This document shows, piece by piece, positions 1 to 64,000 of a DNA stretch of 64,000 nt. The notes under the pieces are model-generated. The model made no database searches. It saw only the letters and a program-made list of their open reading frames with translations, and was not told the DNA's origin. How positions within the stretch are numbered: position 1 is the first letter of the stretch; each line of letters begins with the position of its first letter. The position numbers and the translations under genes are program-made. The stretch spans positions 11,058-75,057 of the forward strand of contig DATHYN010000168.1 in NCBI GenBank assembly GCA_035459145.1, written 5' to 3'. This stretch comes from Anaerolineae bacterium. Its GTDB lineage: Bacteria > Chloroflexota > Anaerolineae > Promineifilales > Promineifilaceae.

Positions 1-4
1 TTCT

Positions 5-1120
5 TTGTCAATTGGAGGGCGCTCATTTAGCTTAGAGCCGGTACCTGCTGAACCTGGTCGCGAATTATGGGCGCCAACGGTGGGTAGTGAGGAGCAAGGG
101 GTGTGGCTTTATGGGTCTGTACTTAATTATGTTGTTGGGTTGGCATCAACACCGGCTAATGAAGCATTGTTACAAAGTTTGACAACTGGCCAAGAAATGC
201 GCCTGAGGACTATTTCTAACCGTGAATTTGGTTTTACCTTTGATAGTCGTGAACTGTTGCCAGTGGCGGAATCGACTATTTATCGTCAAAATAGCCCTGC
301 TTTAACGATTATTTTGCTTAATGAGGAAGGTGAATCGAATGATCGACTTGTTGTTAGGGGGCGTTATGTGTTGGAAAATATTGATAGAGAAACGAATGGA
401 ACTGGTGGTGCTGAGCTTTTAGAGTTGGGGGAAACAGCGATGTTGGGTGAAGGTTTACAGGTCACAACGGTGGGAACGACGTATTTATTTGATCGTGCCG
501 AAGCACCAGCTGGTTTTTCTTTTTTCCTAGTTGATTATGAATTAGGTAATATTGGTACGACGGCGATTGATACGAGCCAATTATTGTTTACATTGGCTGA
601 TTTAGATGGTAATCAATATGTGAGGAATCCTGTTGCTAGTCAGTTAGGCAATACAGCACCCTTAGCCGGCGTTTTAGGTGTTGGTCAGGCGGTGCGAGCA
701 ACGGTTGGGTATCAAATTCCGGATGGTTTGGTTAGCCCTTCATTGCGTTGGCGGGTTGAACGTTTAAATAGTGGCAATCGGATTGAGGTATTGTTGCCGT
801 TTACTGGTGGTGGGGGTAATACGGGAACAGGAACGGCCGTTAGCCTGCAACAAGCGGAAGTATCTTTAGATGGTACAAGTTTGATTCTCGTGGGCCAAGT
901 GACTAATTTGGGCACACAAGCGGTGGTTATTACGGAACAAGAGGTTAATTTAAATAGCCAAGGTACAATATACTTGATTTTATCGACTAATCCGGGATTT
1001 CCGTGGCAAATTAATCCTGGTCAAACGATGGCTTTTTCATTGACCTTCCAGCGACCAGCCGCCGATTCAGCTGCGTTTAATGTGTTGAATCAATCTTTCC
1101 AATTAAACGGTTTGCAATAA
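5..1120 (+). CDS. 5'-truncated ORF encoding the C-terminal 371 aa of an unknown protein that probably continues upstream of the window. The sequence is Gly/Thr-rich and may be secreted or a surface protein.
   Basis: The open frame runs to the window edge. Coding-like codon bias matches neighbouring genes. I recognise no motif. Confidence 0.5.
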   Translation: MSIGGRSFSLEPVPAEPGRELWAPTVGSEEQGVWLYGSVLNYVVGLASTPANEALLQSLTTGQEMRLRTISNREFGFTFDSRELLPVAESTIYRQNSPALTIILLNEEGESNDRLVVRGRYVLENIDRETNGTGGAELLELGETAMLGEGLQVTTVGTTYLFDRAEAPAGFSFFLVDYELGNIGTTAIDTSQLLFTLADLDGNQYVRNPVASQLGNTAPLAGVLGVGQAVRATVGYQIPDGLVSPSLRWRVERLNSGNRIEVLLPFTGGGGNTGTGTAVSLQQAEVSLDGTSLILVGQVTNLGTQAVVITEQEVNLNSQGTIYLILSTNPGFPWQINPGQTMAFSLTFQRPAADSAAFNVLNQSFQLNGLQ

Positions 1121-1190
1121 TTTAGGGGGGAGCTGTTGGGGCGCTTGAAACGAAATTGATTAATGAGAATAAAAGTTAGGTAAAAAAGAT

Positions 1191-2282
1191 ATGAAATTAG
1201 GTGTTATAGGTTTGCCGGGGGCGGGTAAAACGACAATTTTTAATGCATTGACGCAAGGGAATGTGCCTCCGGGGCAAAGTGTTGGGGGGCGGTTTGATGT
1301 GTTAACGGCCGTTGTCCCTGTTCCCGATGCTCGTGTGGATAAATTAACTGAGATGTTTAACCCGAAAAAGACGACATATGCGCGGGTGACATATAGCGAT
1401 GTGAGTGGGTTACAACGGAAAGATAGTGACAAAATGGGCTTGACTGGTCCGTTATTGAACCATTTAGGGGGGCTTGACGGATTTATTCATGTTGTGCGCG
1501 CTTTTGAAAGTGATTTAGCCCCTCATCCGGCGGGTTCCGTTGATGCGTTACGTGACTTGGAATCGTTAGATATGGAGTTTCTGTTGAATGATTTGGTGGC
1601 GGTGGAGCGACGGGTGGAGAAGTTGCAGGATGGGCTACGTAAGGGGGCCTCGAAGAATAAAGGGGCGGATATGGCCGAGTTGGAGCTGATGGAGCGGTTA
1701 CAAGAGGCGTTGAGTGAAGAAACACCATTACGTGATTTAGGCTTGACCGACGAAGAGGAAAAATCTTTGCGGAGTTACGCTTTCATGACGCTTAAGCCTG
1801 TCTTGGTGATATTCAATATTGGTGATGATCAGGATGAGATTGAAATTGATTATGATCATCAATTATCCCGGGTGGCTAATTTACGGGGTAAACTTGAGAT
1901 GGAGTTGAACCAATTAGCTGGTCCCGACGGCGATCCAGAATCTTTAGAGATGTTTATGGAAGAGTATGGGGTTGAAGAGCTTGGTTTAGATCGGGCGATT
2001 CGTTTGAGCTACGATTTGATGGGTTTACATTCCTTCTTTACTGTGGGTGAGGATGAAGTCCGTGCGTGGACAATTCCGGTAGGAGCCGATGCGGTGCAGG
2101 CGGCAGGGGCGATTCATACGGATTTGGCCAAAGGATTTATTCGGGCGGAAGTGGTAGCTTATCAAGATTTGATTGAGCTGGGTGGTTTGAGTGCGGCTAA
2201 ATCGGCTGGTAAGTTCCGGCAAGAAGGGAAGACGTATATTGTTGAAGATGGGGATGTGATTAATATTAAGTTTAATTTGTAA
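1191..2282 (+). CDS. ychF: Ribosome-binding ATPase YchF of the Obg/YchF GTPase family
   Basis: The N-terminus reads MKLGVIGLPGAGKTTIFNALT, a P-loop. The 363-aa length and C-terminal TGS-like end (DGDVINIKFNL) are typical of YchF. Confidence 0.9.
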   Translation: MKLGVIGLPGAGKTTIFNALTQGNVPPGQSVGGRFDVLTAVVPVPDARVDKLTEMFNPKKTTYARVTYSDVSGLQRKDSDKMGLTGPLLNHLGGLDGFIHVVRAFESDLAPHPAGSVDALRDLESLDMEFLLNDLVAVERRVEKLQDGLRKGASKNKGADMAELELMERLQEALSEETPLRDLGLTDEEEKSLRSYAFMTLKPVLVIFNIGDDQDEIEIDYDHQLSRVANLRGKLEMELNQLAGPDGDPESLEMFMEEYGVEELGLDRAIRLSYDLMGLHSFFTVGEDEVRAWTIPVGADAVQAAGAIHTDLAKGFIRAEVVAYQDLIELGGLSAAKSAGKFRQEGKTYIVEDGDVINIKFNL

Positions 2283-2341
2283 GACTTTAAACGAAACATT
2301 TCCGACATTTCATCAAGACATATAATCAAGGAGAGTTGGTG

Positions 2342-4165
2342 ATGAGTGATGCTGAGCAGGATGATTGGTTGCCTTTGGATGGGAGTGGTCGGGAGAAGCG
2401 TGGCTGGCGGCTGATTAAGCCGGGTATGGCCTCGGAGCCGATAGAGGCGGGTCGCAATGCGTTAGCGGTGTGGCAGGAACAGCAACCAGACAACTATTTT
2501 ACGGCAGATGGTAATCTCCAACGGACTTTGAACTATTATTGGGGGGATCAAACGTATCAAAAAAATGGGAGCCGGTTGTACAAGTTTGGGGGGCAGGCGG
2601 CGACGACGGTTAATCGGTTGGCACGCCTTTCAAATCAAGCGGAGAATTTACCACAGATTGTTAATTATAACAGTGTGGGGCAGAGATTGGCGGAGATTGC
2701 CTATCATCCGACATATCATGAAGCGGGTCGTTTAATTTATGGGTCGGGGGTGATGTCGGTGTTGGCCGAGCCGGGTAATAACTTGTTGTCGCAGGCGTTA
2801 TTTTACTTATCGGCACAAAATGGGGAGGCGGGACATAATTGTCCGTTGGCGTGTACGGCTGGTTTGATTAAGGCGTTGCAAAAAGCGGGTAGTACCCATT
2901 TGCAAGAGACGTATTTGCCCCCTTTGCTTGATGATGATTATGATAATTTGTATCATGGGGCCCAGTTTATCACTGAGATTCAGGGTGGGTCTGATGTGGG
3001 GGCGAATGGGACGGTGGCGACGCCGTTGGATCCGGCGGCCGAGGGGAGTTGGTTATTGAATGGGGAAAAATGGTTCTGTTCGAATGTGAGTGCAGATGTG
3101 GCATTGGTAACGGCACGGGTGATGGAACAGGGAGAGGGGACGAAGGGGTTGGGGCTGTTTTTGGTACCAAAAGTGTTGGCTGACGGCCGGCCGAACGGCA
3201 TGTATATTCGTCGGTTGAAGGATAAGTTGGGGACGCGATCGTTGGCGACGGCGGAGGTTCATTTTGAAGATGCGGTGGCGTATCAAGTGGGAGAGACGCA
3301 TGATGGGATTCGGCATACGATGAATCATGTGATTAACACCTCCCGTCTGTTTAATGCAGTGGGAGCGACGGGGAATGCGCGCCGGGCTTATGTGGTGGCG
3401 TGGAGTTATGCCCAGCATCGGTTTGCGTTTGGGCGGGCGATCGCTTATTTTCCATTGGTGCAAGATTTGTTGGGGCGGATGCGGGCGGAAACGATGGCGA
3501 TGTTATCGGGGAGTATGCATCTGGTCCATTTGTGGGATAAGTTGGAGCTAGGGGAGTTAAGTGAGGAGGAGCAGGGGTTTTTCCGGATTGGATTGAATTT
3601 GAATAAGTATCGAACGGCCGTTTTAGCCCACGACGTCATCCAAAAAGGGATAGAGGTGTTGGGTGGGAATGGCACCATCGAAGATTTTTCGGTATTGCCA
3701 CGGTTATTGCGCGATAATATCGTTTATGAAAATTGGGAAGGGACGCACAATGTATTGATGGCGCAGGTACAACGAGATATGCGCCGTCACAAGCTAGACA
3801 AGCCATTTTTGGCTTATTTGGCGGGCATGTGGGGCCAAGTCCAGCATCCCGAATTGCGCGAAGCGGGTGAAACGGCGTTAGGGGCGATTGAAGAGGAGCT
3901 GGCTTCGATTTTTGAGCTGGATGAGTTAAATGCGAGTATCTATTTTCGGCCTTTGATGACACGGGCTATCGATCTGTTTTACGCGGCTTGTTTGGCGTTA
4001 GAAGGGGAGTGGGAGATGTCGCGGAGTAAAAAACGGCCACAACAGAAGAGTAAAATAAAATTGCGGGCGGCTCATTTTTATATGGCGCATTGGGTGGAAC
4101 GGCGTCCGGCGAAGGAGATTGTGGGGTATACAGATGTTTTGGGGCATTTGTGTGCGGGGATTTAA
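2342..4165 (+). CDS. AidB-like acyl-CoA dehydrogenase family protein
   Basis: Segments TEIQGGSDVGANGT, KWFCSNVSADVALV, RRLKDKLGTRSLATAEVHFEDA and NIVYENWEGTHNVL match conserved blocks of E. coli AidB and acyl-CoA dehydrogenases. The ATG at 2342 is preceded by AAGGAGAG. The tracker's start at 2336 is a TTG. Confidence 0.75.
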   Translation: MSDAEQDDWLPLDGSGREKRGWRLIKPGMASEPIEAGRNALAVWQEQQPDNYFTADGNLQRTLNYYWGDQTYQKNGSRLYKFGGQAATTVNRLARLSNQAENLPQIVNYNSVGQRLAEIAYHPTYHEAGRLIYGSGVMSVLAEPGNNLLSQALFYLSAQNGEAGHNCPLACTAGLIKALQKAGSTHLQETYLPPLLDDDYDNLYHGAQFITEIQGGSDVGANGTVATPLDPAAEGSWLLNGEKWFCSNVSADVALVTARVMEQGEGTKGLGLFLVPKVLADGRPNGMYIRRLKDKLGTRSLATAEVHFEDAVAYQVGETHDGIRHTMNHVINTSRLFNAVGATGNARRAYVVAWSYAQHRFAFGRAIAYFPLVQDLLGRMRAETMAMLSGSMHLVHLWDKLELGELSEEEQGFFRIGLNLNKYRTAVLAHDVIQKGIEVLGGNGTIEDFSVLPRLLRDNIVYENWEGTHNVLMAQVQRDMRRHKLDKPFLAYLAGMWGQVQHPELREAGETALGAIEEELASIFELDELNASIYFRPLMTRAIDLFYAACLALEGEWEMSRSKKRPQQKSKIKLRAAHFYMAHWVERRPAKEIVGYTDVLGHLCAGI

Positions 4166-4170
4166 AGGTG

Positions 4171-5190
4171 ATGGGCGGCGTTTTGGGTCAGGGTAGTGGG
4201 TGGGATTGGCGTTGGTGGTTGTTCGTAGGGGGAATGGTCTGGTTATTGGTGGGGTGTGGACGTGAGCCGGAGGTGGTGGTAACGGGGACGCGGGGGGTGG
4301 TGGCTGAAGCGACGGCGACGGGGACGTCATTACCTATCGGAGTCGATTTTGCGACGCGGTTGCCACCAACGGTTTATGTGCCGCAGATTACGGTGACGCC
4401 GTTGCCGACAGCGACGCCGCGGCCCTCGGCCACGCCGCGTGTTCATACGATTGCCGAGGGGGATACATTTTTGGGGATGGCGATTGCGTATAATACGACG
4501 GTGGCCGAGATTGAGCGGCTGAATCCTAGTTTGCGAGCGAATTTGTTATCGATTGGGCAAACGGTGATATTGCCCCCACCGGCAACACCGGTCTTTGGTG
4601 CTGGTGAGGCGACGCCGCGGCCATTGTTAGTGACAGTGCGGGATGTATCTACTTATCGGACACCGGCGGGGGGATTATGGATATTGGGGGAAGTGGTTAA
4701 TGATGGGGTGTGGCCAATTGATGGGTTGCAAGTCGAAATTCAGTTGTGGACAGAGACAGGTGAAAATTTAGGTGGGGTTAAAACGTGGGTAGCGCCCTCA
4801 TTGTTGGCCCCCGCGGCGCGGGGGCCGTTTGGGGTGTTATTGCCGGAAGAACCGGCTGGCTGGGCTTACCCGGTGGCGGTGGTAACGGATGGATTTGTGC
4901 CTGATGAGTTAGGGGATCGGTATTTATCGGTGGGGGTACAGACAACAGAGGTGGTAATTACAGGTACACAAGCGTTAGCGACAGTAGAGGTGAGTAATTT
5001 AGGGGAATCAGTGGCACAGGAAGTGGTGGTGGTGGTAACATTGTATGATGATGGTGAGCGGGTAGTAGGGTATCGGCAGGTACGGGTCGAAAATTTGGCG
5101 GTGGGCGAGGTGCGGTTGGTTGAGGTTGGGGTGGCGGCTGTCGGTGGTGTTGGTGAACGGGTGGGGGTTACTTATCAAGCTTGGGAATAG
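4171..5190 (+). CDS. LysM domain-containing secreted protein or lipoprotein
   Basis: A LysM motif is present: HTIAEGDTFLGMAIAYNTTVAEIERLNPSL...GQTVILP. The N-terminal hydrophobic segment with LLVGC looks like a lipobox. The start is uncertain: ATGs at 4171 and 4234 are both possible, and the tracker ORF start at 4090 overlaps the previous gene. Confidence 0.7.
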   Translation: MGGVLGQGSGWDWRWWLFVGGMVWLLVGCGREPEVVVTGTRGVVAEATATGTSLPIGVDFATRLPPTVYVPQITVTPLPTATPRPSATPRVHTIAEGDTFLGMAIAYNTTVAEIERLNPSLRANLLSIGQTVILPPPATPVFGAGEATPRPLLVTVRDVSTYRTPAGGLWILGEVVNDGVWPIDGLQVEIQLWTETGENLGGVKTWVAPSLLAPAARGPFGVLLPEEPAGWAYPVAVVTDGFVPDELGDRYLSVGVQTTEVVITGTQALATVEVSNLGESVAQEVVVVVTLYDDGERVVGYRQVRVENLAVGEVRLVEVGVAAVGGVGERVGVTYQAWE

Positions 5191-5221
5191 GTGTTAACAA
5201 GTTGGTTTGGAGGTAATTGGT

Positions 5222-5746
5222 ATGTTTGAATGTGAATATTGTGGCACACAGGTCGTTGAATATCAATCAAATTGTCCTAATTGCAATGGATTGATGAAAT
5301 TAATAGAAGTTGATAGGTCATCAACGGAGGCGATTCAGCCAAAATTAGAGGCGATTCGCCAAATTTGTGAGCGATATGATGATTTAGAGTATGTTTATTT
5401 AGATGATGTGATCGATGATAAACGGGAAGCGACAGTACGCAAGCATTTCAACATTCCGGCGGATGAAGCGTTAATTTTTGTGTATGATGATACGATTTTG
5501 GGGAGTAACAAGATTGGTTTTGCTTTGGCGGAGAAAGGGTTGTATTGGAATAATGATTGGGCGACGACAACGAAGCGAACGTTTTTGAGTTGGGCTGATT
5601 TGGCGGAGAGGACGTTTGCGGTAAATGATTTGCGCTTGATTTTGGGCCGAGGGGATAAGATTGGGATTGCGGGTGGAGCCGGAAATGAGGGTGGGGAACG
5701 ATTGGTGGCGATGTTTGATGAGATTAAGGCGTTGTTATTAGGTTGA
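5222..5746 (+). CDS. Hypothetical protein with an N-terminal CxxC...CxxC zinc-ribbon
   Basis: The motif CEYCGTQ...CPNCNG lies at the N-terminus. GGAGG sits 8 nt upstream of the ATG at 5222. I recognise no catalytic motif. Confidence 0.5.
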   Translation: MFECEYCGTQVVEYQSNCPNCNGLMKLIEVDRSSTEAIQPKLEAIRQICERYDDLEYVYLDDVIDDKREATVRKHFNIPADEALIFVYDDTILGSNKIGFALAEKGLYWNNDWATTTKRTFLSWADLAERTFAVNDLRLILGRGDKIGIAGGAGNEGGERLVAMFDEIKALLLG

Positions 5747-5962
5747 GGTTAGTTAGGTATCTCATCTTATAAAACATGTTATAATAGCTGAGTGTATTGA
5801 ACTAAGTAATCTTGGCAGTTGCTCTTGAAAATATGCCGTTTAATATGTTGATGTTGTTGAATCAGAAGTACAAAACCTTTTGGTTAAACAATCTAGAGCA
5901 GAGGGGAGTGTGAATTAGGTGTAATTATTAGCCAAGGTGTTCCTAAAATTTGACGAGGTTTT

Positions 5963-6679
5963 ATGAAGATTGAGACGCGATTTAAGCTTTCAAGTTGGGG
6001 GTTGAGATTGGCATTGGTGCCATTTGGGTCGGTGACAGTGACGGGGCAGGAGAATTTGCCGCAGGAGGGGGCTTATCTGATTGTGACGAATCATATGAGT
6101 GTGGCGGACAGTCCACTACTGTTATTGGCTTTGCCTCCCCAGCAATACCATTTTTTTGCTGGTGAGAAGTGGGCAGACTTAACTTTTTTTGGGTGGTGGA
6201 TTAAATGGTTGGGGGCGGTTTTTATTGATCGGACAATTGTTGATCGGCAAGCGTTACGGGTGGCATTGGGTCATTTGGAGGCGGGGGTACCGTTTGGGTT
6301 AGCGCCGGAGGGGACGCGGAGCAAGGAGGGGCCGATGAATGAGGCGAAGGATGGGGCGGCGTATTTAGCGGTGAAGGCGGGGGTACCGATTGTGCCGGTG
6401 GGGTTTGTGAATACGGATGTGATTTTCAAGAATATGAAGCGATTGAAGCGGACGAAGATGGAAGTGCGGATTGGGAAGCCGTTTATGTTGCCGGATTTGG
6501 GGCGGCGGCCGAGGGGGGGAGATATGAGCGCGTATACTCGTTATATTATGGCTAATATTGCGGCGTTGTTGCCCCCAAGATATCATGGTTTTTACCGTGG
6601 GGATCCGGCGGTGCAAGCGATTATGGCGGGTGAAGATGGGTGGGAGCATTGTATTGCCCAAGAAGTGGGTACTGATTAG
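5963..6679 (+). CDS. plsC: 1-acyl-sn-glycerol-3-phosphate acyltransferase, a lysophospholipid acyltransferase
   Basis: Block I reads NHMSVADS (HX4D). The APEGTRS block is present. Size is 238 aa. Confidence 0.85.
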   Translation: MKIETRFKLSSWGLRLALVPFGSVTVTGQENLPQEGAYLIVTNHMSVADSPLLLLALPPQQYHFFAGEKWADLTFFGWWIKWLGAVFIDRTIVDRQALRVALGHLEAGVPFGLAPEGTRSKEGPMNEAKDGAAYLAVKAGVPIVPVGFVNTDVIFKNMKRLKRTKMEVRIGKPFMLPDLGRRPRGGDMSAYTRYIMANIAALLPPRYHGFYRGDPAVQAIMAGEDGWEHCIAQEVGTD

Positions 6680-6706
6680 AGAAAAAAGTCAAAGTTAGGA
6701 GTGAAC

Positions 6707-7990
6707 ATGCAAATCGAAACATCGAGACAGTTATTTGCTGAGGCGCAGGCGTTGTTGCCGGGTGGGGTTAATTCGCCAGTACGGGCTTTTCGGGCAGTGG
6801 GTGGACAGCCTTTATTTATTGAGCGGGGAGAGGGGGCACACATTATTGATGTGGATGGGAATCGGTATATTGATTATGTGTTATCGTATGGGCCGTTGAT
6901 TGCTGGGCATGCTCATGCGGAGGTGGTGGCGGCGTTGCAGGAGACGTTGGTGAAGGGGACTAGTTATGGTGCCCCCAATCCGTTGGAGATTAAGTTAGCG
7001 CGGATGGTGACGGAGATGATGCCCGCCGTGGAGATGATTCGTTTTGTGAATTCGGGGACGGAGGCGACAATGAGTGCGTTGCGTTTGGCGCGGGCATTCA
7101 CGGGGCGGGATAAGATTGTGAAATTTGAGGGGAATTATCATGGTCATGCGGATATGTTATTGGTGCAGGCGGGGTCGGGGGTAGCGACGTTGGGTTTGCC
7201 TGATTCGCCAGGGGTGCCGAAGGCGACGGTGGCGGATACATTATTGGCGCAATATAACGATTTGGAGACGGTGCGGGCATGGTTTGAGCAGTTTCCGGAG
7301 GAGATTGCGGCGGTGATTGTGGAACCGGTGGCGGGGAATATGGGGATGGTGCCGCCGGCCGAGGGTTTTTTGGCTGGTTTGCGGGCTTTGACGGAAGAGT
7401 ATGGGGCTTTATTGGTCTTTGATGAAGTGATGACTGGTTTTCGGGTTGATTTAGGCGGGGCACAAGGATTGTATGGCATTAAGCCGGATATTACGGCGTT
7501 GGGTAAAGTCATTGGAGGGGGCTTGCCGGTGGGGGCGTATGGTGGGCGGCGGGATATTATGCAGATGGTGGCTCCGTTAGGGGCGATGTATCAGGCGGGG
7601 ACATTATCGGGGAATCCCTTGGCGATGGCGGCGGGGATAGCGACGTTAGAAGTGTTGCGGGCACCAGGGGTGTGGGCGGAATTAGAGTTGCGGGCGGCAC
7701 AGTTGGTAACTGGTTTGCGGGGAGCTGTGGCCAAGGTAGGTATTCCGGCTTCGGTAGGCAATGTGGGCACGATGTTTGGTATGTTCTTTAACGATCAACC
7801 AGTGACAGATTGGCCCTCGGCCAAAAAATGTGACACCGCTCTGTTTGGTCGCTATTTTCAAGCGATGTTATTAAATGGTATCTATTTAGGCCCATCCCAG
7901 TATGAAGCTGGCTTCTTGTCTACCGCGCATGATAGTGATGTGATCGCGGCGACCATAGCGGCGGCTGAAAAAAGTTTATCTAGTTTGTAG
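6707..7990 (+). CDS. hemL: Glutamate-1-semialdehyde 2,1-aminomutase
   Basis: The N-terminus matches canonical HemL: [25 protein letters not shown]. It is a class III PLP aminotransferase of about 427 aa. The ATG at 6707 sits 6 nt after AGGAG. The tracker's start at 6701 is a GTG. Confidence 0.93.
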
Positions 7991-8015
7991 TGAGAATAAA
8001 TTTAAGGAAGATAGC

Positions 8016-8858
8016 ATGAAAAAGATGATGGCAATTTTTGCTCATCCTGATGATGAAGGGGCAATTGGTGGCAGTTTAGCTCATTATGCCGCCCAAGCGG
8101 ATTGTGATGTGATGTTGGTATGTGCCACGCGAGGCGAAGTTGGCGAAATTAGTGATCCTAGTTTGGCGACACCAGAAATTTTAGGTGAGGTACGGCAACA
8201 AGAGTTAGAGGCAGCTTGTGCTGCTTTGGGCGTGCAACATTTGCGCTTTTTAGATTATCGGGATTCTGGCATGGAGGGAACGCCGCCGAATGAAGACCCG
8301 CGGGCATTGATACAGGCAGATCCAACAGAAGCGGTAGGGAAAATTGTGCATTTGATTCGAGAGTATCAGCCTGATATTGTGATTACATTTGAACCATATG
8401 GTTGGTATGGACATCCTGATCATAAAATTATATCGCAGTGGGCGACAGCGGCCTATTTTCAAGCGGTGGATAAAGATACCGAGGATTTATTGGGACCGGT
8501 CTGGCAACCAGCAAAATTGTATCATGCAGTTGTGCCGATGACGCAGTTCAAAACAGTGGTTAATTATGCGATAAAGAACGGTCTTTTAGAAGAGACGTGG
8601 GCTGGTTTTGGCACTGATGAAGCGATTGCGATGGCGACGGAGGCGCAAGTGACCCATAAACTTGATGTACGGGCATATGGGGATAAGCGTCAGATGGCGA
8701 CAGCGGCGCATGCCACGCAGTTTGGGGAAGACCATTTTTTCCGGCGGATACCAGTTGATATGTTGAATGAAGTGACTGGGTATGATTATTTTATTCAGGT
8801 GTGGCCAGAGCCGGAAGAGGCGTGGCGGGCCGAGGCGTTATCGGATTTGTTTGATTAA
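8016..8858 (+). CDS. PIG-L/LmbE family N-acetylglucosaminyl deacetylase, BshB/MshB-like
   Basis: The N-terminal AHPDDE motif is present in MMAIFAHPDDEGAIGG. The HPDH motif follows later. An AAGGAAG Shine-Dalgarno lies upstream. Confidence 0.85.
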   Translation: MKKMMAIFAHPDDEGAIGGSLAHYAAQADCDVMLVCATRGEVGEISDPSLATPEILGEVRQQELEAACAALGVQHLRFLDYRDSGMEGTPPNEDPRALIQADPTEAVGKIVHLIREYQPDIVITFEPYGWYGHPDHKIISQWATAAYFQAVDKDTEDLLGPVWQPAKLYHAVVPMTQFKTVVNYAIKNGLLEETWAGFGTDEAIAMATEAQVTHKLDVRAYGDKRQMATAAHATQFGEDHFFRRIPVDMLNEVTGYDYFIQVWPEPEEAWRAEALSDLFD

Positions 8859-8873
8859 ACAAGTTATATTTGC

Positions 8874-9012
8874 AGAGAATGAAGCCGAAATAAAGGTGAT
8901 TTTAGGAGTGGATCCCCGCTTTCGCGAGGATGACAGCCCTGATCGGGCTGTAAATGGTTGTTGACATAAGAAAAACGGACAGCATCTTCGCAGGTATGAC
9001 AACCGAGGATGT
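8874..9012. repeat. Copy 1 of the composite intergenic palindromic repeat element, REP/MITE-like
   Basis: The sequence gaatgaagccgaaataaaggtgattttaggagtggatccccgctttcgcgaggatgacagccc...aaaaacggacagcatcttcgcaggtatgaca aligns to 17405-17540 and shares the core with 55128-55220 and 58611-58665. Confidence 0.7.
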
Positions 9013-9018
9013 TTTTTA

Positions 9019-9053
9019 AAAGAGGGCGTTGTCTTCACCGGCAACGCCCCTCT
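9019..9053. terminator. Bidirectional intrinsic terminator hairpin between convergent genes
   Basis: The sequence aagagggcgttg-tcttcaccg-gcaacgcccctctt is a perfect 12-bp stem flanked by A/T runs on both sides. Confidence 0.6.
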
Positions 9054-9058
9054 TTTAT

Positions 9059-11704
9059 TTATTCGTTATTGGTTTTGATGGTGAGGATATCACCATAGTT
9101 GAGTTCGATTTGCCAAGGTTGGTGGGGGGTGATGGCTTGATAACTGGGTAAATCGCCATATTCTGATTGGAATCGTTGGGTGACATCCCATTCATTTTGC
9201 CATTTGGTCCATTGGTAAGTGAGAGGGAGTTTGGTGGGGTTGTTGTTCCAGAGGATGATTAAATCTTTATGGCGCATGTTGGTGATATGATGGATGCCAG
9301 CTTGGCAGATGAGTTCTAGTAAGGCACGTTGTTGGCTTTGGCTGAGGTGCATTTTGTAGTTGAGGAGGAAGTGGGGGTTGGTTTGGATGGTATCCCAATG
9401 TTGAGCGATAGCCATTTTGCACATACTTTCGCAGGTAAAGTGGGTGAGCATATGGTTGAGGTGTTCTGGACGCCGGTCACGGCGGCTGAGGGTGGCTTGG
9501 ATGATGAGTTGGCCGGTTTGGGTACTGCTAATGGTGAAAGGTTCGACGTGGTGGCATTCGGTGATGGGGTCATAGGTGCTGTTGAGATTTTGGTGCAGGC
9601 CAGCGATACTGAGATTGACTTTTATATCGGGGGCGAGGCCGTGGAGGTGGAGTTGGTATTGTCGTTTTTCGGGTAGCCAAGTGGGGTGGTCACCATCAGG
9701 GATATGGTTGGGAGTAATGGCGAGGGCGAGGGCGTCTTCATGCCACGTTTGTTTATAGTTGGTGAGGGCGTAGGCGCCGAATTGATAATCATTGCTTTGG
9801 CCGTCATCTTCGGTGAGGGTGAAACGGCCATCACCACCGGCAAAGACATGTAGTTCAATTAGTTCGGGGTTATTGAGGCCGCCCCAGCTTGTTTTAGGGG
9901 CGAGGGGGATGATAGCCCCAGCGCGAACGAAAACAGGTATATCGGTGAGGTCACCGTAGCAGACGTGCCAACGATCACCGGCGTGATATTCACCGGTATA
10001 GAAGTGGTGCCAATCGCCGGGTGGGAGCCAAACGAGTTGACGGCTGAGGTTGGTGTCAGGGTCAGCGGGAGCGGTGTAAGGGGCGACGATGATGTTGGAA
10101 CCAAAGGTGTATTGTTGGGGGCAATTATACGCTTCATCACAGTCTGGATAGTCATGATACATGGGGCGGAAAGGGGCTTCGCCAGTGATGGAGTTGCGCC
10201 AAGCGAGGCTATAGAGATAGGGGATGAAGGCGTGGCGTTGTTGCATCACATCACGGGTGATGTTGAGGACAGTGTCATCGTAGCCCCATGGGCGGCGGTC
10301 GTGGAAGGGGTTGTTTGTACTGTGGAGGCGGAGGATAGGGCTGAAGAGGCCAAACTGTACCCAACGGGTGTAGAGTTCACGATCTTCGATGCCCATCATG
10401 TGGCCGCCGATATCATGGCTCCACCAGCTGTAGCCGACATTGGCGGCGGTGGCGGTGAAGTAGGGTTGGAAGTCGAGGGCATCCCAAGTGACGTGGGTGT
10501 CACCGGAGAAGCCGATGGGGTAGCGGTGGTTACCGAGGCCGCCCCAGCGGGAGAAGATGAACGGCCGTTTCTGCCCCCCACGCCCTAAATCAAAAAAGTG
10601 GAGATGATTAAGCCACCAAAGCGGATCGAGACCGGGCATATCGCTCGTTTCCCCTTGTTGCCAATCGATCCACCAGAAATCGACACCATCTTGTTCATGA
10701 GGGTGATGCAAAAGTTCAAAATAAGCTTGAGTAAATTTGGGGTTGCTTAGTTGAAAAGGAATCGTTTCCTTGCTGTCGGGGTCAACGCCCATCCATTCAG
10801 CCATGCGGGGGTAGATATCTTCATACGGTTGGACACCGGCGGCAGGGTGAAGGTTGAGGGCGGTGTATAAGCCTTGTTCGTGGAGCCATTTCATGAACCC
10901 TTTGGGGTCAGGGAAAAGTTCTTTATTCCATGTATAGCCGGTCCAACCGACATATTGGGGGTCGACGTCAACGAGGTGCCAATCCATATCAATGATGCAG
11001 ACGGAGAGGGGGATGTGGTGGGCGCGGAAGTCACGCATGAGGTTGGTGAGTTCGTCTTGGGTGTAGGCCCAATAGCGGCTCCACCAGTTGCCTAAAATCC
11101 AGCGGGGGATGAGGGGGACTGGGCCAGATATTTTGGTGTATTCTTTGAGGCATTGTTTGTAAGCGTGGCCGTGGCCGAAGAAGTAGAGGTCGCGGTAGCC
11201 GAGGGAGGCTTGGCGGGGGGCGAGCCAGCCGTTGTTTTCGAAGACGAGGGAGTTGGTGTCATCGACGAGGGTCCAGCCGGCGCGGGAGACGAGTCCTTGT
11301 TCGAGGGGGGTATGCCCCTTTTCGCCATCGAGGGTGCGGGTGGTACCGAGCAGGTTTTGGTCGTTGGGGAGGTTGAGGTGCCAGGTGAGGCCGAGTTCGG
11401 TGATGAGGATGTTGAAATTTTGAGGGTCGGTGGGGTCACTGCCTGGTCGGTAACGGATTTGGAGATGTTCGGTATGAATATAGAGGACACCATCTTGTTC
11501 TTCGGAGGTGAAGCGGGGGACCGGTTGACGGCGGTACCAGAATGCTTGACTAGCACGGTCTTCAAAATGTTCATCGGGGTCAAATTCAAGCCGGATGAGA
11601 CGTGAGGTGAGGATGGTGAAACGGGCGCCAGTGGTGGTGACGATCGCGTCAGGGTGGGGTATAGGGGTTTGGTCGAGATGGAATTGTGCGGGGATGGTGT
11701 TCAT
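9059..11704 (-). CDS. Glycoside hydrolase family 31 enzyme, an alpha-glucosidase or alpha-xylosidase, with a C-terminal extension
   Basis: GH31 blocks are present: IDMDWH, FWWIDWQQGE (compare WIDMNE), GFSGDTHVTWDALDFQ, WSHDIGGH and RWVQFGLFSPILRLHS. AAGGAG lies 8 nt upstream of the ATG. Confidence 0.85.
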   Translation of the reverse strand: MNTIPAQFHLDQTPIPHPDAIVTTTGARFTILTSRLIRLEFDPDEHFEDRASQAFWYRRQPVPRFTSEEQDGVLYIHTEHLQIRYRPGSDPTDPQNFNILITELGLTWHLNLPNDQNLLGTTRTLDGEKGHTPLEQGLVSRAGWTLVDDTNSLVFENNGWLAPRQASLGYRDLYFFGHGHAYKQCLKEYTKISGPVPLIPRWILGNWWSRYWAYTQDELTNLMRDFRAHHIPLSVCIIDMDWHLVDVDPQYVGWTGYTWNKELFPDPKGFMKWLHEQGLYTALNLHPAAGVQPYEDIYPRMAEWMGVDPDSKETIPFQLSNPKFTQAYFELLHHPHEQDGVDFWWIDWQQGETSDMPGLDPLWWLNHLHFFDLGRGGQKRPFIFSRWGGLGNHRYPIGFSGDTHVTWDALDFQPYFTATAANVGYSWWSHDIGGHMMGIEDRELYTRWVQFGLFSPILRLHSTNNPFHDRRPWGYDDTVLNITRDVMQQRHAFIPYLYSLAWRNSITGEAPFRPMYHDYPDCDEAYNCPQQYTFGSNIIVAPYTAPADPDTNLSRQLVWLPPGDWHHFYTGEYHAGDRWHVCYGDLTDIPVFVRAGAIIPLAPKTSWGGLNNPELIELHVFAGGDGRFTLTEDDGQSNDYQFGAYALTNYKQTWHEDALALAITPNHIPDGDHPTWLPEKRQYQLHLHGLAPDIKVNLSIAGLHQNLNSTYDPITECHHVEPFTISSTQTGQLIIQATLSRRDRRPEHLNHMLTHFTCESMCKMAIAQHWDTIQTNPHFLLNYKMHLSQSQQRALLELICQAGIHHITNMRHKDLIILWNNNPTKLPLTYQWTKWQNEWDVTQRFQSEYGDLPSYQAITPHQPWQIELNYGDILTIKTNNE

Positions 11705-11794
11705 ACTAAGACTCCTTGTAAATAGGGATACGAATTAAGTCTAGAACTTCAATGTTATTTTATCTTAAAACAGGTTGCGTAGCTAGTGGTGCTC

Positions 11795-12763
11795 TTATGA
11801 TTTTGGAGCTGGTTTAGAAGAGGGTGGGGAGGTGTTATGGTTGGGATTGGTGGCGGTTAAGAGTTTGGCGAGGGCAGTGAGTCCGGATTGGGCGGTTTGG
11901 TAGCGTTGGGTGAAGGTTTGGTGGCGGGTTTGGAGGTAGTTGCGGAGGTCGGGGTTGTCAAAGTGGGTGGCTTGTTGTTGGAGTTGGGACATCCATTGTT
12001 GGCAGAGGTTGGCGGCCCATTGGAGGCCATGTTGACTGACCCAGAGGGGAATTTGAGCAGGAGGGACTTGTTGTTGGGCGTGGCTGAGGAAGTAGGTGAC
12101 ATTTTGGTGATGGAAATCTTTGTGCCAATCGAAGATGTCGTTGATCATTTGGTGCCAGTAGCCGAGGGTGTCGATAAAGGTTGACCAGTGGGGGATATTG
12201 GTTGGTTTTTGGTGGATGTGGCAGATGGCTGCGACGGGGATGAGGGCGGCGCATACTTTTTTGGAGGCGATTTGTTCAAATTGGGGGCGGGTGATGGCCG
12301 AGAGCATGTTGTCATGATAAGCGGCTTCACCAGAGCGAAACCATGTTTGGCGAAAAAGGGGCCAGAAAGGATGGTTAGCGGGAAAAAGGGTGGTATACGG
12401 TTGATAGAATTCGGTATGAAAGAAGTTTATGGTCGGGAGTAGATGGGGGGCACTGTCAGCGTCATTGTCCATGATATCATCGATGAGACGGATATAGTAA
12501 TAGCCGTTCATGGTTGAGTAGGCGAGCGTACGGTGTAAAGCGGTATTGGGGGTTGGGTTGATGGTGTGGTCGGCCCACCATGGTAAAAGGAACATGGGGT
12601 AGGCTTCAGGATGAAGAAAGTAGTCAGCGGCTTGATTAGAGCCAGCGAGTTGATTAAGCCAAGCGATGGTGGCCTCCGCCATATGGGGAAAAGCTTGCTG
12701 GAGATTTTGTTTTATATCATCATTGGCTTGATTGATAATGTAATTCAGTTCATTCGTGTACAT
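11795..12763 (-). CDS. Divergent isoprenoid-synthase-fold protein, resembling a trans-prenyl diphosphate synthase or class I terpene synthase
   Basis: RLIDDIMDNDAD resembles the FARM motif LIHDDxMDxxD. About 138 aa downstream, GYWHQMINDIFD aligns with the SARM motif GxxFQxxDDxxD. The spacing is typical for this fold. The FARM histidine and the RRG are missing. Size is 322 aa. Confidence 0.4.
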   Translation of the reverse strand: MYTNELNYIINQANDDIKQNLQQAFPHMAEATIAWLNQLAGSNQAADYFLHPEAYPMFLLPWWADHTINPTPNTALHRTLAYSTMNGYYYIRLIDDIMDNDADSAPHLLPTINFFHTEFYQPYTTLFPANHPFWPLFRQTWFRSGEAAYHDNMLSAITRPQFEQIASKKVCAALIPVAAICHIHQKPTNIPHWSTFIDTLGYWHQMINDIFDWHKDFHHQNVTYFLSHAQQQVPPAQIPLWVSQHGLQWAANLCQQWMSQLQQQATHFDNPDLRNYLQTRHQTFTQRYQTAQSGLTALAKLLTATNPNHNTSPPSSKPAPKS

Positions 12764-12888
12764 TTTTCTATTGTACTCATTAGGCTAAGTTGTGGAAAGT
12801 AAACAGATTGATTTAAAGCAAATTCAACGTCGTATGAATGTGGCAATTGGGATGGTATTTTTTCTAGTGACTGGGAGGGACATTGCGA

Positions 12889-13145
12889 ATGGGAGTAGGC
12901 GTGGTTGACGGGCAGGTGGTGGCTGGCAATGTTGGGGACAGGCATGTTGGAAGTATCAGGTTGTTGGGGATGCAGTTAATTAGGCCTCTCGTTTACAAGA
13001 GCAAACGAAGGTGTTGGGTGCTGATATTGTGTTAAGTGAAGAGAGTTATCGGCAAGCCTCGGCCGTTACGCCCATGAATGGCCGTTTGGTGGAGGGGGTT
13101 GTGATTAAGGGGGAGGAAACGGCCGTTCGTGTTTATTGTTTATAA
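12889..13145 (+). pseudogene. Decayed 3' fragment of a class III adenylate/guanylate cyclase catalytic domain
   Basis: One frame reads MGVGVVDGQVVAGNVGDRHVGSIR. After a frameshift, the next frame reads GDAVN-stop-ASRLQEQTKVLGADIVLSEESY...VIKGEETAVRVYCL. This matches the cyclase consensus RIGIHsGpvvaGviG...GDtVNlAsRLE...V.VY.L. An in-frame TAG falls at the conserved Leu. No N-terminal half is present. Confidence 0.55.
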
Positions 13146-13589
13146 TTACGACCGATAAACAACGGCGCGTACTACGTCGCGGCGGGAGACGGTGCCGACT
13201 AATTTGCCATCATCAACGACAGGGAGGAGATGGATTTGGGTTTTGATCATGGTGAAGGCGGCTTTGGCGACAGGGTCTGTTGATTTCATGGTGATGGGGT
13301 CGAGGATGATGAGGGGGAGAATGGGATAATCGGCTAAAGTACGTCCCTTTTGGAGGAAGATGTGAAAGGCGTCGCCGAGGGTACCCCCATTGGCGGCGAT
13401 CTCTTCTTGGTCGGGGAGCATAGTGCGTAAGATGTCACCTTCAGAGAGGACACCGATGAAGCGATGATCTTCTTTGGTGACCATGAGGTCGCTAAGCCCA
13501 CTAAGACTAATCAGTTCGGCGGCCCGACGGACAGTTGCTTCTGGTTCGATAGCAACGGGATGGATGGTCATAAGTTCGCTAATTAACAT
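13146..13589 (-). CDS. CBS-pair domain protein
   Basis: Two tandem CBS motifs are present, in ...VMTKEDHRFIGVLSEGDILR... and ...PVVDDGKLVGTVSRRDVVRAV. Size is 147 aa. Confidence 0.85.
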   Translation of the reverse strand: MLISELMTIHPVAIEPEATVRRAAELISLSGLSDLMVTKEDHRFIGVLSEGDILRTMLPDQEEIAANGGTLGDAFHIFLQKGRTLADYPILPLIILDPITMKSTDPVAKAAFTMIKTQIHLLPVVDDGKLVGTVSRRDVVRAVVYRS

Positions 13590-13745
13590 AGAAATATTTC
13601 TCCTTCACGGCCATGAGACATTTTGTGAATGTCGTAAGATGAATGAACTTTGCTCACTGCTTCTTATTAGATTATACAAAAATTTGGGCGGAAGGCGATA
13701 GGGATTTTGAAATTATGTCAATTTTGGGTGGAAAAGTGGTACAGG

Positions 13746-14756
13746 TTAATTGAAGCTATGCCTCACACTTGCTCGAAGGCGCTCTGGTGTTTGCCCTGTC
13801 CAAGCACGAAAGGCGCGATAGAACGAATTTACTTCTTCATACCCCAACAAGAATGCTATTTGTCCACTTGTGTAATCTGAGTTTGTTAGGTAATGACGTG
13901 CCAAATCTTCACGCAATTTATCTAAGACTTGCTGAAAACTGGTGCCATCACTCTTTAAATAGCGCTGTAAGGTTCGGCGACTGATAGCCAATCGCAAGGC
14001 CACATCATCAACGCTGTATTGCCCACTGGCCAAAATCTCCATCAAACAGGCACGTACTTTCTCAGTATAGGTAGCATTTTGTAACAAATCCTGCAGTCGC
14101 TGATTGAGATGGGACTCGAAGATTGACCACATGGTGTCGTTAGCAGTCAGAAATGGTCGCTCTGCATCTTGTATGGCGTATGTTACACCGTTAAAATCTG
14201 ATTTGGTGAGGCGCACACCGAAGTAATCTTCATATGCTTTTTTTTCGGGAATGTCCACATTTGTATGGATGCTCAAGGGCACAAGGTGTTCCCGTGTTGC
14301 CATGCGCGGCATATGCACCCACCAGACCAATTCCGCTGCCGCTAAACTTGGTGGCAACGCCCCATATTGGGGCAATGAACCGATTTTAATCGTGGTTTGT
14401 TCGTTCATGGTGTGAACGCTCAAGCGGATTGGGCCGACAAGGGGTTTGTAATGGGCGAGGCGTTTGGCCGCCACATTAAGATTCGGACTGCAGAAACAGG
14501 CAAATATTGGTGGGCTAAATGTTTCAGGTGTGGTACTCGTGGCAAAGTCTAACGGAAAAGTAGGATAGTCGCGTAGGACAGTTACAAACCCATCCCATAG
14601 TCTGAAGTACTCTTCACCTGTAATCATGGGTGATTTGCGAGATAGCAAATCGAGAGGTAACTGGGCATAGCGTAACACATCTTGTGATGAAACATTCATG
14701 TCCTTGAAGAGTATCTGCCACCCGTTCACCTCTACCGGGTATTTTCGATTATCCAT
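13746..14756 (-). CDS. AraC/XylS family transcriptional regulator
   Basis: The C-terminal AraC helix-turn-helix reads VDDVALRLAISRRTLQRYLK...SGQIAFLLGYEEVNSFYRAFRAWTGQTP. Confidence 0.85.
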   Translation of the reverse strand: MDNRKYPVEVNGWQILFKDMNVSSQDVLRYAQLPLDLLSRKSPMITGEEYFRLWDGFVTVLRDYPTFPLDFATSTTPETFSPPIFACFCSPNLNVAAKRLAHYKPLVGPIRLSVHTMNEQTTIKIGSLPQYGALPPSLAAAELVWWVHMPRMATREHLVPLSIHTNVDIPEKKAYEDYFGVRLTKSDFNGVTYAIQDAERPFLTANDTMWSIFESHLNQRLQDLLQNATYTEKVRACLMEILASGQYSVDDVALRLAISRRTLQRYLKSDGTSFQQVLDKLREDLARHYLTNSDYTSGQIAFLLGYEEVNSFYRAFRAWTGQTPERLRASVRHSFN

Positions 14757-14772
14757 GGGGGGTGTCCTTTTG

Positions 14773-15723
14773 TTACTTGAGGCCGACTAGGGCCATGCTG
14801 ACATCATACAGTTTGGCTGCAAGTTCAGTATCTTCCCCTTGTGGATGAGGCGATTTCATAGGCCAGCCGCCAGCGCGATTCTCTTTGTTAGGATAGAGGA
14901 TGCTATTTTGACTATAATAGGCACCATTGTGGTTAGGGGCATCATCATCGAGCAAGCAGTGGAGAGACGTTTGCGCACCTTCAAACCATGACATTGTGCC
15001 CAGCAGGCCGCTAAACGGCCGTAATAAAACATTCTGTACAAACTTGACTGGGCCTTTTGCCAGATTCGAGCGGATCCAGCCTGGATGAACGGAAAACGCA
15101 GAAACCCCCGTGCCTTCCAATCGTTGGGAGAGATCGAGTGCATGAAGAACATTGGCAAACTTAGAGTTAGCGTATGCCTGCCCGAAACGCCACTCTTTGT
15201 TGTTGAAATTCAAGTCATCAAAATCGATCTCACCAAAGATTCCGGTCATACCAGCATGGGCCACACTTGACACACAGATGATGCGTGATGGCGCACTGGC
15301 TTTCAGCATATCCAACAGAAGTTCGGTGAGCAGGAAATGCCCCAAGTGATTGACGCCAAAATCCATTTCAAACCCATCTTCAGTTCTGCCTTCAGTTTGA
15401 ACCGCAACGCCAGCGTTGTTAACAAGACCATCGAGCCGATCGTATTTGGCCTGAAACGCAGTTGCAAAACGTCGAACAGAGGCAAGGCTGGTGAGATCAA
15501 GTTCCATTATTTCGACTGAGCCTTTTAAGTTTCCCACTGCGGCAAAAGCTTCTTTTCCAGCATTAAGGCGACGGCAGGCACCCACCACATGAGCTCCCTG
15601 TTTAGCTAATTGTTCGGCCGTGGCAAAACCAGAACCAGAGTTGGCTCCCGTTACGATATAGATATGACCACTCAGGTCTTTTTTAAATAGTTTTGGATCA
15701 CACATCAATGTTTTGGGCATCAT
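14773..15723 (-). CDS. Short-chain dehydrogenase/reductase (SDR), retinol-dehydrogenase-like
   Basis: The TGANSGSG Rossmann motif is present. NNAG and the catalytic YANSK (YxxxK) are present. The gene sits adjacent to the AraC regulator. Confidence 0.9.
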   Translation of the reverse strand: MMPKTLMCDPKLFKKDLSGHIYIVTGANSGSGFATAEQLAKQGAHVVGACRRLNAGKEAFAAVGNLKGSVEIMELDLTSLASVRRFATAFQAKYDRLDGLVNNAGVAVQTEGRTEDGFEMDFGVNHLGHFLLTELLLDMLKASAPSRIICVSSVAHAGMTGIFGEIDFDDLNFNNKEWRFGQAYANSKFANVLHALDLSQRLEGTGVSAFSVHPGWIRSNLAKGPVKFVQNVLLRPFSGLLGTMSWFEGAQTSLHCLLDDDAPNHNGAYYSQNSILYPNKENRAGGWPMKSPHPQGEDTELAAKLYDVSMALVGLK

Positions 15724-15905
15724 AGCCTCCTTGTTTCAGCTTCTTTTTCAATTATTTGTATAACAGCTGGGATTTGCCACTTTATTTGGTGAAGCATTTG
15801 GCCGTTACTTTACTTAGTATAAGGGAACGTAGACAAGGAGTCATTATCGCATTGTGCCAATGAACTATCAAATGGTGCCAACGTGGGCAAGTGAAGAAAT
15901 TTAAA

Positions 15906-15940
15906 CAGAAAGATACGGTTTTAGAGTCCGTATCTTTCTG
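15906..15940 (-). terminator. Intrinsic terminator downstream of the SH3b lipoprotein gene
   Basis: The sequence cagaaagatacgg-ttttagagt-ccgtatctttctg is a perfect 13-bp stem. A T-rich tract follows on the minus-strand transcript. Confidence 0.6.
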
Positions 15941-15984
15941 TTCAGATCCCCCGCTTGGCCTTTTTTTAGAGAGGTGTTAGCAGA

Positions 15985-17223
15985 TTAGAGGCGGGTGGCG
16001 GCGGCGTCGATGGTGGGGTTGAGGAGGCCGAGGGCACTGTTGATACTTTGAACAGCGAGGCCATAGTTGAATTCATCGACGCGACCCGAATCCACGCAGG
16101 ATAGATAAGCGGGGCGGCTACGATCTAAAGCGTAGACGAATGATAAGAAGTAGGCCCCATCAAGATCTTGCCAATTGCCGGGAACATCATCGTAGAAGAC
16201 AGCATTGTTTTTGATGCTATTGTACGCATTGACGTAATTTTGACAGGCGACGGCATCACCGTTTAAGGTTTGCCCCAGATTGGCATTCATCGTGTTAAGG
16301 TTGTTGCGCATGGCTACCATCTTGTTGTAAAGCTGTTGGGCATTGAAGGGACGTATAGGGAAAACACCAAGGACATCATTAGGATTGGATTGGTAGTAGA
16401 GGGTGATGTATTCAGGGGTAGGAGCTGGGGTTGGGGTGGGTGGTACAGGTGTGGCTGGTGGGGCTGGGGGGACGATAAGATCTAAGGGGTCTAAGTCGGC
16501 GGTGAGGTCAAGGACAGATGTTGAAATCCAAGCTTCTTGGCCATTTTCTAATTCGGTGACAACCCAGCTTGTGTCTTGATTACGTCCGATGAGAACGAGA
16601 CTATCACCATTGGCGGCGGTGGCTAAGACGGGATAGGCGGTGGAGGGGCCGGAACGTAAATTGACAGAGCTAATGTTGACGGCACCGAAGATGCCGGCGT
16701 CAAGCGCGAGGGTCAATTCGATGGCACCTAAGGATTCGGTAACGGAAATTGTTTGGCTAGCGTAGTTGGGGGCGGAGGCGTAGACGACATAATCGGTGAG
16801 AGTGGGGTCGAGGTTAGTGAAAAGGGCATACCCCTCGTCATCAACGGAGAGGGTGGCAGTGTAACTATCTTCGGCACTGGTTAATTTGATAGAGGCGTTG
16901 GTTACAGGTTCATCTGTATCGCTATCGAGGATAAAAACCCCAATTTGAGGGACTGGTGTGGGGGTATTGGTCGGTGTTGGTGTGGGGGATGGTGTGTTGG
17001 TGGGAGTGGGGGTAGGGGTGTTGGTGGGGGTATTGGTTGGTTCGGGGGTGTTGGTGGGGGCCGAGGTTGGTTCGGGGGTGTCTGTTTCAGTTGTCGTAAC
17101 TTCTTCAGTTGCTTCAGCGACAGAGGCTGGTGTGGTGGCGGGCTCATCGCTACCACAGGCAACGGCAAAGATCAGTAATAAACAGGTGGCAAGCAAAAGC
17201 CGCCATGTTGATGGGGAAAACAT
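15985..17223 (-). CDS. Secreted lipoprotein with Pro/Thr-rich linkers and a bacterial SH3 (SH3b) domain
   Basis: There is a signal peptide with the lipobox FAVAC. PTNTPEPTNTPT repeats follow. The SH3b-like segment reads VNLRSGPSTAYPVLATAANGDSLVLIGRNQDTSWVVTELENGQEAWI. AAGGAG lies upstream of the ATG. Confidence 0.6.
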   Translation of the reverse strand: MFSPSTWRLLLATCLLLIFAVACGSDEPATTPASVAEATEEVTTTETDTPEPTSAPTNTPEPTNTPTNTPTPTPTNTPSPTPTPTNTPTPVPQIGVFILDSDTDEPVTNASIKLTSAEDSYTATLSVDDEGYALFTNLDPTLTDYVVYASAPNYASQTISVTESLGAIELTLALDAGIFGAVNISSVNLRSGPSTAYPVLATAANGDSLVLIGRNQDTSWVVTELENGQEAWISTSVLDLTADLDPLDLIVPPAPPATPVPPTPTPAPTPEYITLYYQSNPNDVLGVFPIRPFNAQQLYNKMVAMRNNLNTMNANLGQTLNGDAVACQNYVNAYNSIKNNAVFYDDVPGNWQDLDGAYFLSFVYALDRSRPAYLSCVDSGRVDEFNYGLAVQSINSALGLLNPTIDAAATRL

Positions 17224-17404
17224 AAAAACTCCTTGTTTTTGTTTGCTAGCAATAGATTATTCGCCAACTATTGCGATTTGATAGTTTTATTAAATGGGGA
17301 TGAAAGGGTGGCGCGTTGCGATAACGGCCGTTTTTCATAGCCTAGCACTTACTATAAAAAATGGAATGGTTCAGAATTAACTTTACAAATGAGGATGGGC
17401 TTTG

Positions 17405-17540
17405 CTGAGAACGAAGCCGTAATGAAGGTGGTTTTAGAAGTGGATTCCGGCGTAAGCCGGAATGACATGTTCGAGGATTGCGTCGGTAATTGTAAAAACG
17501 GACAACATATGCGCAGGAATGACAGCCCTCAGTAAGGATT
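17405..17540. repeat. Copy 2 of a composite intergenic palindromic repeat element, about 135 bp and REP/MITE-like
   Basis: This copy is about 70% identical to 8874-9012. The stem-loop is gtggATTCCGGC-gtaa-GCCGGAATgaca. A second unit aaaaacggacaacat...gcgcaggaatgacagccc follows. Confidence 0.7.
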
Positions 17541-17697
17541 GTGATTTTGTAAAGTGATTTGTATAAACCATTCTTATTTTATTTGTTGTAAATAGTTGTG
17601 TGAGTAATTTATCAATCTGGCAATAATTGATAACGACTGACGATCCTATTGTACAAAATTTCACGAATGGTGTAAAGGGGTACTAAGGTACTATGTC

Positions 17698-17728
17698 AGG
17701 TAGTGCGATTTAACAAATCGCACTACCT
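17698..17728. other. Perfect 14-bp inverted repeat immediately 3' of the glutamate synthase operon. It is a terminator-like hairpin.
   Basis: The sequence aggtagtgcgattt-aac-aaatcgcactacct lies 4 nt after the stop of the 861-aa gene. Confidence 0.5.
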
Positions 17729-17731
17729 AGG

Positions 17732-20317
17732 TTATTTATGGGCGACCCATGCTTCTTCGGCTTGGAGGGCGCGGACTTTGGCGGGGGCTATTTTGCGGTA
17801 AACGGCCGTTGGCTCTTGTTTGTGACCATCAACAGTTAATAGTTCATCAATGGTAATGCCAAACAGGAGTTCGTTTTCGGCCAGATACGGTTTAATTAGG
17901 TTCCAATCGGCGTAGGTGAAGGTATAAAATTCGCCACCGTTGAGTTGGTCTTTGGTGAGACGGCGATGGGGGTCACGGACGAAGATGGCACCACCAGAGG
18001 CGAGGGAGAAGAGATTGCCGCCAGGATAAGGGGTGGGGAGCTCTTCGATTTGGCCGTTGTCGTTGAGGTGGATGCCGTTGAGGATGACAAAGCCACCATT
18101 GTTGTGTGGGTCGCCGGCCATGAAGGATTCGGCGAGGTAGTCGAGGCAAGTGCCGTTGATGACGAAGCGTGGCTTACCGACAGCGTTGATGAGGGGGCGG
18201 CCGGCGGCGTTGCCGAGGATGTAGGCTTGCCCCCCTTTGGCGGCATAGCCAAAGGTTTGGCCGACGTCACCATAGACGACAAGTTTGCCCGCTTTCATAA
18301 TTTGGGCGAGTTGGTCTTGGGCGTTGCCGTGAACGTAGATATCCATACCGTCAATGCCGGAAGCGAGATAGTCGCCACTAGCGCCATAGACGTCGATGCG
18401 GACGTCACTGCTATCGGGGCCGAAGCCGTTGCCAATGAAACGGTGGCCGCCGCAGTGGATGATGAGGAAGTGGCGAAAACCGTTGTTGTAGAGGGCGTTG
18501 AGGCGGGTGGCGACGGAGTGGGGGCCTTCTGGTTCAAAGCCGCGGGCGTCGATGATGGCGGTGCCACCGTCTGCGGTTTGGGCGGGGGTATCGGCTGCGG
18601 TTTGATAGGTGAATTTGGGGGTTGGCTTGGCTTGGATGAGAGCGAAGAGGTCGTTGAGGGCTTGGTGGCAGAGGGCGGTGAGGCTGCTGCGGCGGAGTTG
18701 GCCGAGGGGGAAGCGCCGGTCGACAAGGCCGGTGAGCAAATCGAGGGTTGCTTGACGGCTGTTATCGGTCTCGGTATCGGCGAGGAGGGCGGCGAGACAG
18801 GCGCGGAACTGTTCGTAGTCCCAGTTGGGGAGTTGGTTGGTGATCCATTCAAACCGATTGGTATCGGGGAGGGTAGGTTGTTCGTTGTTAGGGGTGTTGG
18901 TGGGACGGTAGGGAGGACGGCTGGTATCGAAATGGAGCTGTTGGCCGAATTTATCGGTGCAGGTGAGGGTGGCTGCTTGGCCGTCGGCGTCGGGGCGGGC
19001 GGTGAAGATGAAAGCACCGCCATCGGTGTGACTACCACCACGAGCGTTCCAGTAGCGGTCGGCAACGGACCAGAACCGGTTATCGGAGGCGGCGAGGGAG
19101 GTGAGGGCGGCATCGATACCTTGCTTTTCGGAGGCGGCGAAACCGATGGCAGGGCCATCGTCGCCCGCTTGTTGCCAAGCGAATACTTGGGGACGGAGCA
19201 TGGAGGTATCGGTGATACAGGTGAGACGGTAGACGGGTTCTTCGTTTTCGGCTTGGGATTGGGCGATAAGGAAGAACCAAGGGCCATCAGGGGAGCTGTG
19301 CATGTGCATTACTTGCAGATTGTGGTAAATGTCTTGTTTTTCGGGGGGGAGGAGGGTGAAATCTCGTTCGGTGGTGGGGGCGAGAGATTCGATCACATAT
19401 TCGAGGGGGTATTGATAGGTGCGATGGAGGAGATCGAAGACTTGGACAGAGACTTCGGTATCGGTGAGGAAGAGGGGGTAGATGTTGCGTTGAGCGAGAT
19501 ATTCGGAGATGGAGGCGTAATTGGCGAAGTCGCCATTGTGGACGAGGGCTTCGTTCATGCCAATGAAGGGGTGGGCACCGCCGGGGTGCCAGACGCGCCC
19601 TTTGGTGGGGTAGCGGTGGTGGCCGATCCAGACGTGGGCATTGATATCTTCGAGTTGGTAGTAGCGGATGACGTCATCGGCGTAGCCTACCATTTTGATG
19701 ACGAGGAGGTTGCGGCCGTGGGAGAGGACAAAGGCACGGGTGTCGCCGGTGGAAGCGTAGAACTCTTTATTGAGTTGGAAGGTGTTTTGGAAGACGATCT
19801 CGTCTTCGATTTGACGACGGCTGATGTCAAGATTGTGCTCGGCCTGAAAAGCGTCGAACGCTTCCTGTTTGACACGGACGAAATATTGATACACTTCTGG
19901 GGGACGGACATCGAGGCCGTGGAGGGTGGTGTGATCTTCGATATGGGGAGCTTGACGGCTATGGTCGATTTCAAAAATAGTGTTGATATATTTTTCTTCG
20001 ACATCAGCGCGGCAAGATTGATCGAGATAGGCGATAACGAGGAGATAATCTTGTTCGAGAATTTGGCGGGAGACACCAAATTGGTCTGGGTCGAGGCCAA
20101 CGGCGGCGATGCCGCCCCCTTTGCCGTTACCGCGGTTGCGCATCTGTTGGAGGGCTTGGAGCATGTGGCGGCCGCCGATTTTCTCGCTACAGGCGAGACC
20201 GATGACACCACAGCCACCCTCGGCCGCTTGGTTACGGTCATTAAATTGCAAATCCCAATCTGGTTTCAGTTGACGACGGGATTGGAGAATCGTTTTAATT
20301 GTTTGGGGAGAGGTCAT
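17732..20317 (-). CDS. Glutamate synthase subunit fusing a class II glutamine amidotransferase domain to the C-terminal GXGXG domain
   Basis: The N-terminal CGVIGLA follows the propeptide, marking an Ntn amidotransferase. The C-terminal third shows GltB domain-3 repeats: DVRIDVYGASGDYLASGIDGMDIYVHGNAQDQ...VVYGDVGQTFGYAAKGGQAYILGNAAGRPL...FVINGTCLDYLAESFMAG. Confidence 0.8.
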   Translation of the reverse strand: MTSPQTIKTILQSRRQLKPDWDLQFNDRNQAAEGGCGVIGLACSEKIGGRHMLQALQQMRNRGNGKGGGIAAVGLDPDQFGVSRQILEQDYLLVIAYLDQSCRADVEEKYINTIFEIDHSRQAPHIEDHTTLHGLDVRPPEVYQYFVRVKQEAFDAFQAEHNLDISRRQIEDEIVFQNTFQLNKEFYASTGDTRAFVLSHGRNLLVIKMVGYADDVIRYYQLEDINAHVWIGHHRYPTKGRVWHPGGAHPFIGMNEALVHNGDFANYASISEYLAQRNIYPLFLTDTEVSVQVFDLLHRTYQYPLEYVIESLAPTTERDFTLLPPEKQDIYHNLQVMHMHSSPDGPWFFLIAQSQAENEEPVYRLTCITDTSMLRPQVFAWQQAGDDGPAIGFAASEKQGIDAALTSLAASDNRFWSVADRYWNARGGSHTDGGAFIFTARPDADGQAATLTCTDKFGQQLHFDTSRPPYRPTNTPNNEQPTLPDTNRFEWITNQLPNWDYEQFRACLAALLADTETDNSRQATLDLLTGLVDRRFPLGQLRRSSLTALCHQALNDLFALIQAKPTPKFTYQTAADTPAQTADGGTAIIDARGFEPEGPHSVATRLNALYNNGFRHFLIIHCGGHRFIGNGFGPDSSDVRIDVYGASGDYLASGIDGMDIYVHGNAQDQLAQIMKAGKLVVYGDVGQTFGYAAKGGQAYILGNAAGRPLINAVGKPRFVINGTCLDYLAESFMAGDPHNNGGFVILNGIHLNDNGQIEELPTPYPGGNLFSLASGGAIFVRDPHRRLTKDQLNGGEFYTFTYADWNLIKPYLAENELLFGITIDELLTVDGHKQEPTAVYRKIAPAKVRALQAEEAWVAHK

Positions 20318-20340
20318 GATTTAATCCTATAGTGAAAAGT

Positions 20341-21651
20341 TTAGCCGATATAGCGGAGGAGGTCACGGCGGCCACGGAGTTGAGCGATGCTGGTGAGGCC
20401 GAGGCGGCGGAGAATATCTTCAAGTTGGTAGGCGATAGCTTGGTAGAGGTTGATGATGCGTTGTGAGCCCCAATCGGTGGTGATGAGGAGGGAGAGTTCG
20501 GGGTCGGTGGTGGTGAGACCATAGGGACAGCCACGGCCACGCTCACAGTTGGAGCAGCGGGTACAGCCCATGGCGACGAGATCGCCGGTGCCGATGACAC
20601 AGCCATCGGCGCCGAGGGCGATCGCTTTGGCCATGTCGTAGGCGGTGCGAATGCCGCCACTAGCGATCACGGTGACTTGGTCGCGGATGCCTTCGCTGTC
20701 GAGGTAGCGATGGACTTTGGGGATGGCGAATTCGATAGGCATGGCGATATTTTTCTTGGCGATTTCGGGGGCGGCGCCAGTGCCACCGTAAGAGCCGTCG
20801 AGGTGGATGATGTGGGCGCCAGCGTAGTAACTGCCGACAGCGACCATATCGACATCGTGGGGGGTGGAGACTTTGACGGAGATGAGGGCTTCGGGGTTGA
20901 TGGCGAGAACCCAATCGACATGTTTGCGGTGGTCTTCAACGGAGTAGACGGAGTGGAAGGGGAAGGGGGAGAAGAGGCTGACCCAAGGGACGCTTTCGCG
21001 CAGTTGGGCGACGGTGGTGGTGCTTTTGTCACCGAGAAGGTGGCCGCCGAGGCCGGGTTTAGCCCCTTGGGCGTATTTAAATTCGATGATGGGGGCATGT
21101 TGGATCGTTTCTTCACGGACACCGAACATACCGGTGGCAACTTGGGTGATGATAACATCTTTATACTCGATGAGAGCGGGCGGGTAGCCCCCTTCGCCGG
21201 TGCAGGTGAAAGTACCCATTTTACGGGCAGCGATAGCACGGGCGACCATGACTTGTTCGCTGACGGAGCCGTAGGACATGCCACCACCGTAGAAGGGGAG
21301 TTTGATGGTGTGTTCGCGGCCTTGGCCGCGGCGGTTGAGGGGGATGGAAAGGTCGATGTTGGTGTCGGTAGCGGTCCATTGGTCTTGAGGGAGGAATTTA
21401 AAGTCGAGGTGGTCGAAGCCACCATCAGAGCGACCGACACGGTATTCAAGGCCGTTGGTGGGTGGTTTGGCGTGTTCGGCCATGTACCAAGTGGAGAGGA
21501 TGAGGTCATCGGTCCAGCGGTGGTCGCCGAGGGCGGGTGGGGGGCCATTTTCTAGCGTTGGCCAGTAGGAAAAGCCATCATGGAGGGCTTTAATATGTTT
21601 ATTAACAGCGATTTGATTAACAGGAATTGTATTATTGTCGTTATTACTCAT
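20341..21651 (-). CDS. Glutamate synthase FMN-binding and Fe-S domain subunit, equivalent to GltB domain 2
   Basis: KYAQGAKPGLGGHLLG matches the FMN-domain signature QGAKPGEGG. ASGGIRTAYDMAKAIALGADGCVIGTG is present. A Cys cluster reads MGCTRCSNCERGRGCPYG. The start overlaps the stop of the upstream gene by 8 nt. Confidence 0.85.
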   Translation of the reverse strand: MSNNDNNTIPVNQIAVNKHIKALHDGFSYWPTLENGPPPALGDHRWTDDLILSTWYMAEHAKPPTNGLEYRVGRSDGGFDHLDFKFLPQDQWTATDTNIDLSIPLNRRGQGREHTIKLPFYGGGMSYGSVSEQVMVARAIAARKMGTFTCTGEGGYPPALIEYKDVIITQVATGMFGVREETIQHAPIIEFKYAQGAKPGLGGHLLGDKSTTTVAQLRESVPWVSLFSPFPFHSVYSVEDHRKHVDWVLAINPEALISVKVSTPHDVDMVAVGSYYAGAHIIHLDGSYGGTGAAPEIAKKNIAMPIEFAIPKVHRYLDSEGIRDQVTVIASGGIRTAYDMAKAIALGADGCVIGTGDLVAMGCTRCSNCERGRGCPYGLTTTDPELSLLITTDWGSQRIINLYQAIAYQLEDILRRLGLTSIAQLRGRRDLLRYIG

Positions 21652-23074
21652 TATAGCCCTCGATACCGGCGAACGCTTCGCGTTCTAAATCTTTGTGGAA
21701 CATAGCGCGGCCCATTTCGCCGCGGAGGCGGCGGACCTCGCGGAGGCCCATCGCGCCCATAATTTCGAGCAGTTGGTCACGCCAAGTGGCCATCACATTT
21801 TGGAGACGTTGGACGCCCCAGGGGATGTTGAGGTTGTGGGGGATGGTGCAGGGGTCGGTGGGGGATTTGTATTGACCTTTGAAGCGAGTTTGGAGGGCGA
21901 CGAGAAGGGGGGTATTGATGATGACGGCATCGAGGCCGGCGATAATCGCTTTGGGAACATGTTCGGCGGCGATGATGCCACCACTGCCGAGAAGGGTGAC
22001 CTCGTCGCGGGTGCCGTTATTGACGAAATGGTTATGGGCTTGGCGGATGAGGTCGAGGACGAAAGTGCCATCGGCGGCTTGGCCGTGGTAGTTGGCGGTG
22101 AGGTGGAAGATACGGATACCAGCGCCGTAGGCGGTGGCGATTGTTTTGAGGTCGGAGAAGGGGAGGCGGAGGGCGATGTGGGTGTGGGGGAGTTGTTGTT
22201 GGACAGTGGCGTATAGATTGGGGTCCCAGCTGTTTAATTCGACAAGTTTGGGGGTGTCGTGGAGGAGGCCGAGTTGGTGGCTGTTATCGGGGGTGAGGTG
22301 AGGGACGAGGTGGGGGCCGTGGAGGTGGTTGTCGAGGATGGTGCCGAGGGGGAGGATGGCGAGAGTTTGGACGTTGGTGGCGGTGCGACTGTAGATAGTG
22401 GGGAGGAGGGGGACATTAGGGTTTGGTGGGGGCATATCGAAGATGATGGGGAGGGGGATGGTGAAGGTATCTGGGGTATGGGTTTGGTCGAGAGAGCCAT
22501 CGGGATTGAAGAAGAGGAAGGGGGGTTTGGCGCCGATGTCGACGACGGTGGAGATAAATTCACGGCCGTGGATACCATCACGAGTGGGGCGGACGATTTC
22601 GGACATATCGGTCCACATGCTGTCCCAGCCGTGGCCGGCGAAGCGGCCGCGGTAGCCGGCGCCACGAACGGGGATGCGGCCGTGTTCGGCTTCGTAGGTG
22701 ATGGCATTGACGTGGGTGGTGTTGAAATAGTTGTCGCCGAGGGTAGCGCGTTCGGGATTGGGGGTGACGGTGACAAAGTCTGGGTGTTCAGTGGTACAGC
22801 GGAGACAGCCAACACAATATTGGTCCCGAGGCATAAAGCCACCAACAGGGCCAGAGAAGACACCATAAAGACAAGGGCGACTCAGCACGGTATCGAGGTC
22901 GCCTTTGTAGTGCCGTAGTTCGGTTAATAACAGTTTAGCTAAGCCGATTTTATTGACAGTGACATTAAAGCGACTGGGCCATGGGATAATATCGGGGGCG
23001 GGATCGGTTTCGATATGATAGCGCACATAGGCGTTGCTATTTGGTGTCGGAGGGGTATGATTATTTGCAGACAT
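21644..23074 (-). CDS. Paralog of the glutamate synthase domain-2 (FMN-domain-like TIM barrel) subunit with N-terminal Cys motifs
   Basis: TLLGSGGIIAAEHVPKAIIAGLDAVIINTPLLVAL resembles the GltS FMN-domain C-terminal barrel. CVGCLRCT is a ferredoxin-like motif. It lacks the QGAKPGEGG signature. AAAGAG lies 8 nt upstream of the ATG at 23074. The tracker start at 23101 is a TTG. Confidence 0.65.
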   Translation of the reverse strand: MSANNHTPPTPNSNAYVRYHIETDPAPDIIPWPSRFNVTVNKIGLAKLLLTELRHYKGDLDTVLSRPCLYGVFSGPVGGFMPRDQYCVGCLRCTTEHPDFVTVTPNPERATLGDNYFNTTHVNAITYEAEHGRIPVRGAGYRGRFAGHGWDSMWTDMSEIVRPTRDGIHGREFISTVVDIGAKPPFLFFNPDGSLDQTHTPDTFTIPLPIIFDMPPPNPNVPLLPTIYSRTATNVQTLAILPLGTILDNHLHGPHLVPHLTPDNSHQLGLLHDTPKLVELNSWDPNLYATVQQQLPHTHIALRLPFSDLKTIATAYGAGIRIFHLTANYHGQAADGTFVLDLIRQAHNHFVNNGTRDEVTLLGSGGIIAAEHVPKAIIAGLDAVIINTPLLVALQTRFKGQYKSPTDPCTIPHNLNIPWGVQRLQNVMATWRDQLLEIMGAMGLREVRRLRGEMGRAMFHKDLEREAFAGIEGYNE

Positions 23075-23576
23075 AATGACTCTTTGGGTGATAGATAGCA
23101 AAGTTCAGTCATTGTTTAAGCCTAAACGGTTTGATTAGCATAAAACTTGACTAAAAATTTACTGGTAGATGTTAAAAAATTTTAGGAAAGAGGGGAGAAT
23201 GTGTAGAGAGTGCAAAATTAGGATTTGGGGAAGACTCTTAACTAAAACTTGGAGAAATTTGAATGTTCATAAGAGGTAATTTTAAGAAAAAAAAGGGGAA
23301 TGGGCAAGGTAAATTGGCCGAGATGCAGACGGGAGAAATTTGGGGTAGAGAAAATGTAAAAATTTATGGTAGGGGGGTGATAAGTAGTTTTACATAAAAT
23401 TACTATTTTCATATTGAAAGTAAAGTGGTATTATAGTATGCAAGTCAATTTCCAGATGGTTTTTGTGTGACTGTAATTGTTTAGCAAAAATAATTGGTAT
23501 GAAAAAACGGCCTTTAGGAAAATAGCTTAGGTGTTAATAAATTGACCTGTTTTAGACTACGAAACGAGATAATTAC

Positions 23577-25451
23577 GTGACTGATATTACAACCATAGAT
23601 AGTCAACAGGATATTTCCCCTCGATTACAAGCGGTGTTACAGCAAGTTGTTGATGATGTTGTGGCCCGGTTGGGTTGCCGAGCGGCGATGGTGGCGACGT
23701 TAGAAGAGGGAAATGCGTTGCAAGGGCGCGCGTTTGCGGTAGCGGTTTCACCGCGCGTGTGGCGGCCGTTGCAAGAGATGATTGGGATATCACCGGTTAG
23801 TTCCGAGGCGGTGATCTTTCTCAACGAGCGCAAATATAGTCAGAATTTAGGGGTGCGGGCGGTTAAAAGCGCGCAAAGTGGTGGAGCGAAATATTTGACA
23901 GGGGAGACGATGCATGATTTGTTCCGACCGGTGGTGGGAAAGAAATTGTGTTGGACATTGCAGAAAGCGTTGGGGGTGAAGCAAGTCATTGCGGTACCAT
24001 TCTTTATTGAAGACGAAGTGGTTGGTAATTTGTTTGCGGCCTCGGATCAGGCGTTTGTACGTCAGGATTTGGAGTTTTTGGTGGCGTTGGGGGCGCAAGC
24101 GGCGGTAGCGATTCAGAGCCAGCGGCATTTGGAGGAGTTGCAATCGTTAGAGAGTATTTTCTTAAATATGCAGGCCAACATTACGGATGAGCAGATGGTT
24201 TTGCAGACGATTGTGGATGCGGTGGTGAATCAATTTGATTTTGTGGGAGCGTTGGTGGCGACATTGGAGGATCATAATGCGTTGCCGGTACGGGCGTACA
24301 ATATTAGTGTGGCGCCGAATTTGATTCATCAATGGGAGTCGATGGCGGGGGTGTCGTTTACGGGGCCGAGGGCGGTTGTATTTCTGAATAATGAGAAGTA
24401 TCAAGACAATTTAAGTGTGCGGGCGGTGAAGGGGTCAGATGGGCATCCGGAGCGGTATTTAATTTCTGATTCGTTATATGATTTATTTCGGCCGATTGTG
24501 CCGAGGGCCGTGATTGCGGTGGCGCAAAAGGTATTGGGGGTGAAACAGGTGATCGCCGTTCCCTTTTTCTTGGAAGATGAGGTTGTGGGGAATTTGTTTG
24601 CGGCGACGACGCGGCCATCATTTACGGAGCGTGAGATTAGTTTATTGACGACATTGGGTCAACAAGCGGCGGTGGGGTTGCGAAATGCGCGGTTGTATCG
24701 GGTGGCGGAGGAGCGGCGTGAGATTGCACAGATGTTTGGACGGATGGCATTTAGCGCCGCGGCTTCTATTCATGCGTTACGCAACCAAATTGGGGCGGCA
24801 CGGTCAATATTGGGCTTGTTGGAACGATTGCCAGCGGCGGATGAGAAGCAAGAGCAGATTTTGGGGTATGTTCCCTCGGCCGTCGAGCGCCTCACCCGAG
24901 CAGCCACCATCTTAGACAATTTACATGAACCATGGCGTCACACAACTGATGAGGAAGTGAATCTAAACGATTGTGTTATTTGGTCATTAGGTGAAGTGTT
25001 TGCCCAATCATCGATTGATCGCCATGCGGCGACACAAACGACAATAGAAGGGGTGACGCTTCATTTAGATTTAGCTGAGGATATACCGGCCGTTATTACT
25101 GTGGCTGATATGTTAACTGAAAGCTTACGCATTATGATTAAGAATGCCAAAGAGGCGATTGTGGAGCATCAGGGTAGTGGTGATTTATGGTTAACATCAC
25201 AGCGATATGGTAATGATGGGTTACAATTTGAGTTGCGTGATAATGGGATTGGGATTGCACCAGCCCATTTGCAACGCATCTTTGATATGGGTTGGTCAAC
25301 AAAAGGGGGGCAGGGTATGGGCTTTGGTTTGTTTTGGACAAAAGATTTTATTGATGGGTTAGGGGGAACAATAGAAGTCAAGAGTATTCAAGGGGAAGGG
25401 ACAACGTTTACAATCACGTTGCCCAATACGCATTCAACTGATTCTAAATAG
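23577..25451 (+). CDS. Sensor histidine kinase with two tandem GAF domains, cytoplasmic and without a transmembrane segment
   Basis: Two internal repeats of about 170 aa (…VIFLNERKYSQNLGVRAVK…KQVIAVPFFIEDEVVGNLFAA…) are GAF-like. The H-box reads HALRNQIGAAR. The HATPase_c N-box reads LRDNGIGIA and the G-box reads GMGFGL. I saw no response regulator adjacent. Confidence 0.85.
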   Translation: MTDITTIDSQQDISPRLQAVLQQVVDDVVARLGCRAAMVATLEEGNALQGRAFAVAVSPRVWRPLQEMIGISPVSSEAVIFLNERKYSQNLGVRAVKSAQSGGAKYLTGETMHDLFRPVVGKKLCWTLQKALGVKQVIAVPFFIEDEVVGNLFAASDQAFVRQDLEFLVALGAQAAVAIQSQRHLEELQSLESIFLNMQANITDEQMVLQTIVDAVVNQFDFVGALVATLEDHNALPVRAYNISVAPNLIHQWESMAGVSFTGPRAVVFLNNEKYQDNLSVRAVKGSDGHPERYLISDSLYDLFRPIVPRAVIAVAQKVLGVKQVIAVPFFLEDEVVGNLFAATTRPSFTEREISLLTTLGQQAAVGLRNARLYRVAEERREIAQMFGRMAFSAAASIHALRNQIGAARSILGLLERLPAADEKQEQILGYVPSAVERLTRAATILDNLHEPWRHTTDEEVNLNDCVIWSLGEVFAQSSIDRHAATQTTIEGVTLHLDLAEDIPAVITVADMLTESLRIMIKNAKEAIVEHQGSGDLWLTSQRYGNDGLQFELRDNGIGIAPAHLQRIFDMGWSTKGGQGMGFGLFWTKDFIDGLGGTIEVKSIQGEGTTFTITLPNTHSTDSK

Positions 25452-25654
25452 TTATATTAGGGAACTGTGGCGGAGCAACCCCAACCTAAATTGATTAATC
25501 CCTACCCATTGTGGCTTGAATTTGGTACACTTAAGGAAAGCTTATTAAGAGGTTTTATTTTTTAGTTTAGTGCCTGAGTAAAATTATGCCGGTTTTCAAA
25601 AATGAAGACGGCATTGTCGCCTGTGGTTAATCATTAATTTGATTAGACCGTGGC

Positions 25655-28132
25655 ATGGGATTATGTTTTATGAGCAGTAATGTAAAACAAACCAACAAAC
25701 CAGACACGCAAGACGAGGTATCGAAACAGGCGTGGCAGCAAGCATCGATTGTGACTGCCAACAGTTTGAATAAGGTAGCTCAAGATGCGCATGAGGCGGG
25801 GATGACACAGTTGTCGTTGCCGCAGATGACAGAGATGGTGGAGTCAGTCTCAAAGGCGGTACCAGCGGGTAATATACCTAGTCTGATATTAGAGCGTTTG
25901 ACGCAGATGCGGACGGAAACACCACCACAAGAGACGATGGATAAAGATATTTATCTATTATTTGATACCTCAAAACGGTTTATGAGTCAGGCGATGTATA
26001 TGACTTTTGCGGTGACGCCGGCCAAAGTGATTGGGTCGTATCAGAAGTTGTTGCAATTGGCGGGGATGGATCCATTGGCGTCATTTCCGGAAGGGGTGTG
26101 GCAATTTTATGTGAATTATGCATTGCGTGAAGATACGGCACGGCATACGAATGAGACGCATGGTTTTGACACGATTTTGAAGCGGTATGGGATTAGTTTG
26201 TCGTTGGTGGATCGGGTGACAGCGTGGGTGATGGGAGTAATTCATACGTTGCATGAGTATGATAGTTTATTAGAGAATGAGTGGCGGGAGCGGACATACA
26301 CCTATATTTTGCAGACAGTGATGGCTGATTCGGATGAGGCGGAGTGGTATGAGCGGATTTATCGGCGGTGGGAGGTGCAACGGCCGTTTCGTCGCAGTCA
26401 CGATGCGAAGTCACAAGAGACATATGCGCGCTATCGGCGACGGTTGTTTGATGAGTTTTTGCGTGAAGCGATAGATAAGTTGACACCAGAGCAGCAGATG
26501 GCATGGGGGCAGGCGGTTAAAGAGGCGAAAAAATCATTGCCCGCCTATCAGAAGCAGATGACGATTGCTTCTTTCTTAGAACCACATGCTTATGGGGAGA
26601 CACGGCATCGCATTCCGATTGATGAGTTGCAGGTGGGTATTATTCATGATGGTCATTATTATTTGATTCCGGCGTGTAAACCGGATACGAGTGAACCGGC
26701 ATCGGTGATGGAGGTACGGGCTCATGTGGCGGCGATTGTGGCGGATGAGGTACGGCCGACACCGACATCATTGATTCCGTTAGCGACGATGAAGCGGGCG
26801 GCATTGGCTGGTTATTTGCCATCGATGAGTAAATTGTTTCGGCAGAATTTAGATTTGTTGTGTAAAGCGCCTATTTTGATTAATACGGAGCCAAGGCCGA
26901 GGGGGTTGCCATTATCAGATTTGCGACAGGCCGAGCGGGGTATTGGATCCCATCCATTGACAATTTTTGATACGCACGAGACGTTTGTCTTTGATCAATC
27001 ACATATTTTCTTTGATGGAGCGTGGGGAGCGGGTTTAGCGGAGATTATTACGGGGCAGGCGTTGGCTTGGGGGCATTATCTGAACAATTTGAAGGTGCCG
27101 GCTGGTCGGAAAGAGGGGGTCGAGCCTTTGTTGTTTGTGTGGGAGAAGCGGGATCGGAAAAATTTGGTGCAGGTAACGGAACAAGTCATGTTAGAGGTGA
27201 GTGCGGAGACGGATGCGGTCGCTTTGCATGCAATTTTGGCCTTGCGCAAGTTGTGTAAGCAACGCAATGATCTGATTACGGTAACGGTTAATGATTTATT
27301 GATTTTGTATCGGGCTATTCATGCGATTACGTATCAGCCACAGGCACAATTGGTGATGGAGTTGGAGCAGTTGGCGACGGAACCAGAAAGTACTGAGGCG
27401 GCGATGATGGCGTTGAATGAGATTCAAAACCATCATAATCCAGCGTTGTTAATTCCAATTGATGCGACTCATCGGATTCCTGGGGATCGCGTTTACCCGA
27501 TGGTGTTTGAAGTGCCCTTGGAAGAGTTAAACTTCCTGAATTTGCACCGTAGCACGGTGAGGGCCTTAGATGCATATGAGACAGGGACGGGTGATCGCAC
27601 CCCGTTATACGCGGAATTTGATCGGTTACAGCGGACATATTTGGCGAACCTAGCCGGTTTTGGTATGGTGTTGACGCGAGCGAAGTTGGCGGCCACAGCG
27701 GGCGAGTCAGTTAGTACACAAGCGATACGTATGTTAGCTAATTTGCCCACAGCAGTACAGCGGATGTTAGATGATATTCCATCCCGTTTTGAAGTGTTAA
27801 ATGATATGATTAAAGGGCGGGAAGTTTTTTCTAATTGCGGGGCGGTGGTGTCAACAAGCTCTTTGACACGGTTTAATACAGCTAAAGATGATAATCAACA
27901 CAAAGTATTAGCTTGGGGCGTTTTAACGGATGCTAAGGGGATTATGCATATTACCTTGCGCGATTTTCGACCACATGTGTGGGCGCTAATCGAAACGGGA
28001 CGGCGTGATTTAGCCCAAAGGATTACAGCAGATTATTTACAAAGTTATGCAATTGGTTTGAATGTTTTTGTTCAGGAAGTACGGCGCATCACCGCGGTTA
28101 GTCGTGAAACCCAACTAGTAATGGATATGTAG
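25655..28132 (+). CDS. Large 825-aa conserved-looking hypothetical protein with no recognisable domain and no transmembrane segment
   Basis: The reading frame is uninterrupted and codon usage is coding-like. Its stop TAG lies 2 nt before the ATG of the downstream Ser/Thr kinase, which implies translational coupling. Confidence 0.6.
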   Translation: MGLCFMSSNVKQTNKPDTQDEVSKQAWQQASIVTANSLNKVAQDAHEAGMTQLSLPQMTEMVESVSKAVPAGNIPSLILERLTQMRTETPPQETMDKDIYLLFDTSKRFMSQAMYMTFAVTPAKVIGSYQKLLQLAGMDPLASFPEGVWQFYVNYALREDTARHTNETHGFDTILKRYGISLSLVDRVTAWVMGVIHTLHEYDSLLENEWRERTYTYILQTVMADSDEAEWYERIYRRWEVQRPFRRSHDAKSQETYARYRRRLFDEFLREAIDKLTPEQQMAWGQAVKEAKKSLPAYQKQMTIASFLEPHAYGETRHRIPIDELQVGIIHDGHYYLIPACKPDTSEPASVMEVRAHVAAIVADEVRPTPTSLIPLATMKRAALAGYLPSMSKLFRQNLDLLCKAPILINTEPRPRGLPLSDLRQAERGIGSHPLTIFDTHETFVFDQSHIFFDGAWGAGLAEIITGQALAWGHYLNNLKVPAGRKEGVEPLLFVWEKRDRKNLVQVTEQVMLEVSAETDAVALHAILALRKLCKQRNDLITVTVNDLLILYRAIHAITYQPQAQLVMELEQLATEPESTEAAMMALNEIQNHHNPALLIPIDATHRIPGDRVYPMVFEVPLEELNFLNLHRSTVRALDAYETGTGDRTPLYAEFDRLQRTYLANLAGFGMVLTRAKLAATAGESVSTQAIRMLANLPTAVQRMLDDIPSRFEVLNDMIKGREVFSNCGAVVSTSSLTRFNTAKDDNQHKVLAWGVLTDAKGIMHITLRDFRPHVWALIETGRRDLAQRITADYLQSYAIGLNVFVQEVRRITAVSRETQLVMDM

Positions 28133-28134
28133 CA

Positions 28135-29958
28135 ATGGAAGATGGCTTAGTTGGTCGCCGATTGGCGAATTATCGCATTGAGAGATTATTGGGTCAAGGG
28201 GGGATGGCTCAAGTATATTATGGTATTGATGAGAGTTTGCATCGTCCGGTGGCGATCAAGGCGATTGATTCGCGTTGGGGGCATCGGGAGACGTACATTC
28301 AGCGTTTGATTCAAGAAGCGCGGTCAATGGCGACATGGCGTCATGAGCATATTTTGCAGGTGTATTATGCGGGGCAAGAAGAGTATCTGTATTATTTTGC
28401 TATGGAGTATATTGACGGGCTTAATTTAGAGCAATCATTGACAGAGTATGGCGCGCGTGGGCAGTTAGCACCACAAGATGATGTATTGAACATTGGGGAG
28501 GCGGTAGCGTCTGCGTTAGATTATGCGCATGAGAAAGGGGTGGTACATCGGGATATAAAGCCGTCTAATGTGATGATTGCGAAAGATGGGCGGGTGGTAT
28601 TGGCGGATTTCGGGTTGGCGATGGATCAGCAGAGAGGGTCGTTGGGGGAGACGTTTGGGTCGCCACATTATATAGCGCCGGAGCAGGCGCGGAGCTCAGC
28701 GGCGGCGGTAGCGCAGTCGGATTTGTATGCGTTGGGGGTGATTTTGTATGAGATGTTAACGGGGGTGGTACCGTTTGATGATCCGTCACCGATGAGTATT
28801 GCGTTGATGCATTTGACAGATGCGCCACCATCGCCGCGGCAACTGAATCCGCGGTTGAATGAAGCGACGGAAGAGGTGTTGTTGAAGGCGTTGAGCAAGG
28901 AGCCTGAGGATCGGTATCCGTCGGGGGAGGCGTTAATGGAGGCGTTGCGGGAGGCGTTGGCTGAAGGGGAGATGGAGCCGGAGGTGCCGACGGAGTTGCC
29001 GCCGATGCCAACGGCCGTTTCAACCCCCTATGCGCGGCCGGTATCGCAGATGTCGATTGTGGATTTGGTGATGTTGCAGGCCGAGGCGGGTGTTGATTCT
29101 TTTTCGAACTTACCAAAAGTAGCCACGTCGAATAGTGTTATGAGGGAAGAGTTGCCCCGGTTGCCGGCGAGTGTGGTGACACCTGATCAAGGGCAAAAGC
29201 GGCAACAACGGTTTATCTATGGGGCTTTGGTCGGTTTGGTGTTGGTTGCTTTGTGTGGGGTGGTGTGGTTTATTCTTAATCCTGATCTTTTTATTCAAGT
29301 GGTTGATCCCACGCCGACATCGACGCCAACGACGGCGCCAACGCGGCAGCAAATTGTGGATGTGTCTTCCCCAACGGTAACGGCATCGGCCACACCGATT
29401 CCGGTGCCTAAAATCACACGGTTGACGCCAACTAACACACCAACCTTAACACCGTCGCCGTCGCCGACGGCGACGCCTGTGCCACCAACGCGGACACCAA
29501 CACCGACAAAGGTAACGACGCCGACAGCGACACCAACGGCGACACCCGTTACTGAAGGGCAACAGGTATTATTGTTATACAATGATTATAGTTTTTATCT
29601 ATTAAATTTAAGCGAAGATATCATCACGCCTAATTTATTGGTTTTAGAAGCGATTGATAATAGTACGGGAGATGGTACTAATTATCTATTTCCAGGGAAT
29701 CAATGGTCCCGTTTCTTCCCGCAAATTGATCCGGGGTATTGTGGCGGCATTGAGCCGGTTGAATCACCAGCCTTTCGTTTGTTGCGACCAACACAGTGTA
29801 CGGGATTTAATGCGATTGTGACCCCTGGGACAGACAATGAGTTGGTCTTTTGGATAGCGCGTGAGAATGTTGATCAGTTTCGTGCGTTGTGGCGCGGTCG
29901 TGAAGTGGGACGTTGTGATAGCCAAGTATCCGTTTGCGAAATATTTTTACCAGAATAA
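28135..29958 (+). CDS. Hanks-type serine/threonine protein kinase with one transmembrane helix, a Pro/Thr-rich linker and an unknown extracellular Cys-containing domain
   Basis: The glycine loop LGQGGMAQVY is present with AIK. The catalytic loop reads HRDIKPSN and DFG reads DFGLA. APE is present. The transmembrane segment is LVGLVLVALCGVVWFIL. TPTPT repeats follow. Confidence 0.9.
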   Translation: MEDGLVGRRLANYRIERLLGQGGMAQVYYGIDESLHRPVAIKAIDSRWGHRETYIQRLIQEARSMATWRHEHILQVYYAGQEEYLYYFAMEYIDGLNLEQSLTEYGARGQLAPQDDVLNIGEAVASALDYAHEKGVVHRDIKPSNVMIAKDGRVVLADFGLAMDQQRGSLGETFGSPHYIAPEQARSSAAAVAQSDLYALGVILYEMLTGVVPFDDPSPMSIALMHLTDAPPSPRQLNPRLNEATEEVLLKALSKEPEDRYPSGEALMEALREALAEGEMEPEVPTELPPMPTAVSTPYARPVSQMSIVDLVMLQAEAGVDSFSNLPKVATSNSVMREELPRLPASVVTPDQGQKRQQRFIYGALVGLVLVALCGVVWFILNPDLFIQVVDPTPTSTPTTAPTRQQIVDVSSPTVTASATPIPVPKITRLTPTNTPTLTPSPSPTATPVPPTRTPTPTKVTTPTATPTATPVTEGQQVLLLYNDYSFYLLNLSEDIITPNLLVLEAIDNSTGDGTNYLFPGNQWSRFFPQIDPGYCGGIEPVESPAFRLLRPTQCTGFNAIVTPGTDNELVFWIARENVDQFRALWRGREVGRCDSQVSVCEIFLPE

Positions 29959-29981
29959 CGGCGTTAAAAGATATTTTTTTG

Positions 29982-30647
29982 ATGGACTTAGCTTTTCAAC
30001 ACAAGTGGGATATTACAGCCGAAGAGGCCAAACAGTTGCAAATCGAGTTAGCTAGCCGGGTGGTTAGGCGTGATATGGTGGGGACAGTTCGTTATGTTGC
30101 TGGTGTCGATGTTGCTTTTTTTGACGAGGGGCGTATATCACAGGGAGCGGTTGTGGTTTTATCGTGGCCTGAGTTGCAAATTGTGGCGCAGGAGGTAGCT
30201 CGCCAAGAGACAACTTTTCCGTATGTGCCTGGCTTTTTATCTTTTCGAGAAGTGCCTGTTTTGCTGGCCGCATTAGCCAAGCTAGAGCAAGTACCGGATT
30301 TGATTTTGTGTGACGGGCAGGGAGTGGCTCATCCACGGCGGTTTGGGTTAGCGTGTCATTTAGGGGTTTTAACAGATATAGCGACAATAGGTGTGGCCAA
30401 AACTCGTTTTATTGGTGTGCATGAAGAGGTGCCGGTAGCACGTGGGAGTTCGGTTCGTTTAGTGGATAGTGGTGAAGAGGTGGGGCGAGTGGTGCGGACA
30501 CAAGCTGGGGTTCGTCCTTTGTATGTGTCTGTAGGGCATAAGGTGTCGTTGGAAACGGCCGTTACGTATGTTTTAGGATGTGCTCCCCGTTTCCGACTCC
30601 CAGAAACAACGCGCCAAGCAGATCGCTTGGCACGCATAAGATTATAG
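29982..30647 (+). CDS. nfi: Endonuclease V, the deoxyinosine 3' endonuclease
   Basis: Conserved blocks match E. coli Nfi: MDLA...VAGVDVAFF, PYVPGFLSFREVP, DLILCDGQGVAHPRRFGLACHLGVLTDIATIGVAKTRF. Confidence 0.9.
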   Translation: MDLAFQHKWDITAEEAKQLQIELASRVVRRDMVGTVRYVAGVDVAFFDEGRISQGAVVVLSWPELQIVAQEVARQETTFPYVPGFLSFREVPVLLAALAKLEQVPDLILCDGQGVAHPRRFGLACHLGVLTDIATIGVAKTRFIGVHEEVPVARGSSVRLVDSGEEVGRVVRTQAGVRPLYVSVGHKVSLETAVTYVLGCAPRFRLPETTRQADRLARIRL

Positions 30648-30702
30648 AGGTAAAGAATTTTTATTACCCCTATAGATTAAAGATTTTAAGATATCTTAGC
30701 AG

Positions 30703-30838
30703 GTTATGAGCGCCGCCGCCGTTGGGCCCGAACTGCTACCAATGCTTTTTCTTGCCGTTTTTGCTGTATATAATAAGCTAATTGGATGAGGTAGTATAAA
30801 GCTAAAGCAAATGGGGGGATGAGTGCAATTGTTAACAT
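30703..30838 (-). CDS. Possible small membrane protein of 44 aa, below the tracker cutoff
   Basis: The ATG-to-TAA ORF encodes MLTIALIPPFALALYYLIQLAYYIQQKRQEKALVAVRAQRRRRS. It has one hydrophobic helix followed by a poly-Arg tail. It lies in an otherwise empty 380-bp gap. Confidence 0.3.
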
Positions 30839-31041
30839 AGTTTTCCTATTTATCCATAAATTAGAAAGCAGTTGATTGGGTAATTGTGAATCGTATTGTT
30901 AACTTGCTTTCCTAACGTTAATCACTTTCCCATTGAAAGTATATAAAGTAACAAGTATTGTGTATATTGTAGCGTAGTTTGTCACCTTATCTGTAATCTA
31001 TTTTACAGGGAAGCGAGTGAAAGGCAAATATGCTAATAGTA

Positions 31042-31701
31042 CTAATCGGTTTTAGGGGGAATTGTTGGCGGGTGTTCCTCCGTATTTTTAGGGGAGGTAG
31101 GGCGTCGTGACAAGATGAGGGGTTTGTCGGGTAAAGCTTCATCGTCATCGGGGGTAATTGGATTTTCGAGATGTTCTTCGGCGGCTTTAAACCAAGACCA
31201 GACAAAGGTGATGGCGAGTGTGGTGGTGATGATGGTGATGAAGAATGATGAGATGCTCCAGACGACGAAATTAAGCATATAAGCGACCCCATAGAGGGCT
31301 AAAGCGATGAAAAAGCCAACGATGAGCCCTTGTTTGGCCCCTTCTTTGGCGGTATCGGGGCTGCTACCAAAGACGGCACCGATGAAAAAGGCATTGATAG
31401 TGGTACGGGTTATGGTGAGCCAATCGGCGTCTTGGCGCCAGCTAAGGAAAGCGCCAACGATGGCAACGATGAGGCCAGTCATAAGGAGACGACGGCCACG
31501 GGCGGGGGGATGGATACGATCGGCGAGGAGCAAACCCCATAAAGAAAAGATGAGAATTGCGAAGATGGTGGTGATGACGCCATTATCGGTGGTGATGAAA
31601 AGGCCATTAAGGGTACCAATAACAGCACCGATGAAGTGGCGGGGGCTATTGGTGAGGGCATGGAAAATAGCTCGGTATTGGTTGATGAAGTTATCAAACA
31701 T
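31042..31701 (-). CDS. Integral membrane protein of unknown function, with about 5 predicted transmembrane helices
   Basis: Hydrophobic segments include IGAVIGTLNGLFI, TIFAILIFSLWGLLL and GLIVAIVGAFLSW. It is separated by 3 nt from the upstream hydrolase gene. Confidence 0.6.
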   Translation of the reverse strand: MFDNFINQYRAIFHALTNSPRHFIGAVIGTLNGLFITTDNGVITTIFAILIFSLWGLLLADRIHPPARGRRLLMTGLIVAIVGAFLSWRQDADWLTITRTTINAFFIGAVFGSSPDTAKEGAKQGLIVGFFIALALYGVAYMLNFVVWSISSFFITIITTTLAITFVWSWFKAAEEHLENPITPDDDEALPDKPLILSRRPTSPKNTEEHPPTIPPKTD

Positions 31702-31704
31702 AGT

Positions 31705-32400
31705 TTATCTTGTCCATCGTTGTTGAAGCCAAGGTACGGCAGTGGCTAAAGGTTTTACAAATTTATCTGTTTGATAGTGGGTGATGTGGTCAAGGAGGGT
31801 GAGGTGGATATCAGTGCCAGCATTTTGTAGGGTTTGAACGGCCGTTATCGTCCGCTCAACCGGAAAAATTTCATCCTGACGGGCATTAATTAAAAAGAGA
31901 GGGATTTGCCAGTCAGTGGTTAATGAATCAGCTAACGGTTGTGCGGCTAGAGGGAGAGCGGCGGCGAAATAATCTTGGTGCCGAGCGGCCATATACCAAC
32001 TACCAAGGCCGCCTTTGCTATAGCCAGTGACAACACGTTGTTGGGGATTAATTGGGTAGTGTGATTCGATGTAATCGAGTAAGTTGATAAGATGAGTTTC
32101 ACTTTGAGGTGTGCGCCAATCGGTATAGGTACAATCGGGGGCGACAAAGATAGCGTTTAAGGAGCGTAGGGCGGGTTCGAGGAGTGATTGGAGAATGCTG
32201 GCGCCGTAGTAGGGGGTGACAGGGCCACCCCAGTGGAGCGTTAGAACGAGGGGATATTGATTTTGTGATTGGTAGTCTGTGGGTAGAGAGAGGGTAAAGC
32301 GCTCTTGGTTAGGGGGCAAGGTTAGTTGGTGGAAACCGGCTGTTTGTGGCAGTTGTTGTGCGGTCATGGTTATATATTCTTTAAATAAGGGATGAGTCAT
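31705..32400 (-). CDS. Alpha/beta-hydrolase fold esterase, resembling a phospholipase, carboxylesterase or dienelactone hydrolase
   Basis: The nucleophile elbow GYSKGG (GxSxG) is present. HWGG lies upstream. Size is about 230 aa. The start is ambiguous, with candidates at 32400 and 32367. Confidence 0.7.
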   Translation of the reverse strand: MTHPLFKEYITMTAQQLPQTAGFHQLTLPPNQERFTLSLPTDYQSQNQYPLVLTLHWGGPVTPYYGASILQSLLEPALRSLNAIFVAPDCTYTDWRTPQSETHLINLLDYIESHYPINPQQRVVTGYSKGGLGSWYMAARHQDYFAAALPLAAQPLADSLTTDWQIPLFLINARQDEIFPVERTITAVQTLQNAGTDIHLTLLDHITHYQTDKFVKPLATAVPWLQQRWTR

Positions 32401-32453
32401 CCCGAATGAAATTGTTCAGGTGAGGTTGTGGTTGGAAAATCGGGATGACTCAT
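32392..32453 (-). promoter_or_regulatory. Hairpin with a 13-bp perfect stem and 36-nt loop between the PLP-enzyme stop and the hydrolase start. It sequesters the hydrolase ATG.
   Basis: atgagtcatcccg...cgggatgactcat. The 3' arm on the minus-strand mRNA reads CGGGAUGACUCAU and contains the annotated ATG (32400-32398). Confidence 0.5.
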
Positions 32454-32462
32454 GTGTTAGTT

Positions 32463-33608
32463 CTAAGCGACGACGTTGAGGGCTTGTTCTAGGTCGGCGA
32501 TGATGTCGGTGACATCTTCGATGCCAACGGAAAGACGAACGAGGCCATCGGTGAGGCCGCGGGCAAGGCGGTCTTCGCGGGGGACTTCGACGTGGGTCAT
32601 GGTTGCTGGATGGGTGATCATCGTTTCAACAGCACCTAAGCTTTCGGCGAGGGCACAAAGTTGGACGTTGTTCATTAATGTTTTACCAGCATCGAGGCCA
32701 CCTTTGAGTTCGAAGGAGATCATGCCACTAAAGCCACACATTTGTCGTTTAGCGATGTCGTGTTGGGGGTGGCTGGGGAGGCCGGGGTAGATGACACGGC
32801 TGATTTTGTCATGGGCTTCGAGGAATTGGGCCACTTTGAGGCCGTTTTCGGAATGTTTTTTCATGCGGAGGTCGAGGGTTTTGAGGCCGAGGAGGGTGAG
32901 CCAGCAATCGAAGGGGCTGGAGACGGCGCCAACACTTTTTTGGATATATTTGAGTTGTTTGAATAACTCTTCGTCGTTGGTGATGGCGATCCCGCCGATG
33001 ATTTGATTATGGCCGCTGAGGTATTTGGTGGTGCTGTGAACGATGATATCGGCACCCCAGTGGAGTGGTTGGAGGAGGGCGGGGGTGGCAAAGGTGGGGT
33101 CGACGACAAAGAGCAGTTCATGCTCTGTGGCAATTTTGCCGACAGCTTCTAAATCAGTCACTTTGAGTAGGGGGTTGGTTGGTGTTTCGACCCAAATCAT
33201 TTTGGTATTGTCTTGGATGGCGGCGGTGATATTGGCAGGGTCGGTGGTGTCGACGTAGGTGAAGGTAAGGCCAAAGCGGGTGAGAATATTATTGAAGAGA
33301 CGAGAGACACCGCCATAGACATCATCGCCGGTGATGATATGGTCACCCGCATTGAGAAGACGTAAGACAGCGTCGGTGGTGGCCATACCAGAGGCAAAGG
33401 AGACGCCGTATTGGCCGCCTTCGATGGCGGCTAGACTGTTTTCGAGGACAGCGCGCGTGGGGTTGGAAGAACGGGTGTAATCGAACCCTTTATCTTTACC
33501 AACTTCTTCGAGGACAAACGTGGCTGTTTGGTAGAGGGGGGGTATGATGGAGCCGGTGGTGGGATCAGGATGGATGCCGGCGCGGACAGTTTTGGTTGCA
33601 AATTTCAT
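32463..33608 (-). CDS. Cys/Met-metabolism PLP-dependent enzyme, a cystathionine gamma-synthase or beta-lyase of the MetB/MetC family
   Basis: The N-terminus reads TKTVRAGIHPDPTTGSI...TATF. STTKYLSGHNQIIGG carries the PLP-binding lysine. Size is 381 aa. Confidence 0.88.
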   Translation of the reverse strand: MKFATKTVRAGIHPDPTTGSIIPPLYQTATFVLEEVGKDKGFDYTRSSNPTRAVLENSLAAIEGGQYGVSFASGMATTDAVLRLLNAGDHIITGDDVYGGVSRLFNNILTRFGLTFTYVDTTDPANITAAIQDNTKMIWVETPTNPLLKVTDLEAVGKIATEHELLFVVDPTFATPALLQPLHWGADIIVHSTTKYLSGHNQIIGGIAITNDEELFKQLKYIQKSVGAVSSPFDCWLTLLGLKTLDLRMKKHSENGLKVAQFLEAHDKISRVIYPGLPSHPQHDIAKRQMCGFSGMISFELKGGLDAGKTLMNNVQLCALAESLGAVETMITHPATMTHVEVPREDRLARGLTDGLVRLSVGIEDVTDIIADLEQALNVVA

Positions 33609-33768
33609 AATTGTTTGTTGCCTATTGGGAATAGGCTACTCCTTTTTGGTAGAGATCTGTGTTAAGTTGTTACACTTAATAAATAAATTCAGAGTTTAAT
33701 TTTACGTGAGAGTGGTAGGTTTGGCATGTAATTAATGGTGAAGATGAGGGATTATTTACTAACCTAAT

Positions 33769-34668
33769 CTATTGTAGGTGGTTGTGGGCGAGGGCGAAGG
33801 CGCCGGCGACGCCGGCTTGGTTGCCGAGGGCAGGGGGGACGATATAGTCAGCGATATTTTTTTGGACAGCAGGGGAGGCGATGTAGGTATTTAGTAGTTG
33901 TTTGGTTTTGGCTTGGATGAGGGGGAAAAGATGTTGTTGATTCATGACACCGCCGCCGAGAATGATGCGTTGAGGCGAGATGATACAGATAAGGTTATGG
34001 AGGGCGGTAGCGATATAGTGGGCTTCTAACTCCCAGGCTGGATGGTTAGGGGGGAGTTGGTCACCGGGGGTTTGCCAGCGGTCGGCGATGGCGGGGCCAG
34101 CGGCTAAGCCTTCGAAGCAGTGGCCGTGGAAGGGGCAGTGGCCGGAATAGGTATCATCGGGGGCGAGGGGGAGGCGCATGTGGCCGAGTTCGGGGTGGAT
34201 GAGGCCATGGATGAGTTGGCCGTTGGCGATAATGCCGCCGCCAATGCCGGTACCGATAGTGATGTAGATGAACGTGTCGAGATTTTGGCCGGCGCCCCAG
34301 CGGTATTCGCCGAGGGCGGCGCCATTGACATCGGTATCAAAGGTGATGGGTAAGTTGAGGCTTTGGTGGAGAGGGCCAACGACATCGGTATTTTTCCACT
34401 GTGGTTTGGGCGTAGTGGTGATATAGCCGTAAGTGGGGGATTGGGGGTGGGGGTCGAGAGGACCGAAGGCGGCGACGCCGAGGGCGGCGAGGGGGCCATG
34501 TTCGTTTTGTTGTTCTTGGAAAAAGGTAATGGCTTGGGCCAATGTATCTGAGGGAGTGGTGGTGGGGAAGCGAATTTCGGCGCGGATATCATCAGGGCCG
34601 GTACCGATGGCGCAGACGAATTTAGTGCCACCTGCTTCGATGCCACCAACAAGTGGTTTTTGAGTCAT
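33769..34668 (-). CDS. ROK family sugar kinase, a probable fructokinase or Mak-like kinase
   Basis: The N-terminal ATP motif reads [14 protein letters not shown]. The ROK zinc motif reads [15 protein letters not shown]. Size is 299 aa. It is adjacent to the amylosucrase gene. Confidence 0.82.
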
Positions 34669-34728
34669 AGAAAATCTCCATGGGTAAAAGTGAGTTGTTA
34701 TTGATCTGTTTTATCAGAATATGAGCAA

Positions 34729-36690
34729 TTAGACAATTTGTAACCAGACGGTTTGGTATGGTTGTAGGGTGATATTGCCCCAAGAGGGGAGGCGGGTTTC
34801 GGTGAGGTGGTCATAGCCACGGCCGGCGAAGCCTAGTTCGTCTAGACGATAGCGGGGAATTGTTTGGGCATGTTCGGTCATATTGGCGAGGATGAGGAGA
34901 CGGCCACGTTGGCCGTGGCGTAACAGCCCGAAGACATGGTCGTTGTGGATCCAGACGGCATCTGTTTGGGTTTGGGCATGGAGAAGGGGAAGGTTTTTAC
35001 GCTTATCGATTCGTTTTTGGATGCCTTGGAACAGTTGGCCAGGGATAGTGGTTGCGTCTTGGCGTTGTTGGGCGTGGTGCCAATCTAGGCGGGGGCGGTG
35101 GAGCCAGCGGTTGTCGTGGGCGGTGTTGGGGTTGTCTTGATAGGTGTAATCGTTGAGGAGGCCGAGTTCGTCGCCCATATAGAGGAGGGGGATACCGCCG
35201 AAGGTGAGCATGAGAGTATAAAGGAGGAGGATACGTTTGATAGCTAGGTCAATATGGTGTTCATTTTGTTCTTCGATTGCTTTTTCGAGGCCGGCGAGAG
35301 AGGCGAGCGAGCCGCTGATGCGGCGGTCGCCCGTTTTGGGATTGAATTGGAAGGTTTGGCCGCGGGCGAAACTGTGGGGGAATTGGCCGCTGTAAAAATC
35401 ACTGAGGAAGCTACGGTGCTGGTGAGCGGAGAGGCCGATGCCGCCAGCGTCGGCATCGGTGATGGCCCAGCCGATATCATCATGACAACGGATGTAGGTA
35501 CACCAGGCGGTATTGGCGGGGATGGTGGGCATTCGTTGCAAGGCATAGGTTAGGAGATTGGCTTTACGCTCGGCCAATGCGCTCCACAACAGCACCATAA
35601 AAACGTTATGATAAGCAAGTTCACACTCTTTGCCGGTCGCATCGCCAACGCCAAAATAAGCGACCAGATCATCAGGAGAGACAATCGCTTCAGCTTTGAG
35701 GATGAGGGCAGGGGCAGCAACGCGACTGAGCGCACGAAAAGCTTGTAAAATGGCATGAGCTTTAGGCCGATTTTGACTATCAGTGCCAAGCTGTTTCCAC
35801 ATGAAGGCCACGGCATCGAGACGTAATATTTCGACACCTTGATTGGCCAAGAAGAGAATAACGGATAACATTTCATTGAAAACGGCGGGGTTACTATAAT
35901 TGAGGTCCCATTGATATTCGTTAAAAGTAGTCCAGACCCAGCGTTTCATTTGGTCATAATAGGTGAAATTGCCTGGAGCCCAGTCGGGAAAGACTTCAGG
36001 GGTTGTTTGTTCATATTGATCAGGGAGATTACGATTAGAAAAAGTGTGGTAGTATCGTTGGTACGCTTTGTTGCCGGCTTGGGCTTGTTGGGCCCACTCA
36101 TGTTCTTTAGCGGTATGGTTGCAGACGAGGTCGATGCAGAGACTGATATTTTGTTGGCGTAGCGCTTGGGCGAGGGTGGCGAGGTCGTCCATGGTGCCGA
36201 GATCGTCACGGATTTGGCGGTAGTTGGCGACGGCATAGCCGCCGTCATTGGGGGCAGGGCGTGGTTGGAGGAGAGGCATGAGATGGAGATAAGAGATGCC
36301 GAGTTCTTGGAGGTAGGGGATTTTGGTATGGATGTCGTTGAGGTTTTGGGCAAAGCGGTCAGCGTAGCAGACGTAGCCAATCATGTTACTACGTTGAAAC
36401 CAGTCTGGGGTATTGAGGCGGCGGATATCGAGTTCGTGGAGGGGGGCCGAGCGATTGACATAGGCTTGGGCGGTTGTGGTGAGAAGATGTTGCAGGAGGG
36501 TGTTGAATTTCGGCCGTTGGCCATATAACAGATATAAGGGACGAACAATATCTTCCCAATGAGCTTGTAGACGTTGTTCAAAGCGGGCTTGTTGATAGGT
36601 ATCAAGTGTGCGTAGAGGGCCTGTGCGTAGATGTATTAGATGTTTTTGTACGGATATTTTTTTCATAAGATTATTTTGGTATACCTTCAA
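34729..36690 (-). CDS. Amylosucrase, a GH13 sucrose-utilising glucansucrase
   Basis: IGYVCYADRFAQNLNDIHTKIPYLQELGISYLHLMPLL...DGGYAVANYRQIRDDLGTMDDLATLAQALRQQNISLCIDLVCNHTAKEHEWAQQAQAGN aligns block-for-block with Neisseria amylosucrase. The start is uncertain: a TTG at 36690 or an ATG at 36666. Confidence 0.85.
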   Translation of the reverse strand: MKVYQNNLMKKISVQKHLIHLRTGPLRTLDTYQQARFEQRLQAHWEDIVRPLYLLYGQRPKFNTLLQHLLTTTAQAYVNRSAPLHELDIRRLNTPDWFQRSNMIGYVCYADRFAQNLNDIHTKIPYLQELGISYLHLMPLLQPRPAPNDGGYAVANYRQIRDDLGTMDDLATLAQALRQQNISLCIDLVCNHTAKEHEWAQQAQAGNKAYQRYYHTFSNRNLPDQYEQTTPEVFPDWAPGNFTYYDQMKRWVWTTFNEYQWDLNYSNPAVFNEMLSVILFLANQGVEILRLDAVAFMWKQLGTDSQNRPKAHAILQAFRALSRVAAPALILKAEAIVSPDDLVAYFGVGDATGKECELAYHNVFMVLLWSALAERKANLLTYALQRMPTIPANTAWCTYIRCHDDIGWAITDADAGGIGLSAHQHRSFLSDFYSGQFPHSFARGQTFQFNPKTGDRRISGSLASLAGLEKAIEEQNEHHIDLAIKRILLLYTLMLTFGGIPLLYMGDELGLLNDYTYQDNPNTAHDNRWLHRPRLDWHHAQQRQDATTIPGQLFQGIQKRIDKRKNLPLLHAQTQTDAVWIHNDHVFGLLRHGQRGRLLILANMTEHAQTIPRYRLDELGFAGRGYDHLTETRLPSWGNITLQPYQTVWLQIV

Positions 36691-37046
36691 AATACTACCT
36701 GCCTACAATGGGTCAATATGGCTACATCAAGTTGTAAAATAGATATGATGGTAGTTAATTTTACCACAGATTGTGGCATATATCGCTATTATGGAAATTA
36801 AGCTTATATGGTGTGAAACCTGAATAAAACGTTAAAATTGGTGACAAATCAGGGTAGTATTGGGGTGATATGCTTGACAATTTGGATCATTTTGATTAGA
36901 ATTTGCAATCTGTATAGACTAGCTGAATCTTTATTGAATGGAGGTTAATGGTAACCAAAATTTAACCCAAACATTTTTATTGAGTAGTTTCAGTTTTAAA
37001 CCTTTGTGTAGTGCAAAGATTTTGTTTAAAGGAGTTTGTCTTAAGT

Positions 37047-46695: not shown

Positions 46696-46720
46696 GGGGG
46701 CACTTCCGAGGAGTGCCCCC
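46696..46720. terminator. GC-rich hairpin terminator after the metzincin gene
   Basis: The sequence gggggcact-tccgagg-agtgccccc lies immediately 3' of the stop at 46728 on the minus strand. Confidence 0.6.
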
Positions 46721-46727
46721 GGCTAGA

Positions 46728-48122
46728 TTATTGACAGAAGTGAGGGGCGTCGTAGAAGTCGACGTTGGTAACATACCAATCATCGGTGGCAAGTTCTTGG
46801 AGGGTAATGGTTTGAGGGGTGAGGGAGCCTTCACTACCTTGGAGGTATTCGCCCGTACTACGGACATAGAAGTCACTATCCCAATATTCGCAGGTATCGA
46901 CTTCGATTTGGGAGTCGTTGATGACACGGATGTCGTAGATATAGCTATTGTAATAATCGAAAGTAGCGATTTGGACGACATCTTGCTGGTTGAGGTCATT
47001 GATATAGTTGACGAGATTATCGTAGGTGGTGCCGGCGAAGATGATAGCGGCTTCGGTAGGGTCACCGGAGCGGTAGGCTTCCGTTTCGTAACGGATAGCT
47101 TCATAGAGGAATTCGCTAACAGCGGCGGTCAGTTCAGGGGAGACATCCGTTTGGTTAGGGGTAAAGGGGTCGGTTCCGGCTTGGACCTCAGCGCCGTCGC
47201 TAATGCCGTCTTTGTCCATATCAGGGTCGAGGGGATTCATGCGGTATTTGACTTCGATGCCATCGGAAAGGCCATCGCCGTCGGTATCGGGGTTATTGGG
47301 GTCGGTACCACTCATCCAGCGTTCGGCGCGGTCGGAGAGGCCATCGCCATCGCTGTCAGTGCTGTTGCTTGGTTCGGCGGTGGCGGCGGGGGGAGGAGCG
47401 GCGGGTGTGGGGCGAGCGGGTTGGTTAACGCCGTAGATGCGTTGGACGCCAGCGATATCGTCGGGGCTGAGTTGGCGAGCGGGGCCGCCGTAGGAAGCGA
47501 ACATGATGGCGTTGGGGTCGCGGCTATGGCCGAGGCCGAGGGTATGGCCGATTTCGTGGACGGCGACAGTGAAGAGGTCAACAGAGCGACGACTGGCTTG
47601 TGTGTTGTTGACCCAGTTTTCACTATCATCAAAATGGAGGATGACTTGTTGACGATTAACGAACGGATTGGGAAATTCGGCGTGGGCGAGGACATCACCA
47701 GGGCCATCAAATGGGTCGCCATCACCATGATTGCCCTCGGCCCAGCTAATGAGGATATCAGCTTGGTTAGCGGATGATGCTTCGCTAAAGGTAAGCGGGG
47801 CGGCTTGCGCCCAGAGGGCGAAAGCTTGGCGGACAATATTACGGGCTTCATCGGAAGATAATTTATCGGTATCATTTTCAAAGAAGAAGCTAATCTCTTG
47901 TTTAGGCCAACTAGAGATAGCGCGGAATTCAGCGAGAGAGCCCTCGTCATCAGGCGAGGGGAGGTCGTCGTAGCGGTAGGTATATTCCTCATCACCATCA
48001 GTGCTATTGTTAGCTAGAGGGGCATTGTTATTGTTTATGGTGGTATTGGTATCACCATTACAGGCGATAAGCAAAGCTGGAATAAGGGCCAAAAGAATGG
48101 TTAGGAATAAACGTTTGAACAT
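46728..48122 (-). CDS. Secreted M10 (matrixin-like) zinc metalloprotease lipoprotein with Ca-binding, thrombospondin-type-3-like Asp-rich repeats
   Basis: There is a signal peptide with the lipobox LLIAC. The zinc site reads VAVHEIGHTLGLGHS (HExxHxxGxxH). Repeated DxDxDG loops occur, as in DSDGDGLSD, DTDGDGLSD and DMDKDGISD. Confidence 0.82.
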   Translation of the reverse strand: MFKRLFLTILLALIPALLIACNGDTNTTINNNNAPLANNSTDGDEEYTYRYDDLPSPDDEGSLAEFRAISSWPKQEISFFFENDTDKLSSDEARNIVRQAFALWAQAAPLTFSEASSANQADILISWAEGNHGDGDPFDGPGDVLAHAEFPNPFVNRQQVILHFDDSENWVNNTQASRRSVDLFTVAVHEIGHTLGLGHSRDPNAIMFASYGGPARQLSPDDIAGVQRIYGVNQPARPTPAAPPPAATAEPSNSTDSDGDGLSDRAERWMSGTDPNNPDTDGDGLSDGIEVKYRMNPLDPDMDKDGISDGAEVQAGTDPFTPNQTDVSPELTAAVSEFLYEAIRYETEAYRSGDPTEAAIIFAGTTYDNLVNYINDLNQQDVVQIATFDYYNSYIYDIRVINDSQIEVDTCEYWDSDFYVRSTGEYLQGSEGSLTPQTITLQELATDDWYVTNVDFYDAPHFCQ

Positions 48123-48376
48123 AAAAGCCTCCAGATAGATAGCAGTTAAATGATTAAAGATGATGGGTATTATTTTACGTAAAAAATGTGTGTTAATTGT
48201 GAATTTTGAGTGATTGAGCTTAATTATAAACGAATTCTCATCATTTGTTAGGAAGAAAGTTGATTTGATGATGGTATTTGCTTGATATTAGGCGGTTATG
48301 TCGTCAAAACGTTTTTTAATACGTTGAGTAAGTAATTATCACAGGTTTTATAACTTTTACTATAAACATTTTAGCA

Positions 48377-49471
48377 TTGAGGATGTGTATGACAGTACAA
48401 ACGCCACATGATCACTTTTTTTATCAAAGTTTTAGTCGTGTTGATATTGCCCGCAATTATTTAGAGGAGTATTTGCCAGATGATATTTTGCCTTTATTTG
48501 ATTTAGTTTATCTTGAGTTGGAGCCAGATAGTTTTGTTGATGAAGAATTACGTAAACATCAATCTGATTTATTGTATCGGACGAAGTTAGCAACTGGTGA
48601 GGAGGCTTATTTTTATTTTTTATTTGAGCATAAGAGCTATAATGATCTGTTAGTGGCTTTACAATTGTTGCGATATATGGTTCGTTGTTGGGAAAGGCAG
48701 GAAACAGAGCAAGTTGCACTTGTGCCTATTTTTCCAATTGTAATACATCATGGTCCGCAGAGGTGGCGTATTCCATTGACATTTGCTGCACTTTTTGAGG
48801 TGCCTACGCCATTGATTGGTTATCTACCTGATTTTCGTTATCATCTTACAGATCTTTCTTATAAATCCGATGAAGATATTCGGGGGCGTATTTGGTTACG
48901 AGTTATTTTTGCGATTTTACGGGCTATTTTTAACCCGCAATTGCGGCATGAACTAGATGAGTTAATAGGACTTGCATTTCAATTACAAAGACAACCAACC
49001 GGACTGGATTTTATCCGCACAATTTTGTATTATTTAGCTAAAGCAACTGGTAAGGTAGATGCTAGAGATTTACAGAAAGCTGTTTTAAAACAAGGTCAAC
49101 AAGGAGAGACAGTTATGAAAACAATTGCTGAACAATGGAAAGATGAAGCGAGAGAAGAGGTGAGGGAAGAGGTGAGGGAAGAGATGAGGCAGTTGGCTGA
49201 AGAGTGGATGAAAGAAGCACGTCAACAAGGATTGGAGCAGGGATTGGAGCAGGGATTGGAGCGGGGGGTATCCAAGGGGCGCCAAGAAGGGCGGGAAGAG
49301 GCGTTACAGCAAGTAGGGTGGCGTTTGTTGAGTACGTTTGAAGTGGCGCAGGTGAGTGAATTGATGAATGTACCTGTGGAAAAGGTTGTTAAGTGGCAAA
49401 AGCAGTTGGCAGAAAAACAAAAAGCGGCTAATAATGAGGATATTGACTCAAGTAACAATAATGGTGGCTAA
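48377..49471 (+). CDS. Rpn (YhgA-like) family PD-(D/E)XK recombination-promoting nuclease, or putative transposase
   Basis: The N-terminal TPHDHFFYQSF matches the Rpn PHDxxFK motif. ELEPDSFVD...LYR...YFYFLFEHKS resembles the PD-(D/E)XK core. A C-terminal EEVREEVREE...GLEQGLEQGLERG repeat tail follows. The locus is distinctly AT-rich compared with its flanks. Confidence 0.68.
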   Translation: MRMCMTVQTPHDHFFYQSFSRVDIARNYLEEYLPDDILPLFDLVYLELEPDSFVDEELRKHQSDLLYRTKLATGEEAYFYFLFEHKSYNDLLVALQLLRYMVRCWERQETEQVALVPIFPIVIHHGPQRWRIPLTFAALFEVPTPLIGYLPDFRYHLTDLSYKSDEDIRGRIWLRVIFAILRAIFNPQLRHELDELIGLAFQLQRQPTGLDFIRTILYYLAKATGKVDARDLQKAVLKQGQQGETVMKTIAEQWKDEAREEVREEVREEMRQLAEEWMKEARQQGLEQGLEQGLERGVSKGRQEGREEALQQVGWRLLSTFEVAQVSELMNVPVEKVVKWQKQLAEKQKAANNEDIDSSNNNGG

Positions 49472-49524
49472 CCATAGATGAGTAATTAGTTTGGGGTTTG
49501 GGGTTGGTGCGGTAAAATTGGGGT

Positions 49525-50574
49525 ATGTTAGAAATTGATCGGGTGACAAAATCATTTGCGGATAAAGTTGTGTTGCGTGGCGTCTCTTTGGGTGTTGAAG
49601 AGGGAGAGGTTGTGGTTTTGTTGGGGCCGAGTGGGTGTGGGAAGACGACGTTGTTACGGATTATTGCTGGTTTGGAGGTGGTTGATGGGGGGCGTGTATG
49701 CTGGGAAGGAAAAGATTTAAGCCAAGTGGCAGTCCATGAGCGTGGTTTTGGGTTTGTATTTCAGGATTATGCTTTATTTCCACATCGGACAGTGGGGGAG
49801 AATGTGGCGTTTGGGTTACGGATGTTGGGTTGGGAAAAGGGAGCAATTGAGGAGCGGGTGATGACTGTTTTAAGCCTCGTCGATATGAGTGAGAAAAAAG
49901 AGCGTGATGTGACAGATTTATCAGGTGGGGAGCAACAAAGAGTGGCTTTAGCGCGTTCGTTGGCCCCTCGGCCGAGCTTATTATTGTTAGATGAGCCATT
50001 AGGGGCACTTGATCGGGCATTGCGGGAACGGTTGTTATTAGAATTGCAGAAGTTGTTGCAGGTGGAGGGGGGGGTAACGGCCGTTTATGTCACCCATGAT
50101 CAAGCTGAAGCGTTTGCTTTAGGGGATCAGATTGTGGTGATGAATGAGGGACGGGTGGAACAAATGGGGACACCGATGGATTTGTATCAGCACCCAGCTA
50201 CAGCTTTTGTGGCCCGTTTTTTGGGAATGGAGAATGTGGTGAAAGCGAAGGTGGGAACGGATGGGGCGCTAGTGGGAGAGTGGGGAATGTGGTATGGGGC
50301 CGAGGCCGATATGTCTGAAGGGGAATGGATTACTTTTTTAGTGCGACCAGAGGCGGCTAGCTGGGGAGAGGCGCTGGCCGAGAGCAATATCTTAAGGGGA
50401 GAGGTGGTATCGGTCTCTTTTCGTGGTCGTTATTTAGTGGTGGGGATAGTAGGCGCGGGTCAGGTGTGGCAGTTTGAGTGGGAGGTGGGGATGGGGGTGC
50501 CGGCCGTGGGGGAAAAGATTAGGCTGGGTATTAGGGCCGAGGGGATTATTCGATTAAATGATGGTAATGGGTGA
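49525..50574 (+). CDS. ABC transporter ATP-binding protein with a C-terminal TOBE/MOP-like domain, of the PotA/CysA/ModC type. It is an orphan.
   Basis: Walker A reads GPSGCGKTT. Q-loop and signature LSGGEQQRVALAR are present. Walker B reads LLLLDEP. I saw no permease gene adjacent. Confidence 0.85.
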   Translation: MLEIDRVTKSFADKVVLRGVSLGVEEGEVVVLLGPSGCGKTTLLRIIAGLEVVDGGRVCWEGKDLSQVAVHERGFGFVFQDYALFPHRTVGENVAFGLRMLGWEKGAIEERVMTVLSLVDMSEKKERDVTDLSGGEQQRVALARSLAPRPSLLLLDEPLGALDRALRERLLLELQKLLQVEGGVTAVYVTHDQAEAFALGDQIVVMNEGRVEQMGTPMDLYQHPATAFVARFLGMENVVKAKVGTDGALVGEWGMWYGAEADMSEGEWITFLVRPEAASWGEALAESNILRGEVVSVSFRGRYLVVGIVGAGQVWQFEWEVGMGVPAVGEKIRLGIRAEGIIRLNDGNG

Positions 50575-50687
50575 AGTGGACCAAATCAGCCACGGCCAAT
50601 CGTGCAAGCTTGTTTGTCATTATCAGTTTGATTTGATTATTAGAGGCAAATTGAGCTTATTTTATGATGAGTAAATAAAATTATGGC

Positions 50688-50717
50688 TTGCTATTGACTC
50701 CTAATGAGGCGTATAAT
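50688..50717 (+). promoter_or_regulatory. Candidate sigma70 promoter upstream of rseP
   Basis: The sequence is TTGCTA, then an 18-nt spacer, then TATAAT, about 115 nt upstream of the start codon. Confidence 0.3.
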
Positions 50718-50833
50718 GGGGCATTACGGGTGGTGAGTGATACCTACATAAATGATTTGTTGAGATGGGACTGGCTATAAATAATGAGAAGCTGGTTGAT
50801 GCCATCATTGCGTTAAGGAAATAAAAGTTTATT

Positions 50834-51913
50834 ATGTCATTTTTTACTAGCTTATTTGCCTTTTTTTTAATTTTGACTCCGATCATTTTGATTCATGAAT
50901 TGGGGCATTTTTTAGCGGCTCGGTTGTATAATATTAAAGTTGATGAGTTTGGGTTAGGTTTTCCGCCGCGGGCAGCAAAGTTGTTTACTTGGCAAGAAAC
51001 AGAGTTTACACTGAACTGGATACCTTTGGGTGGTTTTGTCCGTCCAGCGGGGGAAGATGACCCTAATATTGAAGGTGGGCTGGCATCTGCTTCTAAGCAG
51101 GCGCGGTTTGTGGTATTGGCAGCGGGGTCGGTATTTAACTATATTCTGGCATTTTTTCTGTTTTGGTTTGTTTTTATGTGGGGGCAACCAGGGGTGCTGG
51201 AAGATAAGGTAGCGATAAGCAGTGTTGGCGTTGGTACGCCAGCTGAGGTCGCGGGGATAGAAGCTGGGGATATCATTGCTGAAGTTGAGGGGACGACGAT
51301 CGATTCATTTGCAATCTTAGCTGAAATTGTGGATGCTGGTCAAGGGGAGGCGTTGACGGTGGTGGTGGATCGGGGTGGAGAATTAGTGACGTTAACGGCG
51401 ATACCGAGGCTTGATGGGGATTATGATCCGGCAACTGAAGGGCGTTTAGGAATTGGTATTACGCATCCACAAACGGGTGAGATGGTGCGGTCAGGGCCGG
51501 CGGAAGCGTTGCAAAAGTCGGTGACAACATTGGTTGATTTTACGGTCTTGACGTTACGGGTACCGGCGATGTTGATTAATGGGGAGTTAACTGCACAAGA
51601 GGCGCGACCGGTGAGTGTTATTGGTATTAGTCAGATGGGTGGGCAGATTATAGAGACCTCGGCCGAGCGTGGCGATTTTGGTGAAGTGGTGTGGTTTATG
51701 GCGATTATTAGTGTGGCATTGGGGTTGACAAATTTGTTACCGATTCCGGCGTTAGATGGGGGGCGTTTGTTGTTTGTGATTATTGAAGCGGTACGGGGAA
51801 AACGGATTTCGGCCGAGCGTGAGGGATTGGTCCACATGGTCGGTATGTTGATTTTATTAGGGTTAATGGTATTGTTGATGGTCAATGATATAATTAATCC
51901 AATTTCCTTTTAA
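50834..51913 (+). CDS. rseP: RIP metalloprotease RseP, an M50 site-2 protease with a PDZ domain
   Basis: The HELGH zinc motif sits in TM1. The PDZ segment reads GTPAEVAGIEAGDIIAEVEG. The C-terminal LDGG motif reads PALDGGRL. Confidence 0.85.
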   Translation: MSFFTSLFAFFLILTPIILIHELGHFLAARLYNIKVDEFGLGFPPRAAKLFTWQETEFTLNWIPLGGFVRPAGEDDPNIEGGLASASKQARFVVLAAGSVFNYILAFFLFWFVFMWGQPGVLEDKVAISSVGVGTPAEVAGIEAGDIIAEVEGTTIDSFAILAEIVDAGQGEALTVVVDRGGELVTLTAIPRLDGDYDPATEGRLGIGITHPQTGEMVRSGPAEALQKSVTTLVDFTVLTLRVPAMLINGELTAQEARPVSVIGISQMGGQIIETSAERGDFGEVVWFMAIISVALGLTNLLPIPALDGGRLLFVIIEAVRGKRISAEREGLVHMVGMLILLGLMVLLMVNDIINPISF

Positions 51914-52016
51914 AACTTAGCCAGATGAGGGGCTGTTATTGCTCAACAGCCCGCTTAAGATGGTAAAAATCTGACCGTTCTTCTAAAATATTTGGAGGAG
52001 CGGTCTTTTATGTAAG

Positions 52017-53030
52017 GTGATATTTTTTATGCACGATGAAGAAAGAAATGTAGAAGCGCCGAAAATGAGCTTTCCGGAAGTTTTGGATCAACTATTAACT
52101 GGGGAGCGGGTGTCAATTGCGTTACTGTTTCGTTTATCTGATTTAGCCCCAACTGATATGGCGTTATTATTAGCGCGCTGGGCGGAGACGACGGATGAGC
52201 GACGGCACGAAGTGGCACGCCATATGGCTGATCTGAGCGAAAATAATTTTCAAATTGATTTTGCCCCCTTGTTTGAGCACTTTTTGCATGATGAGTTAGC
52301 TGATGTACGTTTAGCTGCTTTAGATGGGTTATGGGATAGTGATTCATTGACGACGATTCCTAAATTGTTAGAGATGGCACAGAAAGATAAAGTAATGGCG
52401 GTTCGGGTTGGGGCGACGGCGACATTGGGGCATTATGTGTTGATGTCGGAGTGGGGGCAGTTGCCATTTGAGGTTAGTGATCAGATTGTAGATACGTTGT
52501 TACCATTGTGGGAACAAGCAAGTGATGTGGTGGCGTGGCAATGTGCGATATTAGAGACAATTAGCTCGGCCAATAAGCCGCAGATTCCGATGATGATCGA
52601 AAACGCATACAGTAGTGCTGATGAATCATTGCAGATAAGTGCTCTCTTTGCGATGGGTAATAGTGCCGATGAACGGTGGTTACCGATTGTTTTGGATGAG
52701 ATTGAGAGTTATCAGTCAGAAGTGCGGTTTGAGGCGGTACGGGCGGCGGGTAAAATTGGTGATGAGTCGGCGGTGCCAGCGTTGGCCGAGGTGTTATGGG
52801 ATGAAGATTTAGAGGTACAGTTAGCGGCTGTGTACTCATTGGGGCAAATTGGAGGCGCGGAAGCACAGAGGTTATTGATGATGTTAATGGACGATCCCGA
52901 AGCCGAAAGTTTGCATGATGCCGTTGAGGATGCCTTGGAAGAGATAAATTGGGCTGGTGAGTTGAATTTTGATATGTTGGATTGGGGGGGGGAGTGGGAT
53001 GAAGATGAAGATGAGTTGGTTGAGGATTAA
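52017..53030 (+). CDS. HEAT-repeat (PBS-lyase-type) protein with an acidic C-terminal tail
   Basis: Repeated VRxxAxxALGxIGxxxAxxxL units occur, for example VRFEAVRAAGKIGDESAVPALAEVLWDEDLEVQLAAVYSLGQIGG. The start may be the ATG at 52032. Confidence 0.72.
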   Translation: MIFFMHDEERNVEAPKMSFPEVLDQLLTGERVSIALLFRLSDLAPTDMALLLARWAETTDERRHEVARHMADLSENNFQIDFAPLFEHFLHDELADVRLAALDGLWDSDSLTTIPKLLEMAQKDKVMAVRVGATATLGHYVLMSEWGQLPFEVSDQIVDTLLPLWEQASDVVAWQCAILETISSANKPQIPMMIENAYSSADESLQISALFAMGNSADERWLPIVLDEIESYQSEVRFEAVRAAGKIGDESAVPALAEVLWDEDLEVQLAAVYSLGQIGGAEAQRLLMMLMDDPEAESLHDAVEDALEEINWAGELNFDMLDWGGEWDEDEDELVED

Positions 53031-53137
53031 AAGTTGACAGTTGACGCATTTCTCGTCTATTATTAAAGAGAAAGAGGCGCACAAGAGAACAATATGTTAC
53101 GGTTAATAATCGTTGTGAGTAAGTCGTTGAGGAGAGC

Positions 53138-54517
53138 ATGATGAGTAGTCGAGAAGTGGTGCGTCAAGGTGGTCTATTAGGTCTTGATAATATCCGAGCG
53201 ATTGGACAAGATGGATTGATTTCGTTTTTAATGAAGGGGTGGCAAGAGCATGGTGATTTTTATGAGGTGAAGTTGGGGCGTCAACTCACATATGTCGTTA
53301 CACATCCAGATTATGTGCATCATATGGCGTTGGGGCATGGGGACATATATGGGAAGGGGCGTACTTATGAGCCGGTTCGCAAATATTTGCTGGGGGATAG
53401 TATTGTGCCCACGGATGGTGATGTATGGCAGTGGCAGAGACGGATGTTGGCACCATTTTTTACGCCACGGGCGGTAGGGCGTTATGCACAGATGATGGTG
53501 GATGAGTCACAGAAGTTGTTGGGGCGGTTGCAAATGGTGGAGGGGAATGTGGTTGATATGAGTGAAGAGATGTTAAAAGTGGCATCGGGGATTATTCTAC
53601 GCTCTATTTTTGGGATGGAACGAGAGCATCAAGCCCAAGTTTTAGCTGATGTGAATAGAATGATTCGGTATACATCGACGCGGATGTTTCCTTTTGTGAT
53701 GCCAGATTGGGTCCCTACTGAGCAGAATAGCCAGTATTGGGAAGCTAGGGAGCGGTTGCATACGTATATCAAAAGGGTGATTGCGGAGAGGGAGCAGATG
53801 GAGCAAGCAGATTGGCCCGATGATTTGTTATCGCAAATGTTGGTGGCGCGGCAGGATGAGGAGTGGGTGGAGATGACAGATGATATGTTGATTAATGAGA
53901 GTTTATCTTTGTTTATTGCGGGGCATGAGACGACGGCGCGGACAATGGCGTTTACGACGTATTTGTTGTCGAAGAATGAGGAGGCTGAGAGGCGGGTGGT
54001 GGCCGAGGTGGCCTCTGTTTTGGGCGGGAGGTCATTAGTAGATGCGCCGTTGACGGTTGATGATTTAAAGCGAATGCCGTATTTGTTGCAAGCGATAAAA
54101 GAGACATTGCGATTGTATCCGACGGTGGTGGCGATTACACGGGATGTGTTTAAAGATGATGAGATTGATGGGTATCAGCTAAAAGCAGGCAACCGGATGA
54201 TGATGTTTGCTTACGGGACTCATCGGCACCCCGATTTTTGGGAAGAGCCAGAAGCATTCCGGCCGGAACGGTTTGAGCCAGAGGCGGAGCAAGAACGGCA
54301 TCCGTATGCTTATTATCCGTTTGCGGTGGGGCAACGGGTGTGTGTGGGCAACAATTTTGCTTTGTTGGAGGCACAGATTGTGTTGGCGATGTTGTATAGT
54401 CAATATCGGCCGCGTTTGTTAGCGGGTCATGATCCACAAATCAAGATGTTGGGGACGGTTGTGCCGACCAATGGGATGCCGATGCAGATTAATCCGGTGA
54501 CGTTAGCAGTTCGATAA
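53138..54517 (+). CDS. Cytochrome P450 monooxygenase
   Basis: The heme loop reads FAVGQRVCVGNNFALLEAQ (FxxGxRxCxG). The EXXR motif ETLR is present. The AGHETT oxygen-binding motif is present. Confidence 0.9.
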   Translation: MMSSREVVRQGGLLGLDNIRAIGQDGLISFLMKGWQEHGDFYEVKLGRQLTYVVTHPDYVHHMALGHGDIYGKGRTYEPVRKYLLGDSIVPTDGDVWQWQRRMLAPFFTPRAVGRYAQMMVDESQKLLGRLQMVEGNVVDMSEEMLKVASGIILRSIFGMEREHQAQVLADVNRMIRYTSTRMFPFVMPDWVPTEQNSQYWEARERLHTYIKRVIAEREQMEQADWPDDLLSQMLVARQDEEWVEMTDDMLINESLSLFIAGHETTARTMAFTTYLLSKNEEAERRVVAEVASVLGGRSLVDAPLTVDDLKRMPYLLQAIKETLRLYPTVVAITRDVFKDDEIDGYQLKAGNRMMMFAYGTHRHPDFWEEPEAFRPERFEPEAEQERHPYAYYPFAVGQRVCVGNNFALLEAQIVLAMLYSQYRPRLLAGHDPQIKMLGTVVPTNGMPMQINPVTLAVR

Positions 54518-55055
54518 TGGTTTTGTTACCGGTTGCTTGAGCGAGATCGGCAACTGTTTGTCCGCGCATATTTTGGTAGGTGAAGTCAGGTTCAGTATTG
54601 TGTAGATACCATTTGATGAGAGCGAGATGCTCTTGGTGGGTGGCGGTCATGAGAGCATTGGTAATGCCGGTGCGCGCACCTTGTTGCCAAAGGTATTCGG
54701 TCACGGCGACGTCACCATTCCAGGCGGCGTGGGCGAGGAGGCTGATTTGATGAGCGCCGACATCATGGATTTTTTGGGGGTCGGCCGCGAGGATTTTTTG
54801 GAGGGTGGCGAGGTCGCCGAGGGTGGCGGCTGTGGGAATATCGAGGGGGGCACCTAGCGAGAGGAGATAGCGAATCATAGCGGTTTGCCCAGTATGGGCA
54901 GCGGCTTGGATGGGGGTTTCGAAATCATTTTCTCGCCATTGGTGGGGCGCGTTGTAGAGGTGAGGGGCGACGGCGAGAAGGCGTTTTAGTTGAGGGAAGT
55001 CGCCGTGGGCGGCAAGGACGATTTCCTTTATTTGTTCAGGAGGGGCATTTTTCAT
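54489..55055 (-). CDS. Ankyrin-repeat protein
   Basis: Repeats are present, as in TPIQAAAHTGQTAMIRYLLSLGAPLD and ISLLAHAAWNGDVAVTEYLWQQGA. The start is assigned to the ATG at 55055. The tracker's N-terminal extension reads through the intergenic tandem repeat as SFLRLLSFLRLL. The gene overlaps the convergent P450 gene's 3' end by 29 nt. Confidence 0.75.
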   Translation of the reverse strand: MKNAPPEQIKEIVLAAHGDFPQLKRLLAVAPHLYNAPHQWRENDFETPIQAAAHTGQTAMIRYLLSLGAPLDIPTAATLGDLATLQKILAADPQKIHDVGAHQISLLAHAAWNGDVAVTEYLWQQGARTGITNALMTATHQEHLALIKWYLHNTEPDFTYQNMRGQTVADLAQATGNKTIIELLTSPD

Positions 55056-55127
55056 GGTAGGGATACTCCGATTAACAAGTGGATTGTAGGATTGTAATAA
55101 CCTCAAGTGGGATGTGTTGTCTATTGC

Positions 55128-55220
55128 AAGTTTATAAGTGGATTCCTGCCTCCGCAGGAATGACAATAGTCGCAGGAATGACAATAGTCGCAGGAATGAC
55201 AACAGTCTGGGTTATTTATG
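55128..55220. repeat. Copy 3 of the REP/MITE-like palindromic repeat, with a 3x tandem 18-bp unit
   Basis: The stem-loop ttataagtggATTCCTGC-ctcc-GCAGGAATgaca is followed by (cgcaggaatgacaatagt)x3 and gtctgggttattta. Confidence 0.7.
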
Positions 55221-55233
55221 TTATACAAAATTG

Positions 55234-55566
55234 TTATTGTGGCCAGTCGGTGCCATCGTAGTAGCGGGTGCCACGGTGTCCTTGGCGAGGGATGGGAATG
55301 GGTAGACGTTCGCCGGGGCAGGCAACCATGATGAGGGTGCGGGGGCGGCCTGAATTGGGGTTGGTGGCACCAAAGATAAGTTCTTTGATACGCAGACGGC
55401 CGACAAGTTCGTTTTGATAGATGGTATAAACATAATCTCCCTCATTTAAATTTGAGGGTTTGCCCGCCATATGAAATTCGAATTCGGTGAGAGAGCCATC
55501 ATAGAGGGCGTCAACTGCTTCTTGGCCGCGTTTAGCGGGGATGGTTTTGGTGATACCAGCGCTCAT
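55234..55566 (-). CDS. Small hypothetical protein of 110 aa, coupled to the GH42 gene
   Basis: It starts 9 nt after the GH42 stop on the same strand. I recognise no motif. Confidence 0.45.
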   Translation of the reverse strand: MSAGITKTIPAKRGQEAVDALYDGSLTEFEFHMAGKPSNLNEGDYVYTIYQNELVGRLRIKELIFGATNPNSGRPRTLIMVACPGERLPIPIPRQGHRGTRYYDGTDWPQ

Positions 55567-55574
55567 AGGTGTTA

Positions 55575-64000: not shown

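Follow-up and report, generated by a model that had tools for sequence, protein, structure and literature searches.

Background

Among the described tagged palindromes, those closest to the repeats reported here are the CGTC-tagged REPs. In family CGTC-1 one end carries an unpaired CGTC tag (often TGTC; CCTC is also allowed), the stem comprises 8 bp of which the first two are A-T pairs, the loop has 4 nt and the tail fits CCA (Di Nocera 2013, PMC3733652). The family includes dRS3 of Neisseria and RPE-6 of Rickettsia, reaches high copy numbers in a genome, chiefly in gaps separating unidirectional or convergent ORFs, and is usually arranged as head-to-head dimers, which is a tendency, singletons being described as well (PMC3733652).

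The Neisseria sequence NTS (consensus CGTCATTCCCGCGMAVGCGGGAATCYRG) is bound and cut as single-stranded DNA only, and on that strand only (Chenal 2025, PMC11893778). The enzyme, SsnA, is a 94-aa single-domain GIY-YIG nuclease which cuts a few nucleotides 5' of the tag; its recognition is dependent upon both sequence and structure, the key nucleotides being GTC just 5' of the palindrome for cutting and C just 3' of it for binding (PMC11893778). Since NTS37 starts 6 nt before and NTS28 3 nt after the cleavage site (PMC11893778), we read the cut as probably lying 3 nt 5' of the tag. In Neisseria, the process affected by Ssn is the recombination of incoming transforming DNA (PMC11893778). Related motifs in other genomes, SRM, are retrieved with the search sequence HGTCWYN(0-2)YYVSBRHN(0-5)WNVSBRGN(0-2)RNCYNB (Chenal 2025, PMC11893778); 19% of the SRM-rich genomes are reported to lack a SsnA homologue (PMC11893778).

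Results and discussion

Four tagged hairpins

The frame GGATYCC-N10-RGRATGACA has exactly four matches in the window, that is, the whole 64-kb stretch of Anaerolineae DNA analysed here (positions 1-64000). All are on the + strand (8910-8935, 17442-17467, 55140-55165 and 58621-58646), against a chance expectation of 0.22 per window in dinucleotide shuffles, and four matches were reached in 0 of 100 shuffles. The original prediction of four intergenic sites with a common frame is borne out by this count, and the four-repeat observation is real. On the + strand every site reads GTGG-AT(T/C)CC-NNN-loop4-NNN'-GG(A/G)AT-GACA; on the - strand this becomes TGTC, an 8-bp stem starting with AT, a 4-nt loop and CCAC, again in all four copies (Table 1). 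Single-strand folding likewise gave an 8-bp stem and a 4-nt loop for each copy. A frame-free scan of the window, in which GTC had to be followed by a hairpin (stem 7 bp or longer, loop 3-6) and next by C, recovered the same four sites together with three background hits at shuffle level, and no other tagged palindrome rose above background in that scan.

The A1 stem, also written ATCCCCGC/GCGAGGAT, contains one mismatch at stem position 5, which is C.A on the + strand and G.T on the - strand, and its outer arm is altered as well; the other three stems are all perfect. The inner stems and loops are present in four different versions, the loops of A2 and B1 deviating from the usual GMAV. As the stem sequences differ yet pair within each copy, the differences at stem positions 3 and 6 are compensated, which agrees with the expectation that each copy keeps its own complementarity.

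Table 1. Positions and structure of the tagged hairpins, orphan half-sites and long units in the window
Feature	Position	Strand	Stem pair, position 3	Stem pair, position 6	Description
Hairpin A1	8908..8935	-	C-G	C-G	TGTC-ATCCTCGC-GAAA-GCGGGGAT-CCAC; one G.T in stem; fits published SRM pattern
Hairpin A2	17440..17467	-	T-A	G-C	TGTC-ATTCCGGC-TTAC-GCCGGAAT-CCAC; outside published SRM pattern
Hairpin B1	55138..55165	-	T-A	T-A	TGTC-ATTCCTGC-GGAG-GCAGGAAT-CCAC; outside published SRM pattern
Hairpin B2	58619..58646	-	T-A	C-G	TGTC-ATTCCCGC-GCAC-GCGGGAAT-CCAC; fits published SRM pattern
Orphan half-site in A1	8989..9001	-			Tag plus one arm, CGCAGGTATGACA
Orphan half-site in A2	17512..17524	-			CGCAGGAATGACA
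Tandem array in B1	55153..55206	-			Three 18-nt units (CGCAGGAATGACAAYAGT)
Long unit A1	8870..9010	+			35-nt conserved left flank, hairpin, variable spacer, block AAAAACGGACARCAT..CGCAGGWATGACA
Long unit A2	17401..17545	+			Homologue of A1
Long unit B1	55077..55224	+			Two decayed AGTGG(A/G) tail-like motifs, hairpin, half-site array, GTCTGGGTTATTTA
Long unit B2	58559..58672	+			Homologue of B1 without the tandem array

Genomic placement

One of the gaps holding the four sites is convergent, three are unidirectional and none is divergent. Unit A1 starts 12 nt past the stop codon of a PIG-L deacetylase gene, the next relative of which is 61% identical and not syntenic (L118), and it precedes a separate terminator-like hairpin at 9024-9049. 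Unit A2 lies between two - strand genes, and 24 nt separate the end of unit B2 from the start codon of a FIST-domain gene at 58696. Unit B1 is situated between the stop codon of a gene for a 110-aa protein (55234) and the start codon of an ankyrin-repeat gene (55055). Mechanical ORF calling had over-extended the latter into B1 (54489-55202, - strand); the gene probably begins with the ATG at 55055. Since the resulting ORF 54489-55055 is a real ankyrin-repeat gene, the third site lies between two - strand genes and not in a convergent gap. The extension is spurious: it translates the 18-nt array as LLSFLR three times over. The hairpin at another locus (L051) likewise yields a spurious peptide, 'WIPAFAGMT'. 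As the hairpins explain ORFs of the LLSFLR type, their masking is advised in gene calling.

No ssn gene was found in the 64-kb window, either by tblastn (best E = 1.5) or by a Pfam search of all called genes, and the approximately 41 window genes include no Y1/RAYT transposase and no IS110-type gene. The sole gene of mobile-element type in the window codes for a YhgA-like putative transposase (48377-49471, + strand; Pfam Transposase_31, 5e-52); it lies about 5.6 kb from the nearest hairpin copy and adjoins none. A miniature mobile element (MITE), which the original prediction had offered as one reading, is not supported: terminal inverted repeats are lacking, and no transposase adjoins the copies. 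Nor was any convincing target-site duplication seen, no flanking duplication being common to units A and B.

The window has two further repeats that bear no relation to the tagged hairpins. One, a perfect inverted repeat of 14 bp whose loop is 3 nt (17698-17728), directly follows the stop codon of a - strand gene for an 861-aa protein; the other, a second dispersed intergenic repeat of 60 nt, rich in GGATTT(T), has two copies with 87% identity (44178-44237 and 58254-58313), the second located about 250 nt upstream of unit B2. Neither tRNA nor tmRNA genes were found in the window.

Comparison with CGTC-1 and other tagged repeats

The window copies were compared with CGTC-1 feature by feature. 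All four carry the TGTC variant of the tag on the - strand, the 8-bp stem opening with two A-T pairs and the 4-nt loop (A1 with one G.T), and a CCAC tail. Their location in unidirectional or convergent gaps fits the placement of the family. With only four copies visible in the 64 kb, the high copy number typical of the family is not apparent. A departure concerns the head-to-head dimers, which predominate in CGTC-1; there are none in the window, where 0 of 4 copies have an inverted partner hairpin, against 43 of the 127 listed instances from other genomes.

The likeness to NTS and SRM is also close. In a comparison of NTS with a window copy (TGTCATTCCCGCGCACGCGGGAATCCAC), the layout of tag, stem, loop, stem and tail is shared, and the sequence is nearly the same in B2, the copy nearest to the Neisseria consensus (CGTC ATTCCCGC GMAV GCGGGAAT CYRG in NTS, TGTC ATTCCCGC GCAC GCGGGAAT CCAC in B2). 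The window copies are intergenic and dispersed, the key nucleotides (GTC before and C after the palindrome) are kept in all four, and the motif flanks ssn genes in related phyla. Two of the four copies match the SRM search sequence, against 0.26 expected per window, and the two which fall outside it differ only in the inner stem (GGC/GCC and TGC/GCA). The TGC/GCA variant, as found in B1, abuts ssn genes at two other loci (L101 and L106). On the other hand, the window tag is TGTC and not CGTC, the tail is CCAC and not CYRG, and the copies are singletons with orphan half-sites instead of clusters round genes, with no ssn gene in the window.

Two other groups of repeats offer partial parallels. 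As in the Neisseria NIMEs (repeat segments bounded by dRS3), the hairpins lie inside longer modules which recur with different neighbours; unlike the NIMEs, each module was seen in two copies only, and no relatives were detected outside the window. With the REP, BIME and REPIN elements of enterobacteria and Pseudomonas they share the character of short tagged extragenic palindromes that form single-stranded DNA hairpins, and a repeat-gene-repeat arrangement round a cognate enzyme is known in both systems. Those elements, however, have a GTAG tag and a Y1 HUH transposase (RAYT) where the present family has a GIY-YIG nuclease, and no RAYT is associated here.

By this fit the hairpins belong to the CGTC/TGTC-tagged REP superfamily, and in it to family CGTC-1, which is the same sequence family as dRS3, NTS and SRM; we consider the whole reading, in which an Ssn nuclease would act upon them, likely. 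The "REP/BIME-like" option raised at the outset has therefore held up, in the form of the CGTC/TGTC-tagged REPs. Since the family is already described and very widespread, the window repeats add one more, unremarkable case, from the genome of an uncultured member of the Anaerolineae. Their value is mainly one of annotation, in that an Anaerolineae MAG contains the same tagged single-stranded DNA hairpins that many other bacteria carry, Neisseria and Wolbachia among them.

The motif and ssn genes in other genomes

In a collection of species-representative genomes, the outer frame GTGGATTCC-N10-GGAATGACA was found in at least 117 genome stretches, spread over about 20 phyla among the matches listed. 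At least 20 of the listed stretches are from Chloroflexota, and at least three of these are labelled Anaerolineae or Anaerolineaceae. The notion that the core frame might have no further copies is decisively dismissed by these matches. The three inner stem pairs, which were not fixed by the search, are all Watson-Crick in 113 of the 127 listed instances; with shuffled 3' partners the mean was 43 and the maximum 59 of 127 (1000 trials). Among these 127 instances, pair 6 is C-G in 89, T-A in 26, G-C in six and A-T in one. A structural constraint on the hairpin across many phyla is strongly supported. Selection on RNA or DNA secondary structure had been proposed from the window alone; selection for a hairpin stands, with covariation in more than 100 genomes, and the published partner acts on single-stranded DNA, not on RNA (PMC11893778).

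Ssn-like ORFs, matching Pfam GIY-YIG at 1e-13 to 1e-17, are present in 8 of the 117 listed stretches, in six cases no more than 65 nt away from the motif; one ssn-like gene (L060) has the motif on both sides. Another ssn copy (L051) contains an in-frame stop. When 150 ORFs located within 120 nt of the motif were compared with Pfam, no family except GIY-YIG had more than two members. With a Chloroflexota Ssn as query, at least 7835 clusters were found at E<=1e-15, the proteins being about 95 aa in length and 65-75% identical across phyla. Such identity between very distant phyla suggests frequent horizontal transfer together with the flanking hairpins. In two Chloroflexi MAGs (L130 and L131) the ssn genes are bordered on both sides by TGTC-tagged hairpins (TGTCATTCCCG.GRAA.CGGGAATCCAG upstream and CTGGATTCCCAATC.AGTTGGGAATGAC downstream); this repeat-ssn-repeat layout is the architecture reported by Chenal 2025 (PMC11893778). 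Chloroflexota thus joins the phyla in which the hairpin and its GIY-YIG partner co-occur.

The exact hairpin frame was also observed in ten viral contigs (IMG/VR, L120-L129), with the palindromes mostly intact and none beside an ssn gene.

Long units and orphan half-sites

The hairpins are embedded in two types of longer unit (Table 1). Two copies had been thought to be long and to possess a second hairpin unit. The length is correct, units A1 and A2 aligning over about 140 nt, but the supposed second hairpin is an orphan 3' half-site: CGCAGGWATGACA is found at 8989 and at 17512, and the matching 5' arm is absent. The 3' flank GTCTGGGTTATTTA, noticed earlier as common to two copies, is indeed shared by B1 and B2, and the homology is wider, extending to about 55 nt upstream of the hairpin. 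This upstream stretch includes two extra AGTGG(A/G) motifs which resemble decayed hairpin tails. No match to the flanks of units A and B was found in the fetched loci, where nhmmer profiles matched the core hairpin only, and a scan of JGI metagenomes with the unit A flank AAGGTGNTTTTAGNAGTGGATYCC gave one chance hit, inside a coding region, and no further long unit. Units A and B look like lineage-specific mosaic modules built round the hairpin.

The left module of unit B contains, on the - strand, a sigma-70-like promoter sequence, TTCCCA-17-TACAAT in B2 (58566-58594), with an equivalent promoter-like match in B1 (ATCCCA-19-TACAAT, 55084-55114) located 23 nt from the ankyrin gene. We rejected the promoter reading of this module: it is a consensus match only, which aims at the ankyrin gene in B1 and at no gene in B2.

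Orphan half-sites accompany three of the four copies. In the B1 array, the first unit is the 3' arm plus tag of hairpin B1 itself and the other two are orphan arm-plus-tag copies. Read in the NTS sense, what this array repeats is the 5' arm together with the tag and the 6 nt that precede it; were the Neisseria mapping to apply here, the repeated segment would hold the predicted cut site. We infer that the orphan half-site arrays arose as local duplications of a segment that takes in one arm with its tag as well as the predicted cut site. A complete hairpin followed by tandem orphan GGAATGAC half-sites about 17-19 nt apart, as in B1, was also seen in a member of the Bdellovibrionales (L071, at 2039-2130 and 2324-2385), in Sedimentisphaerales of the Planctomycetota (L105), in a MAG labelled Eggerthellales (L111) and in Patescibacteria (L052). 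In the available text of PMC3733652 and PMC11893778 we found no mention of such hairpin-plus-half-site arrays, which may bear on how CGTC-type repeats multiply. The Bdellovibrionales locus has in addition an intergenic microsatellite near its hairpins, consisting of about 30 copies of the 8-nt GATGTAAC (1407-1643).

Possible function and alternative explanations

By analogy with Neisseria, the copies in this Anaerolineae genome may work as Ssn targets. The hairpin would fold when the - strand becomes single-stranded. It would then be bound in this folded state by an Ssn nuclease, whose gene would lie in another part of the genome, and be nicked a few nucleotides 5' of the TGTC tag. The outcome might be a modulation of processes which pass through single-stranded DNA, for example the recombination of incoming DNA or events linked to replication. 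As there are four different inner stems and loops, and SsnA recognition is sequence dependent, some of the copies may not be substrates.

The hairpins might instead be inert relics, either decaying remnants of a past expansion or horizontally acquired, with no enzyme acting on them now. The mismatch and altered outer arm of A1, the unusual loops of A2 and B1, the decayed tail-like motifs and orphan half-sites round the copies and the want of an ssn gene in the window are all consistent with this. Yet tag and tail are intact in all four copies, and three of the four stems are perfect despite a very strong strand-specific bias in substitutions, under which G+C palindromes ought to decay, so that we regard it as unlikely that they are mere relics. 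Another possibility is that the element acts in RNA, as hairpins which stabilise or process mRNA or with units A and B as small-RNA genes. All four gaps are probably transcribed (A1 as a 3' UTR before a terminator, the others as inter-cistronic or 5' leader sequence), many REPs have been argued to be transcribed (Di Nocera et al., PMC3733652), and the folds of units B1 and B2 surpass those of shuffled sequences (z of -2.3 to -4.1); unit A, however, folds no better than shuffles. SsnA, moreover, is reported not to bind RNA (PMC11893778). Rfam 15 gave no match at gathering score in the whole window, and at E<=1 the four sites gave chance-level matches only, to FtrB (24 bits, gathering score 66) and HOTAIR_2. 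The orientation of the copies is 2:2 relative to transcription but 4:0 on the DNA, which does not favour an RNA gene family. The hairpins also lack a T-run; we rejected intrinsic terminators on this ground, A1 being followed by its own separate terminator-like hairpin. The small-RNA gene family admitted by the original prediction is thus not supported, and a role at the RNA level in general appears unlikely.

Mobilisation of the copies by a RAYT would be a further explanation: GTGG directly precedes the stem in all four copies on the + strand and, with the palindrome, could be read as the GT[AG]G head of a REP or REPIN spread by a Y1 (HUH) transposase encoded elsewhere. An inverted partner no more than 80 nt upstream, a REPIN-like doublet, is present in 43 of the 127 listed instances from other genomes (34%). 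Against this, GTGG is simply the CCAC tail, a defining feature of CGTC elements, as seen from the other strand, the window has no Y1 transposase, and CGTC REPs are stated by Di Nocera et al. (PMC3733652) to have no dedicated RAYT. Among the 150 ORFs near the motif it is GIY-YIG that recurs, no transposase family being among the 25 families listed for them. We consider mobilisation by a RAYT very unlikely, and retain the reading of the hairpins as CGTC-1 repeats acted upon by Ssn.

A bolder extension of the Ssn reading would have the hairpins locked to one DNA strand, with the Ssn-cleavable sense always on the C-rich strand, and would read the half-site arrays as traces left when Ssn nicks were repaired by slippage or template switching. 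Should the extreme G>C skew of the window mark the leading strand, the C-rich strand would be the one less exposed as lagging-strand template. In each of the four copies and each of the four orphan half-sites, it is the non-cleavable sense that lies on the G-rich + strand; for four independent copies p = 0.125, which proves nothing. In other genomes, 111 instances had no bias of motif orientation relative to local GC skew (55:56). We hold this extension to be very doubtful, and the link of the half-site arrays to Ssn nicking is speculation. If true, it would provide a long-missing mechanism for the duplication and spread of CGTC-type REPs, and would imply orientation selection against self-cleavage during replication. 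Given the extreme strand bias, the orientation of the hairpins relative to replication direction is a point of interest.

Base composition and other features of the window

The base composition of the window is more unusual than the repeat. Over positions 1-64000, G amounts to 33.6% and C to 17.0%, and GC skew lies between +0.18 and +0.43 in every 4-kb bin, whatever the orientation of the genes. To our knowledge, this is far beyond the values usual in bacteria. At third codon positions the skew amounts to +0.69 for genes on the + strand and to -0.71 for those on the - strand. In 105 other fetched loci that were 4 kb or longer, absolute skew had a maximum of 0.20 and a median of 0.04, and the nearest relative (L118) has a skew of 0.07. 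The window includes a gene for endonuclease V, an enzyme for the repair of deaminated bases (29934-30647). It also codes, at 41290-43803 on the - strand, for an 837-aa bacterial homologue of the major vault protein of eukaryotes, with Pfam MVP_shoulder (9e-28) and Vault_3 domains.

Follow-up and report, generated by a model that had tools for sequence, protein, structure and literature searches.

A three-gene cassette of an Anaerolineae bacterium probably encoding a heteromeric glutamate synthase with a second, FMN-type barrel protein

The 64-kb stretch of Anaerolineae DNA that was analyzed (64,000 nucleotides; below, the window) contains three neighbouring ORFs, all on the minus strand and lying where a sequence-only reading had placed them; they are designated here as A, B and C (Table 1). 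That reading was right in assigning an FMN-like ORF to the first position but not in its length: the end coordinate 23074 corresponds to a product of 476 aa, which is also the NCBI protein (P0121), while the claimed 485 aa would require an upstream TTG start at position 23101. Similarly, the description of the three genes as overlapping is valid for the A/B junction, where A and B share 8 nt (ATGAGTAA), but not for the B/C junction, where C starts 23 nt past the stop of B. Thousands of conserved homologs of each indicate that A, B and C are real genes. The terminator role of the perfect hairpin located behind C is uncertain, since the minus strand lacks a T tract after it. The operon promoter is presumably located within the AT-rich intergenic region upstream of A; promoter and terminator scans of the locus yielded weak consensus matches only. 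A riboswitch or another RNA upstream of the cassette was rejected, since the Rfam search at E values up to 1 produced nothing except for a chance mir-23 match on the hairpin. The ten flanking genes encode a GH31 protein, an AraC protein, an SDR, an SH3 protein, a GAF kinase, a Ser/Thr kinase, endonuclease V and unknowns. Neither gltD, glnA, metF nor hdrA was present in the 64-kb window, and the lack of a nearby gltD, already noted in the sequence-only reading, was corroborated by tblastn with the E. coli GltD, which had no match across the window. The window as a whole is characterized by an extreme strand composition bias; a literature search on GC skew in the Anaerolineae found nothing relevant.

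Table 1. Features of the A-B-C cassette and its borders (positions in the window)
Feature	Position	Strand	Remarks
Gene A	21644-23074	minus	476 aa; degenerate paralog of the FMN subunit
Four invariant Cys of A (C68, C87, C90, C93)	22796-22873	minus	putative [4Fe-4S] site
A-specific motif WTDMSEIVRPTRDGIHGRE	22559-22615	minus	residues 154-172
TIM barrel of A	21710-22543	minus	residues ~178-455; without the loop bearing QGAKPG...LRES in B
Gene B	20341-21651	minus	436 aa; FMN/synthase subunit
QGAKPGLGGH motif of B	21040-21069	minus	QGAKPGEGGQ in canonical enzymes
Fe-S motif of B, CTRCSNCERGRGCP	20524-20565	minus	four Cys versus three in canonical GltS
Gene C	17732-20317	minus	861 aa; amidotransferase + GXGXG fusion
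Ntn amidotransferase domain of C	18953-20212	minus	residues 36-455
Four-helix linker of C	18629-18856	minus	residues 488-563; secondary structure of the AlphaFold model
GXGXG beta-helix of C	17918-18613	minus	residues 569-800; Pfam 1.6e-10, FwdC profile matches
Perfect 14-bp hairpin	17698-17728	.	3 nt past the stop codon of C
AT-rich intergenic region, 502 bp	23075-23576	.	common to the cassette and a divergent GAF histidine kinase gene

Protein B proved to be the true FMN/Fe-S module, as had been proposed: it gave a Pfam Glu_synthase match (PF01645, 4.2e-91), aligned with the GltS large chains in PDB (4e-54) and possesses both the QGAKPG loop and the Fe-S motif. Its loop QGAKPGLGGH...LRES retains the Gln, Lys and Arg, while the canonical Glu and Gln are replaced by Leu and His, respectively, and QGAKPGLGGH was identical in all 42 B sequences compared. 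The presence of GLGGH in place of the canonical GEGGQ means that the specificity of B could differ. The cysteine motif C-x2-C-x2-C-x5-C-P aligned with the three-Cys motif of the Azospirillum GltS, with one Cys extra, while the first 140 residues contain no Cys, i.e., an N-terminal 2x[4Fe-4S] ferredoxin domain is lacking. The archaeal-type affinity suspected from the sequence was borne out by the closest relatives of B, which are GltB of the archaeal type (41% identity to P0276, with G[IL]GGH in common).

Protein A is a clear paralog of B (hhalign probability 100%, E 6e-42), although Pfam recognized only a weak Glu_synthase match (1.1e-5) confined to residues 352–407. The sequence-only reading was correct in that A is a paralog of the FMN domain which has a Cys motif but not the substrate signature, and A is related to glutamate synthase. 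QGAKPG is absent, a substrate loop of approximately 70 residues has been lost relative to B, and the DGSYGGTGAAP motif of B is missing as well. What is retained are the GSGG(I) phosphate-binding loop and an invariant Lys375, so that A might still accommodate a flavin or some other ligand and be more than a scaffold. The Cys quartet, which like the A-specific motif is a gain of A over B, is invariant in 49 A sequences from many phyla; located in a region weakly resembling half of a PsaC-type ferredoxin, would bind a [4Fe-4S] cluster. The A-specific motif was found in the same proportion (49 of 49 sequences) and is nearly invariant in the alignment, while its region had a pLDDT below 50 in the monomer model of A, which suggests an interface loop. 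As judged from the alignments, both the quartet and this motif are under purifying selection across phyla. The possibility of A being a homolog of the central domain of GltB was rejected at the sequence level: the match probability was 90% for the FMN domain, compared with 0.3% (hhalign) for the central domain of E. coli GltB.

In protein C, Pfam detected GATase_6 (residues 226–294) and GXGXG (residues 636–789, 1.6e-10) and no other domain, while the Glu_syn_central family (PF04898) had no match above cut-off in A, B or C. A central or FMN domain hidden in the middle of C was rejected on the basis of Pfam, the AlphaFold model and fold comparison: the modelled structure has only a four-helix linker between the two domains, and residues 460–620 include few invariant columns, the linker being poorly conserved. 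The direct joining of the amidotransferase to GXGXG, as read from the sequence, is therefore upheld. The class II (Ntn) signature is complete, comprising the N-terminal Cys nucleophile, Arg, the Asn-Gly oxyanion hole and Asp (C36, R235, N261, G262 and D286, all invariant in 22 homologs). A propeptide is removed from GltB and PurF, and by this analogy residues 1–35 of C are likely to be a propeptide as well. The fold matches of the amidotransferase domain were GltS, GlmS and PurF, the best of them being GltS chains; the beta-helix is visible in the AlphaFold model, and its best Foldseek matches were also the GltS large chains.

The division of the enzyme over three products (the FMN module in B, amidotransferase and GXGXG in C, and the paralog A) thus stands as first described, but the layout is not unusual: it is the standard one for a very large family, in which C accounts for more than 7,600 database clusters and has relatives in many phyla, the species numbering at least 588. 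The A-B-C layout occurs in hundreds of species, both bacterial and archaeal, while the family is mostly bacterial. The order was preserved in approximately 70 of 80 bacterial and archaeal loci, being near-universal among those with enough upstream sequence. Neither is A an "extra" component, but an obligatory partner, which is always first in the operon and present wherever the cassette is intact. Furthermore, A is fused in frame with B in several lineages (P0241, P0243, P0244, P0246, P0248), giant proteins combine an FAD-oxidase with A, B and C (P0265, P0275, P0288, P0292), and one more has the order C-FAD-oxidase-A-B (P0272); the A-B and FAD-oxidase-A-B-C fusions imply that the three products form one enzyme. 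Counting against this are three loci with C but without A and B nearby (L012, L045 and L052). The window cassette, like the related loci, carries all features of the family, i.e., the gene order, the Cys quartet and WTDMSEIVRPTRDGIHGRE in A, QGAKPGLGGH in B and the fusion in C. At other loci the nitrogen context is evident from an adjoining glutamine synthetase gene (6 loci) or carAB (5 loci); neither glnA nor carAB is a neighbour of the window cassette. An N-terminal 2x[4Fe-4S] domain is present in both A and B of the sister clade. In Verrucomicrobiota, Planctomycetota and Desulfobacterota the two proteins together bear up to six Fe-S sites, and the cassette is located within a MvhD-MetF-[A-B-C]-HdrC-HdrB-HdrA/GltD-like-MvhD-MetV string.

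On these grounds, A, B and C are probably subunits of a single heteromeric glutamate synthase, which would represent a type of its own (the A-B-C type). Its most likely function is that of a glutamine:2-oxoglutarate amidotransferase without an NADPH subunit, which would be fed by ferredoxin via the Fe-S cluster of A. In the proposed mechanism, cleavage of the 35-residue propeptide of C would expose Cys36 for the hydrolysis of glutamine, and the beta-helix, on its helical tether, would help the amidotransferase to dock onto the barrel subunits. The ammonia would then move to B, where 2-oxoglutarate would be aminated and the imine reduced by FMN. Protein A would act as a second barrel packing against B and C, with its cluster as the entry point for electrons, which may pass from an external donor to the cluster of A, further to the cluster of B and finally to FMN. 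In view of the lack of a gene for an NAD(P)H subunit, the external donor is probably reduced ferredoxin. That a barrel without catalytic function may accompany the FMN barrel has a precedent in the canonical GltS, whose central domain has been described as a truncated barrel that perhaps originated by duplication of the FMN barrel (review, PMC8097209). Counting against the proposed mechanism, A itself shows no sequence similarity to this central domain (hhalign probability 0.3%).

The role of A is the point at which other explanations depart. It could be a second cofactor-binding or catalytic subunit (with a second flavin, for example); the complex would then couple the synthesis of glutamate to a further redox reaction, perhaps through electron bifurcation in the Hdr-linked lineages. 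The GSGGI loop, Lys375 and the invariant charged motif, all under strong selection, would fit this role, as would the multiple Fe-S sites and the Hdr-MetF gene string of the three phyla mentioned above; however, the window version has shed most of the clusters (A has a single Cys quartet and B no ferredoxin domain), the Hdr, MetF and GltD genes are not in the window, and the catalytic motifs of B are missing from A, so that such a function is considered unlikely. At the other extreme, A might be a decaying duplicate without function, leaving B and C as the effective enzyme. Its catalytic loop is indeed gone and, in this clade, the Fe-S motif at the C-terminus and one half of the ferredoxin domain are missing as well, but a decaying gene would hardly be 50–60% identical across Chloroflexota and Acidobacteriota, retain 54 columns that are invariant over the phyla, have more than 7,900 relatives in the database, always come first in the operon and be fused in frame to B, and this explanation is very unlikely.

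It is also conceivable, albeit improbable, that the cassette does not encode a glutamate synthase but a relative of it, either an amidotransferase or an aminating reductase, with a different 2-oxo acid or amine as substrate. Split GltB-like proteins of other function do exist, such as MgsABC, the B loop is GLGGH instead of GEGGQ, and by sequence the amidotransferase of C scored higher against the GlmS and PurF models than against GltB. On the other hand, the Gln, Lys and Arg are preserved in the 2-oxoglutarate region of B (QGAK...LRES) and archaeal-type GltB relatives also have GIGGH, while the amidotransferase domain of C has the GltS-typical size of 420 residues, with Asn-Gly at mature positions 226–227, and is closest in fold to GltS chains. 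The glnA and carAB neighbours at other loci also speak for glutamate synthesis, although not beside the window cassette.

The literature search found no description of the A-B-C cassette, only background on the split and F420-dependent archaeal forms and on the origin of the central domain. A bolder, rather doubtful proposition is that the A-B-C enzymes form a large class of glutamate synthases that has escaped study and in which A, as a full-length duplicate of the FMN barrel, does the job of the truncated central domain. If true, the class would be a living picture of how the central domain arose from an FMN barrel that was duplicated and then decayed, and A would be a plug-in port for varied electron donors: ferredoxin here, the FAD-linked oxidase in the giant fusions and HdrABC-MvhD/GltD-like proteins near MetFV in other phyla. 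When ammonium is low, nitrogen enters biomass mainly through glutamate synthase. Should the cassette encode the enzyme that is at work in Anaerolineae, many Acidobacteriota, Verrucomicrobiota, Planctomycetota, Desulfobacterota and some Archaea, this function is treated only loosely by annotation and metabolic models, A being often annotated as "hypothetical" or "glutamate synthase-related". The cassette may serve as a natural experiment in which the ammonia tunnel and electron path are built from separate parts and offers a test of the duplication origin proposed for the central domain, while the donor modules may connect nitrogen assimilation with ferredoxin or Hdr-type redox chemistry.

Among the known systems, the canonical GltB/Fd-GltS (PDB 1ea0, 1ofd, 6s6s, 7mfm) shares with the cassette the Ntn amidotransferase with Cys1, Arg, Asn-Gly and Asp, the FMN barrel with the QGAKPG loop and an Fe-S motif, and the C-terminal GXGXG beta-helix, and B and C match its large chains best, both in sequence and in fold. 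However, the canonical GltB is one 1,500-aa chain with the order amidotransferase-central-FMN-GXGXG, in contrast to three proteins in the A-B-C type, which in place of Glu_syn_central has a full-length paralog of the FMN barrel bearing a Cys quartet of its own, as well as four cluster Cys in B instead of three, and GLGGH instead of GEGGQ. The bacterial NADPH-GltS combines the single-chain GltB with GltD, while the window has three chains and no GltD. The N-methylglutamate synthase MgsABC consists of three proteins homologous to the amidotransferase, GXGXG and FMN domains of GltB, but MgsA and MgsB are separate, a second barrel is lacking and the genes are clustered with gmaS and mgdABCD, none of which was found among the ten genes flanking the window cassette. 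In the archaeal-type split GltS, the amidotransferase and GXGXG are also separate proteins, in contrast to their fusion in C and to the addition of the second barrel A. Common to both are the large-subunit domains on separate genes, the proximity of B to the archaeal-type FMN protein and the N-terminal 2x[4Fe-4S] domain of the sister-clade A and B, although the archaeal-type protein is approximately 500 aa long and includes this domain, which the window B lacks. This type includes a putative F420-dependent form of methanogens (PMC3087415, PMC9012536), for which a fourth, FrhB-like subunit has been proposed (PMC3087415); an FrhB-like gene was absent among the annotated neighbours of the window cassette. 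Finally, while the other Fwd subunits are absent here, the beta-helix of C also matches profiles and structures of FwdC (formylmethanofuran dehydrogenase subunit C), a likeness confined to the GXGXG fold.

Three minus-strand genes occupied the region 17732–23074 in the ORF listing of the window, which derives from a 75-kb contig of an Anaerolineae metagenome-assembled genome: A (a paralog of the FMN barrel), B (the FMN/synthase subunit) and C (a fusion of the Ntn amidotransferase with the GXGXG domain). Two NCBI proteins from the same contig, P0001 and P0121 (the A protein), were 100% identical to the window products. The sequence-only reading had placed the start of A correctly, at the ATG used in the deposited protein (476 aa), but its length of 485 aa required the TTG at 23101 chosen in the ORF list. 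It had also described three overlapping genes, which was true for the A/B junction (8-nt overlap, ATGAGTAA) but not for B and C, separated by a 23-nt gap with AGGA preceding the ATG of C. A 502-bp AT-rich spacer lay between A and a divergent GAF histidine kinase gene, and a perfect 14-bp hairpin directly followed the stop codon of C.

Genes of the split glutamate synthase (GltS) cassette
Gene	Position	Strand	Product
A	21644–23074	minus	476 aa
B	20341–21651	minus	436 aa
C	17732–20317	minus	861 aa

The assignment of B as the true FMN/Fe-S domain was confirmed by a full Pfam match to Glu_synthase (4.2e-91) and by its alignment with the FMN domain of solved GltS large chains (4e-54), in which the QGAK loop and the LRES arginine were retained; its Cys motif was also present, with one Cys beyond the three of Azospirillum GltS. 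C matched GATase_6 and GXGXG in Pfam and had a complete Ntn catalytic set (C36, R235, N261, G262 and D286), all invariant in 22 homologs. Its predicted structure (pLDDT 76) comprised an amidotransferase (36–455), a four-helix linker (488–563) and a beta-helix (569–800), with GltS large chains as the top fold matches. Nothing resembling a central or FMN domain, which would have refuted the sequence-only reading, was found in C by Pfam, in the model or by the fold search, in line with the proposed direct joining of the amidotransferase to GXGXG.

The Pfam match of A to Glu_synthase was weak (1.1e-5, residues 352–407 only); profile comparison showed that A and B are paralogous over almost their full length (probability 100%, E 6e-42). 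A lacks a stretch of about 70 residues carrying KYAQGAKPGLGGH...LRES in B, as well as the GGGMSYG strand and the DGSYGGTGAAP motif; the GSGGI loop is retained, as is an invariant Lys. Two features were specific for A, a Cys quartet (C68, C87, C90, C93) and the motif WTDMSEIVRPTRDGIHGRE, and neither varied among 49 sequences drawn from many phyla; the monomer model had low confidence in the WTDMSEIVRPTRDGIHGRE region. Thus, the earlier description of this product as an FMN-domain paralog with a Cys motif and without the substrate signature was correct. Public annotation labels A as 'hypothetical' or 'glutamate synthase-related'.

A fusion search with B as the query against 1.8 billion representatives recovered three kinds of fusion, evident from sequences and domain maps: in-frame A-B fusions of about 990 aa (P0241, P0243, P0244, P0246 and P0248), giant chains with the order FAD-linked oxidase-A-B-C (P0265 of 3,016 aa, P0275, P0288 and P0292) and a single protein with the order C-FAD oxidase-A-B (P0272). 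Judging from these fusions, A, B and C appear to be parts of one enzyme. The giant fusions, P0272 included, are 2,200–3,150 aa long, with an oxidase consisting of FAD_binding_4 and FAD-oxidase_C, and also include Cys-rich segments.

The subunit contacts, electron donor and substrate that we infer for this enzyme would have C hydrolyzing glutamine and the ammonia passing to B, where 2-oxoglutarate would be aminated and reduced by FMN, with A providing a second barrel and an electron entry cluster. Reduced ferredoxin is the likely donor, since a pyridine-nucleotide subunit is absent. As already noted for gltD, neither this gene nor glnA, metF or hdrA was found in the 64-kb window.

Relatives of C numbered more than 7,600 among the scored database clusters and were present in at least 588 species genomes, so that the window cassette, whose layout had been considered unusual, is an ordinary member of a widespread A-B-C type. 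The bacterial holders belonged to Chloroflexota, Acidobacteriota, Gemmatimonadota, Methylomirabilota, Chlamydiota, Verrucomicrobiota, Planctomycetota, Desulfobacterota, Actinomycetota and Deinococcota (Calidithermus roseus), together with Thermalbibacter longus, and the archaeal ones to Thermoplasmata, ANME-1 and Methanospirareceae. Among 80 loci retrieved from other genomes, the A-B-C order was conserved wherever the contig extended far enough upstream, with L012, L045 and L052 as exceptions. The cassettes fell into two clades. The clade of the window has a single Cys quartet in A and a B without ferredoxin domain, while in the second clade (Verrucomicrobiota, Planctomycetota, Desulfobacterota and ANME-1) N-terminal 2x[4Fe-4S] domains occur in A as well as in B, and A has also retained the C-terminal cluster motif. 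By this comparison, the window cassette is a streamlined form.

The ten genes flanking the window cassette were unrelated. In other genomes, cassettes of this type were adjoined by glutamine synthetase in six loci and by carAB in five. In at least 11 second-clade loci, the cassette was located inside an MvhD-MetF-[A-B-C]-HdrC-HdrB-HdrA/GltD-like-MvhD-MetV string, which hints at a redox link of glutamate synthesis to the Hdr/methylene-THF reductase system. The string was tight in Verrucomicrobiota and Planctomycetota (L050 at 3674–17728, L054, L061, L063, L068, L077 and others), and its HdrA is a 1,500-aa protein into which a GltD-like NAD(P)H module is inserted. Directly downstream of the window cassette, the minus-strand gene at 15985–17223 encodes a secreted protein that combines a long Pro/Thr-rich linker with CarboxypepD_reg and SH3_3 domains and was not conserved beside the cassette in other genomes. 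Within 25655–29958, an 825-aa protein without Pfam match is encoded 2 nt upstream of a Ser/Thr protein kinase.

The plus strand of the entire window contained 33.6% G and 17.0% C. The third-codon-position GC skew ranged from about +0.5 to +0.9 for genes on the plus strand and from -0.6 to -0.9 for those on the minus strand; the plus strand is therefore C-depleted regardless of gene direction, and the bias tracks the DNA strand, not transcription. None of the 80 related loci was comparable (median absolute skew 0.025, maximum 0.195). Such an extreme value would reflect either very strong mutational bias between replication strands or a sequencing/assembly artefact. Three unbiased genes at 13746–15723 and 37011–38897 (an AraC-type regulator, a short-chain dehydrogenase and a 628-aa ORF) had a third-position skew near 0, suggesting their recent horizontal arrival. 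Long stop-free plus-strand ORFs at 17945–20332 (795 aa, antisense to C) and 20677–21555 (292 aa, antisense to B), whose translations contain many G, V, E and D residues, were rejected as genes and ascribed to the high G content of this strand.

The literature already covers split glutamate synthases of archaea, as well as putative F420-dependent forms (PMC3087415, PMC9012536); a literature search found no description of the A-B-C type. The next closest family to B, at 41% identity for P0276, was the archaeal-type GltB, which bears a ferredoxin domain and whose loop reads GIGGH instead of the GLGGH in B, which makes the latter a trait of the branch and not an oddity of the window. According to a review (PMC8097209), the FMN and central domains form the lining of the GltS tunnel, and the central domain, a truncated barrel, perhaps arose by duplication of the FMN barrel. 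A is not detectably the same domain as the GltS central domain; it is a full-length example of such a duplicate.

Follow-up and report, generated by a model that had tools for sequence, protein, structure and literature searches.

The window, by which we mean the whole stretch of 64,000 nucleotides analysed here, carries two adjacent genes that we read as a two-gene module of the Chloroflexota, in which a receptor kinase controls an effector with the fold of CoA-dependent acyltransferases through the phosphorylation of threonine, a reading to which we give a probability of roughly 0.6. The first gene encodes a cytoplasmic protein that has the two domains of the choline/carnitine O-acyltransferase fold, keeps the HxxxDG motif (His450) intact and most likely moves an acyl group from an acyl-CoA to a hydroxyl or amine acceptor. 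The second gene, translationally coupled to the first, encodes a single-pass receptor Ser/Thr kinase whose extracellular four-cysteine domain would sense an external cue. This kinase would most likely control the activity, the localisation or the complex formation of the enzyme, whether through direct phosphorylation or through docking that depends on phosphorylation, and the acyltransferase would then be its dedicated output. The features of the two genes are given in Table 1.

Table 1. Features of the acyltransferase-like gene and of the coupled kinase gene, in positions of the window
Feature	Position	Strand	Details
825-aa protein gene	25655..28132	+	ATG start; TAG stop at 28130-28132; cytoplasmic protein, choline/carnitine O-acyltransferase fold
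N-terminal extension (~aa 1-160)	25655..26134	+	helical, family-specific; conserved PAGNxPG and WQFYxxYALREDTARHxNETHGFD motifs
Putative catalytic motif H450-I-F-F-D454-G455 (HxxxDG)	27002..27019	+	between strand 444-449 and helix 455-478
Gene junction	28130..28137	+	TAG stop, 2 nt (CA), kinase ATG; spacing fits translational coupling
607-aa membrane-anchored Hanks-type Ser/Thr kinase gene	28135..29958	+	ATG start
Kinase catalytic domain (aa 13-266)	28171..28932	+	Pfam Pkinase PF00069, E=1.2e-47
Single predicted transmembrane segment (aa 358-390)	29206..29304	+	hydropathy scan, mean Kyte-Doolittle 2.7
Pro/Thr-rich low-complexity extracellular linker (~aa 391-470)	29305..29544	+	read in translation
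Extracellular C-terminal 4-Cys domain (about 135 aa)	29545..29955	+	tblastn, alignment A3

The first gene is real, because it has more than 1182 full-length homologues at about 50-55% identity. Its true start may be at 25670, since the NCBI record of the same protein (P0001) begins at Met6 and counts 820 aa. A promoter/terminator scan gave nothing above shuffled sequence. The initial annotation had described the product as a protein of unknown function, lacking both transmembrane segments and recognisable motifs. The first of these absences holds, as the hydropathy scan detected no such segment. The second does not: the protein carries an invariant SHIFFDGAWG element, which is the HxxxDG motif of the CoA-dependent acyltransferase superfamily. 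Fold and motif together identify a relative of the choline/carnitine O-acyltransferases, and what stands of the former description is that the window protein itself matches nothing in Pfam (E<=0.1), the FHA domain (PF00498) included, or in NCBIfam. Our literature searches found no description of its family.

Several lines of evidence relate this bacterial protein, which is unannotated and very divergent, to the carnitine/choline acyltransferases. First, the AlphaFold2 model built from 147 sequences, which superseded a mediocre one from 27 sequences that reached a pLDDT of 71 and left both the N-terminus and residues 685-747 unresolved, shows the two-domain (N and C) fold of these enzymes over some 600 residues. 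With E-values from 6e-12 to 3e-8, each of the best 28 Foldseek matches of the protein is a carnitine/choline acyltransferase; the C/Cy domains of NRPS come next (E = 2e-4), and the best structural match lies outside the NRPS condensation, PapA5, WS-DGAT, BAHD and E2 branches. Second, three relatives with 33-46% identity to the window protein pass the PF00755 gathering threshold of 22.3 bits: P0146 (41.5 bits, E=8.9e-11), P0124 (29.3 bits, 4.3e-7) and P0132 (23.3 bits, 2.9e-5). The window protein stays below this threshold (no match at E<=0.1). In P0146, residues 304-520 align to positions 162-390 of the profile, a span that includes His435, the equivalent of His450. Third, searches of the PDB with family profiles retrieved CPT2, ChAT and CrOT only, with weak E-values (0.06-1.2) and always through the same conserved region; the profile alignment with PF00755 enzymes covers the 'H-v-V..g.fY.ldV...Ls...l..ql..I' and 'lT...R..wa..R..L' region. 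Identity to the solved carnitine/choline acyltransferases is 8-12%, and phmmer searches of the PDB sequences with the window protein and with P0146 gave no match. A match to a GPCR fusion, the sole result of the diverse A2 profile against the PDB, is spurious. The choline acetyltransferases that were reported from bacteria in 2026 belong to the hexapeptide-repeat enzymes and are unrelated to this protein.

The PF00755 family is defined by its two-domain architecture, with the catalytic histidine at the domain interface (PMC11852590), and the position of the HxxxDG motif in the predicted model agrees with the layout of that family. His450 would accordingly be a putative interface residue, judging from the motif and the order of secondary-structure elements; the HMMER alignment to CPT2 offsets the motif by five residues. 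In CrAT, Lys419 and Lys423 are the lysines of the CoA 3'-phosphate (PMC11852590). Where the C-terminal motifs of PF00755 are expected, the family has a conserved block, 'EVFSNVG...S(S/T)L(T/R)RF..AKDDN', which we would guess to be their counterpart. The protein is probably an active catalyst of acyl transfer from acyl-CoA. The SHIFFDGAWG element is invariant in alignment A1, and the His, with the Asp and the surrounding block, is kept in 76 of the 78 orthologues from related loci and in 35 of 40 diverse family members. The two exceptions among the orthologues (L028 and L060), both coupled to a kinase, have Ala in place of the His, and the five divergent members that lack it include P0203 and P0227, which are fused to an FHA domain. 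Given these losses, catalysis appears from the alignments not to be required in every lineage of the family. The same losses, and the many invariant residues that the N-terminal extension and the 685-775 segment hold away from the catalytic motif, would suit a protein whose acyltransferase fold has no catalytic role and instead serves the kinase as an adaptor or regulatory subunit, e.g., presenting substrates or sensing acyl-CoA or another metabolite. We regard this as unlikely, because the catalytic block is so widely kept and the predicted model shows, with high confidence, a complete catalytic fold of two domains. The invariant Thr34 of the N-terminal extension was discarded as a phospho-acceptor, since it sits within a confidently predicted helix.

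The kinase has the architecture initially proposed for it, with a Hanks domain, a membrane anchor, a Pro/Thr linker and an extracellular domain with four cysteines. Its VAIK (VAIKAI), HRD (HRDIKPSN), DFG (DFGLA) and APE (IAPE) motifs are intact in the translation, and most single-domain adjacent kinases of related loci have a segment comparable to its transmembrane helix at about aa 320-390. The NCBIfam model NF033483 (Stk1/PknB) aligns to residues 13-381 with 306 bits (cut-off 450), and Pfam finds no PASTA repeats in this kinase. Its tail counts 137 aa; in the 33 orthologous tails aligned in A3, all four Cys are invariant, as are a W, an F and an E. The tail was found by tblastn in 41 adjacent kinases of related loci; among 120 homologues of the kinase, it occurs in the window kinase itself and in P0276 only, and close relatives carry FGE-sulfatase or other domains. 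Profile searches found neither a Pfam family nor a PDB sequence relative for this tail, and a word-indexed homologue search was also empty; this agrees with its initial description as an uncharacterised domain and points to a new type of extracellular sensor.

This variety of sensors alongside a constant enzyme could be taken to mean that the kinase is the target of the acyltransferase or lies downstream of it, the enzyme acylating the kinase or its substrates, or making an acylated small molecule or envelope component that the extracellular domain of the kinase monitors as feedback. The enzyme-first gene order and the tight coupling, which imply equimolar synthesis, would also fit. We nevertheless find such a reverse direction rather improbable in view of the paralogues: five divergent members of the family (P0143, P0155, P0158, P0203 and P0227) have an N-terminal FHA domain, which binds phosphothreonine, and this points to an enzyme recruited to phosphothreonine, i.e., downstream of a kinase. 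None of the five FHA-fused loci examined has an adjacent kinase, and the same is true of the divergent members devoid of FHA (P0131, P0138 and P0146). FHA fusions arising away from any adjacent kinase tie the family independently to Ser/Thr-phosphorylation signalling. In the module that we propose, control would run from kinase to enzyme, and the two proteins would be expected to interact physically.

The genetic association of the two genes is conserved well beyond the window. A same-strand Hanks kinase lies downstream in 70 of the 78 evaluable loci from other Chloroflexota, at 60 nt or less in 58 of them, and stop and start overlap (gap of -11 to -1 nt) in 45. The kinases at this position are orthologues (catalytic domains typically about 55-70% identical), and the pair was found in at least 293 species representatives. 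The kinase is also the sole conserved neighbour: all other neighbours change, and a link to osmoregulation through an MscS channel gene near the pair was dropped as too sparse (6 of 80 loci). Because the genes adjoin end-to-end almost always across the phylum, they are probably a dedicated signalling-plus-enzyme pair. The initial annotation had proposed just such a dedicated partnership from the two-nucleotide junction and suggested a survey of gene neighbourhoods, which bears it out. One might still argue that these are operon neighbours only, co-inherited and co-transcribed genes of separate processes with no direct functional link, given that a kinase is missing within 6 kb in eight of the 78 loci, that the divergent subfamilies lack it too, and that Hanks kinases are numerous in Chloroflexota (5014 proteins at E<=1e-30 against the window kinase). 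This is hard to reconcile with a pair that is retained while its surroundings change, with the frequent overlaps, with the adjacent kinase being a specific orthologue, and with FHA fusions found solely where the kinase is absent, and we consider it decidedly improbable. An anti-phage defence system made of a kinase and an effector partner is very improbable indeed: the kinase catalytic domain matches the PADLOC models PD-T4-6 and mad6 and the NCBIfam model MADS6, but these are generic kinase-domain matches below curated cut-offs, the 825-aa protein has no PADLOC match, so that the two components do not match the models of one system, the neighbourhood in the window is of housekeeping nature, and the two genes are chromosomal and conserved over a wide range of genomes rather than forming a patchy island.

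With our analysis, a family of over 1000 'hypothetical proteins', for which Pfam and NCBIfam have no model, receives a fold assignment and a probable chemistry, and the carnitine/choline acyltransferase fold is now seen in a large clade of bacteria as well. To our knowledge, a dedicated output has been defined for few of the Hanks kinases of bacteria, and most of their known substrates were found singly, in Actinobacteria and Firmicutes. The pair offers, in a phylum that has been little studied, a system of one kinase and one effector that can be tested. A bolder proposal, which we put forward tentatively and hold to be possible but doubtful, is that this is a signalling device of the whole phylum that has so far gone unrecognised, with a transmembrane Ser/Thr receptor kinase wired firmly, one-to-one, to a metabolic acyltransferase that it regulates directly by phosphorylation as its output. 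The FHA paralogues would then connect this enzyme to other kinases, and the family would be a prokaryotic lineage that is a deep sister group to the carnitine/choline acyltransferases of eukaryotes and uses a new acceptor substrate.

The comparison with known systems shows what is shared and what is particular to this pair. As in the PF00755 enzymes (CrAT, CrOT, CPT1/2, ChAT), the HxxxDG motif follows a beta-strand and precedes a long helix. PF00755 is a mainly eukaryotic family, whereas the protein described here is bacterial; its family is about 200 aa longer than the eukaryotic enzymes of 590-630 aa, with a conserved N-terminal extension of its own, the carnitine/choline-binding residues and the STS oxyanion motif are not recognisable, and the gene is coupled to that of a receptor kinase. 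Assignment to a well-known family was seen at the outset as an argument against a new signalling module; the fold does belong to one, but the protein is an unannotated offshoot and not an ordinary member. Acyltransferases and FHA domains also meet Ser/Thr kinases in Mycobacterium tuberculosis, where PapA5 is a condensation-like enzyme of ~420 aa, not of the carnitine-acyltransferase type, and its gene is not adjacent to that of the kinase; in the PknB/Rv0019c/PapA5 system a separate protein, Rv0019c, carries the FHA domain, and the sensor of PknB consists of PASTA domains. In the actinobacterial system linking PknG/PknB, GarA/OdhI and 2-oxoglutarate dehydrogenase, the FHA protein is a small stand-alone inhibitor, one-to-one gene coupling is absent, and the enzyme is a multi-enzyme dehydrogenase complex. 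Finally, the window kinase resembles the PASTA kinases (PknB/Stk1/PrkC) in having an N-terminal Hanks domain, one transmembrane helix and an extracellular sensor, and differs from them in that this sensor is an unclassified 4-Cys domain (~135 aa) set behind a Pro/Thr linker.

The gene for the 825-aa protein is clearly real, since more than 1182 homologues, all labelled 'hypothetical' and falling into 262 clusters at 50% identity, resemble it over the full length (~50-55% identity). The initial annotation had placed it 2 nt upstream of a Hanks kinase gene, and the window sequence reproduces the positions of both ORFs and the gap exactly (see the table). The same protein is in NCBI as P0001 (from a MAG labelled Anaerolineae bacterium). 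There its annotation begins at Met6, giving 820 aa, and translation may therefore actually start at 25670. A hydropathy scan predicted no TM segment in the protein, as first described, and searches of Pfam, NCBIfam, PADLOC and PDB sequences gave no match. The pair is surrounded by a GAF-GAF histidine kinase, endonuclease V and housekeeping genes. The endonuclease V ORF (29934-30647) opens with TTG and shares 25 nt with the 3' end of the kinase gene; as Pfam matches it from residue 38 onwards, its actual start may lie further downstream.

Genes of the acyltransferase-like protein and its kinase in the window, and loci of FHA-fused paralogues
Feature	Location	Strand	Detail
825-aa protein gene	25655..28132	+	ends with TAG at 28130-28132
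Gene junction	TAG 28130-28132, 2 nt (CA), ATG at 28135	+	read from the sequence
Hanks kinase gene	28135..29958	+	607 aa, ATG start
FHA-fused paralogue	L081:2165-5122		
FHA-fused paralogue	L084:1273-4167		
FHA-fused paralogue	L086:1943-4891		
FHA-fused paralogue	L087:1085-3778		
FHA-fused paralogue	L082:7001-10012		

The window is unusual in composition: its + strand (positions 1-64000) holds 21510 G against 10864 C, a GC skew of +0.33, whereas 80 homologous Chloroflexota loci range only from -0.12 to +0.07. Nearly all 2-kb bins lie between +0.18 and +0.48, the sole collapsed one being 14001-16000 (+0.03). Third codon positions of + strand genes have G at ~0.42-0.58 and C at ~0.04-0.09; minus-strand genes have the reverse pattern, so the bias tracks the DNA strand rather than gene orientation. 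At 17732-20332, 20667-21555 and 22234-22918, long ORFs on the two strands overlap (e.g., 861 aa on the minus strand against 795 aa on the plus strand), and these antisense ORFs probably arise from the skew; the only one scanned against Pfam, minus-strand 17732-20317, contains a GXGXG glutamate-synthase-type domain.

Three lines of evidence bear on the identity of the 825-aa protein. First, a second structure model (147 sequences; pLDDT 91.1, pTM 0.90) was compared by Foldseek, the kind of remote-homology search that the initial annotation had proposed, and the first 28 chains were carnitine/choline acyltransferases (E 6e-12 to 3e-8, TM-score to target 0.54-0.61), followed by NRPS domains four orders of magnitude weaker. 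Second, the window protein belongs with PF00755 by fold and itself falls below the Pfam threshold, but the gathering threshold is passed by relatives 33-46% identical to it; matches include P0146 (E=8.9e-11, residues 304-520), P0124 (E=4.3e-7) and P0132 (E=2.9e-5). Third, the family alignment shows unusually many invariant residues, including the block SHIFFDGAWG, and H450-x3-D454-G455 is the HxxxDG motif of the acyltransferase superfamily. The protein therefore represents a bacterial branch, and a very divergent one, of the choline/carnitine O-acyltransferase fold, and it resembles these enzymes in fold and probable chemistry. Two independent family profiles searched against the PDB recovered CPT2, ChAT and CrOT only, weakly (E 0.06-1.2) and always aligned on the same hallmark region. 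The ORF had been described as lacking any recognisable motif, which holds for Pfam and NCBIfam but not for the HxxxDG motif or the fold. Compared with the solved enzymes, it is only 8-12% identical and ~200 aa longer, with a conserved family-specific N-terminal extension of its own.

The second ORF matches Pfam Pkinase (E=1.2e-47, residues 13-266) and, with its VAIK, HRD, DFG and APE motifs all legible, reads as a bona fide Hanks kinase. A single hydrophobic segment (358-390) is followed by the Pro/Thr-rich linker and the four-Cys tail, here 137 aa, that had been noted from the start. Among 33 aligned orthologous tails, the four Cys, one Trp, one Phe and one Glu are invariant; profile searches matched neither a Pfam family nor any PDB sequence, and only one further protein among 120 kinase homologues examined carries the domain.

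The pairing of the two genes is conserved. When each GTDB species was represented by one genome, a survey gave 293 candidate stretches with relatives; the best 80 loci are from Chloroflexota only (Anaerolineae, Caldilineae, Ardenticatenaceae, Thermoflexales and Herpetosiphonaceae-labelled MAGs). In the 78 of these 80 with enough downstream sequence, the neighbourhood comparison that had been suggested gave a same-strand downstream Hanks kinase in 70; none was found within 6 kb in the other 8. The gap is at most 60 nt in 58 of the 70 and 61-300 nt in 9, and one gene intervenes in 3; start and stop overlap in 45 loci, 25 of them by 4 nt. The adjacent catalytic domain is typically ~55-70% identical to that of the window kinase, of which the neighbour is, on sequence, an orthologue, and 41 adjacent kinases share the 4-Cys tail. 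An MscS-type mechanosensitive channel cluster occurs in 6/80 loci, lying between the two genes in L007:8530-9465 and L073:3365-4300 and directly after the acyltransferase-like gene in L067:8603-9442. The window has one kinase only, whereas ~29 of the 70 loci have a second Hanks kinase domain downstream (e.g., L003:2449-5307, L018:8401-11286, L021:8398-12644), either as a separate membrane kinase or fused into a single tandem-kinase protein of 900-1050 aa that has one TM segment.

Five divergent members (P0143, P0155, P0158, P0203 and P0227), which share 24-36% identity with the window protein, have an FHA domain, a phosphothreonine-binding module, at the N-terminus; P0271, of the P0158 cluster, is labelled Anaerolineae. 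None of the five FHA-fused loci has an adjacent kinase. The family thus adjoins a kinase gene or bears a fused FHA domain, as expected if Thr phosphorylation recruits or regulates the enzyme. A FolC-like Mur ligase gene (Mur_ligase_M, Mur_ligase_C, FOL3_C) lies immediately 3' in 4/5 of these loci, and purH follows the divergent member P0146, which could reflect a folate or purine link or simple synteny. P0122 (1127 aa, from outside the window) has no kinase domain but a C-terminal FGE-sulfatase domain (878-1124), which also occurs in several kinases closely related to that of the window. Fusion, deletion or faulty assembly could each account for this protein. The only non-Chloroflexota relative seen is P0199 (WP_236339979.1, Paenibacillus plantiphilus; 704 aa, ~29-30% identity), named 'Condensation domain-containing protein' in UniRef.

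The analysis establishes the fold, the motif, the conserved gene coupling and the FHA fusions; we infer that the enzyme is catalytically active, physically contacts the kinase and acts downstream of it. The extracellular 4-Cys domain would sense a cue that activates the kinase, which would then phosphorylate the acyltransferase-fold enzyme, or dock it in a phosphorylation-dependent way, and so switch its CoA-dependent acyl transfer (probability about 0.6). In the predicted structure, H450 sits after strand 444-449 and before a long helix, the layout expected of a catalytic His; two domains with a catalytic His at their interface define the choline/carnitine family (PMC11852590), and H450 is a candidate for that position. 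The motif His is retained in 35/40 diverse family members and 76/78 orthologues in related loci. Its absence from some divergent members and its replacement by Ala in two orthologues favour a non-catalytic scaffold, which we consider improbable. These two Anaerolineales orthologues (L028:5989-8427 and L060:5989-8427; SAIFFDS for SHIFFDG) still lie beside two kinases, whose order is reversed, and may be pseudoenzymes. That the enzyme instead acts upstream of the kinase, or on it, seems improbable. When neighbouring ORFs were clustered all-against-all, the kinase was the sole conserved partner; the next commonest clusters (tyrosine recombinase, ABC transporters, class IV aminotransferase; 14-18 loci each) look like lineage synteny, and we regard mere operon neighbourhood as highly improbable. 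An anti-phage defence pair is unlikely, given that the protein has no PADLOC match.

Our searches of the literature found no description of this protein family or of its pairing with a kinase. Both the enzyme fold and the kinase class are familiar; what is new is their conserved and dedicated pairing, to which the kinase tail adds a sensor domain without Pfam family or PDB sequence relative. There is a precedent inside the same enzyme superfamily for linking an enzyme to both a kinase and an FHA protein: PapA5 is a substrate of PknB and a binding partner of Rv0019c, an FHA protein (Gupta et al. 2009, cited in PMC6213207).
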